Part shown: one piece after another, positions 1 to 64,000 of the stretch
Position numbering within the stretch: the stretch's first letter is position 1
How the letters are laid out: each line of letters begins with the position of its first letter
Virus record (IMG/VR): IMGVR_UViG_3300025663_000002
Coordinates: 13,979 to 77,978 of that record
Length of the DNA stretch: 64,000 bases
Source: a virus
Lineage: Duplodnaviria; Caudoviricetes
Direction: 5' to 3' (one strand)
The notes under the pieces: model-generated
The model's database searches: none
What the model saw: the letters and a program-made list of their open reading frames with translations, nothing else
What the model was told of the DNA's origin: nothing
Made by a program: the position numbers and the translations under genes

Positions 1-1065
1 ACTCCAAATGCATCAGAAAATATGGAGACCAATAATATAGAAAAAGTATTTGTTATTAATTCATTGACTAATGTTAATCGAGTATTAGATGGTACTGGTA
101 AGACAACATTTTCTTTAGGGTTTGTTTCTCCTTATTTAGTTAAAAATAATACAACAAAGATAAGCAGATCGTTCAACGCAATGACTTCTTCTGAAATTGT
201 CGAATATACAGCACTAGATATTTTAGAAATTGGTGGGGACGATAACTTCGACTTCTCTAGCCTTGTTACAAACACACCAACAAAATATACAAAAAATATA
301 GTGGTTCCCAATTGGAAACCTTTTGATTTGATGAACTTTTTAGCAAAGAATTCTATTTCGGTTGACGGTAATAGTAATTACATATTCTTTGAGAACAATG
401 AGGGGTTTCATTTTACCACTATTGAAGATTTGAAACAACAAGAAATAATTAGAATGATTACTGTTAATGGAACTAATGACGCAGGCAATAAACAGGGTGG
501 TATCGGAGAAATTCTAATTGAAGGTAATAATGCCGAATCATATGACGAATTGACTCGATTTGATATTTCTAGTGGAACCTCAAATGGTATGTATGGTGGC
601 AGAATGGTTGCTCATAATATACTTACCAAATCGGTCGAAACGTACGATATTACTAATACTCCGAAAGGTAGTAAATTGGGCGATGTTGGGTTTGGTGATG
701 TGTTTAGGAAAGACCAAGAACCAAGTTCGCATATAGGGTATATGAGTTCTAATTACTTATACGACGTTCACGACAAAGAAGAAAGGTCTCATTATCCTTT
801 ATACGATATGAAGATATCCGAACTAAGGTCTAATTTAATCAAATTAACACTTCCTGGTGATACTAATATTTTCGCTGGCAATACTTTTGAATTATTATTG
901 CCTTCTACTTCGCACGATTCTCAAGAAATGGATAGGTATATGAGTGGAAACTACTTTATCACAGCAATACACCATAAAATAAATTCGAGTGGATACGAAA
1001 TGACCATGGAATGTTCAAAAGACGGGTTTGATTTTGAACTTGATGAAAGTACAATGGAACAATAG
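1..1065 (+). CDS. Baseplate hub / tail protein upstream of gp5 (gp27-like); probably 5'-truncated by the window edge
   Basis: Frame is open from base 1 (first ATG at 22); motifs YIFFENNEGFHF and C-terminal GNYFITAIHHKINSSGYEMTMEC resemble gp27/VgrG-type hub proteins; lies directly before gp5. Confidence 0.6.
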   Translation, partial: TPNASENMETNNIEKVFVINSLTNVNRVLDGTGKTTFSLGFVSPYLVKNNTTKISRSFNAMTSSEIVEYTALDILEIGGDDNFDFSSLVTNTPTKYTKNIVVPNWKPFDLMNFLAKNSISVDGNSNYIFFENNEGFHFTTIEDLKQQEIIRMITVNGTNDAGNKQGGIGEILIEGNNAESYDELTRFDISSGTSNGMYGGRMVAHNILTKSVETYDITNTPKGSKLGDVGFGDVFRKDQEPSSHIGYMSSNYLYDVHDKEERSHYPLYDMKISELRSNLIKLTLPGDTNIFAGNTFELLLPSTSHDSQEMDRYMSGNYFITAIHHKINSSGYEMTMECSKDGFDFELDESTMEQ

Positions 1066-1073
1066 GATATATT

Positions 1074-2129
1074 ATGCAATTAATGGGATTTGATAATTTT
1101 ATATGGTTTACAGGTGTTGTGGAAGATAGAGACGACCCGATGCGATTGGGAAGGATACGTGTTAGAATATTTCACTTACATACAGACAAAAAAGTTAAAT
1201 CAAAATCAGAAGGTATTCCTACTGAAGATTTGCCTTGGGCATATCCAATGCAGCCAATAACTTCAGCTGCGATGAATGGTGTAGGAACTACCCCTCTCGG
1301 ACCAGTTGAAGGGACACACGTAGTTGGTTTCTTCAGAGACGGGACTAATTGTCAAGACCCCGTTGTAATGGGCACACTTGGAGGATATCCGTTAGATTTG
1401 CCTGGTGAAACTGGATTTAACGATCCTAATAAGAAATACCCAAGAAAAGAGAATTTAAAAGAACCAGATACTAATAGGCGTGCAGTAGTGGATTTTGAGG
1501 ATCCAGTAGAAGGTGAGTTGTGGTCTAGTAAAACTACGCAATTGGACGAAGACCATGAACCTGAAGATGGAAGTGATGCTCTAAGAACACAAGATAAAGA
1601 AGTGTCGGTTGCTGTTGCTGTATCTCAATCAGGGCATTTACCGTGGTCAGAACCTGATAACCCGTTTGCAGGAGAATACCCGTTCAACCATGTACGTGAA
1701 TCTGAGTCAGGACACGTAGAAGAGTGGGATGACACACCAGAAGCAGAACGTTTAATGAAATGGCACAAGTCAGGAACGTTTGAAGAGATACATCCAGACG
1801 GAACGAAGGTTACTAAAGTCATCTCTGATAACTACCATATTACTGTTGGTGATGAATTTGTACACATAAAAGGGAAGACAGAAACCGATGAGGGTGGTGA
1901 GGAATATACTGTCGGTGGTAATTTTACTGTTACTATTGATGGTAATTGTAGTATGAAAGTGGGTGGAAATTATAATATGCAAGTTGTCGGAAATCACAAA
2001 ACAACAGTTCATGGTGATTATGAAATGCAAGTATTAGGCAACACCAAGATTATGACAGCAGGTACTAAGATGGATGAGTCGGCAAGGAATCATACAATTA
2101 AAGGTGCTATTATACACTTAAATCCATAG
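1074..2129 (+). CDS. gp5: Baseplate central spike gp5 (OB-fold plus beta-helix, no lysozyme domain)
   Basis: N-terminal FIWFTGVVEDRDDPMRLGRIRVRI OB-fold motif, ESESGHVEEWDDTP...HKSGTFEEIHPDG, VxGN beta-helix repeats, C-terminal IHLNP tip. Confidence 0.93.
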   Translation: MQLMGFDNFIWFTGVVEDRDDPMRLGRIRVRIFHLHTDKKVKSKSEGIPTEDLPWAYPMQPITSAAMNGVGTTPLGPVEGTHVVGFFRDGTNCQDPVVMGTLGGYPLDLPGETGFNDPNKKYPRKENLKEPDTNRRAVVDFEDPVEGELWSSKTTQLDEDHEPEDGSDALRTQDKEVSVAVAVSQSGHLPWSEPDNPFAGEYPFNHVRESESGHVEEWDDTPEAERLMKWHKSGTFEEIHPDGTKVTKVISDNYHITVGDEFVHIKGKTETDEGGEEYTVGGNFTVTIDGNCSMKVGGNYNMQVVGNHKTTVHGDYEMQVLGNTKIMTAGTKMDESARNHTIKGAIIHLNP

Positions 2130-2138
2130 GAGTAATTT

Positions 2139-4142
2139 ATGGGAATGTTCAACGATGTTAATGATGCAATGGGGCAAGTTGGTGGTTTACTAAAATCACC
2201 TGCGATGTCTTCTGTTGATAATATGAAGAACGCTGCCACAAGTTTAAATGTTACTGCAAACTTAGACCAATATATATTAGAGCAAGGGTTTCCTGGACAC
2301 GGTAATGCGTTCTATCAGCAGATGCAAGAGATTCAGAACCTATCAAATGCATTAGACGAATGTGGTAATTTTGCACAAGACTTAATACAGGCGTCTACCG
2401 AGGACTATATTAAGAGTACTGGTATTCAAGAAGCAGGAAGAGACCTTGCGAATACGTTAGGTCAATATAAAGATGAAATTGATTGTGCCGCAGGATTTGC
2501 TACACTATTTGATTCTAAAGGTATATTAGACGATGTCTTAGGTATTGGAGACTTGCCTCAAATACAGTCACGTGTACAGCAAATTGTTAAAGACGTAACA
2601 AACCCAACAAAACTTGCTAACATGATTACTAACCTTGACGCAGTTCAGGGTCTACTAGAACCGTTTAACGATTTTTGTACAGGAATGAAGGACGCATTAA
2701 ACCAATTAGTTGCAAAAGACTTAGCGTCTATGAATGCTATTCTAAATAAATTAGCACAGTGGGCAGCTTTTACAAACCTTGCTACTGGAGATCCTTGTGC
2801 TTTGGTGAATAATAGTAGGATGTTGGGAGGAATTACAAGTCCAGTAATGGATGACATCCTAGACTTATATGACGGATTGCTTGATGGTGATGTGGTCGGT
2901 GCGGTTGGGGATATCTTTGCCCCAGATATACCGACAGCACTAATTGGAGGTTCGACACTAACTCAAGTGGGGGCAACCACCGTTCCTTTTGGTGAGTATT
3001 TCTCAACTATCGGTACTGATGTTGGGGGAGGTATTACTGCGAGTATTGGTAATATTGTAAAATCGTCAGGAGAACAACTTAGTGAATTCTTAGGTATGGA
3101 TGGAGGTTCTTCGGTAACAACAGAAACTGGAGTTGTGACGACGGTATCGGTAAAACAAATATGGAACGGTTCTGATTGGGTAGACGACTCAGACTCTAGT
3201 ATTATCTCAGGAATGCAGTCTCTTTCTGTTGGAGCACTTGCAGGAGACAACTCATTCAACCCAGCATTAGATAACTTTAAAAAGATGAAAGAAGGTGTTG
3301 AGTTTGAGTCGTTTAATAATACAAATGCAGTTAAAACTATTATTTCTGAGTCATGTAGAGGTGGTGTTGGGTCAAACCAATCTGATTGTTTATCAAGTGG
3401 GGGGATGTGGTCTACTTCTAAATACTCCCCAACAAACAAAGCAATGTCAGATGCAGCTAAAGGTTTGGGTGTTGCTTCGTTTGGCGATGTTGCGAGAGGT
3501 TCTGATTTATTCAACTCTACGACCAAGGTTGCAGATTCTACAACAGAAACAGTTTCTGGAGGAAACGTTGATTTGAATTCCGTCGAGAACGGTATTGATA
3601 ATGATTTGGCAACGGAAGAACCTTCTGGGTCTGGTGCAGATATACCTTCAAATTCATCAGGTAAGTCAAGGGGAAAAACTCAAAGCACATCAAAATCAAT
3701 AAATAGGAGTGTAGGAAGACCAACGATACCAACATCGTTTACACCAACTCCCCCAGCTGCAAATAGAAGACCAGAACAAGGCAAGACTCCATTTTCAACC
3801 CCTTCATATAATTCATCCTCTACTGGAGCTAAGGTACAAACTCCAGGTTCTACTAATTCGTTTGAAGATAATATTTCTTCGTTCGACTCTGACGTTAATG
3901 CAGTTAAAAATGCAATCAGTTCTGGTGATTTTTCCAATATAACATCTTGTAGGTGTTATGGAGGAAAGGTGTACGATACAGACTCGAGCTCGTGTGCCGC
4001 CCACGGAGGTGTTTGGAAATGTCAAAAAGGAATATCTGGATTAAAATCAGGAAGTATGAAATCAAACGATATGATAACAAATGCAAGAAACGTTGAATTA
4101 AGTTCAGTTCTTCCGACATCGTCAGCATTTAAGGGGTTATAG
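2139..4142 (+). CDS. Unknown 667 aa protein between gp5 and PAAR (helical N-terminus, Ser/Gly/Thr-rich C-terminus, two Cys/Trp modules)
   Basis: Long ORF with AGGAG Shine-Dalgarno at ~2127, tightly packed between gp5 and PAAR; no recognised family. Confidence 0.85.
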   Translation: MGMFNDVNDAMGQVGGLLKSPAMSSVDNMKNAATSLNVTANLDQYILEQGFPGHGNAFYQQMQEIQNLSNALDECGNFAQDLIQASTEDYIKSTGIQEAGRDLANTLGQYKDEIDCAAGFATLFDSKGILDDVLGIGDLPQIQSRVQQIVKDVTNPTKLANMITNLDAVQGLLEPFNDFCTGMKDALNQLVAKDLASMNAILNKLAQWAAFTNLATGDPCALVNNSRMLGGITSPVMDDILDLYDGLLDGDVVGAVGDIFAPDIPTALIGGSTLTQVGATTVPFGEYFSTIGTDVGGGITASIGNIVKSSGEQLSEFLGMDGGSSVTTETGVVTTVSVKQIWNGSDWVDDSDSSIISGMQSLSVGALAGDNSFNPALDNFKKMKEGVEFESFNNTNAVKTIISESCRGGVGSNQSDCLSSGGMWSTSKYSPTNKAMSDAAKGLGVASFGDVARGSDLFNSTTKVADSTTETVSGGNVDLNSVENGIDNDLATEEPSGSGADIPSNSSGKSRGKTQSTSKSINRSVGRPTIPTSFTPTPPAANRRPEQGKTPFSTPSYNSSSTGAKVQTPGSTNSFEDNISSFDSDVNAVKNAISSGDFSNITSCRCYGGKVYDTDSSSCAAHGGVWKCQKGISGLKSGSMKSNDMITNARNVELSSVLPTSSAFKGL

Positions 4143-4143
4143 T

Positions 4144-4434
4144 ATGCCTTCTGCGGTTAGATTAGGCGACGTTTGTACAGGACACGGTTGTTATGGTGGA
4201 AGGGCGAATGCATCTGCGTCTGGAAACGTTATGATCAATAGTCGTGGAGCTCATCGAGTTGGTGACGCATGGGGAGAACATGGTTGTGCAGTTTGCCCAG
4301 ACCACGGAAGTAGTCAGGCATCAGGAAGTCCTACTGTATTTGTAAATAGTAGACCACTAGCAAGGGTGGGTGATTCTGTTGCGTGTGGGAGTGCAAATTC
4401 GACAGGTTCTGGTAACGTAATCGCCAACGGTTAG
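4144..4434 (+). CDS. gp5.4: PAAR spike-tip protein (gp5.4-like)
   Basis: MPSAVRLGDVCTGHG, AHRVGD, H...GSPTVFVNSRPLARVGD, CGS: PAAR repeats with His/Cys metal ligands. Confidence 0.95.
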   Translation: MPSAVRLGDVCTGHGCYGGRANASASGNVMINSRGAHRVGDAWGEHGCAVCPDHGSSQASGSPTVFVNSRPLARVGDSVACGSANSTGSGNVIANG

Positions 4435-4442
4435 TATAAATA
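4435..4442 (+). promoter_or_regulatory. T4-type late promoter TATAAATA
   Basis: Exact TATAAATA upstream of gp25; window encodes gp55. Confidence 0.75.
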
Positions 4443-4469
4443 TAATATAGTGAACTTAAAGGATTATAG

Positions 4470-4874
4470 ATGAAACCGTTACGCAGAGAAGTCAATAGAA
4501 GATACAAAGACATTGATTTGGATATGATGGTACACCCTCATACCGACGATATCGTAGGACGTTATGACGACGAAGCGTTGACTGGGTCGATCCTTAATAT
4601 CATTAAAACTAGAAAGGGTGAACGTGTGTTTAATCCAGATTTTGGTTCAAATGTATATAATTCTTTGTTTGAACCAATGACTTCTACTACAAGGATAACC
4701 CTTGAGGCACAGATTGAAAATGCATTACATCAACACGAACCAAGGATTAATTTAAATTTTGTCAAAATAATTGGTGACGAAGAACGTAACGCATATAATG
4801 TAACAATAGGATATTCCCCAGTTAGTGGTGGTGGCATACGTGAAGTAGAATTCTTTTTAAATAGATTAAGATAA
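4470..4874 (+). CDS. gp25: Baseplate wedge subunit gp25
   Basis: YKDIDL, IKTRKGERVFNPDFGS, EPRI motifs of the gpW/gp25 family; position before gp6. Confidence 0.93.
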   Translation: MKPLRREVNRRYKDIDLDMMVHPHTDDIVGRYDDEALTGSILNIIKTRKGERVFNPDFGSNVYNSLFEPMTSTTRITLEAQIENALHQHEPRINLNFVKIIGDEERNAYNVTIGYSPVSGGGIREVEFFLNRLR

Positions 4875-4882
4875 GGTGTAAT

Positions 4883-6655
4883 ATGGCACAAAACGATAAA
4901 CAATTAAATGTTTCTGATTTAGAATTTGGTAATATTAAAAAGAACATTAAGGACTTTTTAAGAGACCAAGACACATTTACCGACTACGATTTCGAGGGTT
5001 CTGGTATGTCTGTAATGCTTGATGTAATGGCATACACCACCCACTACATGGGATTCCATGCCAATATGGCAATCAATGAGTCGTTTCTAGACACAGCAAC
5101 ACTTAGAAACTCAGTAGTCTCTCACGCAAAGACTATTGGATATACACCAAGTTCGGTTACTTCTTCCGAGGCAATCATTAAGTTGTCATTTAATACTACT
5201 GGACTTGATCCAAGTTCAATTCCCGTTGAAAAGGGAACTACGTTTACATCTACTGTAAATGGAAACGCATTACAATTCGTTGCTTTAGAAACTGTGAATA
5301 TATACCCAGATGAGTCTGGCGACTTCACTGGTGAAATTAAAGTAAATCAAGGAACATTGAAAGGTCTAGAATGGACAGTTGATGGTACAGATACTCAATC
5401 GTATTTAATTAGAGACGCCGGGTGTGACAGGTCGACTATCGCTTTGGGTATTATTGAACCACCAGCAGACTTTTCAGTTCCGTGGACTAATAATGAATTG
5501 TTGTCGGAACTAGTTCCGTTCTCTCAAGTGTGGTTTGTACAAGAAGGTTTAGACGAAGTTACTGAAATCTATTTCGGTAATGGTATATTTGGCAAAAAAC
5601 CAAAGTTAGGGCAAAAGGTTTCTGTTGTTTATTTATCAACAGACGGAGAAATTGGTAATTATACATCCACACTTAGAGACCAAGTATTTTCATTAGATGT
5701 TGCTATTGGTGGTGATTATGATTCAAACCGAGTTACTATTGAAACTGTTAATGCTTCAAATTTAGGGGACTCTGCAGAATCAACCGAATCTATTAGACAA
5801 ACAGCACCTAAGTCTTACGAAAGGCAAAACCGTGCTGTTACTGCGGAAGACTACAAAACTATTCTTTTAGAAAAATATCCTAATATTGATTCTATATCAG
5901 TTTGGGGTGGCGAAGATAACGACCCACCACAATACGGTGCTGTGTTTATCTCAATCAAACCTAAACACGGACTTGAATTATCTCCAATTACTAAGAATCA
6001 TATTAAAGATGATATTCTTTCTAAGTATAATATGTTAGCAATTACCCCTATTATTGTTACTCCAGAATACACATATATTGATATCGAGACAACAGTTAAT
6101 TACGACCCACTGACAACTTCATTATCGCTCGGTGAGATTCAGAACGAAGTTAGGTCTAGTGTTGCATCATTCTTCGAGAGTGAAATTACAGAATTTAAAG
6201 TTGACTTAAAGTTTTCTAAGATGACTAGAGTTATTGACGATGCAGAAAGTTCTATTACGAATAACACAACTACGTTGAAAATTTATAAGAAATTTTATAC
6301 ACAATCTTCTAATACTATTGGTAATTACATATTCAAATTTAATAATAAATTGAATCCAGGTTCGGTTGTGTCTTCTGTATTTGGATCTACAGTTGATGGT
6401 TCTCAGATGGCACTATTAGACGACGGACAAGGTAATGTATTGCTTTACGATATTATCGCAGAAGGGTTCATTAATACATCACAAGGAAGTATTGACTATG
6501 AAGAAGGGACTATCGAATTGATTGGATTCAGCCCCGTACTTGATAATAATACAGTGATATCGTTGTATGCGACCCCCAAGGTTAATGATATTAGTACAAT
6601 ACGTAATAATCTATTGGTACTAAATAGTACAAACGTTATTGTTAAACCCATCTAA
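4883..6655 (+). CDS. gp6: Baseplate wedge subunit gp6
   Basis: LEFGNIKKNIKDFL, FTDYDFEGSG, FLDTATLRNSVVSHAK, YFGNGIFG, QNRAVTAEDY, WGGEDNDPPQYG. Confidence 0.96.
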   Translation: MAQNDKQLNVSDLEFGNIKKNIKDFLRDQDTFTDYDFEGSGMSVMLDVMAYTTHYMGFHANMAINESFLDTATLRNSVVSHAKTIGYTPSSVTSSEAIIKLSFNTTGLDPSSIPVEKGTTFTSTVNGNALQFVALETVNIYPDESGDFTGEIKVNQGTLKGLEWTVDGTDTQSYLIRDAGCDRSTIALGIIEPPADFSVPWTNNELLSELVPFSQVWFVQEGLDEVTEIYFGNGIFGKKPKLGQKVSVVYLSTDGEIGNYTSTLRDQVFSLDVAIGGDYDSNRVTIETVNASNLGDSAESTESIRQTAPKSYERQNRAVTAEDYKTILLEKYPNIDSISVWGGEDNDPPQYGAVFISIKPKHGLELSPITKNHIKDDILSKYNMLAITPIIVTPEYTYIDIETTVNYDPLTTSLSLGEIQNEVRSSVASFFESEITEFKVDLKFSKMTRVIDDAESSITNNTTTLKIYKKFYTQSSNTIGNYIFKFNNKLNPGSVVSSVFGSTVDGSQMALLDDGQGNVLLYDIIAEGFINTSQGSIDYEEGTIELIGFSPVLDNNTVISLYATPKVNDISTIRNNLLVLNSTNVIVKPI

Positions 6656-6670
6656 TAGATAAAGGTAATT

Positions 6671-9600
6671 ATGTCTAATAAGCAATTCACTGAGTCTCCG
6701 GCTAAGTTTCTTTCTATATTTGTAGAAAGAATGGTTCCCGAATATGTTCGAGAAGACCATCCAATGTTCGTTACATTCATGCAAAAGTATTTTGAATACT
6801 TAGAACGTGAAACCGACGTTAATGGAGAACTGGGTGAATACAAACAAATATCAGACCTTATTCAAAATGTTGATATTGACCACACATTAGACCAATTCAT
6901 TCCAGAATTTGAGAAGCAATATCTCCATAATATCCCACACGAAGCAATTGGTGCTGAGGTTGAAACCACAGATAAATCATTCCTTACTAAGAACATTAAA
7001 GAGTCTTATAAAGAAAAAGGTACTAAAAGTGCTTTGGACTTTCTATTCAGACGTGAATTTGATACAGAAGCGTATGTAGCATATCCTAAAGACTTTATGT
7101 TAAAAGCATCGGGTTCTATTTGGTACGAACCTCAATGGTTAGAAGTATCAGAACCAGAAGAAGATGTAAGGAAACTCTATAATAAGAAAGTGATCGGGCA
7201 AATTTCTGGTGCAACTGCCTTTGTAGATATTGAAGAAACTGCGGTTATGCCAGAAATAGAGAAATTACTTTTGACGCAAGTCGAAGGTTCTTTTGTTCAG
7301 GGTGAAGAAATTTGGGAAGAAGTCGGAACTAGTGGACTAACTCCTAATAAATTAACAGTAGTTTCTGATGGCATTATTGCACCTGCTACTTGTTACATTA
7401 ATGGTGTTGCGTGGAGTACGACTTATGGGGCAAACGTTCCACAAACGAAAACTGCATGTGAATCTTTAAAAGAAACAGACAATACAATTAAAACAGCAGT
7501 TTGGCTGCCTAATGGTTATTGGGTCGACTCGGCAGGTTTCTTGTCTTCTGATAGAAAGATGCAGGACAACAATTACTACCAAGACTTTTCTTATGTAATT
7601 CGTTCAGACGTTCCTGTACAAGCATATAGGGACGTATTAAAGAAATTAGTACACCCCGTTGGACTTAAATTATTCGCAGAATATATGTTTGAGACAACTG
7701 TTCCTATGGGAACAAAATTACCTGAAAAATACGCTGCATATCTTATTGCGATATTCTCTTATCTTGATGTTGCGGTTGATATTTACCCTAACGGTAAGTG
7801 TTCTGATTATCAAATTACAGATGAGATGACATGTAACGATAGTGGAGCAACTTGGACTAGAGGACAAAGTTACCGTACCACTCACCGTAAAACATACGAA
7901 TGGACTAGACCAGAAACGTTTGAGTTACAAGAAGATATTACTATTCCTTGGAACCATATGCGTTCGGACGGAACTACCCGTGAAGATATAGTAAACGGAG
8001 TTCCTCAAGGAAGCGGTCAAGACGAAGTAATATTATCTGGAACGATAATCAATACAACTTTACCTAAAGGTGAAGAACGTTACAGAACAAAAGTTTGGAA
8101 ATGTTCTGAACCAACAGGTAACTACTCTTATGGAAGCGAATCCGAACTACTAGTCGCCAGCACTAATTGTTTTGCGGCTGGAGGAGAGTGGTCACAGCAT
8201 ATTACTGGTTCTAATTATTCGGATATGACCGATGAGTGGATTTTCGTTGATAATCAATGGAAACCCGAGAGCATATACACCAAGAAAGAAACTCAAATTG
8301 GAGAAGAACATGAAGGGTTTGAGAAATTCTTAGACCAAGGTTTTGAAGATTATGTATTAGAGATTCTAAAGAAAACTGAAGTAAAATCTGAAATTTTAGA
8401 ACCATTAGATTGGAATCATCCTACAGACCATCTACTTCTTGACGTTACAACAGAACCTAATGTAATCGGTACTCGACTTCATAGTAAGTTATATCAAGTA
8501 TTCACAATGAATGAAAACATTAAGTTAGGACTTGATGCTTTCCCTGAAAAATTGATATTGGCATATTATCAGCAAATTAAAATTCTAGACACTGAAGTCC
8601 AAGGCGCCTTAGATAATACATTAAATATACGCAGAACCTTTAAAGGAATAAAAGAATATCAAACAACTAATTCTGTATGTTCAGATCCAACAATAACATC
8701 ATACACAGAATGTGTTGATGGAGGAACTTGTTCGGATTCAAATTACAACAACGACGAATATTCTTGTTTAAATGTTGGTTCGTGTTCCAGTGCTGCTGAT
8801 GGGTTATTTACCGAACTATTATGTAAAGGTTCTGGGTTTATATGGACACCACAATCGCCAGAAAACGTTTGGACATCTTCTGGTAATACTTGGACGCACG
8901 AGAATGTAGATTGGTTAGGAACTTATAACGAAGAATTCAAAGCAACAGACGGTCGTATGATTGGTTGTGAAGTTTGGGAATTATTGGTTGCTAAAGGTCT
9001 TGAATCTATCCTTGAATATAACTTAAGAATAGTTCAAGTAGAGTCGTATGCTCCTCAACAAAATTACCGTTTCTGGGAACAGAATAGAGAAAATACAATA
9101 ATTCAATCTATTTACGGTAACACGAATGATATTATCGATGCTGTGCATATTGAAGCGTTTGATGTCGACGGAGGAATACGTACACATATGCACGGGGAGG
9201 TAGATGGATTTGCCCCTATGGTCGACACCGTATTAACTAAAGGTGTAGATTTACCTCAAATGGCAGTCGGTGCTTCTGCGTTCCATACTCATTCGTTTGA
9301 TGGAACAGAATTAAAGAATTTATTAGTACACGGAAAGTCAATAGACGCTAGTGGAATTTCATACCAACAAACACGCGATCTATTAAACCGTGAGGCATTT
9401 GAAATACCAGATTTCCACGGCGCTAACTTAGTTTGTGGTGGTATTATGACTCCTCCTCTATGGGGCGATTGGGTTGATTCAGTTCAAGATCCTCGTTATA
9501 ACGGTGTTGGAGAATGTTTCAATTCTATTTACGAAAATGAGACAGATTGTGTAGGTTTCTACGGTGATCCTATGTTCTGGATGAGTCCTTCGTGTTCCGA

Positions 9601-12600
9601 CCAAGCAAGTGCTGATGAAGCAACGTGTCATAATGTTGGTCATTCTTGGGGATACTTTACATTAGCAGAACTTCCTCCTATGAAAGGACACGTTTCATAT
9701 TTCGTTAAAGGAGAAGTAGTAGATAGACAACGTGGACGTACTGCAGACCCTCTTACTAGAGAACAAGCAAGACAACTAATTGATGGTGATATTGCTTCTG
9801 TAACACTTTACGATAACGTCGGAGCTTTAGATAAAGAAGGAAACCCTACATACGACGAAAATGATATTACTATTGGTGGAACAATTACAAATATTCGTGG
9901 AGAAATTACTAGTGGTCACTATCACGAATATGCTGTAACATATGATGCAGATTGGAAAACTAAACAAGATTGGCGAGGCAACAATTTAACGCACGGGTTC
10001 GTTTACACACCAGTAACTACGTTCTTGTGTTTTAACTATAAACCAGATTTACCTGTTGACGAGACAATCATGGGTGGTATGGATTTCACTGGTCAACCAT
10101 GGCCACAAAATGTATTCATGGATGTTCCAGATTCATACGTTGGAGGATTCTTAAATAATCCAGATATCACATTACAACACAATCAAGTATGGGCTGAAGA
10201 TTTAAACCCTAATGTAGATTGGGTTGAAATATATTCATCTAACTTTATTCAAGATGTTCCTGGTTCGGGTACGATTGACGACTTGATTGGTGCAGAACAA
10301 GTTGGGGTTAATACTGATATTGCTACAATCAAAGCATATCCAAGAATGAATGAAGATTACATCGCATTGATAGACCAATCAGGTTTCATTTATTTACAGA
10401 AGGTGTCTGGTGAATGTTCAGATAATGCTTGGGGTAATAAACAAGATTGTTTAGACCTAGCAGGTATTTGTTCCAATACAACATTTAATAACAATCAAAT
10501 TTTATGTGAAAGTTCTGGTACTTGTTCAGACATCACATTTACTGACGAAACTCTTTGTTTGGTTGATGGTACTTGTTCAGACGGACTACTTCTTACGCAA
10601 TCTACGTGTGAAAGTGCGGGCACTTGTTCAGATGTTTCATATACAGCAGAAAATATATGCACTTCGTCTGGTGAAACTTGGACTCCCGCGGGTAACGTTT
10701 GGTCCACAATAAATAGTTGGAGTTTAGAGACTTGGACTCCTGCAACAAACACGTGGACAGTTCCTGATACAGCACCTTTATTGTTCATGGACTTGACTTC
10801 ATTACAACATGTTATTGGATTAGGTCCGTTTGGGAATTACGACGAACGTGGTGTACTAGGTTTAGCATTCCATCCAGATTATGTCAATAATGGTAAATTC
10901 TACGTTTACTATATGACAGAGCAAGGTGGAGGTACTGGATCGTTTGGATATCCGTTATCTACATCTGTTATTTCTGAATTCACTGCTACTTTTGGTGGTA
11001 ATTGGGACGTTGCTGATGTCACTTCAGAAAGAATTCTACTAGAAATCCCTCAACCAGATATGAACCACAACGGTGGTGAGTTAGAATTCGGTCCAGATGG
11101 ATACTTATACATCGGTTTAGGTGATGGTGGTAATGCTGGCGACACATCAACAACAACAGGTCATGGAGGTCATGGTGATTACGGTAATGCTCAGAATCCA
11201 ACAAACCTATTAGGCAACATTTTAAGAATTGATGTAACGGAAGATACTGTTAATAGTATGCCGTACACAATTCCTGCGGATAACCCATTCATTAATTCAA
11301 TTTATAAAGAAGGTCAGGCAGAAGCACAACCATTCAGACCAGAAATATATGCATACGGATTTAGAAATCCGTGGAGATTTTCTTTCGATACAGACGATAG
11401 ATTGTGGTGTGCAGACGTAGGACAGAACAAATTTGAAGAGGTAAACATTGTTGAAAAGGGTGGCAACTATGGTTGGAGAGTAATGGAATCATATCATTAC
11501 TACGAAGAACAGCAGTCTGTAATCGACCAAATGGCAATTGACTTAGGGTACACCACTACATTAGAGTATTTAAGCGATTTGAAGAAACCTATCCATGAAT
11601 ATTCTCACGGAACTGGTATTTCTGTCTTAGGTGGGTTTGTTTATCGTGGCACAGAAGTTCCAGAATTGACAGGTAAGTATATATTTGGAGATTGGGGTAA
11701 AACTTGGGAAGGCACTAGTGGACAACTATTTGCTTTAGAAGAAACCGTAGCAGGACTTGCTGCGAACTTTAATGTGTTGCCAAATGCAGTTAATGGGGCG
11801 ACGCACAGTCATACATTAACATTAACCACAGCAGAAGTTGACTTCTTACAAGCAAACCCAGGAAGTCCAGTAGTAACAATACAAACAGATTCAGTGCATG
11901 CCGAGTTTTATGTTCATACGTTTACGGTGACGTATAGTTCTGCTGATGGATTGTTCCATATCATTGGACAAACAAACCCAGAAGGTCATGACTTATTAGA
12001 GTTCGATGGTTGGTCTGACGATGTTGGATATAATAGAAGGTCTTTATCTTTCTGGGATCCTGTTACGGAAATTGTAACATTAACCACATTCGACGAATCT
12101 CTTTTAACTATGGGCGAAGATACACAAGGTGAGATTTATTTCTCAACTAGAGTTGGTATTGGCACATTCAGACCGCCTGGTATTGGACCGAATAATACTA
12201 AAATCTTTAAGATTACAGACTCTTATAGTTCAGTTGACGTTCCAAACGCTCCAGCTCAAATTCCAGTAACACAAAAAGCTCATACACATGGATATAAAGT
12301 AACATACAACTTCACCGAACAAATGTTTGAGGTTGTTGAAATTTCTGATATTGAAATGTCAACGTGGGACGCATTTTGGCCAATATGGGAGATTAATGAT
12401 CCAGCTTCGCACGTCCATCCAGTTATTACTGCATGGTCCCATGCAGTTGATGTTGAAATACCATTAGGTTCTTCTGCTGGTTGGCACTTCGACGAGGTTA
12501 CTCAAGAATGGGGACCATACGATATTGGTGCTGATACTGCTTGGGCGCCTCCTTCTGTTGATACTGGTGGTTATGTTACAATTGACGTTGCACCAAACCT

Positions 12601-14818
12601 TGCGGTGTCAATGGCAAATGAATATGGAGTTGAAGGACATTTCCATTACTTCGACGATGTTATTTTAGATTCTTTCGGTACTAATTATGGCAGACGATCT
12701 AACTCATTAAGTCGGGTTGGTGCAGAAATTCTCGCAAACCAAGAAGAAGGTTCTGTTCATACTTTATATTCTTCAATCGTAGACGACGGAACTCGACGAC
12801 ATTATCATGGTTATGATATTACATATTCTTCTGCACAACGTACATTTGTATTAGAAGAAACTGCTGAGTGGGAAGAGGGTGTACGTGATACTGGTGCGTA
12901 TATATTAGTTGGAACTCAAACCCACGAACATCCAACTTCAGTTGACGGACTACTAACGTCTGTTGGTTGGAACGGTGACCCATCATTTGAAGCACCATCG
13001 GCTGTCATCGGTCAGGCAAATGACTGGGACAATCTTAATGGGTCTTTAATTCCTCATCAACATTACTTTAATGATACTGGGTTAGACCAAGTTGGACCTA
13101 ATTCTGACAGAACTGCAGTTTATTTATCAAACACGCAAACAACCGACTTAATTTCGGGTGCTATTGAGAATGTTACATTATATTCTTCAATTTACCAAAA
13201 CCATTACCATGAGTACAATGTAACGTTCGACTCATTAAATGGTTCTTTAGTTATACAAGAAGTAGAACAGTGGGTATCTGCTGACAATCAACAATACTTT
13301 ATTAGAACTCCTGCTGATCACAGGCATCCAGTTTCCGTAGATGGTGTTCCTAGTGGAACTGGATATAATCAGATGATATCTATAAATAGTTTGCCTATAT
13401 TTGATTCTCCAGGTTTCCCTTATCCTGGTGGATCACATCCTCACTTCTTCAACGGCACAGTTGTTGGTCCATTCTCGGACGGCACTATTGAATATTCTGT
13501 TGGGTTAAGTGTTGATCAATCGTATAAGTTGATTGATGGTATAATTAATCAAGTTACACTTTATGACTCTATTTCTGGTGGACATTTTCACTCGTATGTT
13601 GTTAAGTGGGACGATTTGAATAATATATTCTATTGTACAAGTTCAGTTACATACGTTCGTGGTGGAATTGAAGACGCAACACAAGATACTGGTAAATATT
13701 ACCTATCGCAAATTCTAGGACCATCTGAAGGGTTGCATTGGCACAACTTAACGATTGACTGGAATCCAAATAATGAGGCAGTAGCACAGCAAAGTGGTGG
13801 TTCTATTTACCAAACAAACATAGCAAGTTCATACGAAACGTTAGTCAATCCTCCTTCAGTTGAAGTTAATGTTAATACAACAGCATTATCTCCTGTATCT
13901 ACAAGTTACCCAGATACACCGAGTGTTGGTGACAACACAACCATTATAACGTACAGTGATTTGACAACTACGACAACGACGACAACGACTATCACAAACG
14001 TAACAGAAACTATTACAACTAATATTTCAGACGGAACAAGTTCTTCTACAGTATTACCTCCAGTAGTTTCAACGGATGTAGATGTTGTGCAATCAACTCT
14101 GACGATTGAAAATGAACTCAAACGTAAGACATTTGTTAATAATATACTACAAGTTAATAATGCACCAACTATATGGATTGGCAATACATTTATTGACGGT
14201 GAAGGTTCTCATGATCATTTACTATACCAAGGTTGTTCTTTAGATACACAAGGACCGTTCTCGGGTAGAATGTGTGAACCAATTACCTTGGCAACTGCTA
14301 ACTTATTAATTAATGCGCAAGACCCTACTTTTGGAACAATTTTTTATGATTCTCCCAACGGCAACTTGTCGCATTATCATAGTTACTCGTTGAAGTTTAA
14401 CCCTTTCTTAGGTGACGACGGAACGTTCCTTGCTTTACCAATTAGTCAGTTTGATAGATTCCCTGGATCGGGTACGAACGTTCATAAGTTTATGTTAAGT
14501 GGTGGTTTCCACACCCATACATATTTCTTAACTGAGGCAGAATATGCTACGTTAGTTGGAGGAGGTTTGGTTCAAACCTCCCAAGCAGACGCTATTCACG
14601 CAGAACTATATACGCACACTTTAGTAATTAGACTTGTAAATTTCCAATATCAAATTGTATCTCAGTCGTCGGACTTTGATAACCACGATACCGTAATATA
14701 TCAAGGCATGGTTGCTGAGGGTGGACAATGGATTCAAAATCAACAAGGTTCTGGACTAGGTGACCATATTCATTCTACTACGATAGACGAATCGAATATA
14801 TGGCCTGTTCCAGCATAG
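6671..14818 (+). CDS. gp7: Baseplate wedge initiator gp7-like N-terminus fused to a very large accessory region (Cys/Trp modules, GSDH-type beta-propeller, HxH repeats); 2715 aa
   Basis: gp7 motifs VPEYVREDHPMFVTFMQKYFEYL, YKEKGTKSALDFLFR, QDNNYYQDFSYVIRS, LVHPVGLKLF in the first ~340 aa; synteny gp6-gp7-gp8. Confidence 0.88.
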   Translation: MSNKQFTESPAKFLSIFVERMVPEYVREDHPMFVTFMQKYFEYLERETDVNGELGEYKQISDLIQNVDIDHTLDQFIPEFEKQYLHNIPHEAIGAEVETTDKSFLTKNIKESYKEKGTKSALDFLFRREFDTEAYVAYPKDFMLKASGSIWYEPQWLEVSEPEEDVRKLYNKKVIGQISGATAFVDIEETAVMPEIEKLLLTQVEGSFVQGEEIWEEVGTSGLTPNKLTVVSDGIIAPATCYINGVAWSTTYGANVPQTKTACESLKETDNTIKTAVWLPNGYWVDSAGFLSSDRKMQDNNYYQDFSYVIRSDVPVQAYRDVLKKLVHPVGLKLFAEYMFETTVPMGTKLPEKYAAYLIAIFSYLDVAVDIYPNGKCSDYQITDEMTCNDSGATWTRGQSYRTTHRKTYEWTRPETFELQEDITIPWNHMRSDGTTREDIVNGVPQGSGQDEVILSGTIINTTLPKGEERYRTKVWKCSEPTGNYSYGSESELLVASTNCFAAGGEWSQHITGSNYSDMTDEWIFVDNQWKPESIYTKKETQIGEEHEGFEKFLDQGFEDYVLEILKKTEVKSEILEPLDWNHPTDHLLLDVTTEPNVIGTRLHSKLYQVFTMNENIKLGLDAFPEKLILAYYQQIKILDTEVQGALDNTLNIRRTFKGIKEYQTTNSVCSDPTITSYTECVDGGTCSDSNYNNDEYSCLNVGSCSSAADGLFTELLCKGSGFIWTPQSPENVWTSSGNTWTHENVDWLGTYNEEFKATDGRMIGCEVWELLVAKGLESILEYNLRIVQVESYAPQQNYRFWEQNRENTIIQSIYGNTNDIIDAVHIEAFDVDGGIRTHMHGEVDGFAPMVDTVLTKGVDLPQMAVGASAFHTHSFDGTELKNLLVHGKSIDASGISYQQTRDLLNREAFEIPDFHGANLVCGGIMTPPLWGDWVDSVQDPRYNGVGECFNSIYENETDCVGFYGDPMFWMSPSCSDQASADEATCHNVGHSWGYFTLAELPPMKGHVSYFVKGEVVDRQRGRTADPLTREQARQLIDGDIASVTLYDNVGALDKEGNPTYDENDITIGGTITNIRGEITSGHYHEYAVTYDADWKTKQDWRGNNLTHGFVYTPVTTFLCFNYKPDLPVDETIMGGMDFTGQPWPQNVFMDVPDSYVGGFLNNPDITLQHNQVWAEDLNPNVDWVEIYSSNFIQDVPGSGTIDDLIGAEQVGVNTDIATIKAYPRMNEDYIALIDQSGFIYLQKVSGECSDNAWGNKQDCLDLAGICSNTTFNNNQILCESSGTCSDITFTDETLCLVDGTCSDGLLLTQSTCESAGTCSDVSYTAENICTSSGETWTPAGNVWSTINSWSLETWTPATNTWTVPDTAPLLFMDLTSLQHVIGLGPFGNYDERGVLGLAFHPDYVNNGKFYVYYMTEQGGGTGSFGYPLSTSVISEFTATFGGNWDVADVTSERILLEIPQPDMNHNGGELEFGPDGYLYIGLGDGGNAGDTSTTTGHGGHGDYGNAQNPTNLLGNILRIDVTEDTVNSMPYTIPADNPFINSIYKEGQAEAQPFRPEIYAYGFRNPWRFSFDTDDRLWCADVGQNKFEEVNIVEKGGNYGWRVMESYHYYEEQQSVIDQMAIDLGYTTTLEYLSDLKKPIHEYSHGTGISVLGGFVYRGTEVPELTGKYIFGDWGKTWEGTSGQLFALEETVAGLAANFNVLPNAVNGATHSHTLTLTTAEVDFLQANPGSPVVTIQTDSVHAEFYVHTFTVTYSSADGLFHIIGQTNPEGHDLLEFDGWSDDVGYNRRSLSFWDPVTEIVTLTTFDESLLTMGEDTQGEIYFSTRVGIGTFRPPGIGPNNTKIFKITDSYSSVDVPNAPAQIPVTQKAHTHGYKVTYNFTEQMFEVVEISDIEMSTWDAFWPIWEINDPASHVHPVITAWSHAVDVEIPLGSSAGWHFDEVTQEWGPYDIGADTAWAPPSVDTGGYVTIDVAPNLAVSMANEYGVEGHFHYFDDVILDSFGTNYGRRSNSLSRVGAEILANQEEGSVHTLYSSIVDDGTRRHYHGYDITYSSAQRTFVLEETAEWEEGVRDTGAYILVGTQTHEHPTSVDGLLTSVGWNGDPSFEAPSAVIGQANDWDNLNGSLIPHQHYFNDTGLDQVGPNSDRTAVYLSNTQTTDLISGAIENVTLYSSIYQNHYHEYNVTFDSLNGSLVIQEVEQWVSADNQQYFIRTPADHRHPVSVDGVPSGTGYNQMISINSLPIFDSPGFPYPGGSHPHFFNGTVVGPFSDGTIEYSVGLSVDQSYKLIDGIINQVTLYDSISGGHFHSYVVKWDDLNNIFYCTSSVTYVRGGIEDATQDTGKYYLSQILGPSEGLHWHNLTIDWNPNNEAVAQQSGGSIYQTNIASSYETLVNPPSVEVNVNTTALSPVSTSYPDTPSVGDNTTIITYSDLTTTTTTTTTITNVTETITTNISDGTSSSTVLPPVVSTDVDVVQSTLTIENELKRKTFVNNILQVNNAPTIWIGNTFIDGEGSHDHLLYQGCSLDTQGPFSGRMCEPITLATANLLINAQDPTFGTIFYDSPNGNLSHYHSYSLKFNPFLGDDGTFLALPISQFDRFPGSGTNVHKFMLSGGFHTHTYFLTEAEYATLVGGGLVQTSQADAIHAELYTHTLVIRLVNFQYQIVSQSSDFDNHDTVIYQGMVAEGGQWIQNQQGSGLGDHIHSTTIDESNIWPVPA

Positions 14819-14834
14819 TAACAACAAAAAACGT

Positions 14835-14851
14835 TATAAATATTATAAATA
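14835..14851 (+). promoter_or_regulatory. Tandem T4-type late promoters (TATAAATA x2)
   Basis: TATAAATA at 14835-14842 and 14844-14851 upstream of gp8. Confidence 0.8.
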
Positions 14852-14889
14852 GAATTATTAAATAAAACATTTAACTTAGGAGTAAACAC

Positions 14890-15978
14890 ATGGGTGCAAT
14901 TGTAACCAGTAAATTTAGAACTCAGAACTTGATGGTTTTCATCGACCAGTTTAAAACCACTGGTGTTGCGGCTGATGATAACTTCTTGTACTTAGGATTC
15001 GGACGTTCGGAAGCATGGTCGGACGACGTGAACGGAAACGACGAATCAAACGGTAACTTTATCTTACCAGACCCTCTTGACGAGGACGAGGCAAGATATT
15101 GGGCAGATATCGTTGGAGCAAAACGTATTCAGGACGATGATATTTCTCCTGTACTTCCTCGTATTGACTGGGACAACGGTGACCCGTATGCATTTGACGG
15201 TTCTGAAGGTGTAACAGGTATTCCTGACGCAGGTCGTTCATTTATCTCTATTGTTGGTTCTCATTCTATTGCAATGAATACAGAATACCGAGTGTATGAA
15301 TGTGTGAAAGAGCCTGGTGGAGCATATTGTGACAACTACACAAGCAATAGTGCAACTGATTGTGCTGCAGCTGGTGCGACTTGGACTGCAGAAACAAGTG
15401 GTTTTGGTAAATGTTACATTGGTGGTTCTTATTCAGCAATTCAAACAGATAGAACAACTTGTGAATCAACTACTGGTGGACTTTGGTTACCAAACGCTGC
15501 TTCTAATAGTCCTACTGGTGCGACTGGTGACACTCAACAAACCGTTGCTCAAGTAATTGACACATTAGATGGTTATGTATGGAAATACCTATACAAATTA
15601 GAACTAAACGACATTATTAACTCAACTACTAACGACTGGATGCCTGTAATTTATGGTGACGCGGTTCTTGCTGGTTCTGAGCAAGCAGTGTTTGGTGATT
15701 CTAATGCGATCTTCTCTGCTAAGTGTCATCATGGATTGATTCACGTTCGCCTTGAAACTAGTGACGGTTTCCCTGATAACGATGACTTCCGTCAAATTGG
15801 TTTACTACGTAATCCAGAGTTAGACGGTGGTGGTTCTAAAGCGCAGTCTTCTGTGTATTCTGATGCTACTTTATCTTTAGAAGAAAATACTGGACAGTTG
15901 ATTTATTTGGAAAACAGACGTGCGATTACTCGTGCCCCTGACCAAATTGAGGACCTGAAACTTGTAGTAGAATTCTAA
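14890..15978 (+). CDS. gp8: Baseplate wedge subunit gp8 with a Cys/Trp-module insertion
   Basis: MGAIVTSKFR, YLGFGRSEAW, YRVYEC, DGYVWKYLY, DDFRQIGLLRNP, GQLIYLENRRAITRAPDQIEDLKLVVEF. Confidence 0.93.
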   Translation: MGAIVTSKFRTQNLMVFIDQFKTTGVAADDNFLYLGFGRSEAWSDDVNGNDESNGNFILPDPLDEDEARYWADIVGAKRIQDDDISPVLPRIDWDNGDPYAFDGSEGVTGIPDAGRSFISIVGSHSIAMNTEYRVYECVKEPGGAYCDNYTSNSATDCAAAGATWTAETSGFGKCYIGGSYSAIQTDRTTCESTTGGLWLPNAASNSPTGATGDTQQTVAQVIDTLDGYVWKYLYKLELNDIINSTTNDWMPVIYGDAVLAGSEQAVFGDSNAIFSAKCHHGLIHVRLETSDGFPDNDDFRQIGLLRNPELDGGGSKAQSSVYSDATLSLEENTGQLIYLENRRAITRAPDQIEDLKLVVEF

Positions 15979-15997
15979 ATCCCTTTTAAACTAACTC

Positions 15998-16005
15998 TAT
16001 AAATA
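15998..16005 (+). promoter_or_regulatory. T4-type late promoter inside a 24 bp palindrome
   Basis: TATAAATA within ctaactctat-aaat-atagggttag (15991-16014). Confidence 0.75.
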
Positions 16006-16045
16006 TAGGGTTAGTGTAATTAGACACTCATTTTAGGATAATACT

Positions 16046-19000
16046 ATGTCGATTAATTTCAATACCGCTCCATACTACGACGACTTTGACGCAAATGACC
16101 AGTTCTTAAGGATTCTTTTTAATCCTGGACGTTCTGTTCAAGCTCGAGAGTTGACGCAAATCCAATCAATACTTCAGAATCAATTAAGTTCTGGAGCAAA
16201 TAACATTTGGAAAGACGGAACTGCAATTGTTGGTGCTGATATTGGTGTCAATAAAAGACATTATATTCAATTAGCAACAGCCGACGCCTCATGGTTAGGT
16301 CGTGTTGTAAAAGGAGTTACGTCTGGTGCGATCGGTAAAATTGTACAATTACACGATGACGAAACTCAGCCTGTATATTACATCAAACCTTTATCTAATG
16401 AGTTTGTTGTTGGTGATGCTATTGAAACTTACGATACACACTGTGACATAACGATTCCCGGCGTTACTTTAACGAACGGTGTATGTAGTGGTAATAGTTG
16501 GTATAATGGGTCAATGACGGTAATACGAAGTGTTGCTCTTGGTAATGAGGGCGTTGTGACTGGTATTGGTAAAGGACTAGAGGCTACGATTGGTAATGGT
16601 ATTTTGTATGTAGGAAATCATTTTGTTCCTGTTATATCCCAAACTATTTGGGTAGATTACACATCCGATACTCCTACAGCTGAAATTGGAATTGATATTG
16701 AAGAAACTATTATTGAGGCAACTTCTGACCCAAGGTTACTAGATCCAGCTTCTGGTTTCTATAACCAAAATGCTCCAGGTGCTGATAGGTATTCTATCAA
16801 TTTAAAATTAACTAAGTCATCAGACTCGGTTGATGGTACTAACTTCCTACCAATGATAGGTATTGTTGTTGGTAAAATTGATAAACCTGTATCACGTACT
16901 TCACTTAATGGACTTGTTGATGAACTTGCTAGAAGGACGTACGATGAGTCTGGTGATTACACAACAAAAAACTTTCCAATCGAAATTATCGAAGACGAAA
17001 CCAATGAAGCGAACTACATAGTTAAAATTGAAGCAGGTAAGGCGTATGTTAGAGGTTACGAAAACGAATTAACTTCTACTGTAGAACTAACAGCACCCAA
17101 AGGAAGAACAACGAGACATATCGTCAACGATAATATCCGTACAGAGTTTGGTCCTTATTTAGAGATTAACTCATTAGACGACGTTAGGGGAGTTTTTGAT
17201 GTATTTAAGAAAGAGAAAGTTAATTTCATTACAAATGCACTATACACCGGCGGTCAAGTACAAGATAAAATCGACTTATCTAAACGAATTACTCACTTCA
17301 CAAAATATGGGGATGCATTTAGAATTTATTTAGACACGGAAGAAGGTTTGGACATTATTGCTCCTGCTACTTATGTTGTTTCTGAATCTAATCCTGCGGT
17401 ATATGCAAAACTACATAGACCTACGGGTTCTACTGTCAGGAAAGGTGTATTTAAACCTTGGTTATATGAAACTGCAAGATTAACATCAACATTGACTGCT
17501 GGTCAAATTAACTATTCTACTCAAAAGAATTATAGTGTAGTTAATACTGGTGGAACTAACATGACGATTGCTTCTGCATATCCGTCTATGCATTGGGAAC
17601 GTGTTCTTTATATTTACAACGGAGACACTGGTTCAAATATTCCAGAGAAAGGAACAAGTTCAACCGCACCTGTTGTGTGGTATGCCGATACAACGGGTAA
17701 TGAAAACGTAGTTATCTATTTTGAAGACCAGGCGGGTGCTCCTAGTAATACATATCAAAACGATAACCTACAAATTATGTCGGATATGTATATATCAAAC
17801 TCTACTTGGAAGTCTATCACACATACAACTAAAACTGATGTGGATATTGTATTAGACGCAGACAATAAATTAATAATCGAGCCTGGTGTCAGTAAAATTA
17901 TTTCTATCACAGACCCTGGAGCAAATGACGTTACTGACGAATTTTGGTTCTTCGAGGGTGATTTTGATACAGAATACAAAAACGCTTATGTTCAATGGTC
18001 AAACCCAGATGAAAGTGTAATACCACAAACTGGTACATACACAGTAACATACGAAGTATTTACATACGGTTCTTCTACGGGTTCTTCGTTTACTGGTGTG
18101 AATTCATTCACGGACGGTGCTATCTCATACGCCGATATCGGCACATACGAAGGGTTCTTAGTACCAAATACTTACAGACTTTCTGATACGTTAGACTTTA
18201 GATGTACGGATGCTAATTTTAACGAAGGAAACTTCTTACCGTTGCCTGGTGGTGATATTACAGTTTCATATGATTACTACTTACCACGTGCAGATAGAGT
18301 AGTATTGAATACTGATGGTATTTTTGAAATCAAACAAGGGTTCCCATCGGAAGGAGCAAAACTTCCAAAAGAAAGAGAATCTGAAATGACTCTTTATAAC
18401 TTATATGTTCCTCCATACACATATCATGCGAAGAATATTTCAGTTACACATATTGATAATAAGAATTACAAGATGAGCGATTTGCGTGAGTTAGATGAAC
18501 GCATTTCTTCATTAGAATACTACACAGCATTAAATCTATTAGAAAAAGATACTGCTTCTATGCAAGTTATCGACTCAAATGGATTTGAAAGATACAAGAA
18601 TGGTATGTTAATCGATCCATTCGTTGACCATGGTATTGGTGACGTATCTAGCACTGAGTATTTTGTTTCAATTTACCCAGAAGCGGGTATTTGCACTACA
18701 CCTTTTGAAATGAAAGGGTATGACTTTGAAATGTCTAATTCGGGCACGACGGGTATGAGAAAAAGTGCTGAAGGGAAAACTTGGACATTAGACTTTAGTG
18801 TTGAAGAGGCTTGGTTGTCTCAACAATTTGCTTCATCTTGGATAAACTTAAACCCTTTCGCCAGAATGTCGTGGACAGGGTTTTTAGAACTCTCCCCTTC
18901 GTCTGACACTTGGTTTGAAGACCAATTTAGACCAGATATCGTAGTACAAAACGAAAACAATAACGCAGTATTGGCACAAGTTGAAGCATTTGGTACTCAA

Positions 19001-21592
19001 ACTCGTTGGGGTGCTTGGGCAACTACTTGGACTGGTTGGAACGATGTTGGTGCAGCTAAAGATTTCGTTGCGGGTTCTTCTGAAACTAAATTTAGAGGAC
19101 GTACAAGAAACGTACATGGTTGGGAAGGACGTGTAGACGTTACTAAGATGGACGGAACTATTGCAGCTAACGGACATACTAACATTAGAGGATTCAGCCT
19201 TCAAGAAATTTGGGATCAAGGTTGGATGGCAACTAATACTTGGATCGGTGGAACAAGAGACGTTGCTCCTACAAACAGACCATCAAAGCAATTTGATATG
19301 TGGCAGGATGTTATTAAGAAATCCGATACATGGAAACAGGACCAAACAAGAACGTCGACTTCTGTAAGAAGTGGAACTCGTACTTACCAAGAAGCGAAGG
19401 ACATCAGAACTACTTTAGATAATAAAGTATTAGATAGTTCTGCTATTGGTTGGATGCGTTCTAAAGATATTACAATCAAAGCAGACAAGATGAGACCTTC
19501 TACTAAGATGAGTTTTGAATTTGACGGTGTCAATGTTGATGCATATTGTAAACCTTTCAACGGTGCACTTGGTGATGATATTATTACAGACGAAAATGGT
19601 AGAATCAGGGACGCACAATTCACTATTCCGAGTGATAACAGTGGAGTTAAGTTTAGAACTGGTAAGAAGTTCCTTGCTATGCAAGACGCATTTGACGGCA
19701 CAGTTTCTACTCAGGCATCGGCTAGTTATACTGCAGCCGGCACATTAAATACTCGACAAAGAACTGTTATGAGTACGTTGGAAGCAGAGACTAAGGTTGA
19801 GGATATTTCTGATACACAAATTGGAAACGAAAACAGAACTACTCAAATGGGTGGTGCAATAACAACTACGACTTCAAAGAAGTCTATTCGTGAATATTAC
19901 GACCCTGTTGCAGAATCGTTTATGGTATCTAATATGGACGGTGGTGTATTTATTGACTCTATTGATATTTACTTCTACTCTAAAGACACAGAGATGACTC
20001 CAGTTAGAATCGAGATACGTGAGATGAATGCTGGTTATCCTACTTGGAGCCCATTGCCTTTAGCAACTAAGTTATTGTACCCAGAAGATGTATATACTTC
20101 AAGTAATGGTACAGCAAATACAAGATTTACCTTTGACGACCCTATTTATTTGTTGAATGGAACTGAATATTGTTTCGTTGTTATTTCAGATTCATTAGAA
20201 TATAATATATGGATTTCTGACTTAGGGGAACAAGATAAATCTACGGGTGAATATATCAATTCACAACCGTTCCTTGGTTCAATGTTCACATCGCAAAACA
20301 ACTCTACTTGGACACCAGAACAAACTAAAGACGTTAAGTTTCAATTAAATAAGTGTGTGTTCCAAACCGACGAGATTGCAACTGCTCAGTTTGATATGAG
20401 AGGTTTTGATGGAATTCATCAAGCAACAGGATTCACTCCAAACTTCTCCCCATTATTACTTCAAGGTACTGATGTTGATTATAGTGTTGTAGTAAACTCT
20501 GATACTAATAATATCATAACGGGAGTTACTGACGGAAACGACGAAGTGTTTGATGTTCAAATGACGTTTGATGGTTCTCATACTATCGCTTCTGGGTATT
20601 CATATACTCCTTTATCAGTTCTTGCTAACGTAACAACAAATAACCCTAACTTGACTCCAGTATTTAATGCTGAACGTTTAAGTGTTATTACTCAAAATAA
20701 TGTTGTACACGATGCAGCGGTTGAAGTTCATAATCAGAAAGGTGTTTATGTATCTAAGATGGTACAACTCGCTAATCCTGCTGACGACCTGAAGATGTGG
20801 TTGTCGGTTCAAGAGAAAACCGAAACTTCTGTTAAAGTTTTCTATGATACGGGTTCTGTAATTCCTAGACACGTTGACATCACAACTAATGCGGATTTCA
20901 CTTCTCATGGTTATTACACCGTTAATGATTTTGAAGAAGAATATGCATTTACATATGTCAACTCCCCAGAGATTCAAGTTACATTATGGAACGGTGCTGT
21001 TGGTTCTAATCCTGGTTATTCAACTTGGAATGGTACTGTTGGAATGTTTGAATCAAGTATGTATATTGATGGTGACGACGATACAGATAACACAACAAGA
21101 ATGTATGTTACTGATATTTCGTTCCCTCAACAGGTTATTGATACCTGTTGGGTTTCAAAGTACGACTTAGAAGGTGTTCAAAAGTATAATTCTTCGGTCA
21201 ACTACGCAGTTGGTGATATTTACTTTGGTTCTGGTTCTGGAAACGACTTAGATAGAAAATTCTACAAAGTAGTAATATTACCAGACGGAACGCAAGGCAC
21301 AGAAGATGTTCCTTTATTACAAATAACTTCTTCTGTTGATGTGGCCCATGTTGATTTCCCAATGGCAATTATTGAATCTGATCCAGTTGTATGGAGAGAA
21401 ATGAAGGATTCAGGTTCTTCTAATAATAACTCTGAGATTTCAACAGACATGGAGTTTATTGAACATACATTCGAACCGTTGAAAAAGATTACAAATGAGT
21501 TTAGTTCGTTTAGAATTAAAGTTGAATTGCATACTACAAACCCAGTTTACTTACCTGCGATTAGAGAATTGCGTGTACTTGCTGTAACATAA
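16046..21592 (+). CDS. DUF4815-like large virion structural protein (1848 aa)
   Basis: N-terminal FNTAPYYDDFD...ILFNPGRSVQARELTQIQSILQNQ, APGADRY, LARRTYDESGDY, PVAESF..DGGVFIDSIDIYF; typical position after gp8 in marine T4-like phages. Confidence 0.88.
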   Translation: MSINFNTAPYYDDFDANDQFLRILFNPGRSVQARELTQIQSILQNQLSSGANNIWKDGTAIVGADIGVNKRHYIQLATADASWLGRVVKGVTSGAIGKIVQLHDDETQPVYYIKPLSNEFVVGDAIETYDTHCDITIPGVTLTNGVCSGNSWYNGSMTVIRSVALGNEGVVTGIGKGLEATIGNGILYVGNHFVPVISQTIWVDYTSDTPTAEIGIDIEETIIEATSDPRLLDPASGFYNQNAPGADRYSINLKLTKSSDSVDGTNFLPMIGIVVGKIDKPVSRTSLNGLVDELARRTYDESGDYTTKNFPIEIIEDETNEANYIVKIEAGKAYVRGYENELTSTVELTAPKGRTTRHIVNDNIRTEFGPYLEINSLDDVRGVFDVFKKEKVNFITNALYTGGQVQDKIDLSKRITHFTKYGDAFRIYLDTEEGLDIIAPATYVVSESNPAVYAKLHRPTGSTVRKGVFKPWLYETARLTSTLTAGQINYSTQKNYSVVNTGGTNMTIASAYPSMHWERVLYIYNGDTGSNIPEKGTSSTAPVVWYADTTGNENVVIYFEDQAGAPSNTYQNDNLQIMSDMYISNSTWKSITHTTKTDVDIVLDADNKLIIEPGVSKIISITDPGANDVTDEFWFFEGDFDTEYKNAYVQWSNPDESVIPQTGTYTVTYEVFTYGSSTGSSFTGVNSFTDGAISYADIGTYEGFLVPNTYRLSDTLDFRCTDANFNEGNFLPLPGGDITVSYDYYLPRADRVVLNTDGIFEIKQGFPSEGAKLPKERESEMTLYNLYVPPYTYHAKNISVTHIDNKNYKMSDLRELDERISSLEYYTALNLLEKDTASMQVIDSNGFERYKNGMLIDPFVDHGIGDVSSTEYFVSIYPEAGICTTPFEMKGYDFEMSNSGTTGMRKSAEGKTWTLDFSVEEAWLSQQFASSWINLNPFARMSWTGFLELSPSSDTWFEDQFRPDIVVQNENNNAVLAQVEAFGTQTRWGAWATTWTGWNDVGAAKDFVAGSSETKFRGRTRNVHGWEGRVDVTKMDGTIAANGHTNIRGFSLQEIWDQGWMATNTWIGGTRDVAPTNRPSKQFDMWQDVIKKSDTWKQDQTRTSTSVRSGTRTYQEAKDIRTTLDNKVLDSSAIGWMRSKDITIKADKMRPSTKMSFEFDGVNVDAYCKPFNGALGDDIITDENGRIRDAQFTIPSDNSGVKFRTGKKFLAMQDAFDGTVSTQASASYTAAGTLNTRQRTVMSTLEAETKVEDISDTQIGNENRTTQMGGAITTTTSKKSIREYYDPVAESFMVSNMDGGVFIDSIDIYFYSKDTEMTPVRIEIREMNAGYPTWSPLPLATKLLYPEDVYTSSNGTANTRFTFDDPIYLLNGTEYCFVVISDSLEYNIWISDLGEQDKSTGEYINSQPFLGSMFTSQNNSTWTPEQTKDVKFQLNKCVFQTDEIATAQFDMRGFDGIHQATGFTPNFSPLLLQGTDVDYSVVVNSDTNNIITGVTDGNDEVFDVQMTFDGSHTIASGYSYTPLSVLANVTTNNPNLTPVFNAERLSVITQNNVVHDAAVEVHNQKGVYVSKMVQLANPADDLKMWLSVQEKTETSVKVFYDTGSVIPRHVDITTNADFTSHGYYTVNDFEEEYAFTYVNSPEIQVTLWNGAVGSNPGYSTWNGTVGMFESSMYIDGDDDTDNTTRMYVTDISFPQQVIDTCWVSKYDLEGVQKYNSSVNYAVGDIYFGSGSGNDLDRKFYKVVILPDGTQGTEDVPLLQITSSVDVAHVDFPMAIIESDPVVWREMKDSGSSNNNSEISTDMEFIEHTFEPLKKITNEFSSFRIKVELHTTNPVYLPAIRELRVLAVT

Positions 21593-21603
21593 GGAGAATA
21601 GAT

Positions 21604-21813
21604 ATGGAAGACTTAAAATATACTAAAGATCCAATAACGGGTGCTGTGATTTTCAAAGACACCGACGGATATAATGCTCGAAAGAAAGTAATTGCAGGAC
21701 AAAAACTTAGAAATCTACAAGAACAAAGTAATAAGAAAGTTATAAATAGTATGAGAAGTGAGATAAATACACTAACTTCACTAGTTGAATCGTTATTAAA
21801 TAAGGAGAATTAA
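21604..21813 (+). CDS. Small hypothetical protein following the DUF4815-like gene
   Basis: AAGGAG SD; KDPITGAVI motif and C-terminal coiled coil like the short ORF that usually follows this gene. Confidence 0.75.
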   Translation: MEDLKYTKDPITGAVIFKDTDGYNARKKVIAGQKLRNLQEQSNKKVINSMRSEINTLTSLVESLLNKEN

Positions 21814-21814
21814 T

Positions 21815-22009
21815 ATGGCAACAGAATCTACAGCCAGAGAAATACCTTATGTAAGAAAGGACGATACATTTAAAACTTGGAGAGAAAGAACTAACCAAAT
21901 GATTCAACAGCAGAACAACATTGTTCGACTGTACGAATTTGAAATGTTAGGTGTTTCAGACCCATACGTCATTGCATCATTGCAAATGGCATTCTTTGAA
22001 GAAGAATAA
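21815..22009 (+). CDS. Small protein with fibre N-terminal attachment-like motif (DTFKTWRERTN)
   Basis: AAGGAG SD; TFxxWRxxTN motif is recalled from N-termini of T4-like fibre proteins. Confidence 0.65.
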   Translation: MATESTAREIPYVRKDDTFKTWRERTNQMIQQQNNIVRLYEFEMLGVSDPYVIASLQMAFFEEE

Positions 22010-22023
22010 TACAGGAATCAAAA

Positions 22024-25000
22024 ATGTCACATTATACAAACTCATCGTTTACATTAGACGAATTATTAAAAATCGACCAACAGAAGGAAGACTTTTTAGA
22101 TTCTTTGACCATTAAACTTTCAGACCCAGCATTGGGAATTAAAGACTTAGCATTGATGCTGAAATCTTTGGAGATTATGGATAATATGGAGCATTTAAAC
22201 GCTTACCGTCAATTCATTATCAACCTTGCTAATAAGTCTGCTGACTTTACCACTCCTAACGAACTAGTAAACAACGGTGACATTTCTATTGAATATATTA
22301 CAAGCAATATTGTACAAAACCCTAATTTTGATTCTGACGCATTAGAAGTTGAAATCGCCAAATCTTCAAACTTCGAAGTAGGAACTGACATTGCAATGCC
22401 TTGGGCAAACGGAACTACGTATAAATTCGATACATTAATTGCAGAAGGAACTAATATTATCTCAGGAATTTCTGACGGTAATGGCGCGACAGCAGTTTGG
22501 TTTAATTCTACACTAAAACCTAATACACAATACAAATTATCATATGATTTAGTTATTAATGATGTTGGTTGGGACTTACCTAACGGTGCTAAGAACATGG
22601 TGGACGTTCTTTCTGAAGATGAAATGGTATTCTCGGAAAGTGGTGGTGGACCAGACCCAATAACATATGTTGTATCTGTAGTTGAAGATGCAAATATGAT
22701 ATTACCTACTTGTGATGGAGTCATTGTACCATTCGACACCTCAATCCCGGATTATAACAACGCGTTTCCTGCTATGGAACTCGCTTGTACTGGTTCTGGT
22801 GGAGTTTGGGTAGAAGGTAACATTAACGACCCACTTACACAAAATCACGACATTATTCCATACAACGTAGTTGCTCGTGAAGGTGATACATTAATCTTTA
22901 CAAACCCTTCGACAAACTACTTATTACACAATGCAGTATCCGACGACAACATCTCATTTACTTCTCCTGATATGCCGCCTGGATCTAATTGGTCTTGGGT
23001 TGTTGACGGATACCATGATATTTACTTCCATTGTACTTTCCATCCATTAGAAGAAGGAAGGTTACTTACTAAAACTGACCATAGATACGTTTACAATATC
23101 GACCACGGGTTGAATAAAGGTGATACAGTTAGAATGCCTATCAACTATGGTACTATGGAAGAACTACCTTCTTTATCAAATTCATACTTCATTAGTTTGC
23201 AAATGGACAACCCATGTACCTCAATTGGTGGTGTTGGTAGTCAAACGAACATAGAATCGTTATACCACAACTTATCTATTGGTGACGTTGTTTCATTCCA
23301 ATCTGGACCAGAAAACGTCACAGATACATCAAGTTCGGTTGATGTAACATTTTCGGGAGGAAACGCCACACTTGAGGCACAGGCGTCGGTTGTTATTCAA
23401 AATGGTATTGTAACATCAATTGCGTTAGAAGATAACGGAACTTGTTCAAACACAATATACTCAGACGAAGCAACTTGTGTTGCCAACTCAGAAACTTGGA
23501 CACCACAATTAGCGGTAGGTGCTGGATATGAATCTGCTCCATTATTATTTATCGCCGGTGGTGGCGGTTCTGGAGCTACTGCAATAGCAACATACGACGG
23601 TCGTGTAGTTTCTACTATCAATATAAACTACGGTGGTGGTGGTTATACATCACAACCTACTGTACAATTTACAGGTGGTGACCCAACTACTCCTGCAACA
23701 GCAACTGCCAATTATGACGCAGCCACTGGGCAAATTAACAGCATTACTATTACGGACTCTGGTGTTGGATACCAAACAACCCCAACCATTACTATTGTTG
23801 GTGGTAATCCAACCACAGCAGCTCTGTTTGAATGTTCTATATCTGGTTCTATATCTGCGGTTACATTAACAGCAGGTGGTTCTGGTTATGGTTCAGACGG
23901 TTCGGTGATTTTTGGAGAAAAGGCATGGGAAACGTTTGAAATTTCTGCTGTTGTAAAAGGACAAGAACAAGTTGACATTTTCCTAGACGACGTGAACCAA
24001 ATGGGACATATTCATACAGTCACTATGACTACTGCACAGTTTGATAATGTTAAGTTAGGAAATAACGAAGTTATAGCAACGAACGCAGATAATACAGGAC
24101 ACTCTCACGATTGTACATTTACTTGGGACTTAACTCTAAACGGAGGACTTGGCGGAATTTGGTTAGTCGGAATGACTGGCAACCACACGCACGGATTAGA
24201 TGTATATAACGAAGTATCTGGTGGTACTAAAATTGAATTAGTAAACTTCGGTCATTATCATGAAATTCTGATCACCGAAGCAGAAGAAGCAACACTAAAG
24301 GCAGGTTTGCTAATTGTGACTGGTGATAACCCAGACGGAACTACTGCGCATGACGGAACTGGTGTTGTTATGACTAAAACGTCAGACTTTGGTACTTCAG
24401 ATCCTCAGCATTTCCATACAGTTGAATTTGGTTGCGTTGATGCAGTAAATGATGTTTACGCAATTACTGTAATTGATCAACACATCCATGACTTTGGTCG
24501 TGTTTGGTATCCTGGATCGTTTAGTTTCTCAATATCACAATGGAACGACGGTTCTTCTAGTGCTGGAAGTAACCCAGCCTTTATTGAACTGCCTTTTGCG
24601 GATATTCCTGGTTATGTTAAGAAAGAAAAGGGTATATATTCTATAAATCACGGGTTGGTTCAAGGTCAACGAATACATTTCCAGAACATTTTTAATGGAA
24701 TTCATCATGGTAATACAAACTATTGGGTAGAATCTGTAATAGACGCAGATAATGTTTCTGTTACAGAAACAATTATTTATCCTCTTGCAGGTGCTCCAGG
24801 AACTACTCCTACTATTCATAATGTTATTGAAGAGTACACGGTTGTTGCAGACTTAGCATCGTACAGATTCCAAGTTGAAAGAGATATTACAAACCACATT
24901 GGTTCTGCTTACGTAGAAGGTGTGCAGATTGAATGGTCTAGACCTAACACAATTGAATCAAACTTACACGGATTAGTTGTTGGTGATGTTGTACAGTTGC

Positions 25001-28000
25001 CTTCTGGTCCTCAACCTTACACTCCATCAGAACTTCCTGGTGCTATGCGTGACCATACAGTTATTGCTATTGGTGATGGTTATGGTCCTACTGAACATAT
25101 GGAAATTATTGTTGATACGCAAACTACTATTACGTTTGCTGATCCAAACCTTTCTGTTGTTGAAGGTGCTCAGAACTCTCCGTGGTATTGGTCTTGGTGG
25201 GACAGAACCGCTGCATCATATGCTCCGTATCAAAGAGATGAAGCAGTTTACCAAAGTTTTGGTGACGTAACACTATACGACAGTATTACTGGTGAAAAGG
25301 CTGGTTTTGAATTATTCCGTGGTGGTACATACAAATTTACAAATAATGCATGGAACCCTTCTGGACATATTACACAGATTGACCCTTCAACGGGCAATTT
25401 AGTTCCTATGTACATGCACGCTGCTGGTATTAAAGCAATTCCAGGTGCAGGTTGGGACAACCTAGTACAAGCAGGTATGACACATAGTGCATGCCAAGAT
25501 GGTGTATCAGGCCTCGACCATTATCATTGTGTATCAATGAGAGCGAACCACGGTCTAACTATCGTTTCTGGTGACCATAACCCGTTTGTTAATACTACCG
25601 AAGAGCCTGGCACGTGGGTTGGTCCCGAACCTTTCCCAGTTTGTATGGGACTTGGTGGTTGGTGTGAAGAACTAGACGTTGACGGTTGGTACTATAATGG
25701 TATTGACGATGAGTCTGTGTGTTCTGCACTTAACCCAACGGGCGATGTTGGTTTGGCACAATGGAGAGGTCCACAATTTATTGGTAACTTCTCTAAAGAA
25801 TTTACATGGACAGTTCCTGAAGACTTTGGTCTTACTGGTGCTGACGGTGTTACTGGACTTGGTCCGTTTGTTGCTCCAGGTGAGTTAAACTTAGCATACC
25901 ACGTTGAATCATACCAAGGACTATATAAATTTGATAAGTCTGGTATGATTGAAGGAACAAACCCTATTATTAACATATACCGTGGTGGAGTTTACAGATT
26001 TAGACTTAATGCTCCTGGTCACCCTTTCTACATCACAACCGACAACGGATCTAACTTTACTCCTGGTTCATACTTCGGTGAGTACACTAACGGTGTTGTT
26101 GGTTCTCGAGCTGTTACTGGTTACGGACCAAACGAAGGTGTTACTGGTCAATTTGGTGACGACGACGTTGAAGTATTAGAATTTACAGTTCCTATGGACG
26201 CACCCGATACGTTATATTATCAATGTGAGTTCCATTCATCTATGATTGGTACGTTAAATGTTATAGATTTACCTATTGTTGATGCAGGTGATGAAATTGT
26301 AGTTTACTACCATCACGGACAAGATAACATGTGGACTCCATTATGGATTAAGGACAAGATTGTTGTAGACAACGGTTCTGGTCCAAACTTCTTCCAAGTA
26401 CAACCTATTCCTGAGAATTCGTTCCCAGTGAAGGGAACTCAGGCGGATGTTACTGGATTAGGTAACTTGATTACTGGTTATGGTGCAGGAGCAATCCCTA
26501 AAGCACAGGCAATGGATATTGAATTCGGTTCACTTTCATACTTAGACCCAGTCGCCTTGACCGCCGGAATTGGTCAAGAGACATTCTTAACCACAACTGG
26601 ACTTGTTGGTACTAGTAAATTCTATATCTCATTAGATGATACAGAACGTTCTAATATTGAAATGACTAATGTGTTGTTACAAGAAGCACCTTGGTCGGAA
26701 AATGGTTCTTTCGAAATTAGTGCAGGTCAGGCATTTACTACTGACGCGGTTGTTGGTGGTAATATTGAACAAATCGTAACAGGTTCTGTCATTGACGGTG
26801 ACCAATATGAAGTTGGTTATGAAATCATTGAAGGTTTTGTTGATCAATTTGGTGGTAATTCTGGTACTGTTCAACTGTCGTTAATTGGTGACACTACGGT
26901 TACTGGTAACTTTAACACAGACGCAGGAATGTACTCTGAAACGTTAATTGCTCCAGTTAATACTACACATATGAAACTTACTGCAAGTGGTGCTGGTAAA
27001 GTAGATAACGTTTCACTGAAGCAACGTGTATCAGGACAAAATGCTTGGTATCTTGGTGATGGTTGGACTGTTAATACTGATGGTCAAGCGTATTGCGACG
27101 GTTCTGTTCAAGGACGTACTGAAATCAATCAGACTGTTAATATCCAAGAAGGTAAATTGTATGAAGTTAAATATACTTTAGCAAATACTGACCCAGAAGG
27201 TGATGGTTCTCAAGGACGTTTACAATTAGCATTGGGTACTAACCCATACAACTTAATTTCTAATTGGAATTTTGATGCTAGTGGTATTAACATCAATTGG
27301 AATTCACCAGGAAGTGCATACACAATAGATAGTGCAAATGCTAGGTTGAATTTTGAAAACTCAAATGCCGACGGAATTACTTACACTTTCACTGATAACT
27401 TAAATAACATAGTTGATTATGAAATTACTATGGAAGTGTTATCAGTAACAGGTACGGTTCATAATTTCCAAGTTGGACCTGGACCTCAGGCAAACCATTA
27501 TCATACTATCGATTTGCAACAGTCGCAGTATGACTTTATGATTGCCAACGAAGGTTCTTCTCTTACATTGCAACAGTCTGATACTACTCACGCTGCTTAT
27601 TATACGCATACGTTCTCTCTTGCGTTTGATAGCACAGTAGAAACTTGTACTATGCAATTGGGTTACTCGCAAGATAATATGTGTTTCCTTAATGACGGTA
27701 CTCCAGATCCATCAAATACGACATCTACGGATTGTTTATCTGCTGGAAATACTTGGATTCCAACACAACCTAACTACGACTATTCTTGTTCGTTTGTTGA
27801 TTTTGATAACCTACAAAACGGTATTACTAATCAATTAACAATGACAGAATTGACGCAAGACGGTGGTGCCGGATTACCTGCTTCTGATGTTCATAATATT
27901 GTTCTTGGATTTGCTAATGGAGTTCTAACGGTAATATCAGACGAAAATGATATTGCATATGACGAAATTACATTACTTACAGCAGATTCTGGTATTATTA

Positions 28001-29031
28001 TTACTTCTCAGACGTTCTTAGAAGGTCATGATGAGATTATCAAAACTGGTATTACAACTACTAATTCAGATATGACAGTTTCATTAGGTCAGGGTGCTAA
28101 TATGGTAACTGGACCTATGGTTGATTCTGTAGGTTTACATAACTTCGTTCTTTCTGGTGCCATTGGTAATACAATTACTATTAACACTAACGGTTCTGGT
28201 ATCATTGGTTCTATTAAGATGAAAGAAGTTCAAGTTCCTGTACTAGACCATCATTCTACTGGTGTTGTAAATGAAGGTGAAAAGACATACTTCATTCGTG
28301 CTGGTGGTTATGATACTAAGTTACACTTTATTGGTGATGTGGACAAACGTCCAGTAGAAACAGATATTCCTTTCTACTACAGCAGAGGTTTCAAAGGTTC
28401 TATCGATACAGTTACAGTTAAAGAAGTTAATGAAAATTGGACTTTTGCTTCTGAAGAAGGTGGTAGTTCTTACATCGATAATGACAACGGTGTAATTGTT
28501 ACTAATGGTACTGATGAAGCACATAGAGGTATTGCTCATATTTCGTTTGACGTAGTTGAAGGAGATAATTATAAATTATTCTTATCTGTTGATAGACCTA
28601 CTAGTTCTGTAATTAAGGTTGGACCTGCACCTGACAATAACCAATATGGTGAAATGTTAATTGCTGATTCATCTAATGATTCTAACCCTACCGCTCATAG
28701 AGATATGGTGTTTACTGCTGGTGCAACTGGAGTGTGTTACTTAACTCTTGCGACTACTGGTAACGGTTTTACTTACTGGGATCAAGTTTCAGTTAGAACT
28801 ATTCCTAACCTTTCTTCTGACGAATACCTATTGTTAGGTCGTGCGTTGAATGTGTTTGGTATGCCGATCGGTAGTGAGTCTAGATGGAAGCAACATAATA
28901 CAGATTCAGAAAACCTTGACTTTAATGGTCGTGTGGTTGCTGGATTTAGAACTTTAGAAAGTTTTGGAGAGAATGTTATTGAAACGTATTACGATGATGT
29001 TGATGAGGTTATTGATAATACACCAGTTTGA
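22024..29031 (+). CDS. Large fibre/adhesin-like virion protein (2335 aa) with cupredoxin-like, HxH, carbohydrate-binding-like and Gly-rich GxGY repeats
   Basis: HN...HCTFHP and GHPF...YYQCEFHSSMIG cupredoxin-like motifs; GGGYTSQPTV/GVGYQTTPTI repeats; several NxxF...W jelly-roll-like segments. Confidence 0.85.
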   Translation: MSHYTNSSFTLDELLKIDQQKEDFLDSLTIKLSDPALGIKDLALMLKSLEIMDNMEHLNAYRQFIINLANKSADFTTPNELVNNGDISIEYITSNIVQNPNFDSDALEVEIAKSSNFEVGTDIAMPWANGTTYKFDTLIAEGTNIISGISDGNGATAVWFNSTLKPNTQYKLSYDLVINDVGWDLPNGAKNMVDVLSEDEMVFSESGGGPDPITYVVSVVEDANMILPTCDGVIVPFDTSIPDYNNAFPAMELACTGSGGVWVEGNINDPLTQNHDIIPYNVVAREGDTLIFTNPSTNYLLHNAVSDDNISFTSPDMPPGSNWSWVVDGYHDIYFHCTFHPLEEGRLLTKTDHRYVYNIDHGLNKGDTVRMPINYGTMEELPSLSNSYFISLQMDNPCTSIGGVGSQTNIESLYHNLSIGDVVSFQSGPENVTDTSSSVDVTFSGGNATLEAQASVVIQNGIVTSIALEDNGTCSNTIYSDEATCVANSETWTPQLAVGAGYESAPLLFIAGGGGSGATAIATYDGRVVSTININYGGGGYTSQPTVQFTGGDPTTPATATANYDAATGQINSITITDSGVGYQTTPTITIVGGNPTTAALFECSISGSISAVTLTAGGSGYGSDGSVIFGEKAWETFEISAVVKGQEQVDIFLDDVNQMGHIHTVTMTTAQFDNVKLGNNEVIATNADNTGHSHDCTFTWDLTLNGGLGGIWLVGMTGNHTHGLDVYNEVSGGTKIELVNFGHYHEILITEAEEATLKAGLLIVTGDNPDGTTAHDGTGVVMTKTSDFGTSDPQHFHTVEFGCVDAVNDVYAITVIDQHIHDFGRVWYPGSFSFSISQWNDGSSSAGSNPAFIELPFADIPGYVKKEKGIYSINHGLVQGQRIHFQNIFNGIHHGNTNYWVESVIDADNVSVTETIIYPLAGAPGTTPTIHNVIEEYTVVADLASYRFQVERDITNHIGSAYVEGVQIEWSRPNTIESNLHGLVVGDVVQLPSGPQPYTPSELPGAMRDHTVIAIGDGYGPTEHMEIIVDTQTTITFADPNLSVVEGAQNSPWYWSWWDRTAASYAPYQRDEAVYQSFGDVTLYDSITGEKAGFELFRGGTYKFTNNAWNPSGHITQIDPSTGNLVPMYMHAAGIKAIPGAGWDNLVQAGMTHSACQDGVSGLDHYHCVSMRANHGLTIVSGDHNPFVNTTEEPGTWVGPEPFPVCMGLGGWCEELDVDGWYYNGIDDESVCSALNPTGDVGLAQWRGPQFIGNFSKEFTWTVPEDFGLTGADGVTGLGPFVAPGELNLAYHVESYQGLYKFDKSGMIEGTNPIINIYRGGVYRFRLNAPGHPFYITTDNGSNFTPGSYFGEYTNGVVGSRAVTGYGPNEGVTGQFGDDDVEVLEFTVPMDAPDTLYYQCEFHSSMIGTLNVIDLPIVDAGDEIVVYYHHGQDNMWTPLWIKDKIVVDNGSGPNFFQVQPIPENSFPVKGTQADVTGLGNLITGYGAGAIPKAQAMDIEFGSLSYLDPVALTAGIGQETFLTTTGLVGTSKFYISLDDTERSNIEMTNVLLQEAPWSENGSFEISAGQAFTTDAVVGGNIEQIVTGSVIDGDQYEVGYEIIEGFVDQFGGNSGTVQLSLIGDTTVTGNFNTDAGMYSETLIAPVNTTHMKLTASGAGKVDNVSLKQRVSGQNAWYLGDGWTVNTDGQAYCDGSVQGRTEINQTVNIQEGKLYEVKYTLANTDPEGDGSQGRLQLALGTNPYNLISNWNFDASGININWNSPGSAYTIDSANARLNFENSNADGITYTFTDNLNNIVDYEITMEVLSVTGTVHNFQVGPGPQANHYHTIDLQQSQYDFMIANEGSSLTLQQSDTTHAAYYTHTFSLAFDSTVETCTMQLGYSQDNMCFLNDGTPDPSNTTSTDCLSAGNTWIPTQPNYDYSCSFVDFDNLQNGITNQLTMTELTQDGGAGLPASDVHNIVLGFANGVLTVISDENDIAYDEITLLTADSGIIITSQTFLEGHDEIIKTGITTTNSDMTVSLGQGANMVTGPMVDSVGLHNFVLSGAIGNTITINTNGSGIIGSIKMKEVQVPVLDHHSTGVVNEGEKTYFIRAGGYDTKLHFIGDVDKRPVETDIPFYYSRGFKGSIDTVTVKEVNENWTFASEEGGSSYIDNDNGVIVTNGTDEAHRGIAHISFDVVEGDNYKLFLSVDRPTSSVIKVGPAPDNNQYGEMLIADSSNDSNPTAHRDMVFTAGATGVCYLTLATTGNGFTYWDQVSVRTIPNLSSDEYLLLGRALNVFGMPIGSESRWKQHNTDSENLDFNGRVVAGFRTLESFGENVIETYYDDVDEVIDNTPV

Positions 29032-29052
29032 TAAGGTACAGAAAATAAAAAG

Positions 29053-29076
29053 ACAACTCTATATTAATAGAGTTGT
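29053..29076 (+). terminator. Intergenic hairpin, possible terminator
   Basis: acaactctat-atta-atagagttgt perfect 10 bp stem after the 2335 aa gene; no long U tract. Confidence 0.45.
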
Positions 29077-29086
29077 GTAAAAGTTT

Positions 29087-29100
29087 TATAAATATAAATA
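29087..29100 (+). promoter_or_regulatory. Overlapping T4-type late promoters
   Basis: TATAAATA at 29087-29094 and 29093-29100. Confidence 0.8.
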
Positions 29101-29141
29101 ATACAATAAGTGTTATACAAAATTAATTAGGAGATAGATAA

Positions 29142-32100
29142 ATGTCTATTACATTGGATACAATTACCCATGCGGTCAACTCGTTTAACGACATTCCAGA
29201 CGTTACGTTCAACTCTATTGACATTGGCGAGTTTGCTAACGACGTAGAAATTTATACTAATACCCCTGCGGTAATGATTCCTTCTAAATTGAATGCTATG
29301 GCAGGTTCAATGAAGACTTGGTTGAATACCAATATTGCAGCACCATTAGAAGCACAACAAAATACCTTTAAAACGGAAGTAGTTGTACGTACTAATGAGG
29401 CAATGACTGCTGTTGAAACTTATATCAATAACGAAGTAAAATCTTTTGTTAATGATATTTTTGTTCCGTGGGCAAACAACTCTGGTGTATTACTTGCTGA
29501 TAATGCTAATACATTAGAAGGAAACGTTACTACTACATTAGGTCAATTAACAACAGACTATACTATCCACGTAGCAGCCCAAGACGCTATTATCGCTCAA
29601 GCACTTCAAAGTTTTGAAGATAACCTTGCTCAATACACTGGTGATTCTGGTGCTGGTTACTCTATTCATCAAACAAATCAGTTAATTGCTGACCAAACGA
29701 TGACCAAAGATATTTCTTTAGATAACTATAAGTTTGACGAAAACGGAAATGTTACATATTTCAGAGAAGGTGATTTTGAAACTCATCATATCGTATATAA
29801 CGCAGAAGAACAAATTATTTCTTACGGCGAAACTTTATCTATTTCTGGTGAAGCAAGACCTTTTGTAAATCATCAAATCCTAGGGTATGATGAAAGTGGA
29901 CTTAAAACTTCGATTGAGCAAGTTAAATCATACAACTTCTTCATCAACACAGACGCATCTAATATCAAATCTTTTCGTGCTACGGGTAATGAGAAAAACG
30001 GTGATGCAGCTTTGGACTTAACTATCCTTAATAACACTTCTGTTGCAGACACGGACAACCCCTCAATTTTATTAACAAGAGGCACGCCGGTTATTATGAC
30101 ATTCGAAGGAATTATTGCTGGAGATTTTGTTTCTATAGAAGACGGTTCTGGTAACGTTTATGATGATGGTGTTAGTGGACAATATGCCATGGATTCTGAC
30201 ACTATTACATTCAAACCATATAAGTCGTACTGTCATGACGGTGTTTCTGGTGCTACGGGTTGGGGTGTTGTTTCAAACATGGGTGCTTCTGAAATTGATG
30301 GTGATAATTCAGGCGCTTTCCAAGACCCAGACTTATGTGAAAAATACTTCACACCAAATGTTTCTATTTTGGACGACTTTACACGTGAATATGAGTTTGT
30401 AACTGCAGGGGAAACTTATGACAGTGCACTTTCTGATGGTTTAATTTATAAAGTATTCATCTCCGACGACTCAGGTTTCTCTGATACATATTCATACACA
30501 ATTGACCACAACAGTAAGTTAGGTACTGGTGCTATTGTGAACGCAGTATATGACGACGGTTGTTCTGATATCACAATTACAAATGGTGGTAACGGTTTCT
30601 CAAACGGAACTATTGCTCGTATATTTGATCAAGATTCAGTTGCCACTCCGGCAGTATGTGCTATCACTACTGGTGATGGTTCTATTGGTTCGGTCAATAT
30701 CATAAATGGTGGTGCAGGGTACAACGGTTTCTGGAGAATTAATTTACCTGATATCGGAGGATTAGGTGCTCATACACACATTATTGAAGTTTCTCAAGCA
30801 GAAGTGAATCAAATTAAAGCAGGTTCACCTATTACAAAAACAACACTAGACGCAGGGCATACTCATGATGTTACAATGTCATGGAACTCATTTGTAGAAG
30901 AATTTAATTTTGATGTATATGATGTTGTTGCGGGCCATGAACATGGACCGATCTCTTCTTCTAATGAAATTAACCCTGATATTCAATTACAGTTTATCGG
31001 TGATGGCACAAACGCCGCTGGTTATATTGTATTAGACGAGTCAGGAACGGTTGTTGATGTTATTATTACTAATTCTGGTATTGGATACACTAATATAACG
31101 GTTCAAACTTTAGGTGGTGCAGCCACAACGGATGCTACATTAAGTGGAAACTTAGTAAATGGTGCGGTTGTTTCTATTAACGTAAATACTCCAGGAGCAG
31201 GTTATACTGACTCTACTGCGGCAACAATCAATGTAGGAATTACATCAAGTTTATTTAACCCTTCTGAATTTACAGCTAAAGTGGGTGATACAATCCACTT
31301 CACTAATAATGATGCTGCAGCTCATACAGTAGAAAACGTTGAAGGTGCCTTTGCTTCTCCTTCGTTACCACAATCTGCTACTTGGGATTATGTTATTACT
31401 AAAGACACAGATATTACTGATATTTACAACCTAACGGGTTCTGGTATCGCACAAGACGGTAGAATGTATGTACGTGAAAATACTACATTCATTGATATCG
31501 TTTCAAATACTGGTGGTGGTTTACGTGCTAAAGGTACTATTAACGCTGCAGGCACATTGACTAACGTTGCTATTATAGAAAAAGGTTTTGGTTATACAAA
31601 TGCAGATTCGGTAAGAGTTATTGACGTATCAGGTACTGGTGAAGGTGCTTACGCTACTGCAAATATAGACCGTAAAGTGATTGATATTACTATTGATAAT
31701 GGTGGTGCTGGTTATGATGCAAATACTAGAATTCTTGTAGTTGACCCTTCAGGTAGAGACGTAAATGGAACTAAAGTATTTGGTTCTGGTGCTGTTATAA
31801 CCCCTACTATTGACGCAAGTGGTACTATTACTGCTATTACGGTTAATAATCAAGGTTCTGGATACACAGACGTAGACTTCATTGTTCATGATGCTTCTGG
31901 GTTGGGTGCTGGTTTAGTATTAACTCCAAGTGTAGATTCATATGTAGAAAGTATTACTATGACCGCTCGTGGTGCTGGTTACACAAACCCTATTTGTATT
32001 GTTTCTGATTCAGTAGGAACATATGGTAATGGAAATGATGCAGGTAATTCTACTCAAAATAACGTTGCTGGTAACTTATTCACATCTACTGCTATCCTTA

Positions 32101-32615
32101 ACGACGGAATCGGTTCGATTGTTGTTGTTGATGGTTGGAAAGATTATGTTGCAGGAACTCAACGTGTTACTATTGTTGATATTGATCCAAACCCTACTGG
32201 GTTTGGTGCTACTGCTACTGCTTCGTTGAATGCGGGTGGTGCGGTTTCTGGTATTACAATCACAAATTCTGGTACTTCATACAAACAACCACAAGTTACA
32301 GTTGACGGTGAGGTTCTATATTTTGGTGCTGTAATTAATGCAGTAAATACCAACATTGCATTATTCGGACCAGAAGGTAATACTAACGCAAGTCCATTCG
32401 CAGCTAATGGAGTATCTGATACTAACTTTAAGAACGGTGTTATGATTCAGTTTGGTAATGATGGTGGTCACTCAATTAACGACTCATGGACGTTTAAGTT
32501 ACAGACATGGAAGAAAGGTACACCAGGAACACTAACATATAAGACATACCAATATGATGGTAGTTTAATTAACACACAGGGCACAATATCTTTAAGAGAT
32601 ATTTGGGAAGCTTAA
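29142..32615 (+). CDS. Virion structural/fibre protein (1157 aa) with Gly-rich I-x-x-G-x-GY repeats, one HxH triplet and a degenerate cupredoxin-like segment
   Basis: Late promoter and AGGAG SD; repeated ITNGGNGF/IINGGAGY/ITNSGIGY/VNNQGSGY motifs typical of T4-like structural proteins. Confidence 0.85.
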   Translation: MSITLDTITHAVNSFNDIPDVTFNSIDIGEFANDVEIYTNTPAVMIPSKLNAMAGSMKTWLNTNIAAPLEAQQNTFKTEVVVRTNEAMTAVETYINNEVKSFVNDIFVPWANNSGVLLADNANTLEGNVTTTLGQLTTDYTIHVAAQDAIIAQALQSFEDNLAQYTGDSGAGYSIHQTNQLIADQTMTKDISLDNYKFDENGNVTYFREGDFETHHIVYNAEEQIISYGETLSISGEARPFVNHQILGYDESGLKTSIEQVKSYNFFINTDASNIKSFRATGNEKNGDAALDLTILNNTSVADTDNPSILLTRGTPVIMTFEGIIAGDFVSIEDGSGNVYDDGVSGQYAMDSDTITFKPYKSYCHDGVSGATGWGVVSNMGASEIDGDNSGAFQDPDLCEKYFTPNVSILDDFTREYEFVTAGETYDSALSDGLIYKVFISDDSGFSDTYSYTIDHNSKLGTGAIVNAVYDDGCSDITITNGGNGFSNGTIARIFDQDSVATPAVCAITTGDGSIGSVNIINGGAGYNGFWRINLPDIGGLGAHTHIIEVSQAEVNQIKAGSPITKTTLDAGHTHDVTMSWNSFVEEFNFDVYDVVAGHEHGPISSSNEINPDIQLQFIGDGTNAAGYIVLDESGTVVDVIITNSGIGYTNITVQTLGGAATTDATLSGNLVNGAVVSINVNTPGAGYTDSTAATINVGITSSLFNPSEFTAKVGDTIHFTNNDAAAHTVENVEGAFASPSLPQSATWDYVITKDTDITDIYNLTGSGIAQDGRMYVRENTTFIDIVSNTGGGLRAKGTINAAGTLTNVAIIEKGFGYTNADSVRVIDVSGTGEGAYATANIDRKVIDITIDNGGAGYDANTRILVVDPSGRDVNGTKVFGSGAVITPTIDASGTITAITVNNQGSGYTDVDFIVHDASGLGAGLVLTPSVDSYVESITMTARGAGYTNPICIVSDSVGTYGNGNDAGNSTQNNVAGNLFTSTAILNDGIGSIVVVDGWKDYVAGTQRVTIVDIDPNPTGFGATATASLNAGGAVSGITITNSGTSYKQPQVTVDGEVLYFGAVINAVNTNIALFGPEGNTNASPFAANGVSDTNFKNGVMIQFGNDGGHSINDSWTFKLQTWKKGTPGTLTYKTYQYDGSLINTQGTISLRDIWEA

Positions 32616-32646
32616 TACAAAGATATTACAATAGGAGTAAATTCAA

Positions 32647-33900
32647 ATGGGAATGGACATATTAACCCTCGGGAAAATCAAAAAGATTGACGATAAGATC
32701 GACGGTGTCAATATTAACGTTGACGCTAAAATTGCACAACTAGAAATTGACACAAACACGTCGATCAGTGGTAGTGCATCTGATACAGCAAGCGCTGTTG
32801 CAACATTAACTTCTGACATGAACACGGCGATTGCCGCAATCAACGTTAATACTGTTACTGGTGATCACGCGGTTAGTGGGAATCAAACTACAGTTGGTAC
32901 TGTTACAGCAAATACCTTTGTTGGAGATGGTGCTCAATTAACAGGACTAAACCCATTCCCAGATACTGCTTCATTACAGTCAGACGCATATTTAATGGCC
33001 AATCCTGCAGGGACAGTCTTTTGGGCAGAAACTGATTTTAAATTAAGAATAGTATATACTCAGGGATACATGATGGGTGGTTACCAAGGTAGTTCTCCTT
33101 GGAGAAATGTGAATAGAACTGTACACGCAACAGATATCACAACAAACTTAGGAGACGTTCTTGCACGATCTGGTGGTTATTGTACTGGTGGATTTTCTGA
33201 CCTAGATGCGTTCTTATATGGATCGGGCAACACTATGGGTGCTTCGGCAAATGTTGAAGGATTCCATATGTTCTCCGAGACAGGGTTCTCTGTAAATAAT
33301 ATGACTGCATCAAGAAATGACTCTGGCGAATTCCAAAACCAAGAAGGAACTATGGCATATATTTATGGTGCTGGAACTGGTAATGTTGATAGACATAACT
33401 TCTCGTCTGGGTCGTTTACTAATATATACAGTGGAGATTCGTCAGACCATCAAAATTCAAATCAATGGGGTGACGACCTTCATGGGTTCCGTTCTAAAGG
33501 TTCTCAAAAAATGAATTTTTCAACAGAAGCTTGGAGTGCTTTTGCTAATGTTGTTGGTGCTCAAACTCACTCTAAAACTCTTCCTTCTAAACACGGTAGA
33601 ATGTATATCGAAAACAACGGAAATAGTACAAGTGGAAGTCAGGTAGTAAAATACAACACTACTACATTCTCGGGTGCTAATACTGGTAACTTTAAAGCAG
33701 GTATTGGTGGTGAGACTAACTTTGAAATCGGACAAGAGCACGGGTATGGTTTAGGAGATTGTGGATCACATGGTTGTCAGTCTAATCACTCATACAAAAC
33801 ATATTATCATTCAGACTCACATACAGTTCTTGGTGCAGCTGGAGAAATTAAAGGACACCCTGGAGCATCTTCGGGTGGTTGCGGAACAAGAGGAGCATAA
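32647..33900 (+). CDS. Fibre-like protein with N-terminal coiled coil and C-terminal Kelch-like beta-propeller
   Basis: GYMMGGY..SSPWRNVN, AFLYGSG, MAYIYGAG, GYGLG repeated blade-start motifs; AGGAG SD. Confidence 0.7.
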   Translation: MGMDILTLGKIKKIDDKIDGVNINVDAKIAQLEIDTNTSISGSASDTASAVATLTSDMNTAIAAINVNTVTGDHAVSGNQTTVGTVTANTFVGDGAQLTGLNPFPDTASLQSDAYLMANPAGTVFWAETDFKLRIVYTQGYMMGGYQGSSPWRNVNRTVHATDITTNLGDVLARSGGYCTGGFSDLDAFLYGSGNTMGASANVEGFHMFSETGFSVNNMTASRNDSGEFQNQEGTMAYIYGAGTGNVDRHNFSSGSFTNIYSGDSSDHQNSNQWGDDLHGFRSKGSQKMNFSTEAWSAFANVVGAQTHSKTLPSKHGRMYIENNGNSTSGSQVVKYNTTTFSGANTGNFKAGIGGETNFEIGQEHGYGLGDCGSHGCQSNHSYKTYYHSDSHTVLGAAGEIKGHPGASSGGCGTRGA

Positions 33901-33902
33901 TA

Positions 33903-34640
33903 ATGTATATTTTATATAAAGAATCAGGCGCAGGATACCCAGCGTCAGTAGTACCTAAGTTTAATGTTAGAGGTAGAATAATCGCCCAGGTGGACGCAAA
34001 CGACCCTATCAATTTCATCAAAGGTAATGTTAAAACCTTACCAGACAATATTGTTGAAACAGGCGCAATGTTTGTAGGAAAATGGAAAGATAAATATTAC
34101 ATATTAAGTGACGGACAACATTCTTCATCAAAGGAAACTAATGATGACGAAAAGGTTGATGTTGAATTGTCAGACGAAATAAAAGCAGCTTCTTTAAGTA
34201 TCTTAAAAACTGTATTGATTTCTAATGTTGAAGACGTATTTGATTTTAGGTTTAAAGGATTAAACGCAGACGTTCCTGAACTAGAATATTCAACTTGGTC
34301 TGCTCAAGTTAAAGAATCAGACGCATATTCTGCAGACGACTCTGTTGCCACTCCAGTTCTTGATGTTTTATCAGAAGCAAGAGGAATTAGTGTTGCAGAC
34401 TTGGTTGCTAAAATTTCATCTAACGTTGCTTCTTATAATATTGAGGTGTCTACTCTACTCGGACAACAGCAAGCAAAGGTTGACGAAATAACGTCCATTG
34501 ATAATGTAAAAGACCTATTGGAATGGGATGAAGTTAATTTTGGTATTGAAATGCCATATAAAATCGCAGTCGAAAAGGGAGTTTCTTTTGAAGAAGGAGT
34601 TCTTCGTTCTACTCCAGTCATAACCGAAGTAAAGTTTTAA
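33903..34640 (+). CDS. Tail-fibre assembly/chaperone-like protein
   Basis: Start re-assigned to ATG 33903 after GAGGAG; EYSTWSAQVKESDAY...TPVLDVLSEARG resembles fibre-assembly proteins; follows a fibre gene. Confidence 0.65.
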   Translation: MYILYKESGAGYPASVVPKFNVRGRIIAQVDANDPINFIKGNVKTLPDNIVETGAMFVGKWKDKYYILSDGQHSSSKETNDDEKVDVELSDEIKAASLSILKTVLISNVEDVFDFRFKGLNADVPELEYSTWSAQVKESDAYSADDSVATPVLDVLSEARGISVADLVAKISSNVASYNIEVSTLLGQQQAKVDEITSIDNVKDLLEWDEVNFGIEMPYKIAVEKGVSFEEGVLRSTPVITEVKF

Positions 34641-34703
34641 ATAAAACTCGTTAAAAAATCCCATATATATATTTGTAGATAAGTAAATTATTATGAATAT
34701 ATT

Positions 34704-34919
34704 ATGGGATTTTTAACACCTTTAAGATACATGTCAGCAAGTACCATTGTTGCGGCGATGTTTTTACACAGCCAGCCACACCTTTTTCCATATAACGTAT
34801 ATATTCACATGGTGGGAGCCATGTTATGGACTATTGTGGGGTTGTCCAGTAAAGATCGCGCGATACTTTTGAATTTTGCACCACAGATTCCTATTTTAGG
34901 AATCGGTATGATATTATAA
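34704..34919 (+). CDS. Small membrane protein (DUF6552-like, recalled similarity)
   Basis: Hydrophobic segments; FPYNVYIHMVG..LWTIVG....DRAILLN pattern. Confidence 0.6.
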   Translation: MGFLTPLRYMSASTIVAAMFLHSQPHLFPYNVYIHMVGAMLWTIVGLSSKDRAILLNFAPQIPILGIGMIL

Positions 34920-34950
34920 ACCAAACTAATTATATTATGGAGAACAAACA

Positions 34951-35700
34951 ATGAGCAATACAATCAAACTAAAAGAAAGTAGCCTATACTCAACATTAGA
35001 CGAATTTGGTCGGGAATTATTAGACTATTCGATGAATAGAACACAAGGGTATTCAAAATTTCAAATGGAAAACTTTGTAATTAACCCCGCAATTACCAAT
35101 TACAGAAAAATGGATCAAGTTATGCTTGAGATCGAAAGCAGAACTCAAGTAGAACGTACTATTGTAATGGAAATTAAAACAAACAAGATTAAAATCGATA
35201 TGTTAAAAGAAGATATTGAATCGTTTGAAGGAAGGAAAGGCAATAAACAACTACTTGAGATAGAATTAGAACGGTTGGAATATGATTTAGTGGTTAATAC
35301 CAAAAGGCATAAGCAAGCATTCATGGAATTAGAAACGTTAATAAGTATCGTTTCTGATAACTTTGAAACGACAGAAGAAGTAGTTTCGATGCTTGAAGAC
35401 GACATTGAAGAAAAGGAAGAAAAGTATTGGGTCACTCGTATGGCTAAACAAGCTGCAATGGATATGGTATCATCGGGGAGAATTGGTGTTGGTAATATGG
35501 ACGCTATTGCTGGTATGCCCGAAGATAAACAAGTAGAAACTCTTGCTGTCGCATTACAATACAATCAAAGACTTAATGACGGAATGTCTCAAATCAACTC
35601 AAATGTATTGGAAGGTCTTCATACAAACGAAGGATCGTTGCCAAAGTTTGACGTTCCTTCTATCACTGATAAATTATTGGTGAAATTGGATGATGAATAG
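34951..35700 (+). CDS. Hypothetical coiled-coil protein
   Basis: GGAG SD, 249 aa ORF with heptad-rich centre; overlaps the start of the U32 gene. Confidence 0.8.
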   Translation: MSNTIKLKESSLYSTLDEFGRELLDYSMNRTQGYSKFQMENFVINPAITNYRKMDQVMLEIESRTQVERTIVMEIKTNKIKIDMLKEDIESFEGRKGNKQLLEIELERLEYDLVVNTKRHKQAFMELETLISIVSDNFETTEEVVSMLEDDIEEKEEKYWVTRMAKQAAMDMVSSGRIGVGNMDAIAGMPEDKQVETLAVALQYNQRLNDGMSQINSNVLEGLHTNEGSLPKFDVPSITDKLLVKLDDE

Positions 35701-37408
35701 ACTTTTTAGTTTACCAATTAATTCAAAATTAAACCTACAACAAACAGACCAATTCATATCAGAAGTAAGTGAAGTAAAAGGATACGTCCACGATTTATAC
35801 TTCACTTGTAGGATGCCTCCATTTACTCAAGATGCGATGGGTGATATTTTTGAAGAAAAGGACTTTGTTCAAGTTGCGTTTAATGCTATGACTATTGGCA
35901 AGACTTTGGGTATTCCTGTATCTGCAACGTTTAACAACATACACATTTCCCCCAAACAAGAAAACCTTAATACTTTTATAGAATACTTCAAACCTTTATA
36001 TGATATGGGTGTAACTACGGTAACTATACCCCACAGTCTTTGGATGGCAGGTGGACAACTCAAAAAGGCATTCCCTAAATTAACAGTAAAGAATACAATA
36101 ATCCGTGATGTACACACTCCAAGCGAGGTTGTGTATCTAGGAAAGGTTGGATTTGATTTGGTCAATTTGGATAGAGATTTGATGAGGGATAAAGACACCT
36201 TATTGAAAATTAAAGAAGCACGAGATTTTGTAAGGAAGGTGTATAATCCCGACTTTAAAGTTTCTTTGTTGGTGAACGAAGGGTGTGTTGGTGAATGCCC
36301 AGTAATGGACGAACATTTTACATTCAATTCAACAAGGGTTGCAGACGATGTTCCATATTTCTTCGATACAATAAGTAAAAACAGTTGCCCTAAATGGGAA
36401 ACCGAAGACCCTTCGCACAGTTTAAAGATAGCAAACCTATCACCTTGGAAAGAGGATTGGGACGAATATATAAATGAATTAGGTATTGACGTATTTAAGT
36501 TGCACGGAAGGGAAGACCTAAGAAGACAATTTGAAAGTATAGAATTAATAAAACGATTCAAAGACAACGAGACTTTTGTATTCAAAGACTTCGAGAGTTA
36601 TATAGGTGAGTCTAATTTAGAAAACAAACCAATTAAGGTTTGGAGAGATAAGATTAGAAATTGCAAATTCGATTGCTGGAAGTGTCATTACTGTGACGAC
36701 GTGTCCAACGCCAAACGCGAAGACGAATTTTACACAACACACCCATACGCAGAACACGTTAAATCTTCGTTAATAGAAGCATTTGAATTTGATGGAGTGA
36801 TGAACGATATTGTAGGTTTGACTTCAGAAAAGGTTAAATTCTTATTAAATAAAATAGGTTCTATGCCTGACGCAAGGTATTTAGAAATAGGTTCTTTCCA
36901 AGGAGCAACATTATGTTCTACTTTACAAGACAACTCGATGTCTGCAATAGCAGTAGATGATTGGAGCAGTGAGAAAATAGAACCGTTGAGAGATGTTGAT
37001 GGTTGGGAAAGTGAAGAAGAATTACCAAAAGACGTATTCATTAAGAATGTAGAAAGGTATGCAAAGAACAGTAATGTTACTGTTATGAATGGGAGGATGG
37101 AAGAGTTAAATGTTGAAGAATTTCCATTCAAACCTAATATCATTTTTTATGATGGACCTCATAGTTATACAGACCAATATCATATCTTTGAAAAACTAGA
37201 CGCAATGATTGACGATGTTTTCATTTGGATCACAGACGACTACAATTGGAGACAAGTGGAAGATGCTGTGTCTAGAGCATACACGGACATGAAATATGAA
37301 GTAATATATGATAAGAAAATATTCACTAAAGGGGAAGACCCAGAAGATTTCTGGAATGGATTGAGGGTTTCTGTACTACGTAAATCAATTAAGTTAAATA
37401 ATACTTGA
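35690..37408 (+). CDS. U32-family (Fe-S, TIM-barrel) domain fused to class I SAM methyltransferase (Methyltransf_24-like)
   Basis: NLDRDLMRD, LLVNEGCVGECP, DVFKLHGRE, CKFDCWKCHYC; C-terminal YLEIGSFQG, IIFYDGPHSY, DDYNW. Confidence 0.8.
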   Translation: MMNRLFSLPINSKLNLQQTDQFISEVSEVKGYVHDLYFTCRMPPFTQDAMGDIFEEKDFVQVAFNAMTIGKTLGIPVSATFNNIHISPKQENLNTFIEYFKPLYDMGVTTVTIPHSLWMAGGQLKKAFPKLTVKNTIIRDVHTPSEVVYLGKVGFDLVNLDRDLMRDKDTLLKIKEARDFVRKVYNPDFKVSLLVNEGCVGECPVMDEHFTFNSTRVADDVPYFFDTISKNSCPKWETEDPSHSLKIANLSPWKEDWDEYINELGIDVFKLHGREDLRRQFESIELIKRFKDNETFVFKDFESYIGESNLENKPIKVWRDKIRNCKFDCWKCHYCDDVSNAKREDEFYTTHPYAEHVKSSLIEAFEFDGVMNDIVGLTSEKVKFLLNKIGSMPDARYLEIGSFQGATLCSTLQDNSMSAIAVDDWSSEKIEPLRDVDGWESEEELPKDVFIKNVERYAKNSNVTVMNGRMEELNVEEFPFKPNIIFYDGPHSYTDQYHIFEKLDAMIDDVFIWITDDYNWRQVEDAVSRAYTDMKYEVIYDKKIFTKGEDPEDFWNGLRVSVLRKSIKLNNT

Positions 37409-37433
37409 CTTTTGCATCACGATATGGTATAAT
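37405..37433 (+). promoter_or_regulatory. Sigma70-type promoter with extended -10
   Basis: TTGACT (37405-37410), 17 bp spacer, TG-n-TATAAT (37428-37433) upstream of the halogenase. Confidence 0.85.
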
Positions 37434-37468
37434 ATAATATGACATTACAATAATAATACAATAATAAG

Positions 37469-38989
37469 GTGAATAAAATAATCAACTCAATAACAATAGT
37501 AGGAGGAGGTTCTACTGGTTGGATAACAGCCGCCCATCTATCTAAAAACTTACCATCTAACGTAGATATAACGTTAATCGCTTCTAGTAAAATTGGCACG
37601 ATTGGAGTGGGGGAAGGAACTCAACCATTTACTACTGCATTTTTACAAGAATGTGGATTACAGCCATGGGATTGGATGAAAGACTCCGATGCTACCTTTA
37701 AGTTGGGTGTAGAGTTTGTAGGTTGGTCAGACAACCCAATTTTTATCGACAATGATACTCAAGAAATGGCAGTGCTTGGTCCAGGAATAATGATGCATGA
37801 TTATGTATTAGGAAAGAATATCTCCAAAAAAGACTTTGCAAATTGGACACCTTCTTATAGGTTGGCAAAAGAGAACAAGTCCCCTAAATGTGGTGATCCA
37901 AGGTTAGATTTCACCCAAGGGTACACATCATTACCGTGGGACGCGTATCATTTTAACGCAGATCGGTTAGGGGAGGTATTAAAGAAATCTTGTATAGACA
38001 AGGTTAAGTACATAGACGACCTGGTAACCAACATAGAAACTGACGATAATGGTATTGCCTTCTTAGAGACAGAACATAATGGGTTATTAATATCGGACCT
38101 TTATATCGACGCAACTGGGTTTAAGTCTATGTTATTAGAGGGTGCACTAGGAGAAGAATTCGACTCCTTAGAGGACACTTTATTATGTAATCGTGCGATT
38201 GCAATACCTACACAATACAAAGACAAAGAACAAGAGATGCACCCATATACTAAGTCTATTGCAATGAAATCTGGTTGGAGGTGGGCTATACCAACGTTCT
38301 CTCGGATAGGAAACGGTTACGTATATTCTGATAAATATTGCACCCCAGAAGAAGCGGAGCAAGAATTGAGAGAATCAATTGGTGATTTTGATACTCCTGC
38401 AAATCATATTAAAATGAAAACAGGAACACATAAGAATATAGCAATCAAAAACGTATATGCTACTGGACTTGCGGCTGCCTTTGCAGAACCACTAGAAGCC
38501 ACGGGTATTACGTTTTCAACTAAGGGTGTCCAAAACCTAACGTCAGCTTTGTTAAATAACAATATGCAATATAATGAAAAGGTGGCCAAATGGTTATCGG
38601 ATGAGTATCATATGCAGGTAAATGAAATTGTAGATTTCATATTCTTACACTACCACCTTGCACCTAAGAACGACACACCGTTTTGGAAAGCAGTACACGA
38701 AATAGATATTCCAACAACAACACAATCAATCTTAGATAAATTTGTAAATTCACCACCTCACCATTTAACAGAAAAACCACTGTTTACTATGTTTCATGTT
38801 GGTCAATGGTTTGAACTGATACATGGATTTGGTGCATATGATAATGAGCCGTTAGGAAAGGAAGTTCAATTTGACATCAATATAGAAAATTATGGTGATA
38901 TTATGTGGGAAACATATACTTCTAGAACAGACAAAGAAATTGAATTATTTCCGAATCATTATAAATATTTACGAGACTTTTATCAATAG
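37469..38989 (+). CDS. Flavin-dependent halogenase, tryptophan-halogenase (PrnA-like) family
   Basis: GGGSTGW FAD motif, IGVGEGT, DATFKLG, YIDATG, GWRWAIP (WxWxIP), GNGYVYS, FAEPLEATG; GTG start. Confidence 0.9.
   Translation: MNKIINSITIVGGGSTGWITAAHLSKNLPSNVDITLIASSKIGTIGVGEGTQPFTTAFLQECGLQPWDWMKDSDATFKLGVEFVGWSDNPIFIDNDTQEMAVLGPGIMMHDYVLGKNISKKDFANWTPSYRLAKENKSPKCGDPRLDFTQGYTSLPWDAYHFNADRLGEVLKKSCIDKVKYIDDLVTNIETDDNGIAFLETEHNGLLISDLYIDATGFKSMLLEGALGEEFDSLEDTLLCNRAIAIPTQYKDKEQEMHPYTKSIAMKSGWRWAIPTFSRIGNGYVYSDKYCTPEEAEQELRESIGDFDTPANHIKMKTGTHKNIAIKNVYATGLAAAFAEPLEATGITFSTKGVQNLTSALLNNNMQYNEKVAKWLSDEYHMQVNEIVDFIFLHYHLAPKNDTPFWKAVHEIDIPTTTQSILDKFVNSPPHHLTEKPLFTMFHVGQWFELIHGFGAYDNEPLGKEVQFDINIENYGDIMWETYTSRTDKEIELFPNHYKYLRDFYQ
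38960..38967 (+). promoter_or_regulatory. Possible late promoter in the halogenase 3' end, upstream of the permease
   Basis: Exact TATAAATA; may be chance in AT-rich coding DNA. Confidence 0.4.
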
Positions 38990-38993
38990 ATTA

Positions 38994-39023
38994 CCTCCAT
39001 ATAATTAAGTAGTTATATGGAGG
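38994..39023 (+). terminator. Intergenic hairpin after the halogenase
   Basis: cctccatataa (38994-39004) / ttatatggagg (39013-39023) perfect 11 bp inverted repeat; no U tract. Confidence 0.5.
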
Positions 39024-39141
39024 CGATTTCGACTCATAATAACCAAACGACATTAGTGTACGTCTTAATCAGAAAATAATTATCTGGACTCACTTTACAC
39101 AGTTTTGGATATTATCAATTAAATGATAAGGAGAAATAAAA

Positions 39142-40200
39142 ATGGAAATTTTATTTGCATTTGTTTTAAAGAAACAAGTATATTTGTTATATTTGTTGGG
39201 AGTTATGATATCAGCAGGTATTATTAAAGAGAGAGAATACTTTAATGACCTATTCAATATTATTGTAGGTAAGATTAAATCAAAGAGATTGATTGTAACA
39301 TTGACATCTCTTGTGACTGGTGTCTTACCTATCCCTGGAAGGGTAACAGTATCAGCAGGAGTGTTAAGTACATTAGCGCCTGATGATGATACTCATGAGC
39401 ATAGAAAGTCAAGATCAAAGTTTGGTATTATAGATTATTTAGCGACCCATCACTATTACTTGTGGAGTCCGTTAGAGAAAACTATCATTGTTCCTATGGC
39501 AGCCCTTGGTTTAAGTTACTCAGAGATGTTATCATACACTGGAGGATTGTTAGCAATAACTGCGTTCTATATTGGGTGGTATATATTTGGTAAGATGTCG
39601 GAAGATGACATTACATTAAATGTTAAAACTCAACCAATTAATTGGAATCGTTTAATGTTTGGGGCAATGCCTTTATTTGTGGCAATCGGTGCATTAGTTG
39701 CTGGTGGTACTCATTGGATGACCTTTGGTATTCTAACTGTGTATTATATTATGTATTCGGGTATCTTTAGTTTATCTAAATTAAATTCCTTTGTAAATTG
39801 GAATTTAATGGGTGTGCTTGCTTTAGTTATTATTGCATCCAATATCGTAGGTTCTAATTATGCCGAAATTAAGTCATTCTTAGAAGCATCAAGTGTTCTT
39901 GATATGAATACTTTAATTGGATTTTTGAGTATTTCTGCTATTGCATACGGTTCTTCGTTTTTATTGGGATCGTCTGGTAAATATGCTGGTATTGTTGCGT
40001 TACTTGCTATGATATACGGTGTTGAATATTTAACGTGGTTCATTGCGTTAGAGTTCTCAGCATACTTAATTAGTCCAACACATAAGTGTACTCATATTGG
40101 TCGAATGTATTTTGGCACTAGTATGAAGAAATATTATGCTGTTGTTAGTTTATGGACGGCAATTATGATTGGTTATGCGGCTCTGGTAACATTACCATAA
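39142..40200 (+). CDS. Polytopic membrane permease, ion-transporter superfamily (DUF401-like)
   Basis: About 9-11 hydrophobic segments; GVLPIPG, DYLATHHYYLWSPLE, SPTHKC...YFG resemble DUF401 motifs; AAGGAG SD. Confidence 0.7.
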   Translation: MEILFAFVLKKQVYLLYLLGVMISAGIIKEREYFNDLFNIIVGKIKSKRLIVTLTSLVTGVLPIPGRVTVSAGVLSTLAPDDDTHEHRKSRSKFGIIDYLATHHYYLWSPLEKTIIVPMAALGLSYSEMLSYTGGLLAITAFYIGWYIFGKMSEDDITLNVKTQPINWNRLMFGAMPLFVAIGALVAGGTHWMTFGILTVYYIMYSGIFSLSKLNSFVNWNLMGVLALVIIASNIVGSNYAEIKSFLEASSVLDMNTLIGFLSISAIAYGSSFLLGSSGKYAGIVALLAMIYGVEYLTWFIALEFSAYLISPTHKCTHIGRMYFGTSMKKYYAVVSLWTAIMIGYAALVTLP

Positions 40201-40205
40201 GTATT

Positions 40206-40229
40206 AAACCACCTTCGGGTGGTTTTTTT
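40206..40229 (+). terminator. Rho-independent terminator with UUCG loop
   Basis: aaaccacc-ttcg-ggtggttt followed by T run. Confidence 0.92.
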
Positions 40230-40254
40230 ACGTCTATTATAAGAGACTTGTTTA

Positions 40255-40262
40255 TATAAATA
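40255..40262 (+). promoter_or_regulatory. T4-type late promoter
   Basis: TATAAATA upstream of the two small membrane genes. Confidence 0.75.
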
Positions 40263-40303
40263 TAGTAATTACGTAAATAAATTATTATACAAGGAAATTC
40301 CCA

Positions 40304-40558
40304 ATGGAAGATTTAAACAACATTAGGGACTCTATTGATATTATGAAAGAACGAATCACTCGCCTCGAAGAAAAGATGAAGACTGTTTATCACAGAACAC
40401 AACGCATCGAGGATAAGTTGGATAAGTTGATTGAGCAAGGACAGGGTCAAAATATAGACATTGCAACAAATCAAATTCAAATCGGAAATGGTGAGAGAAT
40501 GTTTTGGCTTGTGGCGTCCGCAGTAATTGGATTAGTTATGTATTGGTTAAAGGGTTAA
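40304..40558 (+). CDS. Small coiled-coil protein with C-terminal transmembrane helix (holin/XhlA-like candidate)
   Basis: RITRLEEK coiled coil then MFWLVASAVIGLVMYWLKG; late promoter upstream. Confidence 0.7.
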   Translation: MEDLNNIRDSIDIMKERITRLEEKMKTVYHRTQRIEDKLDKLIEQGQGQNIDIATNQIQIGNGERMFWLVASAVIGLVMYWLKG

Positions 40559-40562
40559 TATT

Positions 40563-40916
40563 ATGATTGAATTATTATTTGATTTTGAGATGTTTTTAAG
40601 TATTATGGTATCCACATTAGGTTTCGGTGGATTCTTTTTCACACTGAAACATAGAAAGTTTTATTCTGTGTGGGCAAGGTCATCAATATTATTGGGGTCG
40701 TTGACTTCATTTTTACACCTATACAACTTTGAATATATCAGAGAAACTTTGTTGATGTCTGAATATGCTATGGTTTGTATATTAGTAGAGACAATGTTTA
40801 GTTTATCTATATTACTATTCACATTTACTATATTAAGGTTCAAATGGAAATGGCAGGTTGACGTACATAATCACTGTACGGCTGCCGAATGTCCTCTTGT
40901 TCAAAAGTATAAATAG
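40563..40916 (+). CDS. Small membrane protein, about three TM helices
   Basis: Three hydrophobic stretches; co-oriented, 4 bp after previous gene. Confidence 0.7.
   Translation: MIELLFDFEMFLSIMVSTLGFGGFFFTLKHRKFYSVWARSSILLGSLTSFLHLYNFEYIRETLLMSEYAMVCILVETMFSLSILLFTFTILRFKWKWQVDVHNHCTAAECPLVQKYK
40908..40915 (+). promoter_or_regulatory. T4-type late promoter
   Basis: TATAAATA upstream of gp13. Confidence 0.75.
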
Positions 40917-40937
40917 TATTAAAATAAGAGAGTTATT

Positions 40938-41816
40938 ATGGCAAAGGTACAATCAGCAACAGAATTAAAAGAATACGCATACCGTAGATTGGGTTATCCA
41001 AAGGTAGAAATACAAGTGGACGATACTCAGGCAATGGATCGTATTGACGATGCTGTTCAATTATTCGTAGAACGACATTTTGATGGTGTTGAAGAAAAGT
41101 ATATCACTATCACGTTTGATGCTACAGATGAAGCAAATCAGTATATCACTATGCCAGATGATGTGATTGCCGTTACTCGCATTTACGAACCTGGAAGATA
41201 TTCTTCAGAAGCAATGAGTGATGTTAGATATAAAATTATGTTTGACCAAATGTTCGATATGACTAAAGTTAGTATGCAATACTACGAAATGACTATGCAG
41301 AACCTTTCTATGATATCTGATTACTTTAATCCAGACAGAACATTCACATTCAACAAAGCAAACAATCGTTTATATTCTCATTCTGGAACAATCTTAGGTC
41401 CATCTTGTAAAGTTAAAGGTGTTTGTTCTGATGTTGCGTTTACGACTGATGCTACTTGTACTGCTGGTGCAGGAACTTGGACAGCATATTCTTCTGAGTC
41501 AGTTTGCGAAGCAGCTGGGTCATTGTGGTACGAAGGAAGTAAAATGATGCTTCGTGGTTTTGTTGGTTTAAATCCAGACGAAACTGCTGGCTATGCTCTT
41601 GATGTATATAACGATGAGTGGATGAAGAAGTACACTACTGCTCTTATTAAGAAGCAGTGGGGTTCAAATATGAAACAATTTGACGGAATGCCATTACCTG
41701 GAGGAATCGTTGTTAATGGACAACAACTCTGGGATGAAGCAAACGAAGAAATTCTAAGATTAGAAGAACAATTCTCGCTTGAGTATGAAATGCCAACTAA
41801 CTTTTTGGTAGGTTAA
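40938..41816 (+). CDS. gp13: Neck protein gp13 with Cys/Trp-module insertion
   Basis: ELKEYAYRRLGYP, QAMDRIDDAVQLF..RHFDG, WMKKYTTALIKKQWG.N..F.G..LPGG..NG. Confidence 0.95.
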   Translation: MAKVQSATELKEYAYRRLGYPKVEIQVDDTQAMDRIDDAVQLFVERHFDGVEEKYITITFDATDEANQYITMPDDVIAVTRIYEPGRYSSEAMSDVRYKIMFDQMFDMTKVSMQYYEMTMQNLSMISDYFNPDRTFTFNKANNRLYSHSGTILGPSCKVKGVCSDVAFTTDATCTAGAGTWTAYSSESVCEAAGSLWYEGSKMMLRGFVGLNPDETAGYALDVYNDEWMKKYTTALIKKQWGSNMKQFDGMPLPGGIVVNGQQLWDEANEEILRLEEQFSLEYEMPTNFLVG

Positions 41817-41820
41817 TCAA

Positions 41821-42432
41821 ATGGGTATGTTTGACAATATGTCCAAATCAACAATGATTAAGGATATGGTTGAAGAAATAGTAGAAACCATTGGATTCTC
41901 CGCTAAGTATCTACCACGTAAGTATAAAAACTTAGATCCAATTTTTGGAGAAGATCCAACAAGTCATTTTGATACGGTATGGACTTTGAATATTCTCGTA
42001 GACGAATATCAAGACTACGGTGATGTTGGAGATTTCTATTCTAAATTCGGTGTTCAAGTAACAGACGAAATGAAGGTGTCTTTTACTAAGAAATCATTTG
42101 CAGAGCAAACAGTTGCAACGGATGACGATATGCCGATTGCTGGAGACTTATTATACTTTGGAGACCTTGAGGCATTGTTTCAAGTATCGTTCGTAGGCAA
42201 CGATTCTTCGTTCTACCCTACACCAGATGGCCCTCAACACGTATGGCAATTAACCCTTAAACCTTGGGAATATGGTCATGAAGATATTGTTGTTGCTGAT
42301 TCTGAGATAGAAGGACTAGAAGCAGATATTAAATCTAATTTGAATAACGAATTAGGCACACCAGATTGGGATGTAGAAGACGACGATGTATTAAACTTCG
42401 AAGAAATGAACCCATTCGGAACAATAGGATAA
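41821..42432 (+). CDS. gp14: Neck protein gp14
   Basis: YLPRKY..LDPIFGED, FYSKFG, PIAGDLLYF; synteny 13-14-15. Confidence 0.92.
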   Translation: MGMFDNMSKSTMIKDMVEEIVETIGFSAKYLPRKYKNLDPIFGEDPTSHFDTVWTLNILVDEYQDYGDVGDFYSKFGVQVTDEMKVSFTKKSFAEQTVATDDDMPIAGDLLYFGDLEALFQVSFVGNDSSFYPTPDGPQHVWQLTLKPWEYGHEDIVVADSEIEGLEADIKSNLNNELGTPDWDVEDDDVLNFEEMNPFGTIG

Positions 42433-42436
42433 TATT

Positions 42437-43258
42437 ATGTTTGGAACTACTTGGTATCATGGGACTACACGTAAACTTATTGTAGCATTTGCGTCAGTAT
42501 TTAATAACATTCACGTACAAAGAAAAGAATCAGACGGCACTTTAGTTACAGATATTAAAGTACCTATCGCATATGAGTCTCAAATGAAGTATATGGCGAG
42601 ATTGATTAAAGATTCTAAAAAGAATAGACAAGTCCCTAGAATGGGATTTATCATGAATGGTATGGAGATAGACCCTGCACGTTCTATGAATCAAATGAAC
42701 GAATTATCATTTGCACACGATTCAGACGATACTAAAATGCATAAGATTTATGCACCGATACCGTATAATTTTAACTTTACATTAGATGTTTATGTAGATT
42801 ACATGGACGATGGTTTACAAATTATTGAACAAATCGTTCCTTACTTTCAACCAGATTTTAACGTTGTTATTGAAGAAATCCCAGCATTGAATATAGAACG
42901 TGATATTCCTATTGTTCTCGGTGGAATCACAATGACTGATGAATTTGAAGGTGAATTTGGCGAACACAGAATTGTCAATTGGACATTAGATTTTGTAATG
43001 AAAGGTTGGGTTTATCCTCCTGTTACCGATGCTAAAATTATTAAAGAAATTATTACTAATTACAAACTTGCTGGGGCAGATGGCGATTTTGATTTTTCAA
43101 ACTCTCCTATTATGGAACAAGTTAGAGAATCGGTCAACCCGATGACATCAGATGTTGATGACCCGTGGACAACTAAAGTCGAAGCAGGACACCCTGACAA
43201 CCCTGATGACGCAACAGACGTTGATACTATGAGTGAAGTTAAGTGGCCAGTAGAGTAA
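42437..43258 (+). CDS. gp15: Tail terminator / sheath stabiliser gp15
   Basis: MFGTTWYHGTTRKLIVAFASVFNNI, KVPIAY, PRMGF, LQIIEQIVPYFQPDFN. Confidence 0.95.
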   Translation: MFGTTWYHGTTRKLIVAFASVFNNIHVQRKESDGTLVTDIKVPIAYESQMKYMARLIKDSKKNRQVPRMGFIMNGMEIDPARSMNQMNELSFAHDSDDTKMHKIYAPIPYNFNFTLDVYVDYMDDGLQIIEQIVPYFQPDFNVVIEEIPALNIERDIPIVLGGITMTDEFEGEFGEHRIVNWTLDFVMKGWVYPPVTDAKIIKEIITNYKLAGADGDFDFSNSPIMEQVRESVNPMTSDVDDPWTTKVEAGHPDNPDDATDVDTMSEVKWPVE

Positions 43259-43274
43259 ACAGTGAGATTATATT

Positions 43275-43772
43275 ATGACAAAGAAAACAGTGAACGAAAA
43301 ATTAGACGATGAACTTTTAGGTTCGAGTGATATCATTATGGAGTTTGAAAATCCAGAAGAAATTATGGAGGCTGCAGAAATCGTTTTAGAAGAAACTAAA
43401 GCAATGTCTGAAAATAAAGAAAGAGGTATTGTCCCTAAAAGAGAAGTTGTGTCTAATGCTATGACAGGCGATTTAGACGATGACTATGAATTCGCAAGAG
43501 ATAATTTATACAATCTAGTAGATAAAGGAAACGAAGCACTAGAAGGTATTATTAGTCTTGCGAAAGAAATGGAACACCCAAGAGCATACGAAGTTGCTTC
43601 TGGGTTAATTAAATCTGTTACAGATACAACGATGGAGTTGTTGAAGATGCAGAAAGAACTACAGATTATGAAAGGGGAAAAACCATCAGGCAACTCAACG
43701 ACCAATAATAATTTATATGTTGGTTCTACTGCTGATTTACAAGCATTATTAAAGGGTAAAGATTTAAAATGA
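43275..43772 (+). CDS. gp16: Terminase small subunit gp16
   Basis: DDYEFARDNLY, EHPRAYEVA, NNNLYVGSTADLQ. Confidence 0.93.
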   Translation: MTKKTVNEKLDDELLGSSDIIMEFENPEEIMEAAEIVLEETKAMSENKERGIVPKREVVSNAMTGDLDDDYEFARDNLYNLVDKGNEALEGIISLAKEMEHPRAYEVASGLIKSVTDTTMELLKMQKELQIMKGEKPSGNSTTNNNLYVGSTADLQALLKGKDLK

Positions 43773-44089
43773 TATCACAAGAACAACAAGTAAAAAACGA
43801 AATATTAGTTAAACATAAAAAAGAAACTCGCTTACAGTCGTTTGGTATGATTATAGGTATTATGACTACGATGTTTGTAGCAATGACTATGATGGATATG
43901 TTTAAATTAGTACAGGTTATGAAAGTCGAACAAACAGTAATTAAAGCATTTGTATCTGCTAGAACAGGAATGCCTTTAAAAGTTCAAAAGATTGCTAGAG
44001 AAGAATTGAAACTACACAGACAAGAAGATATTATCAAATTAGAAGAATTGGATTTGAGAATTTTATATTTAGAAAAACAACACGAATAA
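43769..44089 (+). CDS. Hypothetical single-TM protein between terminase genes
   Basis: 4 bp overlap with gp16; FGMIIGIMTTMFVAMTMM hydrophobic helix then coiled coil. Confidence 0.7.
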   Translation: MISQEQQVKNEILVKHKKETRLQSFGMIIGIMTTMFVAMTMMDMFKLVQVMKVEQTVIKAFVSARTGMPLKVQKIAREELKLHRQEDIIKLEELDLRILYLEKQHE

Positions 44090-44107
44090 ACAAAAACACT
44101 TTATATT

Positions 44108-45697
44108 ATGGCAAAGACAATTTATCTAGGAAATCCTAATCTTAAACGACAAAACGTTGAGATTGATTACACCGAAGAACAAATTCAAGAATATGTGAAG
44201 TGTCGGGACGACCCTATTTACTTTGTGAAAAATTACATTCATATTGTAAACCTTGATAAGGGTTTGATAAAATTTGAATTATATCCTTTTCAAGAAAATT
44301 TAATCAATACAATACATACAAACCGTTTCACAATCGTGAAATGTCCACGTCAGTCTGGTAAATCACAAACGTCTCTGGCGTTTATGCTTCACTATATTCT
44401 ATTCAACGACCAAAAGAATGTTGCTATACTCGCCAATAAATCGGCAACGTCTAGAGAACTTCTTGGTAGACTTCAATTTGCATACGAGAAGTTGCCGATG
44501 TGGTTACAACAAGGTGTAATGGAATGGAACAAAGGTTCTATTGAACTAGAAAATGGTTCTCGAATCCTTGCTGGTTCAACATCTTCAAGTTCTATTCGTG
44601 GTTACTCATTTAACCTAATTTTTCTAGACGAGTTTGCATTCGTACAACAGGGTATGGCAGAAGATTTCTTCCGTTCAGTATATCCTACAATTTCTTCAGG
44701 TAAAGATTCTAAAGTAATTATAGTATCAACACCCAACGGAATGAACCACTTTTATAAAATGTGGTTAGATGCCGTTGAACATAGAAACACATACAAAGCA
44801 TTTGAAATTAATTATTGGGATGTTCCAGGACGAGATGCCGCTTGGAAGGCAGAAACTATTGCCAATACTTCCGAAGAACAATTCAAACAAGAATTCGAAT
44901 GTGAGTTCTTAGGTTCGGCAGGTACATTAATCAACCCCGCTAAATTACATTCTTTGGTAATGAGAGATCCGATATATAGAAAAGACGACTTGAAGGTATA
45001 TGAAGAAACAGTAGAAAATCATTCATACGTAATTGCAGTTGACGTTGCTGAGGGTAGAGGACAAGATTATTCATCAATGAATGTTGTTGATGTATCAAAA
45101 CTACCTTTTGTTCAAGTTGCGACGTATCGGTCAAATGAAATTTCCCCACTATTATTCCCACATTACATAATGCAAGTTGCTCAGGCATATAACGAAGCAA
45201 CCGTTATTATTGAATCAAATGGTCCAGGAGCAGAAGTTGCTAATATTCTACATTACGACTTAGAGTACGATAACACCATTAACGAATCTGGTGTTCATAA
45301 TAAACTTGGTAGAAAAATGACTAGTCGTATTAAGGCAATTGGTTGCTCAAATATGAAAGATTTAATTGAAGGTGATAAATTAATAGTCAATGACCCAGAT
45401 ACCATCACAGAACTATCTATGTTTGTGACCAAAGGTAAATCTTGGGCTGGTGAAGGCGACGGTCATGATGATATGGTTATGGGTCTAGTTATGTTTAGTT
45501 GGTTATCAACTCAACCAGAGTTTAAAGAATTGACTGATATGGAATTGCGAGTAAGGTTATATGCAAATAAGATATACGAAATTGAAGAAGAATTAACCCC
45601 ATTTGGATTTATCGACGGCGATGGATACGAAGACGGTGAGATAGTTGTAGAGGGCGGTGAAGTGTGGACAGTCCAGCCTGGAAGTATGTTGTTCTAA
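44108..45697 (+). CDS. gp17: Terminase large subunit gp17
   Basis: YLGNPNLK, PRQSGKS Walker A, LIFLDEFAF Walker B, STPNGMNHFY, DVAEGRGQDYS, HDDMVM. Confidence 0.98.
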   Translation: MAKTIYLGNPNLKRQNVEIDYTEEQIQEYVKCRDDPIYFVKNYIHIVNLDKGLIKFELYPFQENLINTIHTNRFTIVKCPRQSGKSQTSLAFMLHYILFNDQKNVAILANKSATSRELLGRLQFAYEKLPMWLQQGVMEWNKGSIELENGSRILAGSTSSSSIRGYSFNLIFLDEFAFVQQGMAEDFFRSVYPTISSGKDSKVIIVSTPNGMNHFYKMWLDAVEHRNTYKAFEINYWDVPGRDAAWKAETIANTSEEQFKQEFECEFLGSAGTLINPAKLHSLVMRDPIYRKDDLKVYEETVENHSYVIAVDVAEGRGQDYSSMNVVDVSKLPFVQVATYRSNEISPLLFPHYIMQVAQAYNEATVIIESNGPGAEVANILHYDLEYDNTINESGVHNKLGRKMTSRIKAIGCSNMKDLIEGDKLIVNDPDTITELSMFVTKGKSWAGEGDGHDDMVMGLVMFSWLSTQPEFKELTDMELRVRLYANKIYEIEEELTPFGFIDGDGYEDGEIVVEGGEVWTVQPGSMLF

Positions 45698-45709
45698 AGT
45701 TTGGTTTTT

Positions 45710-45717
45710 TATAAATA
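45710..45717 (+). promoter_or_regulatory. T4-type late promoter
   Basis: TATAAATA upstream of gp18. Confidence 0.8.
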
Positions 45718-45775
45718 GTTGTATCGAAATAATAATGTTTCGACAAACTTATTTTTTAAATATAGGAGAATGACA

Positions 45776-47383
45776 ATGGGATTTCAATTAAGTCCAGGCG
45801 TTCAAACAAAGGAATTTGATTTGAGTACGTCTATCCCTGCAGTTGCTACCAGTTTAGGTGCTACAGTTGGTCGCTTTACATGGGGACCTTGCTTTGATGC
45901 AACTTTGGTAGCCTCAGAGAGCAATCTGGTTAGTGTTTTTGGTAAACCAAATGCAGATTCATACCCGTCGTTTTTGACTTCTGCAGCCTTTTTAAGTTAC
46001 TCTAACTCACTACAAGTGGTTCGTGTAGTTGACGCTACTGCTACTAATGCTAACGCATCTGGTACTGGAGTTTTGATTAAAAATGCTGAAGATTTTGATA
46101 CACAGATGGATTCAGGTACATTAACAGAAGGTTTTTATGCACGTTACCCAGGAGCATACGGTAATAGCATTACAGTAGAAACTGCTGACGAAGCAGGATA
46201 CGCAACTTGGGCATATGCAGGTGCGTTTGACGTATCTCCGGCTGCTTCTAACAGTGAAATGGCAATTGCCGTTTTAGTTGGTGGTGTTGTTGCTGAAGCA
46301 CATATCGTTTCTACAGTTGACGGCAATAAGAACGCAGATGGCAATAACATCTTCGTTGAGAAAATCATTAACGACACATCAAAGTTAATCTTAGCAGTAA
46401 ATGCTAACGTTGCTAATGGTACTGCTTCAACAGTTTTTGCTAATGGTGCTGACTCAGGTGTTGGTGAAGACGACTATAAACTAGGTTGGGACTTATTTGC
46501 TAATGCAGATGAAATTAATGTTTCTATTCTAGTTGCTGGTGGTGTTACTAATGAAGCAAAAGCAACTGCTTATGCCGTTCAAAAGTACATGGTTGAGTCT
46601 ATTGCTGAAGTTCGTAAGGACTGTTTTGCAATGTTATCTCCTGCTAAAGAAGACGTAGTAAACGTTGGTGGTGCATCTACTGCAGTATCTAATGTTATTG
46701 CTTCACGTAAAGACGTATCATTTAATGTTGCTTCTTCTTACGGTTCTTTAGACGCTAACTACAAATACACATACGACAAGTATAATGACACATATCGTTG
46801 GATCGGTTTTAGTGGTGATACTGCAGGTTTACTTGCATACACTGACTCTACTCGTGACGCTTGGTGGTCACCTGCTGGTTTAAATCGTGGTCAAATTAAG
46901 AATGTTGTTAAATTAGCATACAACCCTTCTTCGACTTTACGTGACCAGTTATACATGTTACCTAATGGTATTAACCCAATCGTTTCTTTCCCAGGTCAAG
47001 GCACTGTGCTTTGGGGTGATAGAACTTTACTTACAAAACCTTCTGCTTTTGACAGAATCAATGTTCGTAGATTATTCATCGTTATTGAGAAAGCAATTGC
47101 AATTTCTGCTAAATACTTCTTGTTTGAATTTAACAACAAGTACACTCGTAGAAACTTTGTGAATATGGTTAATCCTTACCTTGGAGGAATTCAAGGAAAA
47201 CAGGGTATGTATGACTTTTATGTTCAATGTGATGAGACAAACAATACTGGTGAAGTGATTGATGCTAACCAATTTGTTGCTAGTATGTTTATTAAACCTG
47301 CTAAGTCAATTAATTACATTACTTTGAACTTTGTTGCAACTAAAACTGGCGTTGACTTCTCTGAAGTTATCGGTCAGGTATAA
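45776..47383 (+). CDS. gp18: Tail sheath protein gp18
   Basis: Start re-assigned to MGFQLSPGV after AGGAG; GRFTWGP, ARYPGAYGN, WWSPAGLNRG, DRINVRRLF, KPAKSINYITLNFVAT. Confidence 0.97.
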   Translation: MGFQLSPGVQTKEFDLSTSIPAVATSLGATVGRFTWGPCFDATLVASESNLVSVFGKPNADSYPSFLTSAAFLSYSNSLQVVRVVDATATNANASGTGVLIKNAEDFDTQMDSGTLTEGFYARYPGAYGNSITVETADEAGYATWAYAGAFDVSPAASNSEMAIAVLVGGVVAEAHIVSTVDGNKNADGNNIFVEKIINDTSKLILAVNANVANGTASTVFANGADSGVGEDDYKLGWDLFANADEINVSILVAGGVTNEAKATAYAVQKYMVESIAEVRKDCFAMLSPAKEDVVNVGGASTAVSNVIASRKDVSFNVASSYGSLDANYKYTYDKYNDTYRWIGFSGDTAGLLAYTDSTRDAWWSPAGLNRGQIKNVVKLAYNPSSTLRDQLYMLPNGINPIVSFPGQGTVLWGDRTLLTKPSAFDRINVRRLFIVIEKAIAISAKYFLFEFNNKYTRRNFVNMVNPYLGGIQGKQGMYDFYVQCDETNNTGEVIDANQFVASMFIKPAKSINYITLNFVATKTGVDFSEVIGQV

Positions 47384-47398
47384 TAAGGGAGAATTAAA

Positions 47399-47902
47399 AT
47401 GAATTACGATACTTTTAGTTCACAATTAAAATCACAGAACTACGCAAGAAGTAATCTGTTTGAAGTATTCATCGGACTAGCTGGACAAGACCAGAAGTTT
47501 GTTTGTAAGTCTGCTTCATTACCTGCTACTTCTGTTGGTGTTATTGAAGTTCCTTACCAGAACCGTAAGTTAAAGGTTCCAGGTGATAGAACGTTCCAAG
47601 ATTGGACAGTTACAATTATCAACGATGAGTCTATGTCTGTACGTAAAGAATTACTTGCGTGGCAGAACGATATTCAAGGTTTCCAAAACTTTGGTTCTAA
47701 TGGCGATACACCAAGAGATCACCACAGAATATTAACAGTTACTCCTATGGATAGAACCATGGGTGCAATTGGAGATACTGAGGTTGATTTATATGGTTGG
47801 CCTTCAGAGATCGGTTCTATCGATCTAAGTTGGGAAACTGCTGATACTGTACAAGAATACACAGTAACATTCAGTATTACTCATGATAATAGTGTTCAAT
47901 AA
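47399..47902 (+). CDS. gp19: Tail tube protein gp19
   Basis: ARSNLFEV, LPATSVG.IEVPYQNR..KVPGDRTFQDWTVTIIND. Confidence 0.95.
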   Translation: MNYDTFSSQLKSQNYARSNLFEVFIGLAGQDQKFVCKSASLPATSVGVIEVPYQNRKLKVPGDRTFQDWTVTIINDESMSVRKELLAWQNDIQGFQNFGSNGDTPRDHHRILTVTPMDRTMGAIGDTEVDLYGWPSEIGSIDLSWETADTVQEYTVTFSITHDNSVQ

Positions 47903-47906
47903 CCAT

Positions 47907-47914
47907 TATAAATA
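47907..47914 (+). promoter_or_regulatory. T4-type late promoter inside a 40 bp imperfect palindrome
   Basis: TATAAATA within taaccatta...taatggtta (47900-47939). Confidence 0.75.
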
Positions 47915-47948
47915 TTACTATAATATTAATTAATGGTTAGGATATACA

Positions 47949-49448
47949 ATGGAATTATTCGGTTATAAAGTTGAAAAACAAATAGGTTCTGCGACGATTG
48001 AAAAGGGGTCAAACTCTTTCGTCCCGCCGGACTTAAACGATGGTTCCACTGTTATCAACGGTGGAGGAATAAACGCCTTCGCCACCAATTTTGACGTATC
48101 TTTCAAAAACCAGAAAGATTTGATTGGGCAATACAGAGAAACTTCACAAAATCCCGAGGCAGAACTTGCTATCGACGATGTTGTTAATGAAGCAATTGTA
48201 TTGGACCCATATAAGGACGCGGTATTGATTCATCTGGATAAACTAGATGCTTCAGATAATATCAAGAAAGTTATTACAGAAGAATTTGATGTAATTACTA
48301 GAAAACTAGAATTTAATAATTCTGGACCTGATATTTTTAAGCGTTGGTACGTTGATGGTGCTATTCACTATCACATAATTTTTGACAATGATAATGTCAA
48401 GAAAGGTATTAAGGAGTTGAGATATATCGACTCTATGGATATCAAGAAAGTAAAAGAAGTAACAAAAGATAAAGATAAAAATGGCATAGAAGTAGTTAAG
48501 AAAGTAGACGAATATTGGGTTTACAATACAGAAACTATGACTGGCATACAATCTTTAAGAGTTGCAGATGAGTCGATCGCCACTTCGGATAGTGGTTTAT
48601 TTGATTCAGGAAAAGAAGTTACATTGTCTTATTTACATAAAGCAATGAAACCTATTAATCAACTTCGTATGCTAGAAGATGCGATGGTGATTTACAGAAT
48701 TACAAGAGCACCAGAAAGACGTGTGTTCTATATTGATGTTGGTAATCTTCCTAAAACGAAGGCTGAGCAATATCTTAGAAACATCATGAACAAGTTTAAA
48801 AACAAAATGGTTTATGATGCTTCGACTGGTAAAGTCAAAGACGGTAAGAATTCAATGTCTATGATGGAAGATTTTTGGTTACCAAGAAAAGAAGGTGGGC
48901 GTGGTACTGAAGTTACTACATTGCCTGGTGGTCAAAACTTAGGTGATATGGACGACGTGATGTATTTTCAAAAGAAAGTATATCAAGCACTTCATGTTCC
49001 ACCATCTAGAATGGATCAAGACCAAACATGGGGATTTGGACGTTCTGGTGAAATTAGCAGAGACGAATTGAAGTTTACTAAGTTTGTTTCTAAGTTAAGA
49101 AAACGTTTTTCAGATTTATTCTTTACCTTACTTCGCACTCAATTGATTGCGAAGGGTATTATAAGTAAGAGTGAATGGAACGTTTATAGAGAACAAATTG
49201 AGTTCGTATTTGCGGATGATGGTTACTTTAGTGAAATAAAGAAACTTGAAATGATGAACCAAAGAATTGAAATGTTAGATACTATTACTAACGGTGAAAT
49301 GATTGGTCGTTACTACTCTATTGAATGGGTACGTAAGAACATCCTTATGCAAACGGACGAAGAAATTGCCGATATGGATAAGTTGATGGCAAAAGAAAAA
49401 GGAGACACACCTACAGATGATGAAGGTATGTCTACCGATACATATTAA
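47949..49448 (+). CDS. gp20: Portal protein gp20
   Basis: MELFGY, WYVDG, LSYLHKAMKPINQLRMLEDAMVIYRITRAPERRVFYIDVGNLPK, EDFWLPR.EGGRGTE. Confidence 0.98.
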   Translation: MELFGYKVEKQIGSATIEKGSNSFVPPDLNDGSTVINGGGINAFATNFDVSFKNQKDLIGQYRETSQNPEAELAIDDVVNEAIVLDPYKDAVLIHLDKLDASDNIKKVITEEFDVITRKLEFNNSGPDIFKRWYVDGAIHYHIIFDNDNVKKGIKELRYIDSMDIKKVKEVTKDKDKNGIEVVKKVDEYWVYNTETMTGIQSLRVADESIATSDSGLFDSGKEVTLSYLHKAMKPINQLRMLEDAMVIYRITRAPERRVFYIDVGNLPKTKAEQYLRNIMNKFKNKMVYDASTGKVKDGKNSMSMMEDFWLPRKEGGRGTEVTTLPGGQNLGDMDDVMYFQKKVYQALHVPPSRMDQDQTWGFGRSGEISRDELKFTKFVSKLRKRFSDLFFTLLRTQLIAKGIISKSEWNVYREQIEFVFADDGYFSEIKKLEMMNQRIEMLDTITNGEMIGRYYSIEWVRKNILMQTDEEIADMDKLMAKEKGDTPTDDEGMSTDTY

Positions 49449-49463
49449 AATTAAGGAAATATT

Positions 49464-49622
49464 ATGAGCAATTTAGAAAATTTAATTAAATACGCAAGAG
49501 AAAAGAAAGCAACTGCGTTTAAAGACACATTTACTGCAGAAATATCAGATAGAGTATCCGCAAAATTAGATTCAATGAAACAATCAATTGCTAAGACAAT
49601 GTTTGCTAAAGCAGATAAGTAA
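49464..49622 (+). CDS. gp67: Small prohead core protein (gp67-like); not in supplied ORF track (52 aa)
   Basis: Read by hand: MSNLENLIKYAREKKATAFKDTFTAEISDRVSAKLDSMKQSIAKTMFAKADK, AAGGA SD, position after gp20. Confidence 0.65.
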   Translation: MSNLENLIKYAREKKATAFKDTFTAEISDRVSAKLDSMKQSIAKTMFAKADK

Positions 49623-49637
49623 CTCCGGAGAAGATTC

Positions 49638-50123
49638 ATGAAAATGTTTAAACAAATAAGAGAAGAACTAGAAGACGAAACGTTGGATGTATATACGTTT
49701 ACTTCTGAGCAGTGGGACGAATTGTCAGAAGAAGAACAAGACGACTTTGAAGACTTTGAAGTTGACGGTGAATATGAAGCAGAAAACGGTTCTTCTATTT
49801 GGGTTGTTGGTGACGAAGAGTTTGATGTTTTAGGTGTTATGGATGACGAAGACGATATTGAAGAAGCAACTAAATATTCAGGGCGTTCTCGTAGACAAGT
49901 TCATATGACTCAAATTAAAAAACGTCGTATGAAAGGTCGCAATAGACAACAGAAACTTAAAACTAACATCAAACGTAAGAAGGCAAATAATAAAATTAAA
50001 ATCAAACGTAATAGATTAAAAATCACAAGACGTTTTGGTAGTGGTGATAAGTCTGGACGTTCTGGTAAGATTGGTGCTCAACGTAAGAGACGTGGTGGCA
50101 GAACAATTACACATAAAGGTTAA
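49638..50123 (+). CDS. gp68: Prohead core protein (gp68-like), acidic N-half and basic C-half
   Basis: Synteny 20-67-68-21; Arg/Lys-rich C-terminus as in gp68. Confidence 0.55.
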   Translation: MKMFKQIREELEDETLDVYTFTSEQWDELSEEEQDDFEDFEVDGEYEAENGSSIWVVGDEEFDVLGVMDDEDDIEEATKYSGRSRRQVHMTQIKKRRMKGRNRQQKLKTNIKRKKANNKIKIKRNRLKITRRFGSGDKSGRSGKIGAQRKRRGGRTITHKG

Positions 50124-50134
50124 AGGAGAATATT

Positions 50135-50371
50135 ATGAGATTAACAGAATCAATTAATAATGTATTGAATGAATCAATTCCAGGTCCAGTTTTAAAATCA
50201 GCAAAGAGTGATTTTAAAAAGGCAAAAGGAAGTTTTGACGGAGCAGTAGATTATCTAGGTGATATTGCAGACGATATCAGAACATATGATCCGAAGACTG
50301 CTGCACGAGTAACGGAATTATACAGACAGATGTTGAAGGTACAATCCACTTTCGGTAAAGTTAAACTTTAG
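50135..50371 (+). CDS. Small hypothetical, candidate internal head protein
   Basis: AAGGAG SD; within head gene cluster; N-terminal LTE/LNE motifs. Confidence 0.7.
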   Translation: MRLTESINNVLNESIPGPVLKSAKSDFKKAKGSFDGAVDYLGDIADDIRTYDPKTAARVTELYRQMLKVQSTFGKVKL

Positions 50372-50381
50372 GAGAAACGTT

Positions 50382-51023
50382 ATGAGACTAATTTCCGAAA
50401 TAAATGAATCAGTAAATTACATCACTGAAGGTAAAGGCAAAGACCTTTATATTGAAGGTGTATTTTTACAAGCAGATTTAAAGAATCGTAATGGACGTAT
50501 GTATCCTGGTGCGATTATGGAAACCGAAGTTAAACGTTATACTGAAACGTACATCGATAAGAAACGTGCGTTTGGTGAATTAGGACATCCTGATGGACCT
50601 ACGATTAACCTTGACCGTGTATCTCATATGATTACGGCATTAGTTAAAGAAGGAAGTAACTACATTGGTAAAGCAAAAGTTACGGACACTCCTCACGGAA
50701 ACATTGTAAAGAATTTAATTAACGAAGGAGCTCAACTAGGTGTATCATCACGTGGTATGGGTACGTTAAAGGCCAATAAACAAGGAATTCAAGAAGTACA
50801 AAGTGACTTCTACCTTGCTACTGCCGCAGATATTGTGGCAGACCCCTCTGCACCAGATGCATTTGTAAATGGCATCATGGAAGGAAAGGAATGGGTTTGG
50901 GACAACGGAGTTATCAAGGAACATGATATTGCAGAAATGAAGAAAGAGATTGAGTCTACGAGTAAATCTAAACTAACTGGTTTAGAAGCACGTATTTTCG
51001 AGAAATTTATGAGTGGTTTGTAA
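50382..51023 (+). CDS. gp21: Prohead protease gp21
   Basis: LYIEGVFLQA..KNRNGR.Y, AFGELGHP, INLDRVSH, LGVSSRGMG, DIVADPSAPDAFV. Confidence 0.97.
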   Translation: MRLISEINESVNYITEGKGKDLYIEGVFLQADLKNRNGRMYPGAIMETEVKRYTETYIDKKRAFGELGHPDGPTINLDRVSHMITALVKEGSNYIGKAKVTDTPHGNIVKNLINEGAQLGVSSRGMGTLKANKQGIQEVQSDFYLATAADIVADPSAPDAFVNGIMEGKEWVWDNGVIKEHDIAEMKKEIESTSKSKLTGLEARIFEKFMSGL

Positions 51024-51053
51024 TAAATAGTTAATTGTTAAAGTAATTAGTTT

Positions 51054-51061
51054 TATAAATA
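51054..51061 (+). promoter_or_regulatory. T4-type late promoter
   Basis: TATAAATA upstream of gp22. Confidence 0.8.
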
Positions 51062-51123
51062 ATAGTAATTAGAAATAAAAACTAATTTAAGATTATAATC
51101 AAAATATATTAGGAGAACCTAAG

Positions 51124-52197
51124 ATGAAGTTAAAAACAGAAACTGGCGAAATGTTAGTTCTAGATGAAGCACAGGAATTTTATATTTCTGAAGATGCTAA
51201 ATCTGACACTTCAATTGATGTATCTGAAGTTGATGCGTTATTAGAGTCTGGCGATTTAGAAATCGTTGCAGAAGAGTCTGATGAAGTTGTTGAAGCAGCT
51301 GCACCAAAAGCAACTAAGTTAAAGAAGAAAAAGATTAAGGCAGATGGTTCTGGCGAAGTTGAAGTATTCGAAGACGAAGACGAAGATGGTGACGACGAAG
51401 ACGAAGATGACGAAGTTGAAGAAGACAAAAAAGTTATTGCTAAAGAAGAAGTAGAGTTAGAAGTAGATGTTAAGGAAGACATGAACGCATTGTTCGACGG
51501 TCAAGAATTAACTGAAGATTTCAAAACTCGTACAACTTTAGTATTTGAAACTGCTGTTAAATCAAACGTTAAAGCAAATTTAGCATTAATTGAAGAGAAG
51601 ATGGAAGCAGAATTAACTGCTAAAACTGATGCTCTTTTAGAAGATGTTACTGCTAAACTAGACGGATACCTTGATTACATGGTAACTGAATGGGTTGAAG
51701 AGAATGCTGTTGCGGTTGAAAATGGACTTAAAAATGAAATCCTTGAAGATTTTGTTGGTGGTTTACAGACATTATTTGCTGAAAATTACATTGAGATTCC
51801 AGAAGACAAATTCAACGTAGTTGATGAGCAAGCAATTGAAATTGCTGGTCTTAAAGAAGAATTAGACGCAGAAATGAATAAGAATGTGGAAGCACGTTCA
51901 GCATTGAATGATGCTACTGCGAAAGATATTTTCGGTACAGTTTCTGAAGATTTGACTATGACACAAGTTGAAAAACTTACTTCTCTTGCAGAAGGTGTTG
52001 TATTCGAAGACGCAGAGTCTTATACAGAAAAGTTAGAAACTCTGAAGGAAGCATACTTCCCTACAGAAGAAAGGAAAGAAGAAGTGATTGCTGAAGGTAA
52101 AACTGAAGTAAAAGATTCTGAAGAAATGAGCGAATCAATGAAACGCATCGTATCTTCACTTTCAAGTTCAAAAGAAGCAAGCATCTTAGGTGCTTAA
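51124..52197 (+). CDS. gp22: Prohead core scaffold gp22
   Basis: Acidic; LTEDFK....VFETAV, DGYLDYMVTEWVEEN, LFAENYIEIPEDK, KLETLKEAYF. Confidence 0.93.
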   Translation: MKLKTETGEMLVLDEAQEFYISEDAKSDTSIDVSEVDALLESGDLEIVAEESDEVVEAAAPKATKLKKKKIKADGSGEVEVFEDEDEDGDDEDEDDEVEEDKKVIAKEEVELEVDVKEDMNALFDGQELTEDFKTRTTLVFETAVKSNVKANLALIEEKMEAELTAKTDALLEDVTAKLDGYLDYMVTEWVEENAVAVENGLKNEILEDFVGGLQTLFAENYIEIPEDKFNVVDEQAIEIAGLKEELDAEMNKNVEARSALNDATAKDIFGTVSEDLTMTQVEKLTSLAEGVVFEDAESYTEKLETLKEAYFPTEERKEEVIAEGKTEVKDSEEMSESMKRIVSSLSSSKEASILGA

Positions 52198-52225
52198 CAT
52201 TTATAGTTAATAAGGAGAAAACATA

Positions 52226-53419
52226 ATGTTTTTATCAGAAGAAATTAAAGATAAGTGGCAGCCGGTTATGGAGCATGCAGATGTTCCAAGCATTAAAGAT
52301 GCTACTAAACGTGCAATCACTTTACGTCTTTTAGAAAATCAACAAACTGCGTTAGATGAAGCTAACGTTACAGGTGCTAATGTAGATAACTGGGATCCTA
52401 TCCTAATCTCATTAGTTCGTCGTACTATGCCACAATTAATGGCATATGACACAATTGGTGTACAACCAATGTCAGGTCCTACAGGTCTTATCTTTGCAAT
52501 GAAATCTCATTACACTGGTGAAGCATCTACTGGTGCTGAAGCACTTACTTTACCTGCTGGAGCTCCTGATACGGACTTCGCTGGTGACGATGGTACTGCT
52601 GATGCAATGACTACTGCTCAAGGTGAAGCATTAGGTGGATTTGGTGGCGGTGCTACTACTTACAACGAAATGTCTTTCTCAATTGAGAAGTCTAGTGTTA
52701 CAGCTAAGACTAAGGCTCTTAAAGCAAAATACTCTTTAGAGTTAGCACAAGACCTTAAAGCAATCCACGGTTTAGATGCTGAGACTGAATTGTCTAACAT
52801 CCTTTCTGGTGAGATCCTTGCTGAAATCAATCGTGAAATCATCACTACTATTAGTTCACAAGCAACTGCTGGTGCAACTACTGGTACTACTTTAGCAGGA
52901 ACGTTTGACGTTGCTGATGCAGTTGATAACCGTGGTGCTCGTTGGGGTGGTGAACGTTATAAGTCACTACTTGTACAAATCAACCGTGAAGCAAACTTAA
53001 TTGCTAAGAACACTGGTCGTGGACGTGGTAACTGGTTAATCGTATCTCCAGATGTTGCATCTGCTCTTGATATGGTTTCTGGTCTTGCTGAGCCTTCAAT
53101 GTCTCTTGACAATGGTGCTCAACCTGACGTTACTAACAGTGTATTCGCTGGTACATTAGGTGGTAAGTTTAAGGTTTACGTTGACCAATTTGCATCTGCT
53201 GATACAGTAGTTGTAGGTTTTAAAGGTTCTAACATGTATGATGCTGGTATGTTCTACTGCCCATACGTTCCTTTACAAATGATGAAGTCAATCGGTGAAG
53301 AAGATTTCCAACCGCGTCTTGGATTCAAGACTCGTTATGGTATGACTCATAACCCATTTGCGACTGGTACTGCTGGTGCAAACCCGTACTTCCGCAAGTT
53401 TACTGTTACTAACCTGTAA
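52226..53419 (+). CDS. gp23: Major capsid protein gp23
   Basis: KWQPVM, LLENQ, PILISLVRR.MP, GVQPMSGPTGLIFAM, KALKAKYSLELAQDLKAIHGLDAE.EL, FYCPYVPL, GFKTRYG. Confidence 0.98.
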   Translation: MFLSEEIKDKWQPVMEHADVPSIKDATKRAITLRLLENQQTALDEANVTGANVDNWDPILISLVRRTMPQLMAYDTIGVQPMSGPTGLIFAMKSHYTGEASTGAEALTLPAGAPDTDFAGDDGTADAMTTAQGEALGGFGGGATTYNEMSFSIEKSSVTAKTKALKAKYSLELAQDLKAIHGLDAETELSNILSGEILAEINREIITTISSQATAGATTGTTLAGTFDVADAVDNRGARWGGERYKSLLVQINREANLIAKNTGRGRGNWLIVSPDVASALDMVSGLAEPSMSLDNGAQPDVTNSVFAGTLGGKFKVYVDQFASADTVVVGFKGSNMYDAGMFYCPYVPLQMMKSIGEEDFQPRLGFKTRYGMTHNPFATGTAGANPYFRKFTVTNL

Positions 53420-53486
53420 TAGTTAAAAAGTTTCCCCTACCTTGGGAAAACCGTTGAGTCTATACCTAAACCCATAGACTCTCATG

Positions 53487-53511
53487 AAACCCCCTTAATT
53501 GGGGGTTTTTT
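53487..53511 (+). terminator. Rho-independent terminator after gp23
   Basis: aaaccccc-ttaatt-gggggttt plus T run. Confidence 0.9.
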
Positions 53512-53530
53512 GTGGGCGATTATAAATTAT

Positions 53531-53538
53531 TATAAATA
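53531..53538 (+). promoter_or_regulatory. T4-type late promoter
   Basis: TATAAATA upstream of gp3, very close to its ATG. Confidence 0.65.
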
Positions 53539-53543
53539 TAGGT

Positions 53544-54026
53544 ATGAAAAATCAAAATTTAAACCTCGCAAAATCAACCAATTATAAATTAGTTATTGGG
53601 GCAATCCCAGGCGTTGACCTATGGTTGAAAACAGCAATGTTGCCTACAATTACAACAAACGAAGTTCCAATCGCAAACCCAGTTGTTGGTAATATTTACA
53701 GACCTACTTCTACTCCAGTTTATGCACCATTAATGGTAACGTTTCTTGTTGATGAAGATTTGAGTAATTATAATGAAGTATTAAAATGGATGTATGAATC
53801 ATCAGGTCCGGATGCATCAAAACGAACGGTAAATGACGCAGATATGATGCATGATGCATCACTACACATTCTATCAAATAACAAGAATGCTACTGATATG
53901 GTATATACATTCCATAATATGTTCCCAACTATTCTTGGAGAATTGCAGTTTAATAATGAATCGGCAGAAGAACTCCTTACCGATATAACACTTCAATTCG
54001 ACTATATGACATTTACTCAAAAATAA
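53544..54026 (+). CDS. gp3: Tail completion / tube terminator gp3
   Basis: LMVTFLVDEDLSNYNEVLKWM, DASLHILSNN, FPT.LGELQF; position after gp23 and before uvsY. Confidence 0.75.
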   Translation: MKNQNLNLAKSTNYKLVIGAIPGVDLWLKTAMLPTITTNEVPIANPVVGNIYRPTSTPVYAPLMVTFLVDEDLSNYNEVLKWMYESSGPDASKRTVNDADMMHDASLHILSNNKNATDMVYTFHNMFPTILGELQFNNESAEELLTDITLQFDYMTFTQK

Positions 54027-54027
54027 C

Positions 54028-54056
54028 TTGACATTTAGACAAAAGTATAGTATAAT
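54028..54056 (+). promoter_or_regulatory. Consensus sigma70 promoter for uvsY-uvsW
   Basis: TTGACA (54028-54033), 17 bp, TATAAT (54051-54056). Confidence 0.9.
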
Positions 54057-54062
54057 ATCTAT

Positions 54063-54473
54063 ATGAATATAGAACAATTAGAAACCCAAGTAGATAAAGA
54101 TTTATACCTAGACGAAACAATTCTAGCAAAAGAATCTTTAGCAACACCACTCAAACACAACAAATACCTTAAAATGGTACTTCGTGAACGTTTGAAATTA
54201 AAGAAATTAAAAACCGAACTATATAGAGTATCATTAGGTAGAACTAACTATTACAACGGAAACGACCCAGACCCATATGAATATGTGTTAAAGGACAGAG
54301 AAGTTAAAGAATACGTTAAGATTGACCCAATGGTGGTTGAGGCAGATGCCCGAGTTGCACTACAAGAAGAATTAGTTAAATATCTAGACGAAGTTTGTAA
54401 AATGTTTGTGATACGTGGGTTTGCGATAAAGAACGCTTTAGACGTAATGAAATATCATCAAGGGTTGGTATAA
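54063..54473 (+). CDS. uvsY: Recombination mediator UvsY
   Basis: DLYLDET.L..ESL.TP.KHNKY, RGFAIKNA; precedes uvsW. Confidence 0.88.
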   Translation: MNIEQLETQVDKDLYLDETILAKESLATPLKHNKYLKMVLRERLKLKKLKTELYRVSLGRTNYYNGNDPDPYEYVLKDREVKEYVKIDPMVVEADARVALQEELVKYLDEVCKMFVIRGFAIKNALDVMKYHQGLV

Positions 54474-54480
54474 TTAAATT

Positions 54481-55959
54481 ATGAGTGATATAGTAGTAAC
54501 AATTAAAGATGATGTATTTTTACGAGTAGAATCGGAAATGGGTATTGCTCATGAACTATCTTCTTTCTTTACGTTTGAAGTACCAGGCGCAAAGTTTATG
54601 CCTGCATACAGGTCAAGGCAGTGGGACGGAAAAATAAGATTGTTCAACGTATTTGGTGGCGAAGTTTATGTGGGACTAATAAACTATATCATTGAGTTTG
54701 CTAAACATCGTAATTACACAATAGAATACCCTCAATTAGGAGACCAAGAGTCCCTTGAATCAACTGAGACGTTTATTAAGGGGTTAAATCCGCACTCTAA
54801 TGGAAACCCTATACTACCCTACGACTATCAAATAAACGCCGTTAATTGGGGGATTACGGAGTCCAGAGCACTCCTATTATCTCCAACATCGTCAGGCAAA
54901 TCTTTCATGATTTACGCATTGACTCAATACTACCGAAAGAAGTTAAACGAGAAGATTTTAATTATCGTACCTACTACATCGTTGGTTGAACAATTATATA
55001 AAGACTTTAAAGATTATGCGTCTGAATTAGACCCAACGTTCTCCGAGGACAACGTTCATAGAATTTATTCTGGTAAAGAAAAAGTTACAGATAAACAAAT
55101 CATTATCACTACATGGCAATCAATTTATAAATTAAAGAAACCATTCTTTGAACAGTTTGGGTGTGTTATCGGTGACGAAGCACATAACTTTAAAGCAAAA
55201 TCATTAACAAGTATTTTAACGAAAATGACTGATTGTAAATATAAGTTTGGATTCACTGGTACACTTGATGGGACGACTACACATAAATTAGTGCTTGAGG
55301 GATTATTTGGTGCTATCAGAAAGGTAACTACTACTAAAGAATTAATGGATTCTGATACAATTTCAAAGTTACACATTGAAGCAATTACCTTTAAATATGA
55401 TGACGCAGAAAGAAAGTTCGTAAAACCGATGACATATCAAGAAGAAATTGATTTTCTAATTGGACATGTAAAACGTAATAAATTTATTTGCGATTTAACT
55501 TTAAGTAGAACTAAAAATACATTAGTGTTATTTCAATTTGTAGAAAAACATGGAAAACATTTATTCAATTACTTAAAAAAGAAAGAACCAAACAGACCAA
55601 TATTTTTCGTATCAGGGAGTACAAAAGTTGATGAAAGGGAACGTATTAGAGAGATTACCGAGAGTAGTTCAAATGCCATTATTGTTGCTTCATACGGTAC
55701 TTATTCTACTGGTATCAATATTCGCAATCTTCATAACATTATTTTTGCTCACCCCAGCAAGTCTCGTATCAGAAATTTACAGTCAGTTGGTAGAGGTTTA
55801 CGAAAGAGTGAAGGAAAAGGTAAAGCAACGTTATTTGACATAAGTGACGACTTATCATGGAAGAAACACAAGAACTTTTCATTGAAACATTTCATTGAAA
55901 GAATAAAGATTTACAACACAGAAAAATTTGATTATAAACTAAGGACAATAAAATTATGA
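54481..55959 (+). CDS. uvsW: SF2 DNA helicase UvsW
   Basis: FTFEVPGAKFMP...WDGKIRL, SPTSSGKS, IGDEAH, GFTGTL, LQSVGRGLR. Confidence 0.97.
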   Translation: MSDIVVTIKDDVFLRVESEMGIAHELSSFFTFEVPGAKFMPAYRSRQWDGKIRLFNVFGGEVYVGLINYIIEFAKHRNYTIEYPQLGDQESLESTETFIKGLNPHSNGNPILPYDYQINAVNWGITESRALLLSPTSSGKSFMIYALTQYYRKKLNEKILIIVPTTSLVEQLYKDFKDYASELDPTFSEDNVHRIYSGKEKVTDKQIIITTWQSIYKLKKPFFEQFGCVIGDEAHNFKAKSLTSILTKMTDCKYKFGFTGTLDGTTTHKLVLEGLFGAIRKVTTTKELMDSDTISKLHIEAITFKYDDAERKFVKPMTYQEEIDFLIGHVKRNKFICDLTLSRTKNTLVLFQFVEKHGKHLFNYLKKKEPNRPIFFVSGSTKVDERERIREITESSSNAIIVASYGTYSTGINIRNLHNIIFAHPSKSRIRNLQSVGRGLRKSEGKGKATLFDISDDLSWKKHKNFSLKHFIERIKIYNTEKFDYKLRTIKL

Positions 55960-56267
55960 ATATATCAGTCGTACACATGAAACACACAGGAACAGAAGTT
56001 ATCTGTGACCTAATTGAAATGAATGAAGAGAACATGGCAATCACCATTAAAGACCCACAGACAATTGGAGTTGTATCCCAAGAAGGAAATAAAGTTCAAA
56101 TGGGATTTAATCCATTCTTAATGAGCTGTAAAGATAACATCATCCATATTTCATTAAATGATATTTTGTTCATCGCAGAAGCATCAGAACAAATTGCAGA
56201 GAACTATGAACAAATGTTTGGTGTTGGTTCTGGTCTAATTCAACCTAAAAGCAAAATAATTACATAA
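55956..56267 (+). CDS. Conserved T4-like hypothetical after uvsW (Sm-like beta protein)
   Basis: 4 bp overlap with uvsW; beta-rich 103 aa ending YEQMFG; usual position in marine T4-like genomes. Confidence 0.75.
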   Translation: MNISVVHMKHTGTEVICDLIEMNEENMAITIKDPQTIGVVSQEGNKVQMGFNPFLMSCKDNIIHISLNDILFIAEASEQIAENYEQMFGVGSGLIQPKSKIIT

Positions 56268-56271
56268 TCGC

Positions 56272-56300
56272 TTTACTTTCACAGAATTGTATAGTATAAT
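56272..56300 (+). promoter_or_regulatory. Sigma70-type promoter facing the ORF-free interval
   Basis: TTTACT (56272-56277), 17 bp, TATAAT (56295-56300); also TATAAATA at 56318-56325. Confidence 0.7.
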
Positions 56301-56325
56301 AGTTGTTATATTACGCATATAAATA

Positions 56326-56790
56326 ACAATTTCTGCCTAGAACGTGAAACCTAGGATAGTAGCAATTCTGTGAAGTGAGCAGACTATAATATTCGACATA
56401 CTGAATTGAGGTCTGTAATTTGATACCACCGTGTAAGTGGTTAAATAATTAAGATAATCGTGTCAGGGTATCACCACGTATTGGTTTTATTACCCGTTAG
56501 AGATAAATGAGTTTACATTTAGTGGCAAACAGGAAACCGTAACCTGTCTCTTAATTTCTTCACGCGTCGTTAAAGACATATCTAATAAGTTATTCTAAAA
56601 TAATAGAACAAGGAGCAATCTTTGATTGCGACTTCTAACGAACGAAGTGAGTTAGAAAGGTAAAGTGATGTATGATTATCTTTCTTAATGTATATTAACT
56701 GTTCTTATCTTTTTACTACATGTAATAATGGTACTACACCTTCTAACTCACTTCGCTCGTTAGATCTCCCTTCGGTCGAGCTTTATATTA
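56326..56790 (+). ncRNA. Candidate structured non-coding element (ncRNA or replication origin), family unknown
   Basis: No ORF of 60 aa or more in ~600 bp; promoters at the 5' end; several hairpins and a 24 bp inverted repeat. Confidence 0.35.
56634..56764. repeat. 24 bp inverted repeat with self-complementary arms
   Basis: tctaacgaacgaagtgagttagaa (56634-56657) vs ttctaactcacttcgctcgttaga (56741-56764): 23/24 complementary. Confidence 0.9.
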
Positions 56791-56802
56791 ATTTCTAAAT
56801 AC

Positions 56803-56831
56803 TTTACTTTTCATTCTTTTTAGGGTATAAT
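56803..56831 (+). promoter_or_regulatory. Sigma70-type promoter for gp55-gp47-gp46
   Basis: TTTACT (56803-56808), 17 bp, TATAAT (56826-56831). Confidence 0.8.
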
Positions 56832-56865
56832 ATATCTAATAACATAATTTCAGAAGGATAGTCTA

Positions 56866-57483
56866 ATGACTCTTAAGGTTAAAGCAGTAGATAAAGATAA
56901 TAAAAACCATTACATCAATAATAAAGATTTTCTAGCAGCTTTGATTGAGTATCAAAAAGACATCGCAGATAAAGAAGCGCTTGGTGAGAAGAAACCATAT
57001 GTAACTGATTACATTGCTAGATGTTTCCTACAAATTGCTCAAAGGCTTTCTTTCCGACCTAACTTTATTAATTACACGTATAAGGATGATATGATTTCGG
57101 ATGGTCTTGAGAACTGTCTTGCTTATATGCATAACTTTAATCCTGAAAAATCAAATAACCCTTTTGCGTATTTTACTCAAATAATCTACTACGCATTCCT
57201 TAGACGTATCCAAAAAGAAAAGAAACAACAGTATGTTAAGTACAAGTATTTTGATACATCTGGTGGTTTTGAACAAATGGATTCATTACAAGAACATGAT
57301 AAAGAATCTTTTGACTACATTAATGACCAAGGTTCTAGTGATTTTCATATTCACATTAAAGAGTTCATTGATGATATGGAAGCGAAGGAATTAGAAAAGA
57401 AAGCAAAACGTGATGCTAAGAAAGCAGAAAAAGAAGAAAAAGAAAACCTCAATAACCTTTCAATGTTTATGGTGTGTAAATGA
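56866..57483 (+). CDS. gp55: Late transcription sigma factor gp55
   Basis: HYINNKDFL, PNFINYTYKDDMISDGLENCL, NPFAYFTQIIYYAFLRRIQKEKKQ. Confidence 0.97.
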   Translation: MTLKVKAVDKDNKNHYINNKDFLAALIEYQKDIADKEALGEKKPYVTDYIARCFLQIAQRLSFRPNFINYTYKDDMISDGLENCLAYMHNFNPEKSNNPFAYFTQIIYYAFLRRIQKEKKQQYVKYKYFDTSGGFEQMDSLQEHDKESFDYINDQGSSDFHIHIKEFIDDMEAKELEKKAKRDAKKAEKEEKENLNNLSMFMVCK

Positions 57484-58520
57484 AGGTCGCAGTAATAACC
57501 GACACTCATTTTGGAGCAAGAGGGGATAACAAAGCATTTTCTGATTACTTTTATAAGTTTTGGACTAACACTTTCTTTCCGTATTTAATCGAAAACGACA
57601 TCAAAACTATCATTCATTGTGGTGATTTGATGGATAGACGTAAGTATGTAAACTTTGATACGTTAAATAATATGCGTAATAAATTCATCAAACCTATGAT
57701 GGATAATGATATTACAATGCACACTATTGTAGGTAACCACGATACTTATTATAAAAACACAGTTGATGTTAATTCTGTAGAACAACTTTTTGATATTAAT
57801 GGTACATCCCCTATTGTTGCATATTCTGAAGCAAAAACTTTAGAACTACCCGACGGATACAAGGTTGATATGATACCTTGGATTAATACCGACAACGAAG
57901 AAACCATAATGGAATTTATTAAGAATTCTAAATCTTCTATTGCTTGGGGTCATTTTGACTTACAAGGGTTTGAAATGATGAAGGGTGTTAGTTCTATGTA
58001 TCACTCTCGTTCTACGGATTTCTTAAAGAACTACGAAACGGTTTACTCTGGACACTTTCATACAAAATCCGATAATGGTCATATCTTTTATCTAGGAAAC
58101 ACATACGAAATTAATTGGAGTGATTTCAACGATAATCGTGGGTTTCATATTTTCGATACTGAAACATTAGATTGTATTCAAATTGTAAATCCATATAAAC
58201 TACACGCTAAGGTTTATTATGACGAAAATGAAAAAGAAACTCAACTTGATGAAGATTATGATGGACAAATCGTAAAGTTAATTGTAACTACAAAAACAGA
58301 CTTTGCTCATTTTAATTTATTGGTCGAAAAGATGGAACGTGAGTCTGAAACTTTAACAATCGTAGAAGACCATGGATTATTAACGACCGAGCAGGTTGAA
58401 TTTGACACTGAGGACACTATCACGACATTGAATAAATATGTAGAGGGTATGAATATTGATAACGAAGAAGAGGTTAAACGGATTTTGAACGAAATTTATG
58501 TTGAGGCAATCGCACTATGA
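57480..58520 (+). CDS. gp47: Recombination endonuclease subunit gp47 (Mre11/SbcD-like)
   Basis: ITDTHFG, IHCGDLMD, VGNHD, GHF, SGHFH metallophosphoesterase motifs. Confidence 0.96.
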   Translation: MKVAVITDTHFGARGDNKAFSDYFYKFWTNTFFPYLIENDIKTIIHCGDLMDRRKYVNFDTLNNMRNKFIKPMMDNDITMHTIVGNHDTYYKNTVDVNSVEQLFDINGTSPIVAYSEAKTLELPDGYKVDMIPWINTDNEETIMEFIKNSKSSIAWGHFDLQGFEMMKGVSSMYHSRSTDFLKNYETVYSGHFHTKSDNGHIFYLGNTYEINWSDFNDNRGFHIFDTETLDCIQIVNPYKLHAKVYYDENEKETQLDEDYDGQIVKLIVTTKTDFAHFNLLVEKMERESETLTIVEDHGLLTTEQVEFDTEDTITTLNKYVEGMNIDNEEEVKRILNEIYVEAIAL

Positions 58521-60190
58521 TCAATTTCCATACGGTGAAGTGGAAAAACTTCCTATCAACAGGTAATAAGTTTTCTACTATCGACATTGACGAAACTAAG
58601 ACTACATTAATGATTGGCACAAACGGTGCTGGGAAATCTACAATGATGGATGCTATTTCGTTTGGTCTATTTGGTAAACCTTTTAGAAAGATTAGAATCG
58701 GACAACTGGTAAACTCTATCAACTGCAAAAATATGTCAGTAGAATTAACATTCACTACTGGTGGCAAGGAATACCTTATCAAACGTGGATTGAAACCTGC
58801 AAAGTTTGAAATATACGTTGATGGTGCTTTACAGAATCAAGATGCAGCCGCAAGAGACCAACAAGAATTCCTTGAAAAATACATTCTTAAAATGAATGAA
58901 AAATCATTCCGTCAAATTGTTGTATTGGGTTCTGGATCATTCGTTCCTTTTATGAGATTGGGTGCGGCAGAAAGACGTTCTATTATTGAAGAGTTATTAG
59001 ATATCCAAATCTTTGGTGTTATGAACGATTTAGTCCGCGAACGAGTTTCCTCTAATAAGAGAGAACTTAGAGATTTATCTCATCAAATTGAATTATTGGA
59101 ACAAAATATTAGTTTACAAGAAACTCATTTAAAGTCAATGAACGAAGATAAACAATCTATCATTGATAAGAAGAAATCTTTTATTGCAGATTACATGAAT
59201 GAAATTGATGAGTTGGAAACTGAGGTTTTGGAGTTAGAGAAAACTACTACGGACTTTGCTAATTTAAATCGTCAGTCCGTTGCTCTTGGAGAATACCATA
59301 CTACATTCGTATCGAAAATAGATACGATTAATACCCGTATTCGTAACATTATGGATAGTTCTACTTGTCCTACTTGCGAGCAGGAAATAGACCTACCTCA
59401 TCAAGAGAAAATGGGGCACGATTTAACAACTCAACGTGATGGACTTGCCGAAGCATTGATAGACGTTAAATCTAAATTTAAAGGTGTTAAAGAATCAATT
59501 TCTGTCATTCAGCATACATTAGATGAAATTACTAATAAGAACCATCAAGTGACTAATCTTAATGATACTTGTACTAGACTTAATACTGAGATATCTGAAA
59601 CTCTAAACGAAAAGGTTGAAAACGTAGATAATGAAGAACTTCAATCTAAACATACTCAAATGATAATACATCGTGATGAGAAGTATGATTTACAAGAAGA
59701 CAAACACCACCTTAATACCGTTCAAGAACTATTAAAAGATACTGGCATTAAAACCGTTGTTATTAAAAATTACTTACCCCTGATTAATCAATTAATTAAT
59801 AAGTACCTTTCTGCTTTGAATTTCTACATCAATTTCGAATTAGATGAAAATTTTAACGAAACGATTAAATCCCGTGGTCGTGATGAGTTCGCATATGGGT
59901 CTTTTTCTGAAGGTGAAAAATTAAGAATCGACTTAGCATTGTTATTCACTTGGAGAGAAATCGCTAAGTTAAAATCCTCCGTAGCAACAAACCTATTAAT
60001 CCTTGATGAAATCTTTGACAGTTCGTTAGACTCCACTGGTATTGAAGATTTCCTAGGCATTCTAAACTCACTTGGAACTGAAGCAAACGCATTTGTTATC
60101 TCTCACAAAGGTCAGCAAATCATTGATAAGTTCGGTCGAGTTATCAAAATCACAAAAGACAAAAACTTTTCTAAAATCGCCTCGGATTAA
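58517..60190 (+). CDS. gp46: Recombination endonuclease subunit gp46 (Rad50/SbcC-like)
   Basis: GTNGAGKST Walker A, CPTC zinc hook, FSEGEK signature, LILDEIFDSSLD. Confidence 0.97.
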   Translation: MINFHTVKWKNFLSTGNKFSTIDIDETKTTLMIGTNGAGKSTMMDAISFGLFGKPFRKIRIGQLVNSINCKNMSVELTFTTGGKEYLIKRGLKPAKFEIYVDGALQNQDAAARDQQEFLEKYILKMNEKSFRQIVVLGSGSFVPFMRLGAAERRSIIEELLDIQIFGVMNDLVRERVSSNKRELRDLSHQIELLEQNISLQETHLKSMNEDKQSIIDKKKSFIADYMNEIDELETEVLELEKTTTDFANLNRQSVALGEYHTTFVSKIDTINTRIRNIMDSSTCPTCEQEIDLPHQEKMGHDLTTQRDGLAEALIDVKSKFKGVKESISVIQHTLDEITNKNHQVTNLNDTCTRLNTEISETLNEKVENVDNEELQSKHTQMIIHRDEKYDLQEDKHHLNTVQELLKDTGIKTVVIKNYLPLINQLINKYLSALNFYINFELDENFNETIKSRGRDEFAYGSFSEGEKLRIDLALLFTWREIAKLKSSVATNLLILDEIFDSSLDSTGIEDFLGILNSLGTEANAFVISHKGQQIIDKFGRVIKITKDKNFSKIASD

Positions 60191-60247
60191 AATCATAAGT
60201 AAATCTTATGATTATTTGACTAATGTTAAAAATATATTAGTCAAATA
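60191..60247 (+). terminator. Two tandem perfect hairpins after gp46
   Basis: aatcataag-taaat-cttatgatt (60191-60213) and atttgactaat...attagtcaaat (60214-60246). Confidence 0.55.
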
Positions 60248-60248
60248 G

Positions 60249-60305
60249 TTGCCCAAGCTCCCATTTTTACGGTATAATACTAGTATAAATGATAAAAAAG
60301 GAGTT
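60249..60305 (+). promoter_or_regulatory. Early promoter/leader cassette copy 1
   Basis: TTGCCC, 18 bp, TATAAT (60273-60278), then tagtataaatgataaaaaaggagt. Confidence 0.7.
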
Positions 60306-60388
60306 ACTTATGTCTGACAATAATTTTGAAGTTTCTTAATACCCTTAAAACAAAAGGTGGTATTCTTCTACCTATTTGCCAGTTTTAG

Positions 60389-60423
60389 GGTATAATAGGT
60401 AGTATAAATGATTGAAAAGGAGT
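60389..60423 (+). promoter_or_regulatory. Early promoter/leader cassette copy 2
   Basis: ggTATAATaggtagtataaatgattgaaaaggagt upstream of the VWA-peptidase gene. Confidence 0.7.
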
Positions 60424-60430
60424 GTTTAAA

Positions 60431-62638
60431 ATGACTAAAATTAATATTGATTCTAAAGGTTCGCTAGCAAAATTAATGGCTACTGAAAACCTCACCGTCC
60501 AACATAAAAAGGTTTCTACTGCATCGTTTGATGTTAAAAACCGTGTTCTAAATCTACCAATCTGGGAAGATATGTCTAACGTTATGTATGACGGTCTTAT
60601 TGGTCATGAGGTTGGACACGCTCTTTACACTCCATTTGATGAGTGGAAAACCTTTGTTGTTGAAAATCCAAATTTAAAAGATTATGCCAACGTTATCGAG
60701 GATGCTCGAATTGAACGTATGATGAAAACCAAGTTCCCTGGAATGAAAAAAGTTTTCTTTGGTATGTATGATGAATTGAATATGAAAGACTTCTTTGGTA
60801 TCGGTAATAAAGAAGATATTAATGAATATGGTATCCTTGACCGAATTAACTTGTTTTTCAAATTAGGTGTTCGTGTTGACCTTGAATTTACCCCTGAAGA
60901 AATGGTTTTTGTAAACCGTGCTGATAACACTAAGACGTTTGAAGATGTCCTTGAACTGACTTTAGATCTTGCTGAATATGCTAAGAATGAAGAGTTGAAT
61001 ACTGACTTTGACGACATGGGTGATTATGAAGAGGGTGACGTTGAAGAGGGTGAAGGTAATGAGTCAACCCCTATGCCTTCTAAACCTGGAGAAGATGATA
61101 ATGAAGGTTCGGAAGAATCCTCTGGTTCTAGTCCAAACGGCAAAGATGGTGAGAGTGATGAGGGTGATGATTTTGATGGTGAAAATGCTTATTCTGATGG
61201 TTCTGGTGGTGATGAGGGTGAATTGCCTGTATCTGAAACTCAAAAGAACTTTGATGATAAAATAAATAGTCTTAACGATGAGTATGCGTCTAATCCAATT
61301 TATATTGATTTACCAAATACTAACATTAAAGAAGTTACTATTGGTTATAAAAAAGTGACTGCTTGTTTGAATGAATTCTTTGATGTTGATGATAATTATG
61401 ATAGATATTATGGCGATGCCTCTGGTGTAAGAAAAAATATTGATGAAGAACTTCGTCTTTGGAAAAAAGATACTTTGTCTGTTGTTAATTACATGGTTAA
61501 AGAATTTGAAATGAAACAGGCTGCTAGTGCTCACCGTAGAACTTCGGTTGGTAAGACTGGTGTTCTTGATACTAATAAAATGCATGCTTACAAATATGAA
61601 GAAGATATCTTCAAAAGGGTTGCAACTATTAAAGATGGTAAAAACCATGGTTTGGTTATGTACGTAGATTGGTCTGGTTCTATGAACGATAAATTGCTCG
61701 CTACTGTTAAGCAGACTATTACCCTTGTGATGTTTGCTAAAAAGGTTGGAATCCCGTTCCGTGTTTATTCGTTTACTAACTCTACTGGAGCTAGACATTT
61801 GTATGAAGATGCAGAAACTGTATTTTACGGTGACAACGATAGTGGTAATTTTAACTTTGACCACCTTGTTTTGGGACGTGTTAGTATGCTTGAGTTTTTC
61901 AATGAAAAAATGAATGCTCGTGAATTTAAAAATGGTATTGATAACTTTTATAAGATGGGCATTGCCGCCGGTTGGGATAGCAAATATTCTATTAGAACTC
62001 CTAGAGGATTTGATCTTGCGTCTACACCGTTGAATGAGGCAATTATTGGTTCGTTTGAAATGGTTGAAGACTTCAAACGTGAAACTGGTCGTGAAAAAAT
62101 CAACGTAGTTTGGTTGACTGACGGTGGAGCTGATGGTAATGACAAATATTATAATGCTGAAGAAAAATGGGCAATCAATGGTATTGTGACTTGGGGTGAT
62201 AACCGTAAACATTTAGTTATCCGTGACCCAAAAACTAGAAAGTATATTGCTGAACAAAAAGATTATAATGATTTGACTCCAAGTTTATTAACCGCTTTGG
62301 GTGACCGTTGTGGTGTGAATGTTATTGGATTCTTCTTGACCGATGCTCGCAATATTAATAATAAAATTGATAGAACTGTCGGTTGGGAAAAGTCTACTGA
62401 AGAAAAAAAGAAATTTAAAAAAACTGGTTATTCTTCGTTCGTTTCTGGTGGTTATGATAAATATTTCATGGTCAACTCCAATTCTATGGACAAAGAAGTG
62501 ACGATGCCTGAAGAAGTAGAAAAAGATAAAACTGGTGGTGTTAATAAGGCAAAATTGAGAACTGCCTTTAAAAAGTTCTCGAAGGGTCGTAAAGTGAACA
62601 AGATGTTACTGAATGAGTTCATTTCGATGGTTGCGTAA
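60431..62638 (+). CDS. HExxH metallopeptidase-like N-terminus plus VWA (MIDAS) domain protein, CobT-like partner of the AAA+ ATPase
   Basis: Start re-assigned to ATG 60431; GHEVGHALY, NVIEDARIE, acidic linker, YVDWSGSM, STPLNEA, LTDG. Confidence 0.85.
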   Translation: MTKINIDSKGSLAKLMATENLTVQHKKVSTASFDVKNRVLNLPIWEDMSNVMYDGLIGHEVGHALYTPFDEWKTFVVENPNLKDYANVIEDARIERMMKTKFPGMKKVFFGMYDELNMKDFFGIGNKEDINEYGILDRINLFFKLGVRVDLEFTPEEMVFVNRADNTKTFEDVLELTLDLAEYAKNEELNTDFDDMGDYEEGDVEEGEGNESTPMPSKPGEDDNEGSEESSGSSPNGKDGESDEGDDFDGENAYSDGSGGDEGELPVSETQKNFDDKINSLNDEYASNPIYIDLPNTNIKEVTIGYKKVTACLNEFFDVDDNYDRYYGDASGVRKNIDEELRLWKKDTLSVVNYMVKEFEMKQAASAHRRTSVGKTGVLDTNKMHAYKYEEDIFKRVATIKDGKNHGLVMYVDWSGSMNDKLLATVKQTITLVMFAKKVGIPFRVYSFTNSTGARHLYEDAETVFYGDNDSGNFNFDHLVLGRVSMLEFFNEKMNAREFKNGIDNFYKMGIAAGWDSKYSIRTPRGFDLASTPLNEAIIGSFEMVEDFKRETGREKINVVWLTDGGADGNDKYYNAEEKWAINGIVTWGDNRKHLVIRDPKTRKYIAEQKDYNDLTPSLLTALGDRCGVNVIGFFLTDARNINNKIDRTVGWEKSTEEKKKFKKTGYSSFVSGGYDKYFMVNSNSMDKEVTMPEEVEKDKTGGVNKAKLRTAFKKFSKGRKVNKMLLNEFISMVA

Positions 62639-62678
62639 TAACCCTTTTATTTACCTGTGTATAAAGTCAAAATATCGC

Positions 62679-62735
62679 TTTACTTTTCAGGGAACAAAGG
62701 GTATAATACGTAGTATAAATGATAAAAAAAGGAGT
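62679..62735 (+). promoter_or_regulatory. Early promoter/leader cassette copy 3
   Basis: TTTACT (62679-62684), 17 bp, TATAAT (62702-62707), then acgtagtataaatgataaaaaaaggagt. Confidence 0.8.
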
Positions 62736-62742
62736 AATAAAA

Positions 62743-63987
62743 ATGAGTAAAAAAATTAATGTAAATGACTTTGCCGCAGCCTCTAACGAGTTATTCGGCA
62801 CTAACGAATTGACACGTGCCCAAATGATGCGTGTCAAAGAAGTGTATGATGTATGTGTGCCTTCTGCTATTGTAAATGACAAATCAAACTTGGTTTCTCG
62901 TGGTGTGTATCGTGTTCCTAATGATGGAACTGGAATTGCGCCTACAAAGGCTGTATTGGTAGAAACTGATATAATTGCCGGAAATGATGAAATTACAGAA
63001 TCCTCTAAATCTACTTTCACTACTGGATCTGCTATGAGTCTTGACTCTGCAATCTCGTTTATCCCGAAAGTTGATAATACGTATGTGTCTTGGGGAAATG
63101 CTGGTGATATTAAAAAGATTCTAAAATCTAAATTGTTCTTCCCAGTTTATTTAACAGGTATGTCTGGTAATGGTAAGACGTTCGGTATTGAACAAACGTG
63201 TGCTACTTTGGGTCGTGAAATGATTCGAATTAACTTTACTGCTGAAACTGATGAAGATGACCTTTTTGGTGGTTTTCGTTTGGTGAATGGTGAGACTGTG
63301 TTTCAATACGGTCCAGTTGTTGAAGCAATGAAACGTGGTGCTGTATTGTTACTTGACGAGATTGACCTTGCATCTTCTAAGGTGATGGCGTTACAGTCTG
63401 TCCTTGAAGGAAAGGGTTATTTCATTAAGAAACGTGGTGAGTGGGTTGAACCTTCTAAAGGTTTCACTGTTATTGCTACTGCCAATACAAAAGGCAAAGG
63501 TTCTGATGATGGACGTTTTGTTGGTACTAACGTTATGAATGAAGCATTCCTTGACCGATTTTCGGTGACTATGTATCAAGCATACCCTTCTGAAGCAATC
63601 GAGAAAAAGATTCTTCAAAAGGCTGCTGAAGGGTTTGGACTTCGTTCTGCTGAAGTGGATGCGTTTATTCCAAACCTTACAATGTGGGGTGACATTATCC
63701 GTAAGACTTTTGAAGACGGTGGTGTTGATGAAATCGTTTCTACTCGTAGATTGGTTGATATTTTGAAATCTTACTCTATCTTCGGAAAGAAAGATAAAGC
63801 AATCAAAATGGCAATTGAACGTTTTGATGATGAGACTAAAGAATCATTCCTTTCTCTTTATGAAAAGATTGATGCTAGTGTTGGAAATGAACAGTATGGT
63901 ACTTCGGTTGACCCAGAAGAGTTTGCTGAAAAGTCAACTGAGAGTTTTAACCCTAACAGCCCTTTATATGAAGCAAATGGAAAATAA
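62743..63987 (+). CDS. cobS: MoxR/CobS-like AAA+ ATPase
   Basis: Start re-assigned to ATG 62743; GMSGNGKT Walker A, LLLDEID Walker B, ATANTKGKG, NEAFLDRF. Confidence 0.9.
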   Translation: MSKKINVNDFAAASNELFGTNELTRAQMMRVKEVYDVCVPSAIVNDKSNLVSRGVYRVPNDGTGIAPTKAVLVETDIIAGNDEITESSKSTFTTGSAMSLDSAISFIPKVDNTYVSWGNAGDIKKILKSKLFFPVYLTGMSGNGKTFGIEQTCATLGREMIRINFTAETDEDDLFGGFRLVNGETVFQYGPVVEAMKRGAVLLLDEIDLASSKVMALQSVLEGKGYFIKKRGEWVEPSKGFTVIATANTKGKGSDDGRFVGTNVMNEAFLDRFSVTMYQAYPSEAIEKKILQKAAEGFGLRSAEVDAFIPNLTMWGDIIRKTFEDGGVDEIVSTRRLVDILKSYSIFGKKDKAIKMAIERFDDETKESFLSLYEKIDASVGNEQYGTSVDPEEFAEKSTESFNPNSPLYEANGK

Positions 63988-64000
63988 TATGAATAATATT

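Follow-up and report, generated by a model that had tools for sequence, protein, structure and literature searches.

Baseplate Module and Identity of the gp7-Like Protein

The window, that is, the whole 64,000-nucleotide stretch of DNA analysed here, is part of a 77,978-base IMG/VR virus record, and the phage is an uncultured marine T4-like lineage. Its closest cultured relative is Pelagibacter phage HTVC008M, with a gp6 identity of just 38.6%. A T4-type baseplate module with the gene order gp25-gp6-gp7-gp8 was found in the window, in a region that also encodes three very large structural or fibre proteins. The genes of this module, together with two domains of the gp7-like protein, are the following:

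1074-2129, hub protein of the baseplate module
4470-4874, gp25, upstream of the gp7-like ORF
4883-6655, gp6, upstream of the gp7-like ORF
6671..14818, plus strand, gp7-like baseplate wedge protein, an uninterrupted ORF of 2715 aa (31 orthologue clusters, 1736-3217 aa)
6704..7735, plus strand, N-terminal gp7-type wedge domain, aa ~12-355 (PHROG 17744, PHROG 2885, Pfam PF23786; gene neighbours)
10841..11689, plus strand, glucose/sorbosone-dehydrogenase-type beta-propeller, aa 1391-1673 (Pfam PF07995, E 7e-32), outside the His repeats
14890-15978, gp8, downstream of the gp7-like ORF

The N-terminal ~350 aa of the gp7-like protein matched baseplate-wedge families (PHROG 17744 with an E-value of 1e-51, and also PHROG 2885), and Pfam PF23786 was detected in the same region with an E-value of 6e-7 and 29.6 bits, barely above the cut-off of 27. 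The ORF is located between gp6 and gp8, which is the position of a T4-type gp7. The N-terminal homology and the gene order thus justify the name gp7; T4 gp7 itself was absent from the PDB matches obtained with phmmer and with the family profile, and the distance between the two is large. T4 gp7 is present as a single chain per wedge. By analogy, one chain per wedge would be present here as well, and a trimer axis is therefore not expected in this gp7. The baseplate setting that the original prediction had assumed for the putative metal sites is thus supported by the N-terminus and gene order, and by the T4 analogy as regards chain number.

PDB profile matches of the propeller were HHIP and sGDH, and when the profile of the whole gp7 family was compared with the PDB, these GSDH/HHIP propellers were the sole matches. 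The Cys content differed along the protein: nearly no Cys was found in the His-rich half, whereas the N-terminal half is Cys-rich. This contrast is consistent with a different stabilising principle in the His-rich half and suggests that two such principles are used along the gp7 arm.

HxH Motifs of gp7

About 19 HxH motifs, spanning positions 9185-14773, had been announced for gp7. Exactly 19 were counted in the 2715-aa ORF, and these coordinates agreed with their positions (aa 839, 872, 1083, 1712, 1871, 1914, 1990, 2044, 2085, 2129, 2178, 2217, 2256, 2305, 2356, 2514, 2568, 2614, and 2699). The His content of gp7 (78 His) gives an expectation of 2.2 motifs, and when the protein was shuffled 20,000 times, the average was 2.2 and the highest count 11. 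HH pairs were absent, and His spacings other than i/i+2 were rare. The HxH pattern is confirmed as real and highly non-random. Twelve of the 19 motifs are grouped in four triplets within units of ~110 aa, called A to D, and the remaining ones include those of two partial units (aa ~1004-1110 and ~1838-1922) and of an unclassified stretch at aa 839-887.

Type-1 Units with Three HxH Motifs

The full and partial units, which we called type-1, and the segments associated with them are located as follows:

9185..9331, plus strand, early His stretch with HMH 839, HTH 872, and H887, outside the unit types (His in 27-30 of 30 orthologues)
9680..10000, plus strand, partial type-1 unit I, aa ~1004-1110 (BLAST, partial HMM match, orthologue consensus)
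12182..12436, plus strand, partial type-1 unit G, aa ~1838-1922, with the first motif missing and HTH 1871 and HVH 1914 kept
12620..12955, plus strand, type-1 unit A, aa 1984-2095, with HFH 1990, HYH 2044, and HEH 2085 (unit HMM, E 2e-31)
13052..13351, plus strand, type-1 unit B, aa 2128-2227, with HQH 2129, HYH 2178, and HRH 2217 (unit HMM; modelled alone)
13421..13771, plus strand, type-1 unit C, aa 2251-2367, with HPH 2256, HFH 2305, and HWH 2356 (unit HMM)
13868..14170, plus strand, Thr-rich, His-free linker, aa ~2400-2500 (long beta-hairpins predicted)
14195..14542, plus strand, type-1 unit D, aa 2509-2624, with HDH 2514, HYH 2568, and HTH 2614 (unit HMM)

The pattern that had been described as common to four units, HxH-(F/Y)...L(S/T)...TLY(S/D)S...HYHxY.V...HxH, was present in all of units A-D. 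The triplets HFH/HYH/HEH, HQH/HYH/HRH, and HPH/HFH/HWH were those expected, but the third motif of the fourth unit had to be corrected: HIH 2699 had been attributed to unit D, and both spacing and alignment give HTH 2614 instead. Pairwise BLAST comparisons gave E-values of 1e-13 to 1e-18 among units A, B, and C, and of 2e-4 to 0.02 for unit D, so that the type-1 units are true repeats. Identity between the paralogous units was 24-37%, the motifs inside a unit are 39-54 aa apart, and the loop following the first HxH of unit D contains a conserved Cys pair. In partial unit I, H1007 (most orthologues have an HxH here) is followed by ..TLYDN.., a long insert, HYH 1083, and H1108; the unit matched units B and C by BLAST (E 5e-5 to 1.5e-4), with a partial HMM match at aa 1019-1051. 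A triplication within the unit was also considered and rejected, as hhalign comparison of the three sub-segments aligned just 7-19 columns around the motif.

Type-2 Modules in gp7 and in Neighbouring Fibre Proteins

A second kind of His module, with the pattern HxH-T..LT.AE...HAE.Y.HT...HD, was detected in gp7 at aa 1706-1785 and 2608-2686. Four further modules of this type are present in two neighbouring fibre proteins (three in one and one in the other), giving the following features:

11786..12025, plus strand, type-2 module F of gp7, aa 1706-1785, with HSH 1712, H1743, H1749, and H1773 (five His invariant in 32/32 sequences)
14492..14773, plus strand, type-2 module E of gp7 and terminal HIH, aa 2608-2701 (BLAST, orthologue alignment, HMM)
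23986..24504, plus strand, two compact triple-HxH modules in the fibre ORF 22024-29031 (BLAST with gp7 module F, E 8e-7)
27478..27648, plus strand, type-2 module in the fibre ORF 22024-29031, aa 1819-1875, with HYH and HAAYYTH (BLAST with module F, E 2e-11)
30753..30971, plus strand, compact triple-HxH module in the ORF 29142-32615, aa 538-610, with HTH/HTH/HEH (BLAST, E 8e-4)

Module E contains HTH 2614, H2643, H2649, H2672, and HIH 2699; its first motif, HTH 2614, doubles as the third one of unit D. BLAST E-values between module F and the fibre copies ranged from 8e-4 down to 2e-11. The compact triple-HxH versions are ~60-90 aa long, and the two located at 23986..24504 (aa 655-732, HIH/HSH/HTH, and aa 738-827, HYH/HFH/HIH) were detected by the type-2 HMM with E-values of 5e-29 and 6e-26, both copies being part of the model. 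A word-index search with the type-2 profile gave matches confined to this clade, namely to its gp7 and fibre orthologues. Cupredoxin-like type-1 copper motifs were also observed in a neighbouring fibre.

By eye, the two kinds of module resemble each other, both having HxH, an L(S/T)..(A)(E/Q) helix, and H.(Y/F).V(T) in this order. Despite this likeness, hhalign gave a probability of just 6.6% for their homology, which was thus rejected, and type-1 and type-2 were kept apart as module types that follow a similar grammar.

Conservation of the His Residues

A word-index search retrieved 30 further clusters of gp7 orthologues, full-length or fragmentary and all metagenomic, and the His region of gp7 is carried by at least 35 IMG/VR contigs and by 31 protein clusters. 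Some of the orthologue contigs reach 146-153 kb. Identity over the His region was 47-56%. From aa 1712 on, the alignment contains 16 HxH motifs, each His of which was present in 32/32 sequences, and the additional His of the type-2 modules (1743, 1749, 1773, 2643, 2649, and 2672) were invariant too. The three earlier motifs were found in every sequence covering them, except for H841 (27/30). Between aa 1700 and 2715, 38 of the 43 His (88%) were invariant in the 32 sequences, versus 22% of all residues, making His the most conserved residue type of this region, above Cys, Trp, and Gly.

When 124 distinct copies of the type-1 unit were aligned, conservation of at least 95% was limited to six His, one Leu, one Ser, and one Phe, so that the six His and the Ser are the sole invariant polar residues. 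The full-length orthologues were all alike, with four full units, one to four partial profile matches, and two type-2 modules. As judged from these alignments, the type-1 units are old, individually conserved paralogues rather than a fast-evolving repeat.

Searches for Relatives of the His Unit

No family was found over units A-D or modules E and F in Pfam (E <= 10) or NCBIfam (E <= 1), and no PHROG covered the His units, PHROG matches being limited to the N-terminus of gp7. phmmer and profile searches of PDB sequences with the His unit gave no match, and megablast and tblastn searches of 50,697 phage records with the His region were equally negative. An exhaustive HMMER search of 1.84 billion representative proteins with the four-unit profile returned five matches, all of them gp7 orthologues or fragments. 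Looking up unit B in the ESM Atlas yielded no usable match. Across these databases, the type-1 unit is an undescribed domain family that appears restricted to one marine phage clade.

Predicted Structure

AlphaFold2 was run with a 33-sequence alignment. For aa 1975-2715 (741 aa), the mean pLDDT was 82.9 and the pTM 0.42, indicating well-defined domains whose mutual arrangement is undefined, like beads on a string. Unit B modelled alone (aa 2100-2240) gave a pLDDT of 81.4 and a pTM of 0.77. In this model, pLDDT was ~85-95 between the first HxH and a point shortly after the third and low elsewhere, so that the three motifs are predicted to delimit, and to belong to, one compact domain. The predicted domain has one helix (L-S/T..Q..L), a short strand (TLYSS), a long hairpin starting at HYH, and short strands. 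From strand periodicity, the His of the central motif (H-Y-H-x-Y-x-V/I-x-F/Y) would face the core, since they lie on the same strand face as the conserved hydrophobic residues and thus probably point inward.

The model of unit B had no convincing fold match in the PDB by Foldseek (best E 0.14), in BFVD (best E 0.17), or among 48,161 chains compared with VIA-align (best Z 3.6), a weakness of match that is not in itself proof of a new fold. The cupin, alpha-carbonic anhydrase, cupredoxin/multicopper oxidase, and Cu,Zn-SOD folds were absent among the VIA-align matches listed. A fold search with the whole 741-aa model yielded just global matches to propellers, which are meaningless (TM 0.06). A trimeric co-fold of unit B together with three Fe scored 0.00 and carries no weight for or against trimerisation.

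Candidate Metal Sites Formed by a Single Chain

The best explanation of these data is that the HxH pairs of one chain form one or several putative metal sites that are intradomain, buried, and structural, a reading to which we assign a probability of about 0.58. It is favoured by the excess of HxH motifs (19 versus 2.2 expected), the invariance of the His at 47-56% identity, and the compact monomer model. Furthermore, the exclusive i/i+2 spacing would bring the two imidazoles of each pair to the same side of a strand. The AlphaFold2 model, for its part, rests on just 33 sequences. Against this reading, unit D and module E appear to have HxH 2614 in common, which would be difficult if each had a closed site of its own. 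In addition, all solved phage HxH sites are on trimer axes, so that the single-chain version has no solved precedent.

The original prediction of single-chain sites supplied with all six His is partly supported, by the six invariant His per unit and by the compact monomer model; the existence of conserved units with four or five His argues against a requirement for strict octahedral coordination by six His. Four-His variants are unit G and the fibre module at aa 1819-1875, and the type-2 modules provide five-His variants. The central motif was found in every variant, and the first or the third may be reduced or absent. The variants fit an arrangement in which the central strand lies between the other two segments, and they indicate that four or five His are enough in some copies.

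According to the mechanism that we propose, the C-terminal ~1000 aa of gp7 would be a string of small, independently folding domains from a lineage-restricted family, with two partial units and two shorter relatives besides the four full units. The invariant His of each domain, four to six in number and grouped into three HxH pairs on a single chain, would form one or more internal metal sites, and these putative sites would staple the fold as HxH-bound Fe or Zn does in trimeric fibres and spikes, but within one polypeptide. One such monomeric arm, which also bears the sugar-dehydrogenase-type propeller, would project from every one of the six wedges, and its role is probably adhesion to the host. 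We infer here metal binding itself, as well as the convergence, the number of metals per unit, the identity of the metal, and the number of copies per virion.

A strict version, which is a subset of this explanation, holds that each unit binds one ion (Fe2+, Ni2+, or Zn2+) octahedrally through six His and so mimics the trimer axis of gp37 and gp12. Units A-D each have exactly three invariant HxH, the six His and one Ser are the only invariant polar residues, and the boundaries of the domain match the first and third motifs, as such a site would lead one to expect. The conserved four-His and five-His variants do not fit it, and neither does the predicted helix with a long hairpin, which is not pseudo-trimeric; hhalign of the three segments of the unit, with just 7-19 columns aligned at the motif, shows no three-fold repetition within its sequence, and two ions with three His each are equally possible. 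We therefore regard this version as possible but doubtful. Sites formed between chains, with three chains per metal as in gp37, would arise if the C-terminus of gp7 oligomerised or interdigitated with the two fibre proteins. The solved phage HxH sites all lie between chains on a three-fold axis, and the type-2 module is common to gp7 and both fibre proteins. However, T4 gp7 has one chain per wedge (an argument by analogy only), the AlphaFold2 unit is a confident compact monomer rather than an extended strand, and its motifs are 39-54 aa apart with a helix and a hairpin between them, versus 9-37 Gly/Ser-rich residues in the gp37 needle. Inter-chain sites thus appear unlikely.

The His could also belong to functional centres, either redox sites (copper or iron) or hydrolytic sites with the host envelope as their target, or metals exposed for docking to metal-uptake receptors in the manner of the Ferrojan-horse hypothesis. 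The trinuclear copper cluster of multicopper oxidases is assembled from several HxH pairs, and both a GSDH-type propeller within the same protein and the cupredoxin-like copper motifs of the neighbouring fibre would be in keeping with such a role. Six to eight tandem catalytic copies would nevertheless be unusual, the unit matched no metalloenzyme by fold or sequence, and the orientation of the central-motif His toward the hydrophobic core suggests a buried site, making functional centres quite improbable. The least probable explanation is that the invariant His bind no metal and serve instead in a network for hydrogen bonding or pH sensing, or in the binding of anionic groups on host glycans. 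Nothing specific speaks in its favour, and the exclusive i/i+2 spacing is a signature of side-by-side imidazoles, as in known metal sites, while the invariance of six His at 24-37% identity between paralogues is typical of ligand residues.

If the sites are intradomain and structural, as we favour, Fe2+ and Zn2+ are both in play as the metal, with precedents in phage tails, and the cupredoxin-like motifs of the fibre keep copper possible. More tentatively, and with less expectation that it will hold in full, the unit may represent a new fold with a complete single-chain His4-6 metal site; with about 6-9 sites per gp7, six gp7 per baseplate, and the additional copies in two fibre proteins, this would amount to roughly 40-100 tightly bound ions per virion in this marine phage clade. 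A link between the His units of gp7 and the Ferrojan-horse hypothesis is pure speculation.

The HxH staples known from phage fibres and spikes occur only where three chains meet, and a domain supplying all its own ligands would be a new structural solution, probably with a new fold. If this is true, the metal bound per virion, including the extra copies in the fibres, would far exceed that of the T4 fibre tips, and the unit would provide something tangible to express and use for testing whether marine phages act as a reservoir of trace metal bound to ligands. For marine biogeochemistry, a defined recombinant protein would give access to the identity and load of metal in an abundant uncultured phage lineage. 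For protein engineering, such a compact module that binds metal may also be useful.

Comparison with Known Systems

T4 gp12 contains a six-His Zn site made of three HxH pairs. Similarly, in the HxH apex of P2/phi92-type spikes, six His in three HxH pairs surround a buried ion and stabilise a small domain. These spikes and gp12 differ from gp7 in that each chain of a trimer contributes one HxH, whereas gp7 has three HxH per unit, several such domains per chain, and a different predicted fold.

The His6 site of human calprotectin (S100A8/S100A9), which includes an HxH pair, binds Fe2+, Mn2+, and Ni2+ octahedrally with very high affinity. Calprotectin is a helical EF-hand heterodimer with no relation to the gp7 unit in sequence or fold, and it serves here as a chemical analogy only.

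HxH motifs of phages have been reported to bind Fe or Zn (PMC12407873, PMC12609058, PMC11705849), and in the sites of gp37 and of spike apices three chains provide one HxH each to a buried Fe (PMC12609058, PMC12407873, PMC11705849). Seven HxH were found in T4 gp37 at aa 883-998, matching the seven Fe sites of the literature. The gp37 needle (PDB 2XGF) and other phage HxH-Fe needles resemble gp7 in being tail proteins with repeated HxH that are presumably metal-stapled. In gp37, however, the site is formed by three chains on the fibre axis, with short Gly/Ser/Thr-rich strands and HxH 9-37 aa apart; in the gp7 unit, three HxH spaced by 39-54 aa lie in one helix-plus-sheet domain of ~100 aa, in a protein expected to be monomeric. 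Homology to the needle was rejected: hhalign against aa 780-1026 of gp37 gave 0.3% with the profile of 124 unit copies and 0.6% with the type-2 profile, the motif alone being aligned, and gp37 was absent from the PDB sequence and profile matches of the His unit.

The gp7 described here is comparable to T4 gp7, a protein of 1032 aa, in that its N-terminal ~350 aa match wedge families and in the gene order gp25-gp6-gp7-gp8. It differs in carrying an extra ~2350 aa. The gp7 of HTVC008M has 1016 aa, and no HxH was found in it.

Cysteine Distribution and Embedded Domains of gp7

Within gp7, the 2715-aa gp7-like baseplate wedge protein, cysteine-rich blocks were found in the N-terminal half, and cysteine is nearly absent from the C-terminal, His-rich half. 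Among the four ~110-aa triple His-x-His (HxH) repeats of that half (units A to D), an invariant Cys pair was present in the loop after the first HxH of unit D only. This pair may form a disulfide, which would substitute for part of the loop packing of units A to C. Long beta-hairpins were predicted (pLDDT 65-85) for the Thr-rich stretch that separates units C and D, and the beta-propeller embedded in gp7 was kept in every orthologue.

Features of gp7 (window positions, + strand)
~8470-10750: Cys-rich blocks, aa ~600-1360, with a maximum of 6 Cys per 100 aa
10841-11689: glucose/sorbosone-dehydrogenase (PQQ-type) beta-propeller, Pfam E 7e-32
13868-14170: Thr-rich stretch with T runs and without His
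14195-14330: Cys pair of unit D, aa ~2509-2553, YQGC...RMCEP

Other Proteins of the Structural Region

The gp5-like hub protein (1074-2129) is just 351 aa long. Profiles of hub-plus-lysozyme proteins matched its N- and C-terminal parts and, because the middle of these profiles was unmatched, a lysozyme domain may be absent. Downstream of gp8, a 1848-aa DUF4815 protein (16046-21592; Pfam E 1e-65) contains no HxH motif, unlike the neighbouring proteins. Also inside the structural region lies a 506-aa ORF (37469-38989); at E 1e-99 it matched a PHROG whose annotation is tryptophan halogenase.

Cupredoxin-like Motifs in the Fibre Proteins

Regions with a cupredoxin-like type-1 copper motif were detected in both neighbouring fibre proteins.

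Cupredoxin-like regions (window positions, + strand)
22876-23058: ORF 22024-29031, aa ~285-345
25981-26253: ORF 22024-29031, aa ~1320-1410
31212-31352: ORF 29142-32615, aa 691-737

One of these motifs reads ...H...FHCTFHPLEE, with Glu at the position where the axial Met is expected, and a second one (...GHPFYIT...YYQCEFHSSM) has the complete His/Cys/His/Met set. For ORF 29142-32615, the Pfam Copper-bind and Cupredoxin_1 matches were weak and fell under the cut-off; its orthologues are named "plastocyanin" by JGI.

What the first reader, a model, noticed from the sequence alone, without database searches (positions are those of the whole stretch)
10408..10757. Nested ('matryoshka') Cys/Trp repeat in gp7: five heads followed by five tails
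Single copies of the module elsewhere read G-x-C-S-D-x7-9-C-x3-G-x-T-W-T (e.g. GKCSDYQITDEMTCNDSGATWT at ~7793-7860). Here five heads (CSDNAWGNKQDC, CSNTTFNNNQILC, CSDITFTDETLC, CSDGLLLTQSTC, CSDVSYTAENIC) are followed by exactly five Trp tails (ETWTP, NVWST, NSWS, ETWTP, NTWT). The array at ~8675-8895 has three heads and exactly three Trp tails (FIWTP, NVWTS, NTWT). Equal counts in two arrays suggest each unit was inserted inside the previous one, giving an out-and-back antiparallel stalk rather than beads on a string. I know of no description of this architecture in a T4-like baseplate.
Basis: partly seen in the sequence, partly recalled or inferred. Interest (0 to 1): 0.82.

Follow-up and report, generated by a model that had tools for sequence, protein, structure and literature searches.

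The report
Nested cysteine-tryptophan ladder finger in gp7
A giant baseplate protein of an uncultured marine T4-like phage carries a small cysteine/tryptophan building block whose five front halves are followed by five back halves, which very probably fold into a disulfide-stapled finger sticking out of a loop; the same extendable layout recurs in many phage and bacterial surface proteins and I found no database entry or paper that describes it.

Summary
In the 2715-aa gp7-like ORF (6671-14818), aa 1249-1330 hold five Cys-x10/11-Cys heads, followed by five Trp tails (W1337, 1344, 1350, 1355, 1362). A second array has three heads and three tails, plus one further, non-canonical Trp.

The nested reading is supported by four lines of evidence.
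- Of 28 orthologous gp7 loci, those printed or aligned have only a short hairpin turn at this site. One lineage (two contigs) has one head plus one tail. The window has one contiguous 97-aa block (four heads plus four tails) between that head and its Trp.
- The site aligns to a turn region early in the HHIP/GSDH-type propeller, so the ends of the insert must meet.
- Among 74 related arrays with at least two heads, 41 have equal counts against 11.6 expected. Counts co-vary within at least four orthologous families.
- AlphaFold2 with a 51-row alignment gives pLDDT 92.5, with five head strand-helix units and five tail strands.

The single block matches by sequence a stretch of solved T4 gp8. The nested ladder matches nothing in PDB or BFVD and has no Pfam or NCBIfam model. 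Nested repeats are published for cyanobacterial RNA polymerase Si3. This scan noted the same layout earlier on other DNA. Function (rigid, length-adjustable surface finger) is inferred.

The parts
6671..14818 (+). gp7-like giant baseplate wedge protein (2715 aa) that carries the arrays
   Evidence: Pfam PF23786 at 29.6 bits (cut-off 27) and phrog_17744 at 1e-51. It lies between a 590-aa ORF and a gp8 homologue (PF09215).
10361..10405 (+). Upstream segment of the propeller (aa 1231-1245) that leads into the array
   Evidence: Conserved in 28 orthologues. In an orthologue without the insert it aligns without a break to HHIP propeller residues 27 onward.
10415..10450 (+). Head 1 (Cys1249-Cys1260), outermost
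   Evidence: Aligns to the only head of orthologue L041. Model strand 9-10 and helix 18-24.
10469..10507 (+). Head 2 (Cys1267-Cys1279)
   Evidence: Model strand 26-28 and helix 37-42.
10523..10558 (+). Head 3 (Cys1285-Cys1296)
   Evidence: Model strand 44-46 and helix 54-59.
10574..10609 (+). Head 4 (Cys1302-Cys1313)
   Evidence: Model strand 61-63 and helix 71-76.
10625..10660 (+). Head 5 (Cys1319-Cys1330), innermost; with tail 1 it forms a contiguous canonical module
   Evidence: Model strand 78-80 and helix 88-93.
10676..10684 (+). Tail 1 (T-W1337-T), inferred partner of head 5
   Evidence: Same Cys-x3-Gly-x-x-Trp spacing as in single modules. Model strand 98-100.
10697..10705 (+). Tail 2 (V-W1344-S), inferred partner of head 4
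   Evidence: Model strand 105-107.
10715..10723 (+). Tail 3 (S-W1350-S), inferred partner of head 3
   Evidence: Model strand 111-113.
10730..10738 (+). Tail 4 (T-W1355-T), inferred partner of head 2
   Evidence: Model strand 116-118.
10751..10759 (+). Tail 5 (T-W1362-T), outermost, partner of head 1
   Evidence: Aligns to the only tail of orthologue L041, directly before the conserved flank. Model strand 122-123 has two residues, like the strand of head 1.
10760..10825 (+). Downstream segment of the propeller (aa 1364-1385)
   Evidence: Conserved in 28 orthologues. Aligns to HHIP/GSDH propellers. Pfam GSDH covers aa 1391-1673.
8678..8893 (+). Array B: three heads (aa 670-718) and three tails (W725, W734, W741)
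   Evidence: Also 3/3 in relatives L017/L031. The whole array is absent in the 55%-identical relative L071.
7799..7855 (+). Single module, aa 377-395
9593..9649 (+). Single module, aa 975-993
   Evidence: Relative L031 has two more modules in tandem just upstream.
15316..15393 (+). Single module in gp8
   Evidence: In the HMMER alignments this module lines up with the copy in the 9F4A gp8-like chain. T4 gp8 (1N7Z) carries its own copy, which aligns to the adjacent, degenerate second module of the window's gp8.

Best explanation
Array A is a recursively nested repeat of one ~24-residue module.

The module:
- a strand G-x-Cys;
- a short loop (S-D/N, often an aromatic residue);
- a helix that holds the second Cys and ends in Gly;
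- a strand x-Trp-Thr that pairs back onto the first strand.
- The two Cys most likely form a disulfide that staples the helix to the strand, and the Trp covers this small core.

The nested form:
- The link between the helix-capping Gly and the Trp strand is opened and a further module sits there, five deep.
- The chain therefore climbs through five head units and descends through five Trp strands, each zipping onto its own head (tail k on head N+1-k).
- The result is a ladder-like finger with five rungs. Both chain ends are at its base, and it plugs into a turn early in the HHIP/GSDH-type propeller of gp7.

Shown:
- the sequence layout;
- the contiguous 97-aa insertion between the head and the Trp of an ancestral single module;
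- the 0/1/5 series at one turn;
- the co-variation of counts;
- a confident model with five plus five short strands.

Inferred:
- the exact rung register;
- the disulfides;
- rigidity;
- the role. I take it to be a length-adjustable, oxidation-hardened projection on the baseplate periphery that sets the reach or contacts of the propeller domain toward the host surface. I put that role at about 0.4. The confidence given for this explanation refers to the architecture.
For: (a). Against the ~79%-identical orthologue L031, the window has one gap-free extra block of 97 aa. It lies between a head that aligns to head 1 and a Trp that aligns to tail 5.

(b). Twenty-eight orthologous loci were found. 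All but the two contigs of one lineage show only a 6-8-aa turn at this site in the printed segments; ten of them are aligned in A5. That one lineage (L041/L042) has 1+1 and the window has 5+5.

(c). The insert-free orthologue aligns continuously to HHIP propeller residues 27-222 across this site, so the insert's ends must be adjacent.

(d). In an unrelated protein (P0003) a 6+6 array replaces a ~20-residue segment inside the PAD catalytic domain, which is the same plug-in behaviour.

(e) Counts.
- 41 of 74 arrays are equal, against 11.6 expected.
- One virion-protein family has 5/5 and a member with 4/4.
- Within-family co-variation: 2/2 vs 3/3, 3/3 vs 4/4, and 4/4, 6/6, 7/7 and 9/9 in TadG/VWA proteins.
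- One locus has 9/9 (L022).

(f). AlphaFold2 with a 51-row alignment gives mean pLDDT 92.5, with all five models at 89.7-92.5. There are five head strands and five tail strands of matching length.

(g). The module motif is present in solved T4 gp8. Foldseek's top, not significant, match is 29 columns of the model on that chain at rmsd 1.2 A; its ranges were not shown.

(h) Carriers are virion, pilus, VWA, MYXO-CTERM and other secreted proteins, which fits disulfide formation.
Against: - I could not read the model's coordinates or PAE, so no contact list supports the register directly.
- Two sequence-only register tests were weak or neutral.
- 33 of 74 arrays were not exactly equal under my parser. 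Many are parser artefacts (a flank Trp, Phe/Tyr in place of Trp, long linkers), but some may be real N/N+-1 states.
- Array B has an extra Trp.
- Heads-only arrays without Trp tails exist in another phage (L034), so heads can apparently stand alone in a variant with shorter, Gly-free linkers.
- Nothing bears directly on function.
- A cultured relative (Melnitz) has almost Cys-free baseplate proteins and no module, so the finger is dispensable for the basic machine.
Confidence: 0.8

Rival explanations
1. Two independent repeat arrays that merely adjoin: a string of disulfide-loop beads followed by a Trp-Thr-rich linker or separate small sheet. Under this view equal numbers are coincidental or reflect only common length scaling.
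For: - Tail units within one array are often nearly identical to each other, for example in L029 and P0004. This suggests tails expand by their own tandem duplication.
- Off-by-one arrays exist.
- Heads-only arrays exist (L034).
Against: - Equal counts are far above shuffled expectation, and counts co-vary within orthologous families.
- The orthologue's single module is split by the insertion, with its head at one end and its Trp at the other.
- The array sits in a turn, so it must return to its start.
- The confident model gives every head and every tail a short strand.
Confidence: 0.08
2. Nested topology as described, but the paired cysteines bind metal (for example four Cys from two neighbouring heads) rather than forming intra-head disulfides. 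The rungs would then be metal-stapled.
For: - Phage virions assemble in a reducing cytoplasm.
- Neighbouring heads place four Cys within about 30 residues.
Against: - Single modules with only two Cys are common and conserved, including the copy in T4 gp8.
- Arrays with odd head numbers are common.
- Carriers are overwhelmingly extracellular.
Confidence: 0.07
3. The predicted ladder is an artefact of the hand-built alignment. Under this view the region is a flexible, low-complexity spacer whose Cys and Trp are conserved for another reason, such as modification sites.
For: - Single-sequence AlphaFold2 gave pLDDT 34.
- The alignment contains rows with different unit numbers.
- No whole-fold match exists against which to validate the model.
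Against: - All five models reach 89.7-92.5.
- The module motif occurs in an experimentally solved protein, T4 gp8, and Foldseek's top match is a module-sized piece of that chain.
- Cys, Gly and Trp positions are invariant over very diverse proteins.
Confidence: 0.05

Closest known systems
Single Cys-x10-Cys-x3-Gly-Gly-x-Trp-Thr module of T4 baseplate protein gp8 (PDB 1N7Z and related entries) and of the gp8-like chain in 9F4A
   Same: - Same sequence signature.
- Foldseek places 29 columns of the model on 1N7Z at rmsd 1.2 A and 34% identity (E 2.4, so weak by score, and the aligned ranges were not shown).
- Same kind of protein, a baseplate wedge.
- The window's own gp8 carries the module too.
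   Different: - In gp8 it is one contiguous copy that is part of the protein. It is never opened and never stacked.
- It has no Pfam or NCBIfam model of its own.
- I found no text that names it as a module.
Si3 insertion of cyanobacterial RNA polymerase beta-prime (eight SBHM domains; PMC10895346)
   Same: - It is a repeated domain that is not arranged in simple tandem.
- Several copies are built from distant parts of the chain.
- The whole elongated body is an insertion in a loop (the trigger loop), so its ends are adjacent.
   Different: - The unit there is a ~70-100-residue beta sandwich-barrel without disulfides. Here it is a ~24-residue disulfide/Trp micro-unit.
- Here the nesting is strictly regular (all heads, then all tails).
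- Here the depth is greater: 9 matched levels in L022 and P0054, and 10-16 heads in other homologues.
- There is no sequence or fold relation.
Thrombospondin type 1 repeat (TSR; layered Cys-Trp-Arg fold, PMC2173040)
   Same: It is a small, elongated extracellular fold whose core is a stack of Trp layers held by disulfides (abstract read).
   Different: - TSR has a fixed length and three strands.
- Its Trp residues lie on one strand as WxxW and interleave with Arg.
- It has no helices and no recursion.
- There is no Pfam TSP_1 hit here and no fold match.
   Same: Same layout (five openers, five closers) and the same reading as a finger, reported on other DNA.
   Different: It is an AI note, not a publication, so I used it as a lead only. 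The orthologue series at one turn region, the link to T4 gp8 and the count statistics were worked out here.

Membership tests
gp8-type Cys-Cys-Trp module (unnamed; present in solved T4 gp8, 1N7Z) | Two Cys separated by 10-14 residues | tested here: met
   All five heads of array A and all three of array B.
gp8-type Cys-Cys-Trp module (unnamed; present in solved T4 gp8, 1N7Z) | Second Cys followed by x3-Gly-x(1-2)-Trp-[Thr/Ser] | tested here: met
   Met contiguously for head 5 with tail 1. For heads 1-4 it is met only across the nested insert. For head 1 with tail 5 this is shown by the orthologue alignment.
gp8-type Cys-Cys-Trp module (unnamed; present in solved T4 gp8, 1N7Z) | Local strand-helix-strand fold that superposes on the solved copy | tested here: inconclusive
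   Foldseek gives 29 columns, rmsd 1.2 A, 34% identity and probability 0.90, but E = 2.4 and no ranges are shown. VIA-align reports no Z of 2 or more.
gp8-type Cys-Cys-Trp module (unnamed; present in solved T4 gp8, 1N7Z) | Intra-module disulfide | not testable with these tools
   Model coordinates were not readable and there is no experimental data.
Nested (domain-in-domain) repeats of the Si3 type | Units are assembled from distant chain segments, and the whole body is an insertion whose ends are adjacent | tested here: met
   The series 0, 1 and 5 modules at one turn of the propeller; a 97-aa block between the head and the Trp of one module; and a 6+6 array inside the PAD catalytic domain.
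Thrombospondin type 1 repeat (Pfam PF00090) | Profile match; WxxW motif with Arg layers and six Cys | tested here: not met
   No TSP_1 hit at E up to 1. Trp spacing is 5-7 residues. There is no fold match.
T4-type baseplate wedge protein gp7 | Profile match and gene order gp6-gp7-gp8 | tested here: met
   PF23786 at 29.6 bits (cut-off 27) and phrog_17744 at 1e-51. The next ORF is gp8 (PF09215, 1.4e-35).
Glucose/sorbosone dehydrogenase / HHIP six-bladed propeller (PF07995) | Profile match over the propeller | tested here: met
   PF07995 at 111 bits over aa 1391-1673. The orthologue matches HHIP at E 2.5e-25 and sGDH at 1e-13. Catalytic competence was not examined.

The most novel reading that the evidence does not exclude
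The Cys-Cys-Trp block is a general, recursively extendable plug-in element of extracellular proteins. Each added head/tail pair adds one disulfide-stapled rung, so evolution can set the length of a rigid finger in whole rungs, from 1 to at least 9 matched pairs (heads alone reach 16). Phage baseplates, Tad/VWA pilus proteins, pilin-like proteins and secreted enzymes all use it. That would make it the smallest and most deeply nested natural repeat I know of, an unnamed fold family, and a possible ready-made scaffold for protein design.
Probability: 0.55. Interest if true: 0.8.

Novelty: new variant of a known kind. Interest (0 to 1): 0.7.

Why it matters
- It would add a missing entry to the domain libraries. 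The block is common in marine phage virion proteins and in bacterial pilus and adhesin proteins, and no Pfam or NCBIfam model covered any array I scanned.
- It shows a rare way of building repeat proteins: by recursion rather than by tandem copies. The unit is only about 24 residues, and the depth exceeds the published Si3 case.
- For phage biology it marks lineage-specific, length-variable projections on the baseplate periphery (0, 1 or 5 rungs at one turn among close relatives). Such projections are candidates for tuning host-surface contact.
- For protein engineering, a disulfide-stapled ladder whose two ends meet is an attractive loop-insertable spacer.

Tried and rejected
- **AlphaFold2 without an alignment:** pLDDT 34, useless.
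- **Complex prediction**, heads (aa 1245-1333) against tails (aa 1334-1367), with alignments: score 0.30 and 0.27 against a mark of 0.32. No verdict, no controls run; not evidence either way.
- **Sequence searches of the PDB** with the array and with a six-sequence module profile: nothing usable. The gp8 link came only from Foldseek and from searching with gp8 itself.
- **Weak Pfam hit** of another window ORF to T4 gp10 domain 3 (E 0.0013): not confirmed by the PDB search.
- **megablast and tblastn of the array against GenBank phages:** no match or only noise. The low-complexity filter probably hides arrays, so this says nothing about cultured phages.
- **The search for related loci** with the array alone or with the broad alignment: failed. 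DNA patterns and the conserved flanks worked instead.
- **Word-based protein search:** only nine hits, mostly TadG.
- **ESM Atlas:** no usable hit.
- **Register tests from sequence:**
  - Head period against tail spacing gave r = -0.21 for the nested register and +0.16 for the parallel one. Both are weak and confounded by families.
  - Head-similarity against tail-similarity matrices favoured the nested register in 16 of 22 arrays (mean r 0.18 vs 0.02), but the arrays are not independent.
- **Six literature searches:** no description of the block or the layout. The library lacks most subscription journals, so this is weak evidence of novelty.
- **Parallel register** (tail k on head k): rejected. 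Tail 1 follows head N at the fixed single-module spacing, and the numbers of units vary freely, which a closed ring would not allow.
Full report
**Context.** The window is part of a 78-kb IMG/VR virus contig. Its portal protein is about 50% identical to those of Methylophilales phage Melnitz and of marine cyanomyophages. It is therefore an uncultured marine T4-like myophage. The finding lies in a 2715-aa ORF (6671-14818). Its N-terminus matches baseplate wedge protein gp7 (PF23786, phrog_17744). The next ORF is gp8, and aa 1391-1673 match the GSDH/HHIP propeller family.

**Observation.**
- Array A has five Cys-x10/11-Cys heads at aa 1249-1330, then Trp at 1337, 1344, 1350, 1355 and 1362.
- Array B has three heads (aa 670-718) and Trp at 725, 734 and 741. 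A fourth Trp at 748 lies in a non-canonical V-D-W-L context and is kept in close relatives.
- Single modules (Cys-x10-Cys-x3-Gly-x-x-Trp-Thr) occur at aa 377 and 975 of gp7 and in four other structural ORFs, including gp8.
- There is no DNA-level tandem repeat, so the units are old.

**How general is it?** An exhaustive phmmer search of 1.84 billion representatives gave 61 proteins, and a word-based search added eight. Almost every one shows n heads followed by n x-Trp-Thr tails.
- A crude parser over these proteins and about 40 fetched loci found 205 distinct arrays, with Pearson r = 0.81 between head and tail numbers.
- Of 74 arrays with at least two heads, 41 are exactly equal and 63 are within one. 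Shuffling gives 11.6 equal on average and never more than 24 in 10,000 trials.
- Many misses are parsing errors: a conserved Trp at the start of the next domain in TadG proteins, Phe or Tyr in place of Trp, or unusually long linkers.
- A DNA pattern that demanded only two canonical heads and nothing about tails recovered arrays of 2/2, 3/3, 4/4, 5/5 and 9/9. It also recovered one heads-only variant with shorter, glycine-free linkers.
- Counts co-vary inside orthologous families that share flanks:
  - 5/5 and 4/4 in one virion-protein family;
  - 2/2 and 3/3, and 3/3 and 4/4, in two others;
  - 4/4, 6/6, 7/7 and 9/9 in TadG/VWA proteins.
- Carriers include phage structural proteins, Flp-pilus TadG/VWA proteins, a pilin-like protein, a protein-arginine deiminase and a MYXO-CTERM protein. 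All are exported or virion proteins.
- No Pfam or NCBIfam model covers the arrays that I scanned.

**The decisive comparison.** The conserved flank downstream of array A retrieved 28 orthologous gp7 loci.
- At the array site, the printed segments of all but two contigs show only a 6-8-residue turn between two conserved segments. Ten of these are aligned in A5.
- Two contigs of one lineage have exactly one head and one tail.
- The window has five and five.
- Against the ~79%-identical orthologue, the window's extra material is one contiguous 97-residue block: heads 2-5 plus tails 1-4. The orthologue's head aligns to head 1, and its Trp aligns to tail 5 just before the conserved flank.
- So the ancestral module is split by the insert. 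That is nesting at the level of sequence.

**The ends must meet.**
- An insert-free orthologue aligns without interruption to the solved HHIP propeller (residues 27-222, E 2.5e-25) across this site. The site falls in a turn region early in the propeller.
- From what I know of this fold, I take it to be a hairpin turn of the first blade. I did not check the solved secondary structure.
- Whatever is inserted there must return to its starting point.
- Array B behaves alike: 3/3 in close relatives and wholly absent in a 55%-identical one.
- In an unrelated protein, a 6/6 array replaces a ~20-residue segment inside the PAD catalytic domain.

**Structure.**
- Without an alignment AlphaFold2 failed, with pLDDT 34.
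- With a 51-row alignment of arrays it gave mean pLDDT 92.5 and pTM 0.67. All five models lay between 89.7 and 92.5.
- Each head is a short strand (Gly-x-Cys) followed by a helix that contains the second Cys.
- Each tail is a short strand that starts at the Trp.
- There are five head strands and five tail strands. The two outermost (head 1 and tail 5) are both two residues long, and the rest are three.
- I could not read coordinates, so the rung register is inferred from three facts:
  - tail 1 follows head 5 at the fixed single-module spacing;
  - tail 5 is the orthologue's partner of head 1;
  - successive tails are only 5-7 residues apart and so can reach only the neighbouring rung.
- The whole model matches nothing:
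  - Foldseek against PDB and BFVD gives only module-sized pieces.
  - VIA-align finds no chain with Z of 2 or more among 48,161 representatives.
- The top Foldseek piece is T4 gp8 (29 columns, rmsd 1.2 A, 34% identity; E 2.4, ranges not shown).
- HMMER alignments show that T4 gp8 (1N7Z) and the gp8-like chain of 9F4A each carry one canonical module. The building block is thus part of solved structures although unnamed.

**Mechanism proposed.** The module is a disulfide-stapled strand-helix unit closed by a Trp strand. Opening it before the Trp and inserting another module, repeatedly, gives an out-and-back ladder with one disulfide and one Trp per rung and both termini at the base.
- Folding would plausibly start at the contiguous innermost module and zip outward. 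This is inference.
- On gp7 the finger projects from the propeller that follows.
- Close relatives carry 0, 1 or 5 rungs, and a cultured relative has almost Cys-free baseplate proteins. The finger is therefore an accessory.
- Its likeliest role is a rigid spacer or contact element that hardens in oxidising seawater. I give that role about 0.4.

**How arrays grow is open.**
- The differences between orthologues can be explained by single central indels of whole head-tail blocks.
- Near-identical tail units inside some arrays point to separate tandem duplication of tails, with selection for matched numbers.

**Known and new.**
- Nested repeated domains are published for the Si3 insertion of cyanobacterial RNA polymerase. 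There, several of eight SBHM domains are built from distant chain segments (PMC10895346).
- The thrombospondin type 1 repeat is a Trp/disulfide layered mini-fold (PMC2173040), but neither its profile nor its fold matches here.
- This scan had already noted the same layout on another marine phage (e1-5731340). I treated that as a lead.
- I found no paper that describes the block or its nesting in six searches of a library that lacks most subscription journals.
- I rate it a new variant of a known kind: recursive domain nesting with a very small, regular unit and great depth.

**What failed or was neutral.**
- The heads-versus-tails complex job gave no verdict.
- Two sequence-only register tests were weak.
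- Several searches with the array itself returned nothing because of length limits or low-complexity filtering.

Noticed in passing
window 9284-14524 (gp7 aa 872-2618): There are fourteen His-x-His-x-[Tyr/Phe/Leu] motifs, often in the form G-H-Y-H-E-Y-x-V-T-Y-D, spread through the C-terminal two thirds of gp7. gp7 has 78 His in all. This looks like a second repeated module, possibly metal-binding.
   Followed up: no
window 10760-11690 (gp7 aa ~1364-1673): A GSDH/HHIP-type six-bladed propeller is embedded in gp7 (PF07995, 111 bits). The best solved match of an orthologue is the Hedgehog-interacting protein propeller, ahead of PQQ glucose dehydrogenase. Other first-reader notes on this window discuss whether it is an active enzyme.
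   Followed up: partly
L031:8455-13347 (gp7 orthologue aa 986-1030) versus window aa 949-993: At another site the relative has two extra complete modules in plain tandem (head-tail, head-tail) where the window has one. The same block therefore also multiplies as beads on a string.
   Followed up: partly
L034:1138-1833 (IMGVR_UViG_3300020595_000007, a 319-kb contig): This is an array of nine Cys-Ser-Asp-type heads with 3-4-residue, glycine-free linkers and no Trp tails at all. It is a heads-only variant in a very large phage.
   Followed up: no
window 13964-14020 (gp7 aa ~2432-2450): A run of nine Thr inside a Thr/Ser/Ile-rich stretch, a possible flexible or glycosylated linker.
   Followed up: no
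L073 (Methylophilales phage Melnitz-3, record 77403-95965): The baseplate proteins of this cultured relative are almost free of cysteine: 0-1 Cys in the gp5-, gp6-, gp7- and gp8-like proteins. They have no Cys-Cys-Trp module, in sharp contrast to the window phage.
   Followed up: partly
window 15316-15480 (gp8 aa 143-197): The window's gp8 has a canonical module followed closely by a second, degenerate one with a longer loop (aa ~173-197). T4 gp8 and the 9F4A chain have a single copy.
   Followed up: partly
P0047, P0050, P0018 (homologues): These are very deep arrays: 12, 16 and 10 heads, followed by long runs of Trp/Tyr-rich tails. The tails are too degenerate for my parser to count exactly.
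   Followed up: no

Follow-up and report, generated by a model that had tools for sequence, protein, structure and literature searches.

An HHIP-like beta-propeller, putatively ligand-binding, in the gp7-like baseplate protein of uncultured marine T4-like phages

A giant gp7-like open reading frame among baseplate genes

The stretch of DNA analysed here (the window, 64,000 nucleotides) derives from an uncultured marine T4-like myovirus known from a metagenomic viral record with a completeness of 43%. Its baseplate locus has the gene order gp25, gp6, the open reading frame (ORF) P0001, gp8, and includes the following features:

4883..6655, + strand: gp6-like baseplate wedge gene, directly upstream of P0001 (phrog_219, 5.9e-160)
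6671..14818, + strand: gp7-like giant baseplate wedge ORF P0001, 2715 aa (ORF list, translation, PF23786, phrog_17744, tblastn)
6671..7720, + strand: N-terminal wedge-core region of P0001, residues 1-350, where its PHROG and Pfam wedge matches lie
14890..15978, + strand: gp8-like baseplate wedge gene, directly downstream of P0001 (phrog_977, phrog_438)

Judging from its homologies and position, P0001 is gp7-like: it matches the Pfam family PF23786 (Baseplate_wedge, 29.6 bits for a cut-off of 27) and the PHROG family phrog_17744 ‘baseplate wedge subunit’ (E 1.1e-51), and it occupies the corresponding place in the gene order. Used as a tblastn query, it matched baseplate wedge subunit/initiator genes of T4-like phages. 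The wedge-core region is 41-67% identical across the family, and in 31 related loci gp6 is the upstream neighbour in 24 and gp8 the downstream one in 29. A megablast search of GenBank phages for DNA-level relatives gave no match, and a single-sequence phmmer search of the PDB with residues 1-1249 and 1861-2715 of P0001, which is weak at the distance of T4 gp7, found no solved relatives at E <=0.01.

A GSDH-family propeller of the HHIP-like branch

Inside P0001 lies a domain that, by our reading, spans approximately nucleotides 10778-12211 (residues ~1370-1847) and is split into two parts:

10778..11767, + strand: propeller part 1, canonical blades 2-5 and the first strand of blade 6, residues 1370-1699 (Pfam GSDH, alignment A1, model strands, VIA-align)
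12089..12211, + strand: propeller part 2, the last three strands of blade 6, residues 1807-1847, SLLTMGED, EIYFST and KIFKI (alignment A1, model strands, HHIP alignment)

A sequence-only reading had proposed a glucose/sorbosone dehydrogenase (GSDH)-type propeller here from a series of motifs, all eight of which are found in one frame of ORF 6671-14818 (+), at residues 1392-1824 (nt 10844-12142). The family assignment is borne out by the PF07995 (GSDH) match at residues 1391-1673 (E 7.3e-32, 111.4 bits for a cut-off of 25), and a six-frame GSDH search of the whole record gave 116.1 bits without any stops. The extent then given, 10774..12155, was too short at its end, where it cut off the last strand, KIFKI (nt 12197-12211). 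An AlphaFold2 model of the domain (pLDDT 83, pTM 0.86) places the strands of part 2 at model positions 471-477, 483-488 and 504-508.

VIA-align superposition of the model on HHIP, Asd and sGDH gave Z 28-31, the best match being the HHIP chain 7pgm_A (Z 30.7, 323 residues aligned, 31% identity), with Asd 3a9g at Z 30.4; the top Foldseek match is likewise HHIP-C with heparin (7pgm, 3.9e-18). The HHIP beta-propeller (PDB 3HO3, 2WFX, 7PGM) is thus the best solved match to the phage domain by both sequence and fold. In sequence comparisons phmmer against the PDB gave 6e-27 for HHIP and 4.6e-14 for sGDH, a profile search gave 1.6e-68 for HHIP versus about 1e-28 (1.6e-28) for Asd/sGDH, and the last-blade motif GEDxxGE(I/V)Y is common to the phage domain and HHIP. 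By these sequence criteria the domain is a member of the HHIP-like branch of the GSDH family and not of the proven PQQ enzymes. Its score against TIGR03606, the NCBIfam model of PQQ glucose/sorbosone dehydrogenases, is 73.3 bits, far under the curated cut-off of 434.55, which the closest cellular relatives also fail (81 and 85 bits). With sGDH (1C9U) and the Asd proteins of Escherichia coli (YliI, 2G8S) and P. aerophilum (3A9G) it shares the Pfam family, the fold (Z 27.7-30.4), the equivalents of His144 and Arg228/Asn229 and the NYGW and DNPF motifs, although identity is only 20-27% in structural alignments; moreover, these enzymes are periplasmic and free-standing, whereas the phage domain is enclosed in a 2715-aa structural protein and lacks their type of blade 1 and their last-blade RxR motif.

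As the closest stand-alone relatives are cellular (47-52% identity) and the window comes from an incomplete metagenomic record, we considered whether a cellular gene fragment had been mis-joined to P0001, by chimeric assembly or contamination. This is refuted, and we give it practically no chance: the in-frame architecture recurs in 31 independent viral loci (60-86% identity), in all of them within open frames of 1489-3088 aa, the exact P0001 protein is present on 63 contigs, GC content is even across the ORF and there are no stops. Thirty further protein clusters carry the fusion at 60-75% identity, with PF23786 and PF07995 together in 26 of the 30. The in-frame fusion to a gp7 wedge protein that had been proposed from the sequence therefore stands, with conserved gp6/gp8 flanks in these loci.

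A missing first blade and an altered last one

Five canonical blades are present and superpose at Z about 30, but the N-terminal blade is absent by sequence. The equivalent of blade 1 of the cellular homologues is missing upstream: the Pfam match covers profile positions 47-276 of 332, and the trimmed VIA-align alignments begin at target residues 39-71 in bacterial and archaeal chains and 255-256 in HHIP. A blade-1 HMM searched against all ORFs of at least 50 aa in the window gave noise alone (best E 2.1, compared with 1.7e-18 for the control, L034), so that we rejected the idea of a blade 1 encoded elsewhere in the window. A circular permutation, with the tail of the insert described below (residues 1775-1812) as a relocated blade 1, was discarded as well (hhalign against the cellular blade-1 profile, E 0.58, one aligned column).

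The last blade has also diverged. Two blade-6 arginines conserved in cellular relatives (in 70 and 55 of 79) are lost in the phage, and in a MAFFT alignment the Asd RIRDV segment falls on phage SLLTM, leaving no counterpart of the Asd RxR motif. For the last two blades no statistically supported alignment to sGDH/Asd was obtained, the HMMER and hhalign alignments ending before them. It is in the last blades that, according to PMC6881789, sGDH Lys377 and Arg408 and the equivalent of CcPDH Arg621 hold the PQQ carboxylates; such basic residues are probably lacking in the phage domain. By sequence, the domain departs from a complete enzyme fold of six blades. In this respect the sequence-only reading, which had seen a six-blade fold of PQQ-enzyme type, does not hold: blade 1 is absent by sequence, the domain lies in the HHIP-like branch and below the TIGR03606 cut-off, and the blade-6 arginines are gone. 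Neither the missing N-terminal blade nor the 107-aa foreign module that splits the last blade had been noted in it.

A histidine-rich module in three places

The module that interrupts blade 6 has a second copy near the C-terminus of gp7 and another in a neighbouring giant ORF (22024-29031), which has a gp10-like connector match (phrog_677):

11768..12088, + strand: His-rich insert in blade 6, residues 1700-1806, 107 aa (alignments A1 and A2, model pLDDT 85)
14477..14713, + strand: second copy of the module, near the gp7 C-terminus, residues 2603-2681 (phmmer 2.3e-9; family HMM i-E 7.8e-8)
27487..27648, + strand: copy of the module in the giant ORF 22024-29031 (hmmsearch i-E 6.2e-13)

The insert is present in 23 of 23 phage sequences and absent from 79 of 79 cellular relatives. 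Its conserved residues are H1712, H1714, H1743, H1749, H1773 and D1774, and the module probably binds metal. Searches for a known fold of the insert gave a best Z of 3.5 in VIA-align against 48,161 chains and a best E of 0.7 in Foldseek; the ESM Atlas yielded no usable match and Pfam nothing. Pfam scans of 15 representative matches (P0256-P0270, leaving out P0149) showed nothing beyond scattered domains, of which several seem to be artefacts of composition.

Distribution and origin

Our analyses show a single gain of the domain by this phage clade, from a cellular relative of secreted type that is 47-52% identical to it; after acquisition, the N-terminal blade was lost and the last blade received the His-rich module of ~107 aa. 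The main phage group forms one clade (SH-aLRT 100). Identities of 47-52% over the propeller are seen with stand-alone HHIP-like proteins of marine Thermoplasmatota and bacteria (for example P0007, P0035 and P0061); these have signal peptides and a complete blade 1, arginines at the two blade-6 positions in 70 and 55 of 79, and no His-rich insert. Their database names, ‘PQQ-dependent sugar dehydrogenase’, are automatic and putative.

Conservation within gp7 is highest in the propeller (residues 1401-1650), with an identity of 0.64-0.75 across 32 sequences. Among 79 cellular relatives 121 columns are conserved at 90% or higher, and at 89 of these the residue is retained in at least 90% of 23 phage sequences. 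Propeller identity (60-75%) is close to that of gp6 and gp8 (63-69%), which points to a similar evolutionary rate.

A second arrangement is found in the gp7 type represented by P0166/L034, also a PF23786 wedge protein with an HHIP-like GSDH propeller that has HNGG, FRNP, DVGQ and NYGW; there, however, the propeller sits at the extreme C-terminus, retains blade 1 (HMM 1.7e-18), has no insert and is 40% identical to the phage domain described here. It is carried by only one of 51 related loci and joins the main phage clade in a quick tree, a join flagged as long branches meeting.

A tblastn search of 50,697 GenBank phage records with the domain revealed no GSDH/HHIP-type propeller in a virion protein. 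It retrieved only four contigs of ‘Acinetobacter phage MD-2021a’ in which a yliI-like gene, 26-27% identical, stands free; we did not judge these comparable. Full-text literature searches likewise found no propeller of this type as part of a virion protein.

A conserved pocket and its possible uses

The residues of most interest for function lie in the central pocket:

11066..11068, + strand: His1466 (HNGG), equivalent of the sGDH general base His144 (hhalign of A1 with YliI, YliI against 1c9u)
11363..11368, + strand: Arg1565-Asn1566 (FRNP), equivalents of sGDH Arg228-Asn229 (hhalign of A1 with YliI, YliI against 1c9u)

According to PMC6881810, the PQQ quinone of sGDH is flanked by the catalytic His144 and by the Arg228-Asn229 pair. 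The initial proposal that the His of HNGG and the Arg of GFRNP occupy catalytic or PQQ-binding positions was supported through YliI, whose GNHFGG and IRNP motifs align with the respective phage motifs and correspond to residue 144 and to Arg228-Asn229 of 1c9u. H1466, R1565 and N1566 do not vary in any of 102 sequences and belong to an invariant central-pocket set that also comprises the DVGQ...EE loop, NYGW and His1646; the glycine of the Ca loop is retained, phage DVGQ aligning with sGDH EQGP. The pocket His, Arg and Asn are no proof of catalysis, since invertebrate HHIP-like proteins keep the same residues. In the non-enzymatic HHIP of vertebrates the Arg-Asn pair is gone and His-Asp stands in its place, so that retention of the pair in the aligned phage sequences suggests a pocket in use. 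Being present also in cellular and invertebrate relatives, the invariant residues may serve fold stability and not ligand binding.

One use of the pocket would be that of an active quinoprotein, with PQQ and Ca2+ coming from a PQQ-producing host or scavenged, that oxidises a host surface or capsular aldose and possibly passes electrons to the His-rich metal module. The invariance of the catalytic His and the Arg-Asn pair and the retained Ca-loop glycine speak for such an activity. AA12 enzymes, as reported in PMC4133262, bind PQQ while lacking several of the bacterial PQQ ligands. Since PQQ can thus be bound with a different ligand set, the lost arginines leave room for PQQ in the phage domain. 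Apo-enzymes of the GSDH family, such as E. coli YliI, scavenge PQQ. We nonetheless regard this activity as unlikely: the domain lies in the HHIP-like branch, of which we know of no member shown to use PQQ, the TIGR03606 score is 73 versus 434, blade 1 and the two conserved blade-6 arginines are missing, the 107-aa His-rich module in blade 6 likewise speaks against a standard PQQ pocket, the Asd RxR has no counterpart in the MAFFT alignment, an electron acceptor chain is lacking in the virion, and surface polysaccharides offer few reducing ends. PqqD (PF05402), the sole pqq family searched, was found in none of five partial phage records (27-69% complete), which is weak evidence.

Fungal AA12 PQQ dehydrogenases feed electrons to copper-dependent polysaccharide oxygenases. 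A parallel redox device could be imagined in the phage, in which the pocket would bind PQQ or another quinone from the host or seawater and the His-rich module, with its five conserved His and one Asp, would bind a metal and replace part of the propeller rim, the host surface polysaccharide being oxidatively modified or cleaved; we hold this to be very improbable.

Our best explanation, to which we give about an even chance, is that residues ~1370-1847 are a domesticated HHIP-like GSDH beta-propeller serving as a putative ligand-binding, probably glycan-binding, module of the baseplate. By analogy with T4 gp7, from which alone its position is deduced, each virion would have six copies at the periphery of its baseplate, borne by the long C-terminal extension of gp7. 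The propeller would serve as a conserved ligand-binding module whose retained pocket most probably binds a carbohydrate of the host envelope, at adsorption or in the triggering of the baseplate, and it would not turn over as a PQQ-dependent oxidoreductase. Of the two roles suggested from the sequence alone, a sugar-binding adhesin, itself putative, fits better than an active oxidase.

Two precedents, HHIP-C with heparin and the phi11 propeller, make a glycan-binding role plausible by analogy. In HHIP the GSDH fold is used non-enzymatically for ligand binding, and its C-terminal domain, which contains the propeller, binds heparin, as stated in PMC8660895. However, HHIP is an animal signalling protein with a complete six-blade propeller and EGF domains, without His-rich insert and with His-Asp where the phage has Arg-Asn, whereas the phage domain is part of a virion. 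Gp45 of the Staphylococcus aureus phage phi11 resembles the phage domain in having a beta-propeller in a baseplate protein, in this case a teichoic-acid-dependent receptor-binding protein which PMC4901313 implicates in cell-wall sugar recognition; it differs in being a trimeric receptor-binding protein of a siphovirus, with five blades of another propeller family and without GSDH homology.

Receptor-binding parts of phages are usually variable. The propeller is instead the best-conserved part of gp7, which suits a lectin no better than it does an enzyme or a docking hub inside the baseplate. The main alternative, which we consider less likely, is that the propeller acts as a rigid platform for protein-protein contacts in an enlarged baseplate, for example anchoring giant fibre or connector proteins whose genes lie downstream, and has no small-molecule or glycan ligand. 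This would agree with the strong conservation of the propeller at a rate like that of gp6 and gp8, with the binding of protein through this same fold by vertebrate HHIP (according to PDB entry titles), and with the occurrence of the His-rich module also in the giant ORF 22024-29031, where it could mark a common assembly interface. Against it, the pocket Arg-Asn pair that drifted to His-Asp in vertebrate HHIP is invariant in 23 of 23 phage sequences, and the P0166/L034 propeller, at the extreme C-terminus and in a single one of the 51 relatives, looks like a peripheral add-on rather than an assembly core.

Significance

Cellular domains that bind or degrade carbohydrates are known to have been taken up into the tail and baseplate proteins of phages. 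Here a cellular domain is established throughout a clade of abundant uncultured marine T4-like phages and has been remodelled unusually, by deletion of one blade and insertion of a rare His-rich module. If the propeller binds a host glycan, it would be a natural conversion of an enzyme fold into a lectin, parallel to that of animal HHIP, and would provide a handle for finding the hosts of these phages. If PQQ is still used, the domain would represent a virion enzyme of a new kind; with a redox device as outlined above, if true, an oxidoreductase would for the first time be known to act on a phage tail. The cellular HHIP-like branch comprises thousands of proteins annotated as ‘PQQ-dependent sugar dehydrogenase’ with putative functions, and the phage case reveals which residues stay essential while the remainder of an HHIP-like domain is remodelled.

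A giant wedge protein within a T4-type structural module

The giant ORF lies in a 78-kb IMG/VR viral sequence (43% complete according to CheckV) and is surrounded by T4-type baseplate and head genes (window coordinates):

1074-2129, gp5-like hub, T4-type baseplate gene
4470-4874, gp25-like, T4-type baseplate gene
4883-6655, gp6-like (phrog_219, 5.9e-160)
6671-14818, + strand, giant ORF, a single ORF of 2715 aa
14890-15978, gp8-like, 3' of the giant ORF
beyond the gp8-like gene, more giant structural ORFs, followed by genes for sheath, portal, scaffold and major capsid protein
35690-37408, gene of phrog_1458, a family of unknown function (1.1e-162)
37469-38989, tryptophan-halogenase-like gene (phrog_2928, 1.3e-99), adjoining the phrog_1458 gene inside the structural module

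Two profiles, PF23786 'Baseplate_wedge' (29.6 bits; the cut-off is 27) and phrog_17744 (1.1e-51), hit the N-terminus of the giant ORF, and these HMM matches, together with gene order, are the reason why we call the protein gp7-like. In tblastn, the same region hits genes for the wedge subunit and wedge initiator in distant T4-like phages; for the parts outside the propeller, no solved relative turned up with phmmer. The capsid protein shares ~50-55% identity with its counterparts in Pelagibacter phages HTVC008M and Mosig, Methylophilales phage Melnitz, and cyanomyophages. Judging from its T4-type gene set, the wedge matches and these capsid-protein identities, the source phage is an uncultured marine T4-like myovirus.

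A GSDH propeller with affinity to HHIP

All eight motifs from which the sequence-only reading had recognized a sugar-dehydrogenase-type propeller occur in one frame of the giant ORF (residues 1392-1824; nt 10844-12142). Residues 1391-1673 are a match to Pfam GSDH (PF07995) at E 7.3e-32 (111.4 bits, the cut-off being 25), and a six-frame search of the record yields a stop-free GSDH match of 116 bits, far beyond what chance can account for. Among PDB sequences, the best match of the domain is human HHIP (6.3e-27), ahead of the proven quinoproteins sGDH (4.6e-14) and then 3DAS, 3A9G and YliI (2G8S). This gap widens with a profile from the alignment A1 (HHIP 1.6e-68 versus 3A9G 1.6e-28 and sGDH 1.7e-28), whose 102 sequences comprise the window domain, 22 distinct phage homologues (from 31 loci, minus eight exact duplicates and the near-identical L003) and 79 of 120 listed stand-alone cellular relatives. 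The domain scores 73 bits against the 434.55 cut-off of TIGR03606, the NCBIfam model of PQQ glucose/sorbosone dehydrogenases, and its nearest cellular relatives likewise fall below that cut-off. Among the matches listed, these are 47-52% identical proteins of secreted type, 400-530 aa long and in several cases encoded in Thermoplasmatota MAGs, which carry the automatic name 'PQQ-dependent sugar dehydrogenase'.

An AlphaFold2 model of residues 1340-1860 (pLDDT 83.1, pTM 0.86) agrees with this placement, the HHIP-C–heparin complex ranking first in Foldseek (7pgm_A, 3.9e-18). In VIA-align the same HHIP chain superposes with Z 30.7 (rmsd 3.0 Å, 323 aligned residues, 31% identity), followed by Asd (3a9g; Z 30.4, 296 of 338 residues aligned) and sGDH (1c9u; Z 27.7). 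The domain thus belongs to the GSDH family, has its propeller fold, and is HHIP-like in affinity.

Loss of a blade and gain of a His-rich module

The six-blade fold initially proposed holds as to family, by PF07995 and superposition. By sequence, the N-terminal blade is absent from the phage domains, a gap that the insert in the last blade may or may not fill. Cellular relatives have ~45 residues of the type 'VIAEGFNSPLYATHAGDGSNRLFVVDQIGIIYIIEN' ahead of PFLDL...YDERG, whereas LLFMDL...YDERG is the start of the domain in all 23 phage sequences. PF07995 is matched from profile position 47 (of 332) onward in the window, but from position 6 in L034, a viral locus with a complete propeller, and trimmed VIA alignments start at target residues 39-71 of bacterial and archaeal chains and 255-256 in HHIP numbering. 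A search of the window ORFs with a blade-1 HMM from the cellular relatives gave no counterpart (best E 2.1), versus 1.7e-18 in the L034 control. The idea that the tail of the last-blade insert is a transposed blade 1 was unsupported (hhalign E 0.58).

That insert, of ~107 aa (residues 1700-1806), lies between strands 1 and 2 of the last blade in all phage sequences and in none of the 79 cellular proteins. The phage lineage has both lost blade 1 and gained a His-rich module of ~80 aa (HxH ... HAE ... YxH ... HD), which contains five conserved His and an Asp: H1712, H1714 and H1743 are invariant, and conservation reaches ≥90% at H1749, H1773 and D1774. The module, which probably binds a metal, recurs near the gp7 C-terminus (residues 2603-2681, 2.3e-9) and in ORF 22024-29031, a giant neighbour (i-E 6.2e-13 and 5.8e-4):

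11768-12088, His-rich module, gp7 propeller insert
14477-14713, His-rich module, gp7 C-terminus
27487-27648, His-rich module, ORF 22024-29031
23977-24216, His-rich module, ORF 22024-29031

It is rare, with 16 representatives among 1.84 billion proteins at E ≤0.001 and four at 1e-10. Modelled alone it reaches pLDDT 85, and no convincing solved analogue emerged from 48,161 chains (best Z 3.5) or from Foldseek (best E 0.7).

Two other His- or Cys-rich elements were observed. Window positions ~12250-13870 and 14210-14480 of gp7 (residues ~1860-2400 and ~2510-2600) hold ~130-aa repeats with three HxH motifs each (for example GHFHYF, HYHGYDITY and HEHP). The propeller's His-rich insert has, in three related phages, an insert of its own, a Cys-rich 'CSD' repeat element:

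L012, 6985-7506, nested 'CSD' element
L013, 6230-6763, nested 'CSD' element
L025, 3777-4328, nested 'CSD' element

A conserved fusion under purifying selection

The fusion to a wedge protein, previously considered unexpected, is a conserved in-frame arrangement: 31 IMG/VR loci encode the domain (60-86% identity), every one in an open frame of 1489-3088 aa, with gp6 upstream in 24 and gp8 downstream in 29, the exceptions being at contig ends. The exact gp7 protein is present on 63 contigs (the longest of 146 kb), and another 30 clusters among long proteins share 60-75% identity across the domain; PF23786 and PF07995 occur together in 26 of them, and the other four, which are shorter, have PF07995 alone. 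In a 114-sequence tree, the 23 phage domains group as a single clade (SH-aLRT 100). In none of 50,697 GenBank phage records is the domain part of a structural protein; the only tblastn matches there were four contigs with a yliI-like gene standing on its own.

Scanning IMG/VR with a motif profile recovered the 31 loci again, together with two unrelated large viral-contig proteins with different GSDH architectures, one combining three Calx-beta domains with GSDH and the other GSDH with a weak purple-acid-phosphatase N-terminal-like match:

L116, 1096-4482, large GSDH-carrying protein
L117, 1690-5385, large GSDH-carrying protein

The domain is under strong purifying selection. Across 32 full-length members, propeller residues 1401-1650 are the most conserved stretch of gp7 (0.64-0.75 identity, versus 0.41-0.67 for the N-terminal wedge core), and 89 of the 121 columns conserved at ≥90% in cellular relatives are conserved at that level in the phage sequences too. 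Such conservation is unusual for a receptor-binding part, which makes a pure docking hub a serious rival to a role in binding ligands, even if we hold it to be somewhat unlikely. What is hypervariable in gp7, compared across the family, are Cys-rich insertions found in <30% of homologues:

residues 401-550, hypervariable Cys-rich region
residues 651-750, hypervariable Cys-rich region
residues 1251-1350, hypervariable Cys-rich region

Catalytic-type residues and the question of catalysis

Alignment of A1 with E. coli YliI (hhalign) pairs phage NHNGG, FRNP, a 12-residue stretch and GGNYGW with YliI GNHFGG, IRNP, EHGPRGGDEINI and GKNYGW, respectively; in a HMMER alignment, the His of GNHFGG corresponds to residue 144 of 1c9u, the RN of IRNP to Arg228-Asn229 and HGP to Gln246-Gly247-Pro248. 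In sGDH, His144 has been proposed as the general base, with Arg228/Asn229 flanking the ketones of PQQ (PMC6881810). The sequence-only reading was therefore correct in placing H1466 (the His of HNGG) and R1565 (the Arg of GFRNP) at catalytic or PQQ-binding positions, as they align via YliI to 1c9u 144 and 228. The phage domain retains these His, Arg and Asn pocket residues: none of the 102 A1 sequences departs from H1466, R1565, N1566, D1582-Q1585, E1589, E1590, N1599, G1601, W1602, Y1644 or H1646. Vertebrate HHIP, by contrast, has His-Asp where the phages have Arg-Asn. Such residues are not proof of catalysis, because sea-star and clam HHIP-like proteins also keep them and because HHIP itself conserves the His while several PQQ ligands are missing there, as stated in a paper on AA12 enzymes (PMC4133262).

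Two blade-6 arginines of cellular relatives are not conserved in the phages, one at the position of residue 1699 (70/79 cellular sequences) and one at that of 1809 (55/79); in the MAFFT alignment, Asd RIRDV lies opposite phage SLLTM. The PQQ carboxylates of bacterial enzymes are held by basic residues of the last blades, which in sGDH are Lys377, Arg408 and the arginine that corresponds to CcPDH Arg621 (PMC6881789). We infer that the phages lost these holders, tentatively because the last two blades gave no statistically supported alignment with sGDH or Asd. A working PQQ oxidoreductase, the least likely of the three readings, seems quite improbable for a domain of the HHIP-like branch that misses one blade and conserved basic residues, in a virion without electron acceptor; that PqqD was not found in five partial records is weak evidence in the same direction. 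Nevertheless, a different ligand set still binds PQQ in AA12 enzymes (PMC4133262).

A proposed ligand-binding module at the baseplate periphery

The reading we favour, with about even confidence, is that the propeller is a ligand-binding module at the baseplate periphery, where its pocket of frozen residues would bind a ligand, probably a glycan. We prefer it because pocket residues that drift in the non-enzymatic vertebrate HHIP are frozen in the phages, because sugar-polymer binding is known for this fold (HHIP-C binds heparin; PMC8660895), and because baseplate propellers have a precedent in sugar-dependent adsorption (phi11 Gp45; PMC4901313). It is further favoured by a second lineage, P0166/L034, with gp7-like proteins of 2821/2860 aa, which bears a propeller of this kind appended at its end:

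L034, 3974-12556, second-architecture gp7, propeller at the extreme C-terminus

This propeller is HHIP-like and complete, has blade 1 but no His insert, and is found in only one of 51 viral loci related to P0166/L034. Its join with the main phage lineage in the tree was flagged as a meeting of long branches, and the tree does not decide between one and two acquisitions.

A full-text literature search for a GSDH or PQQ domain in a phage baseplate gave nothing relevant among the matches examined. The grafting of cell-derived binding or enzyme domains onto phage tail proteins is already known, and the gp7 propeller is a variant of it, structurally odd in its deleted blade and its rare His-rich insert.
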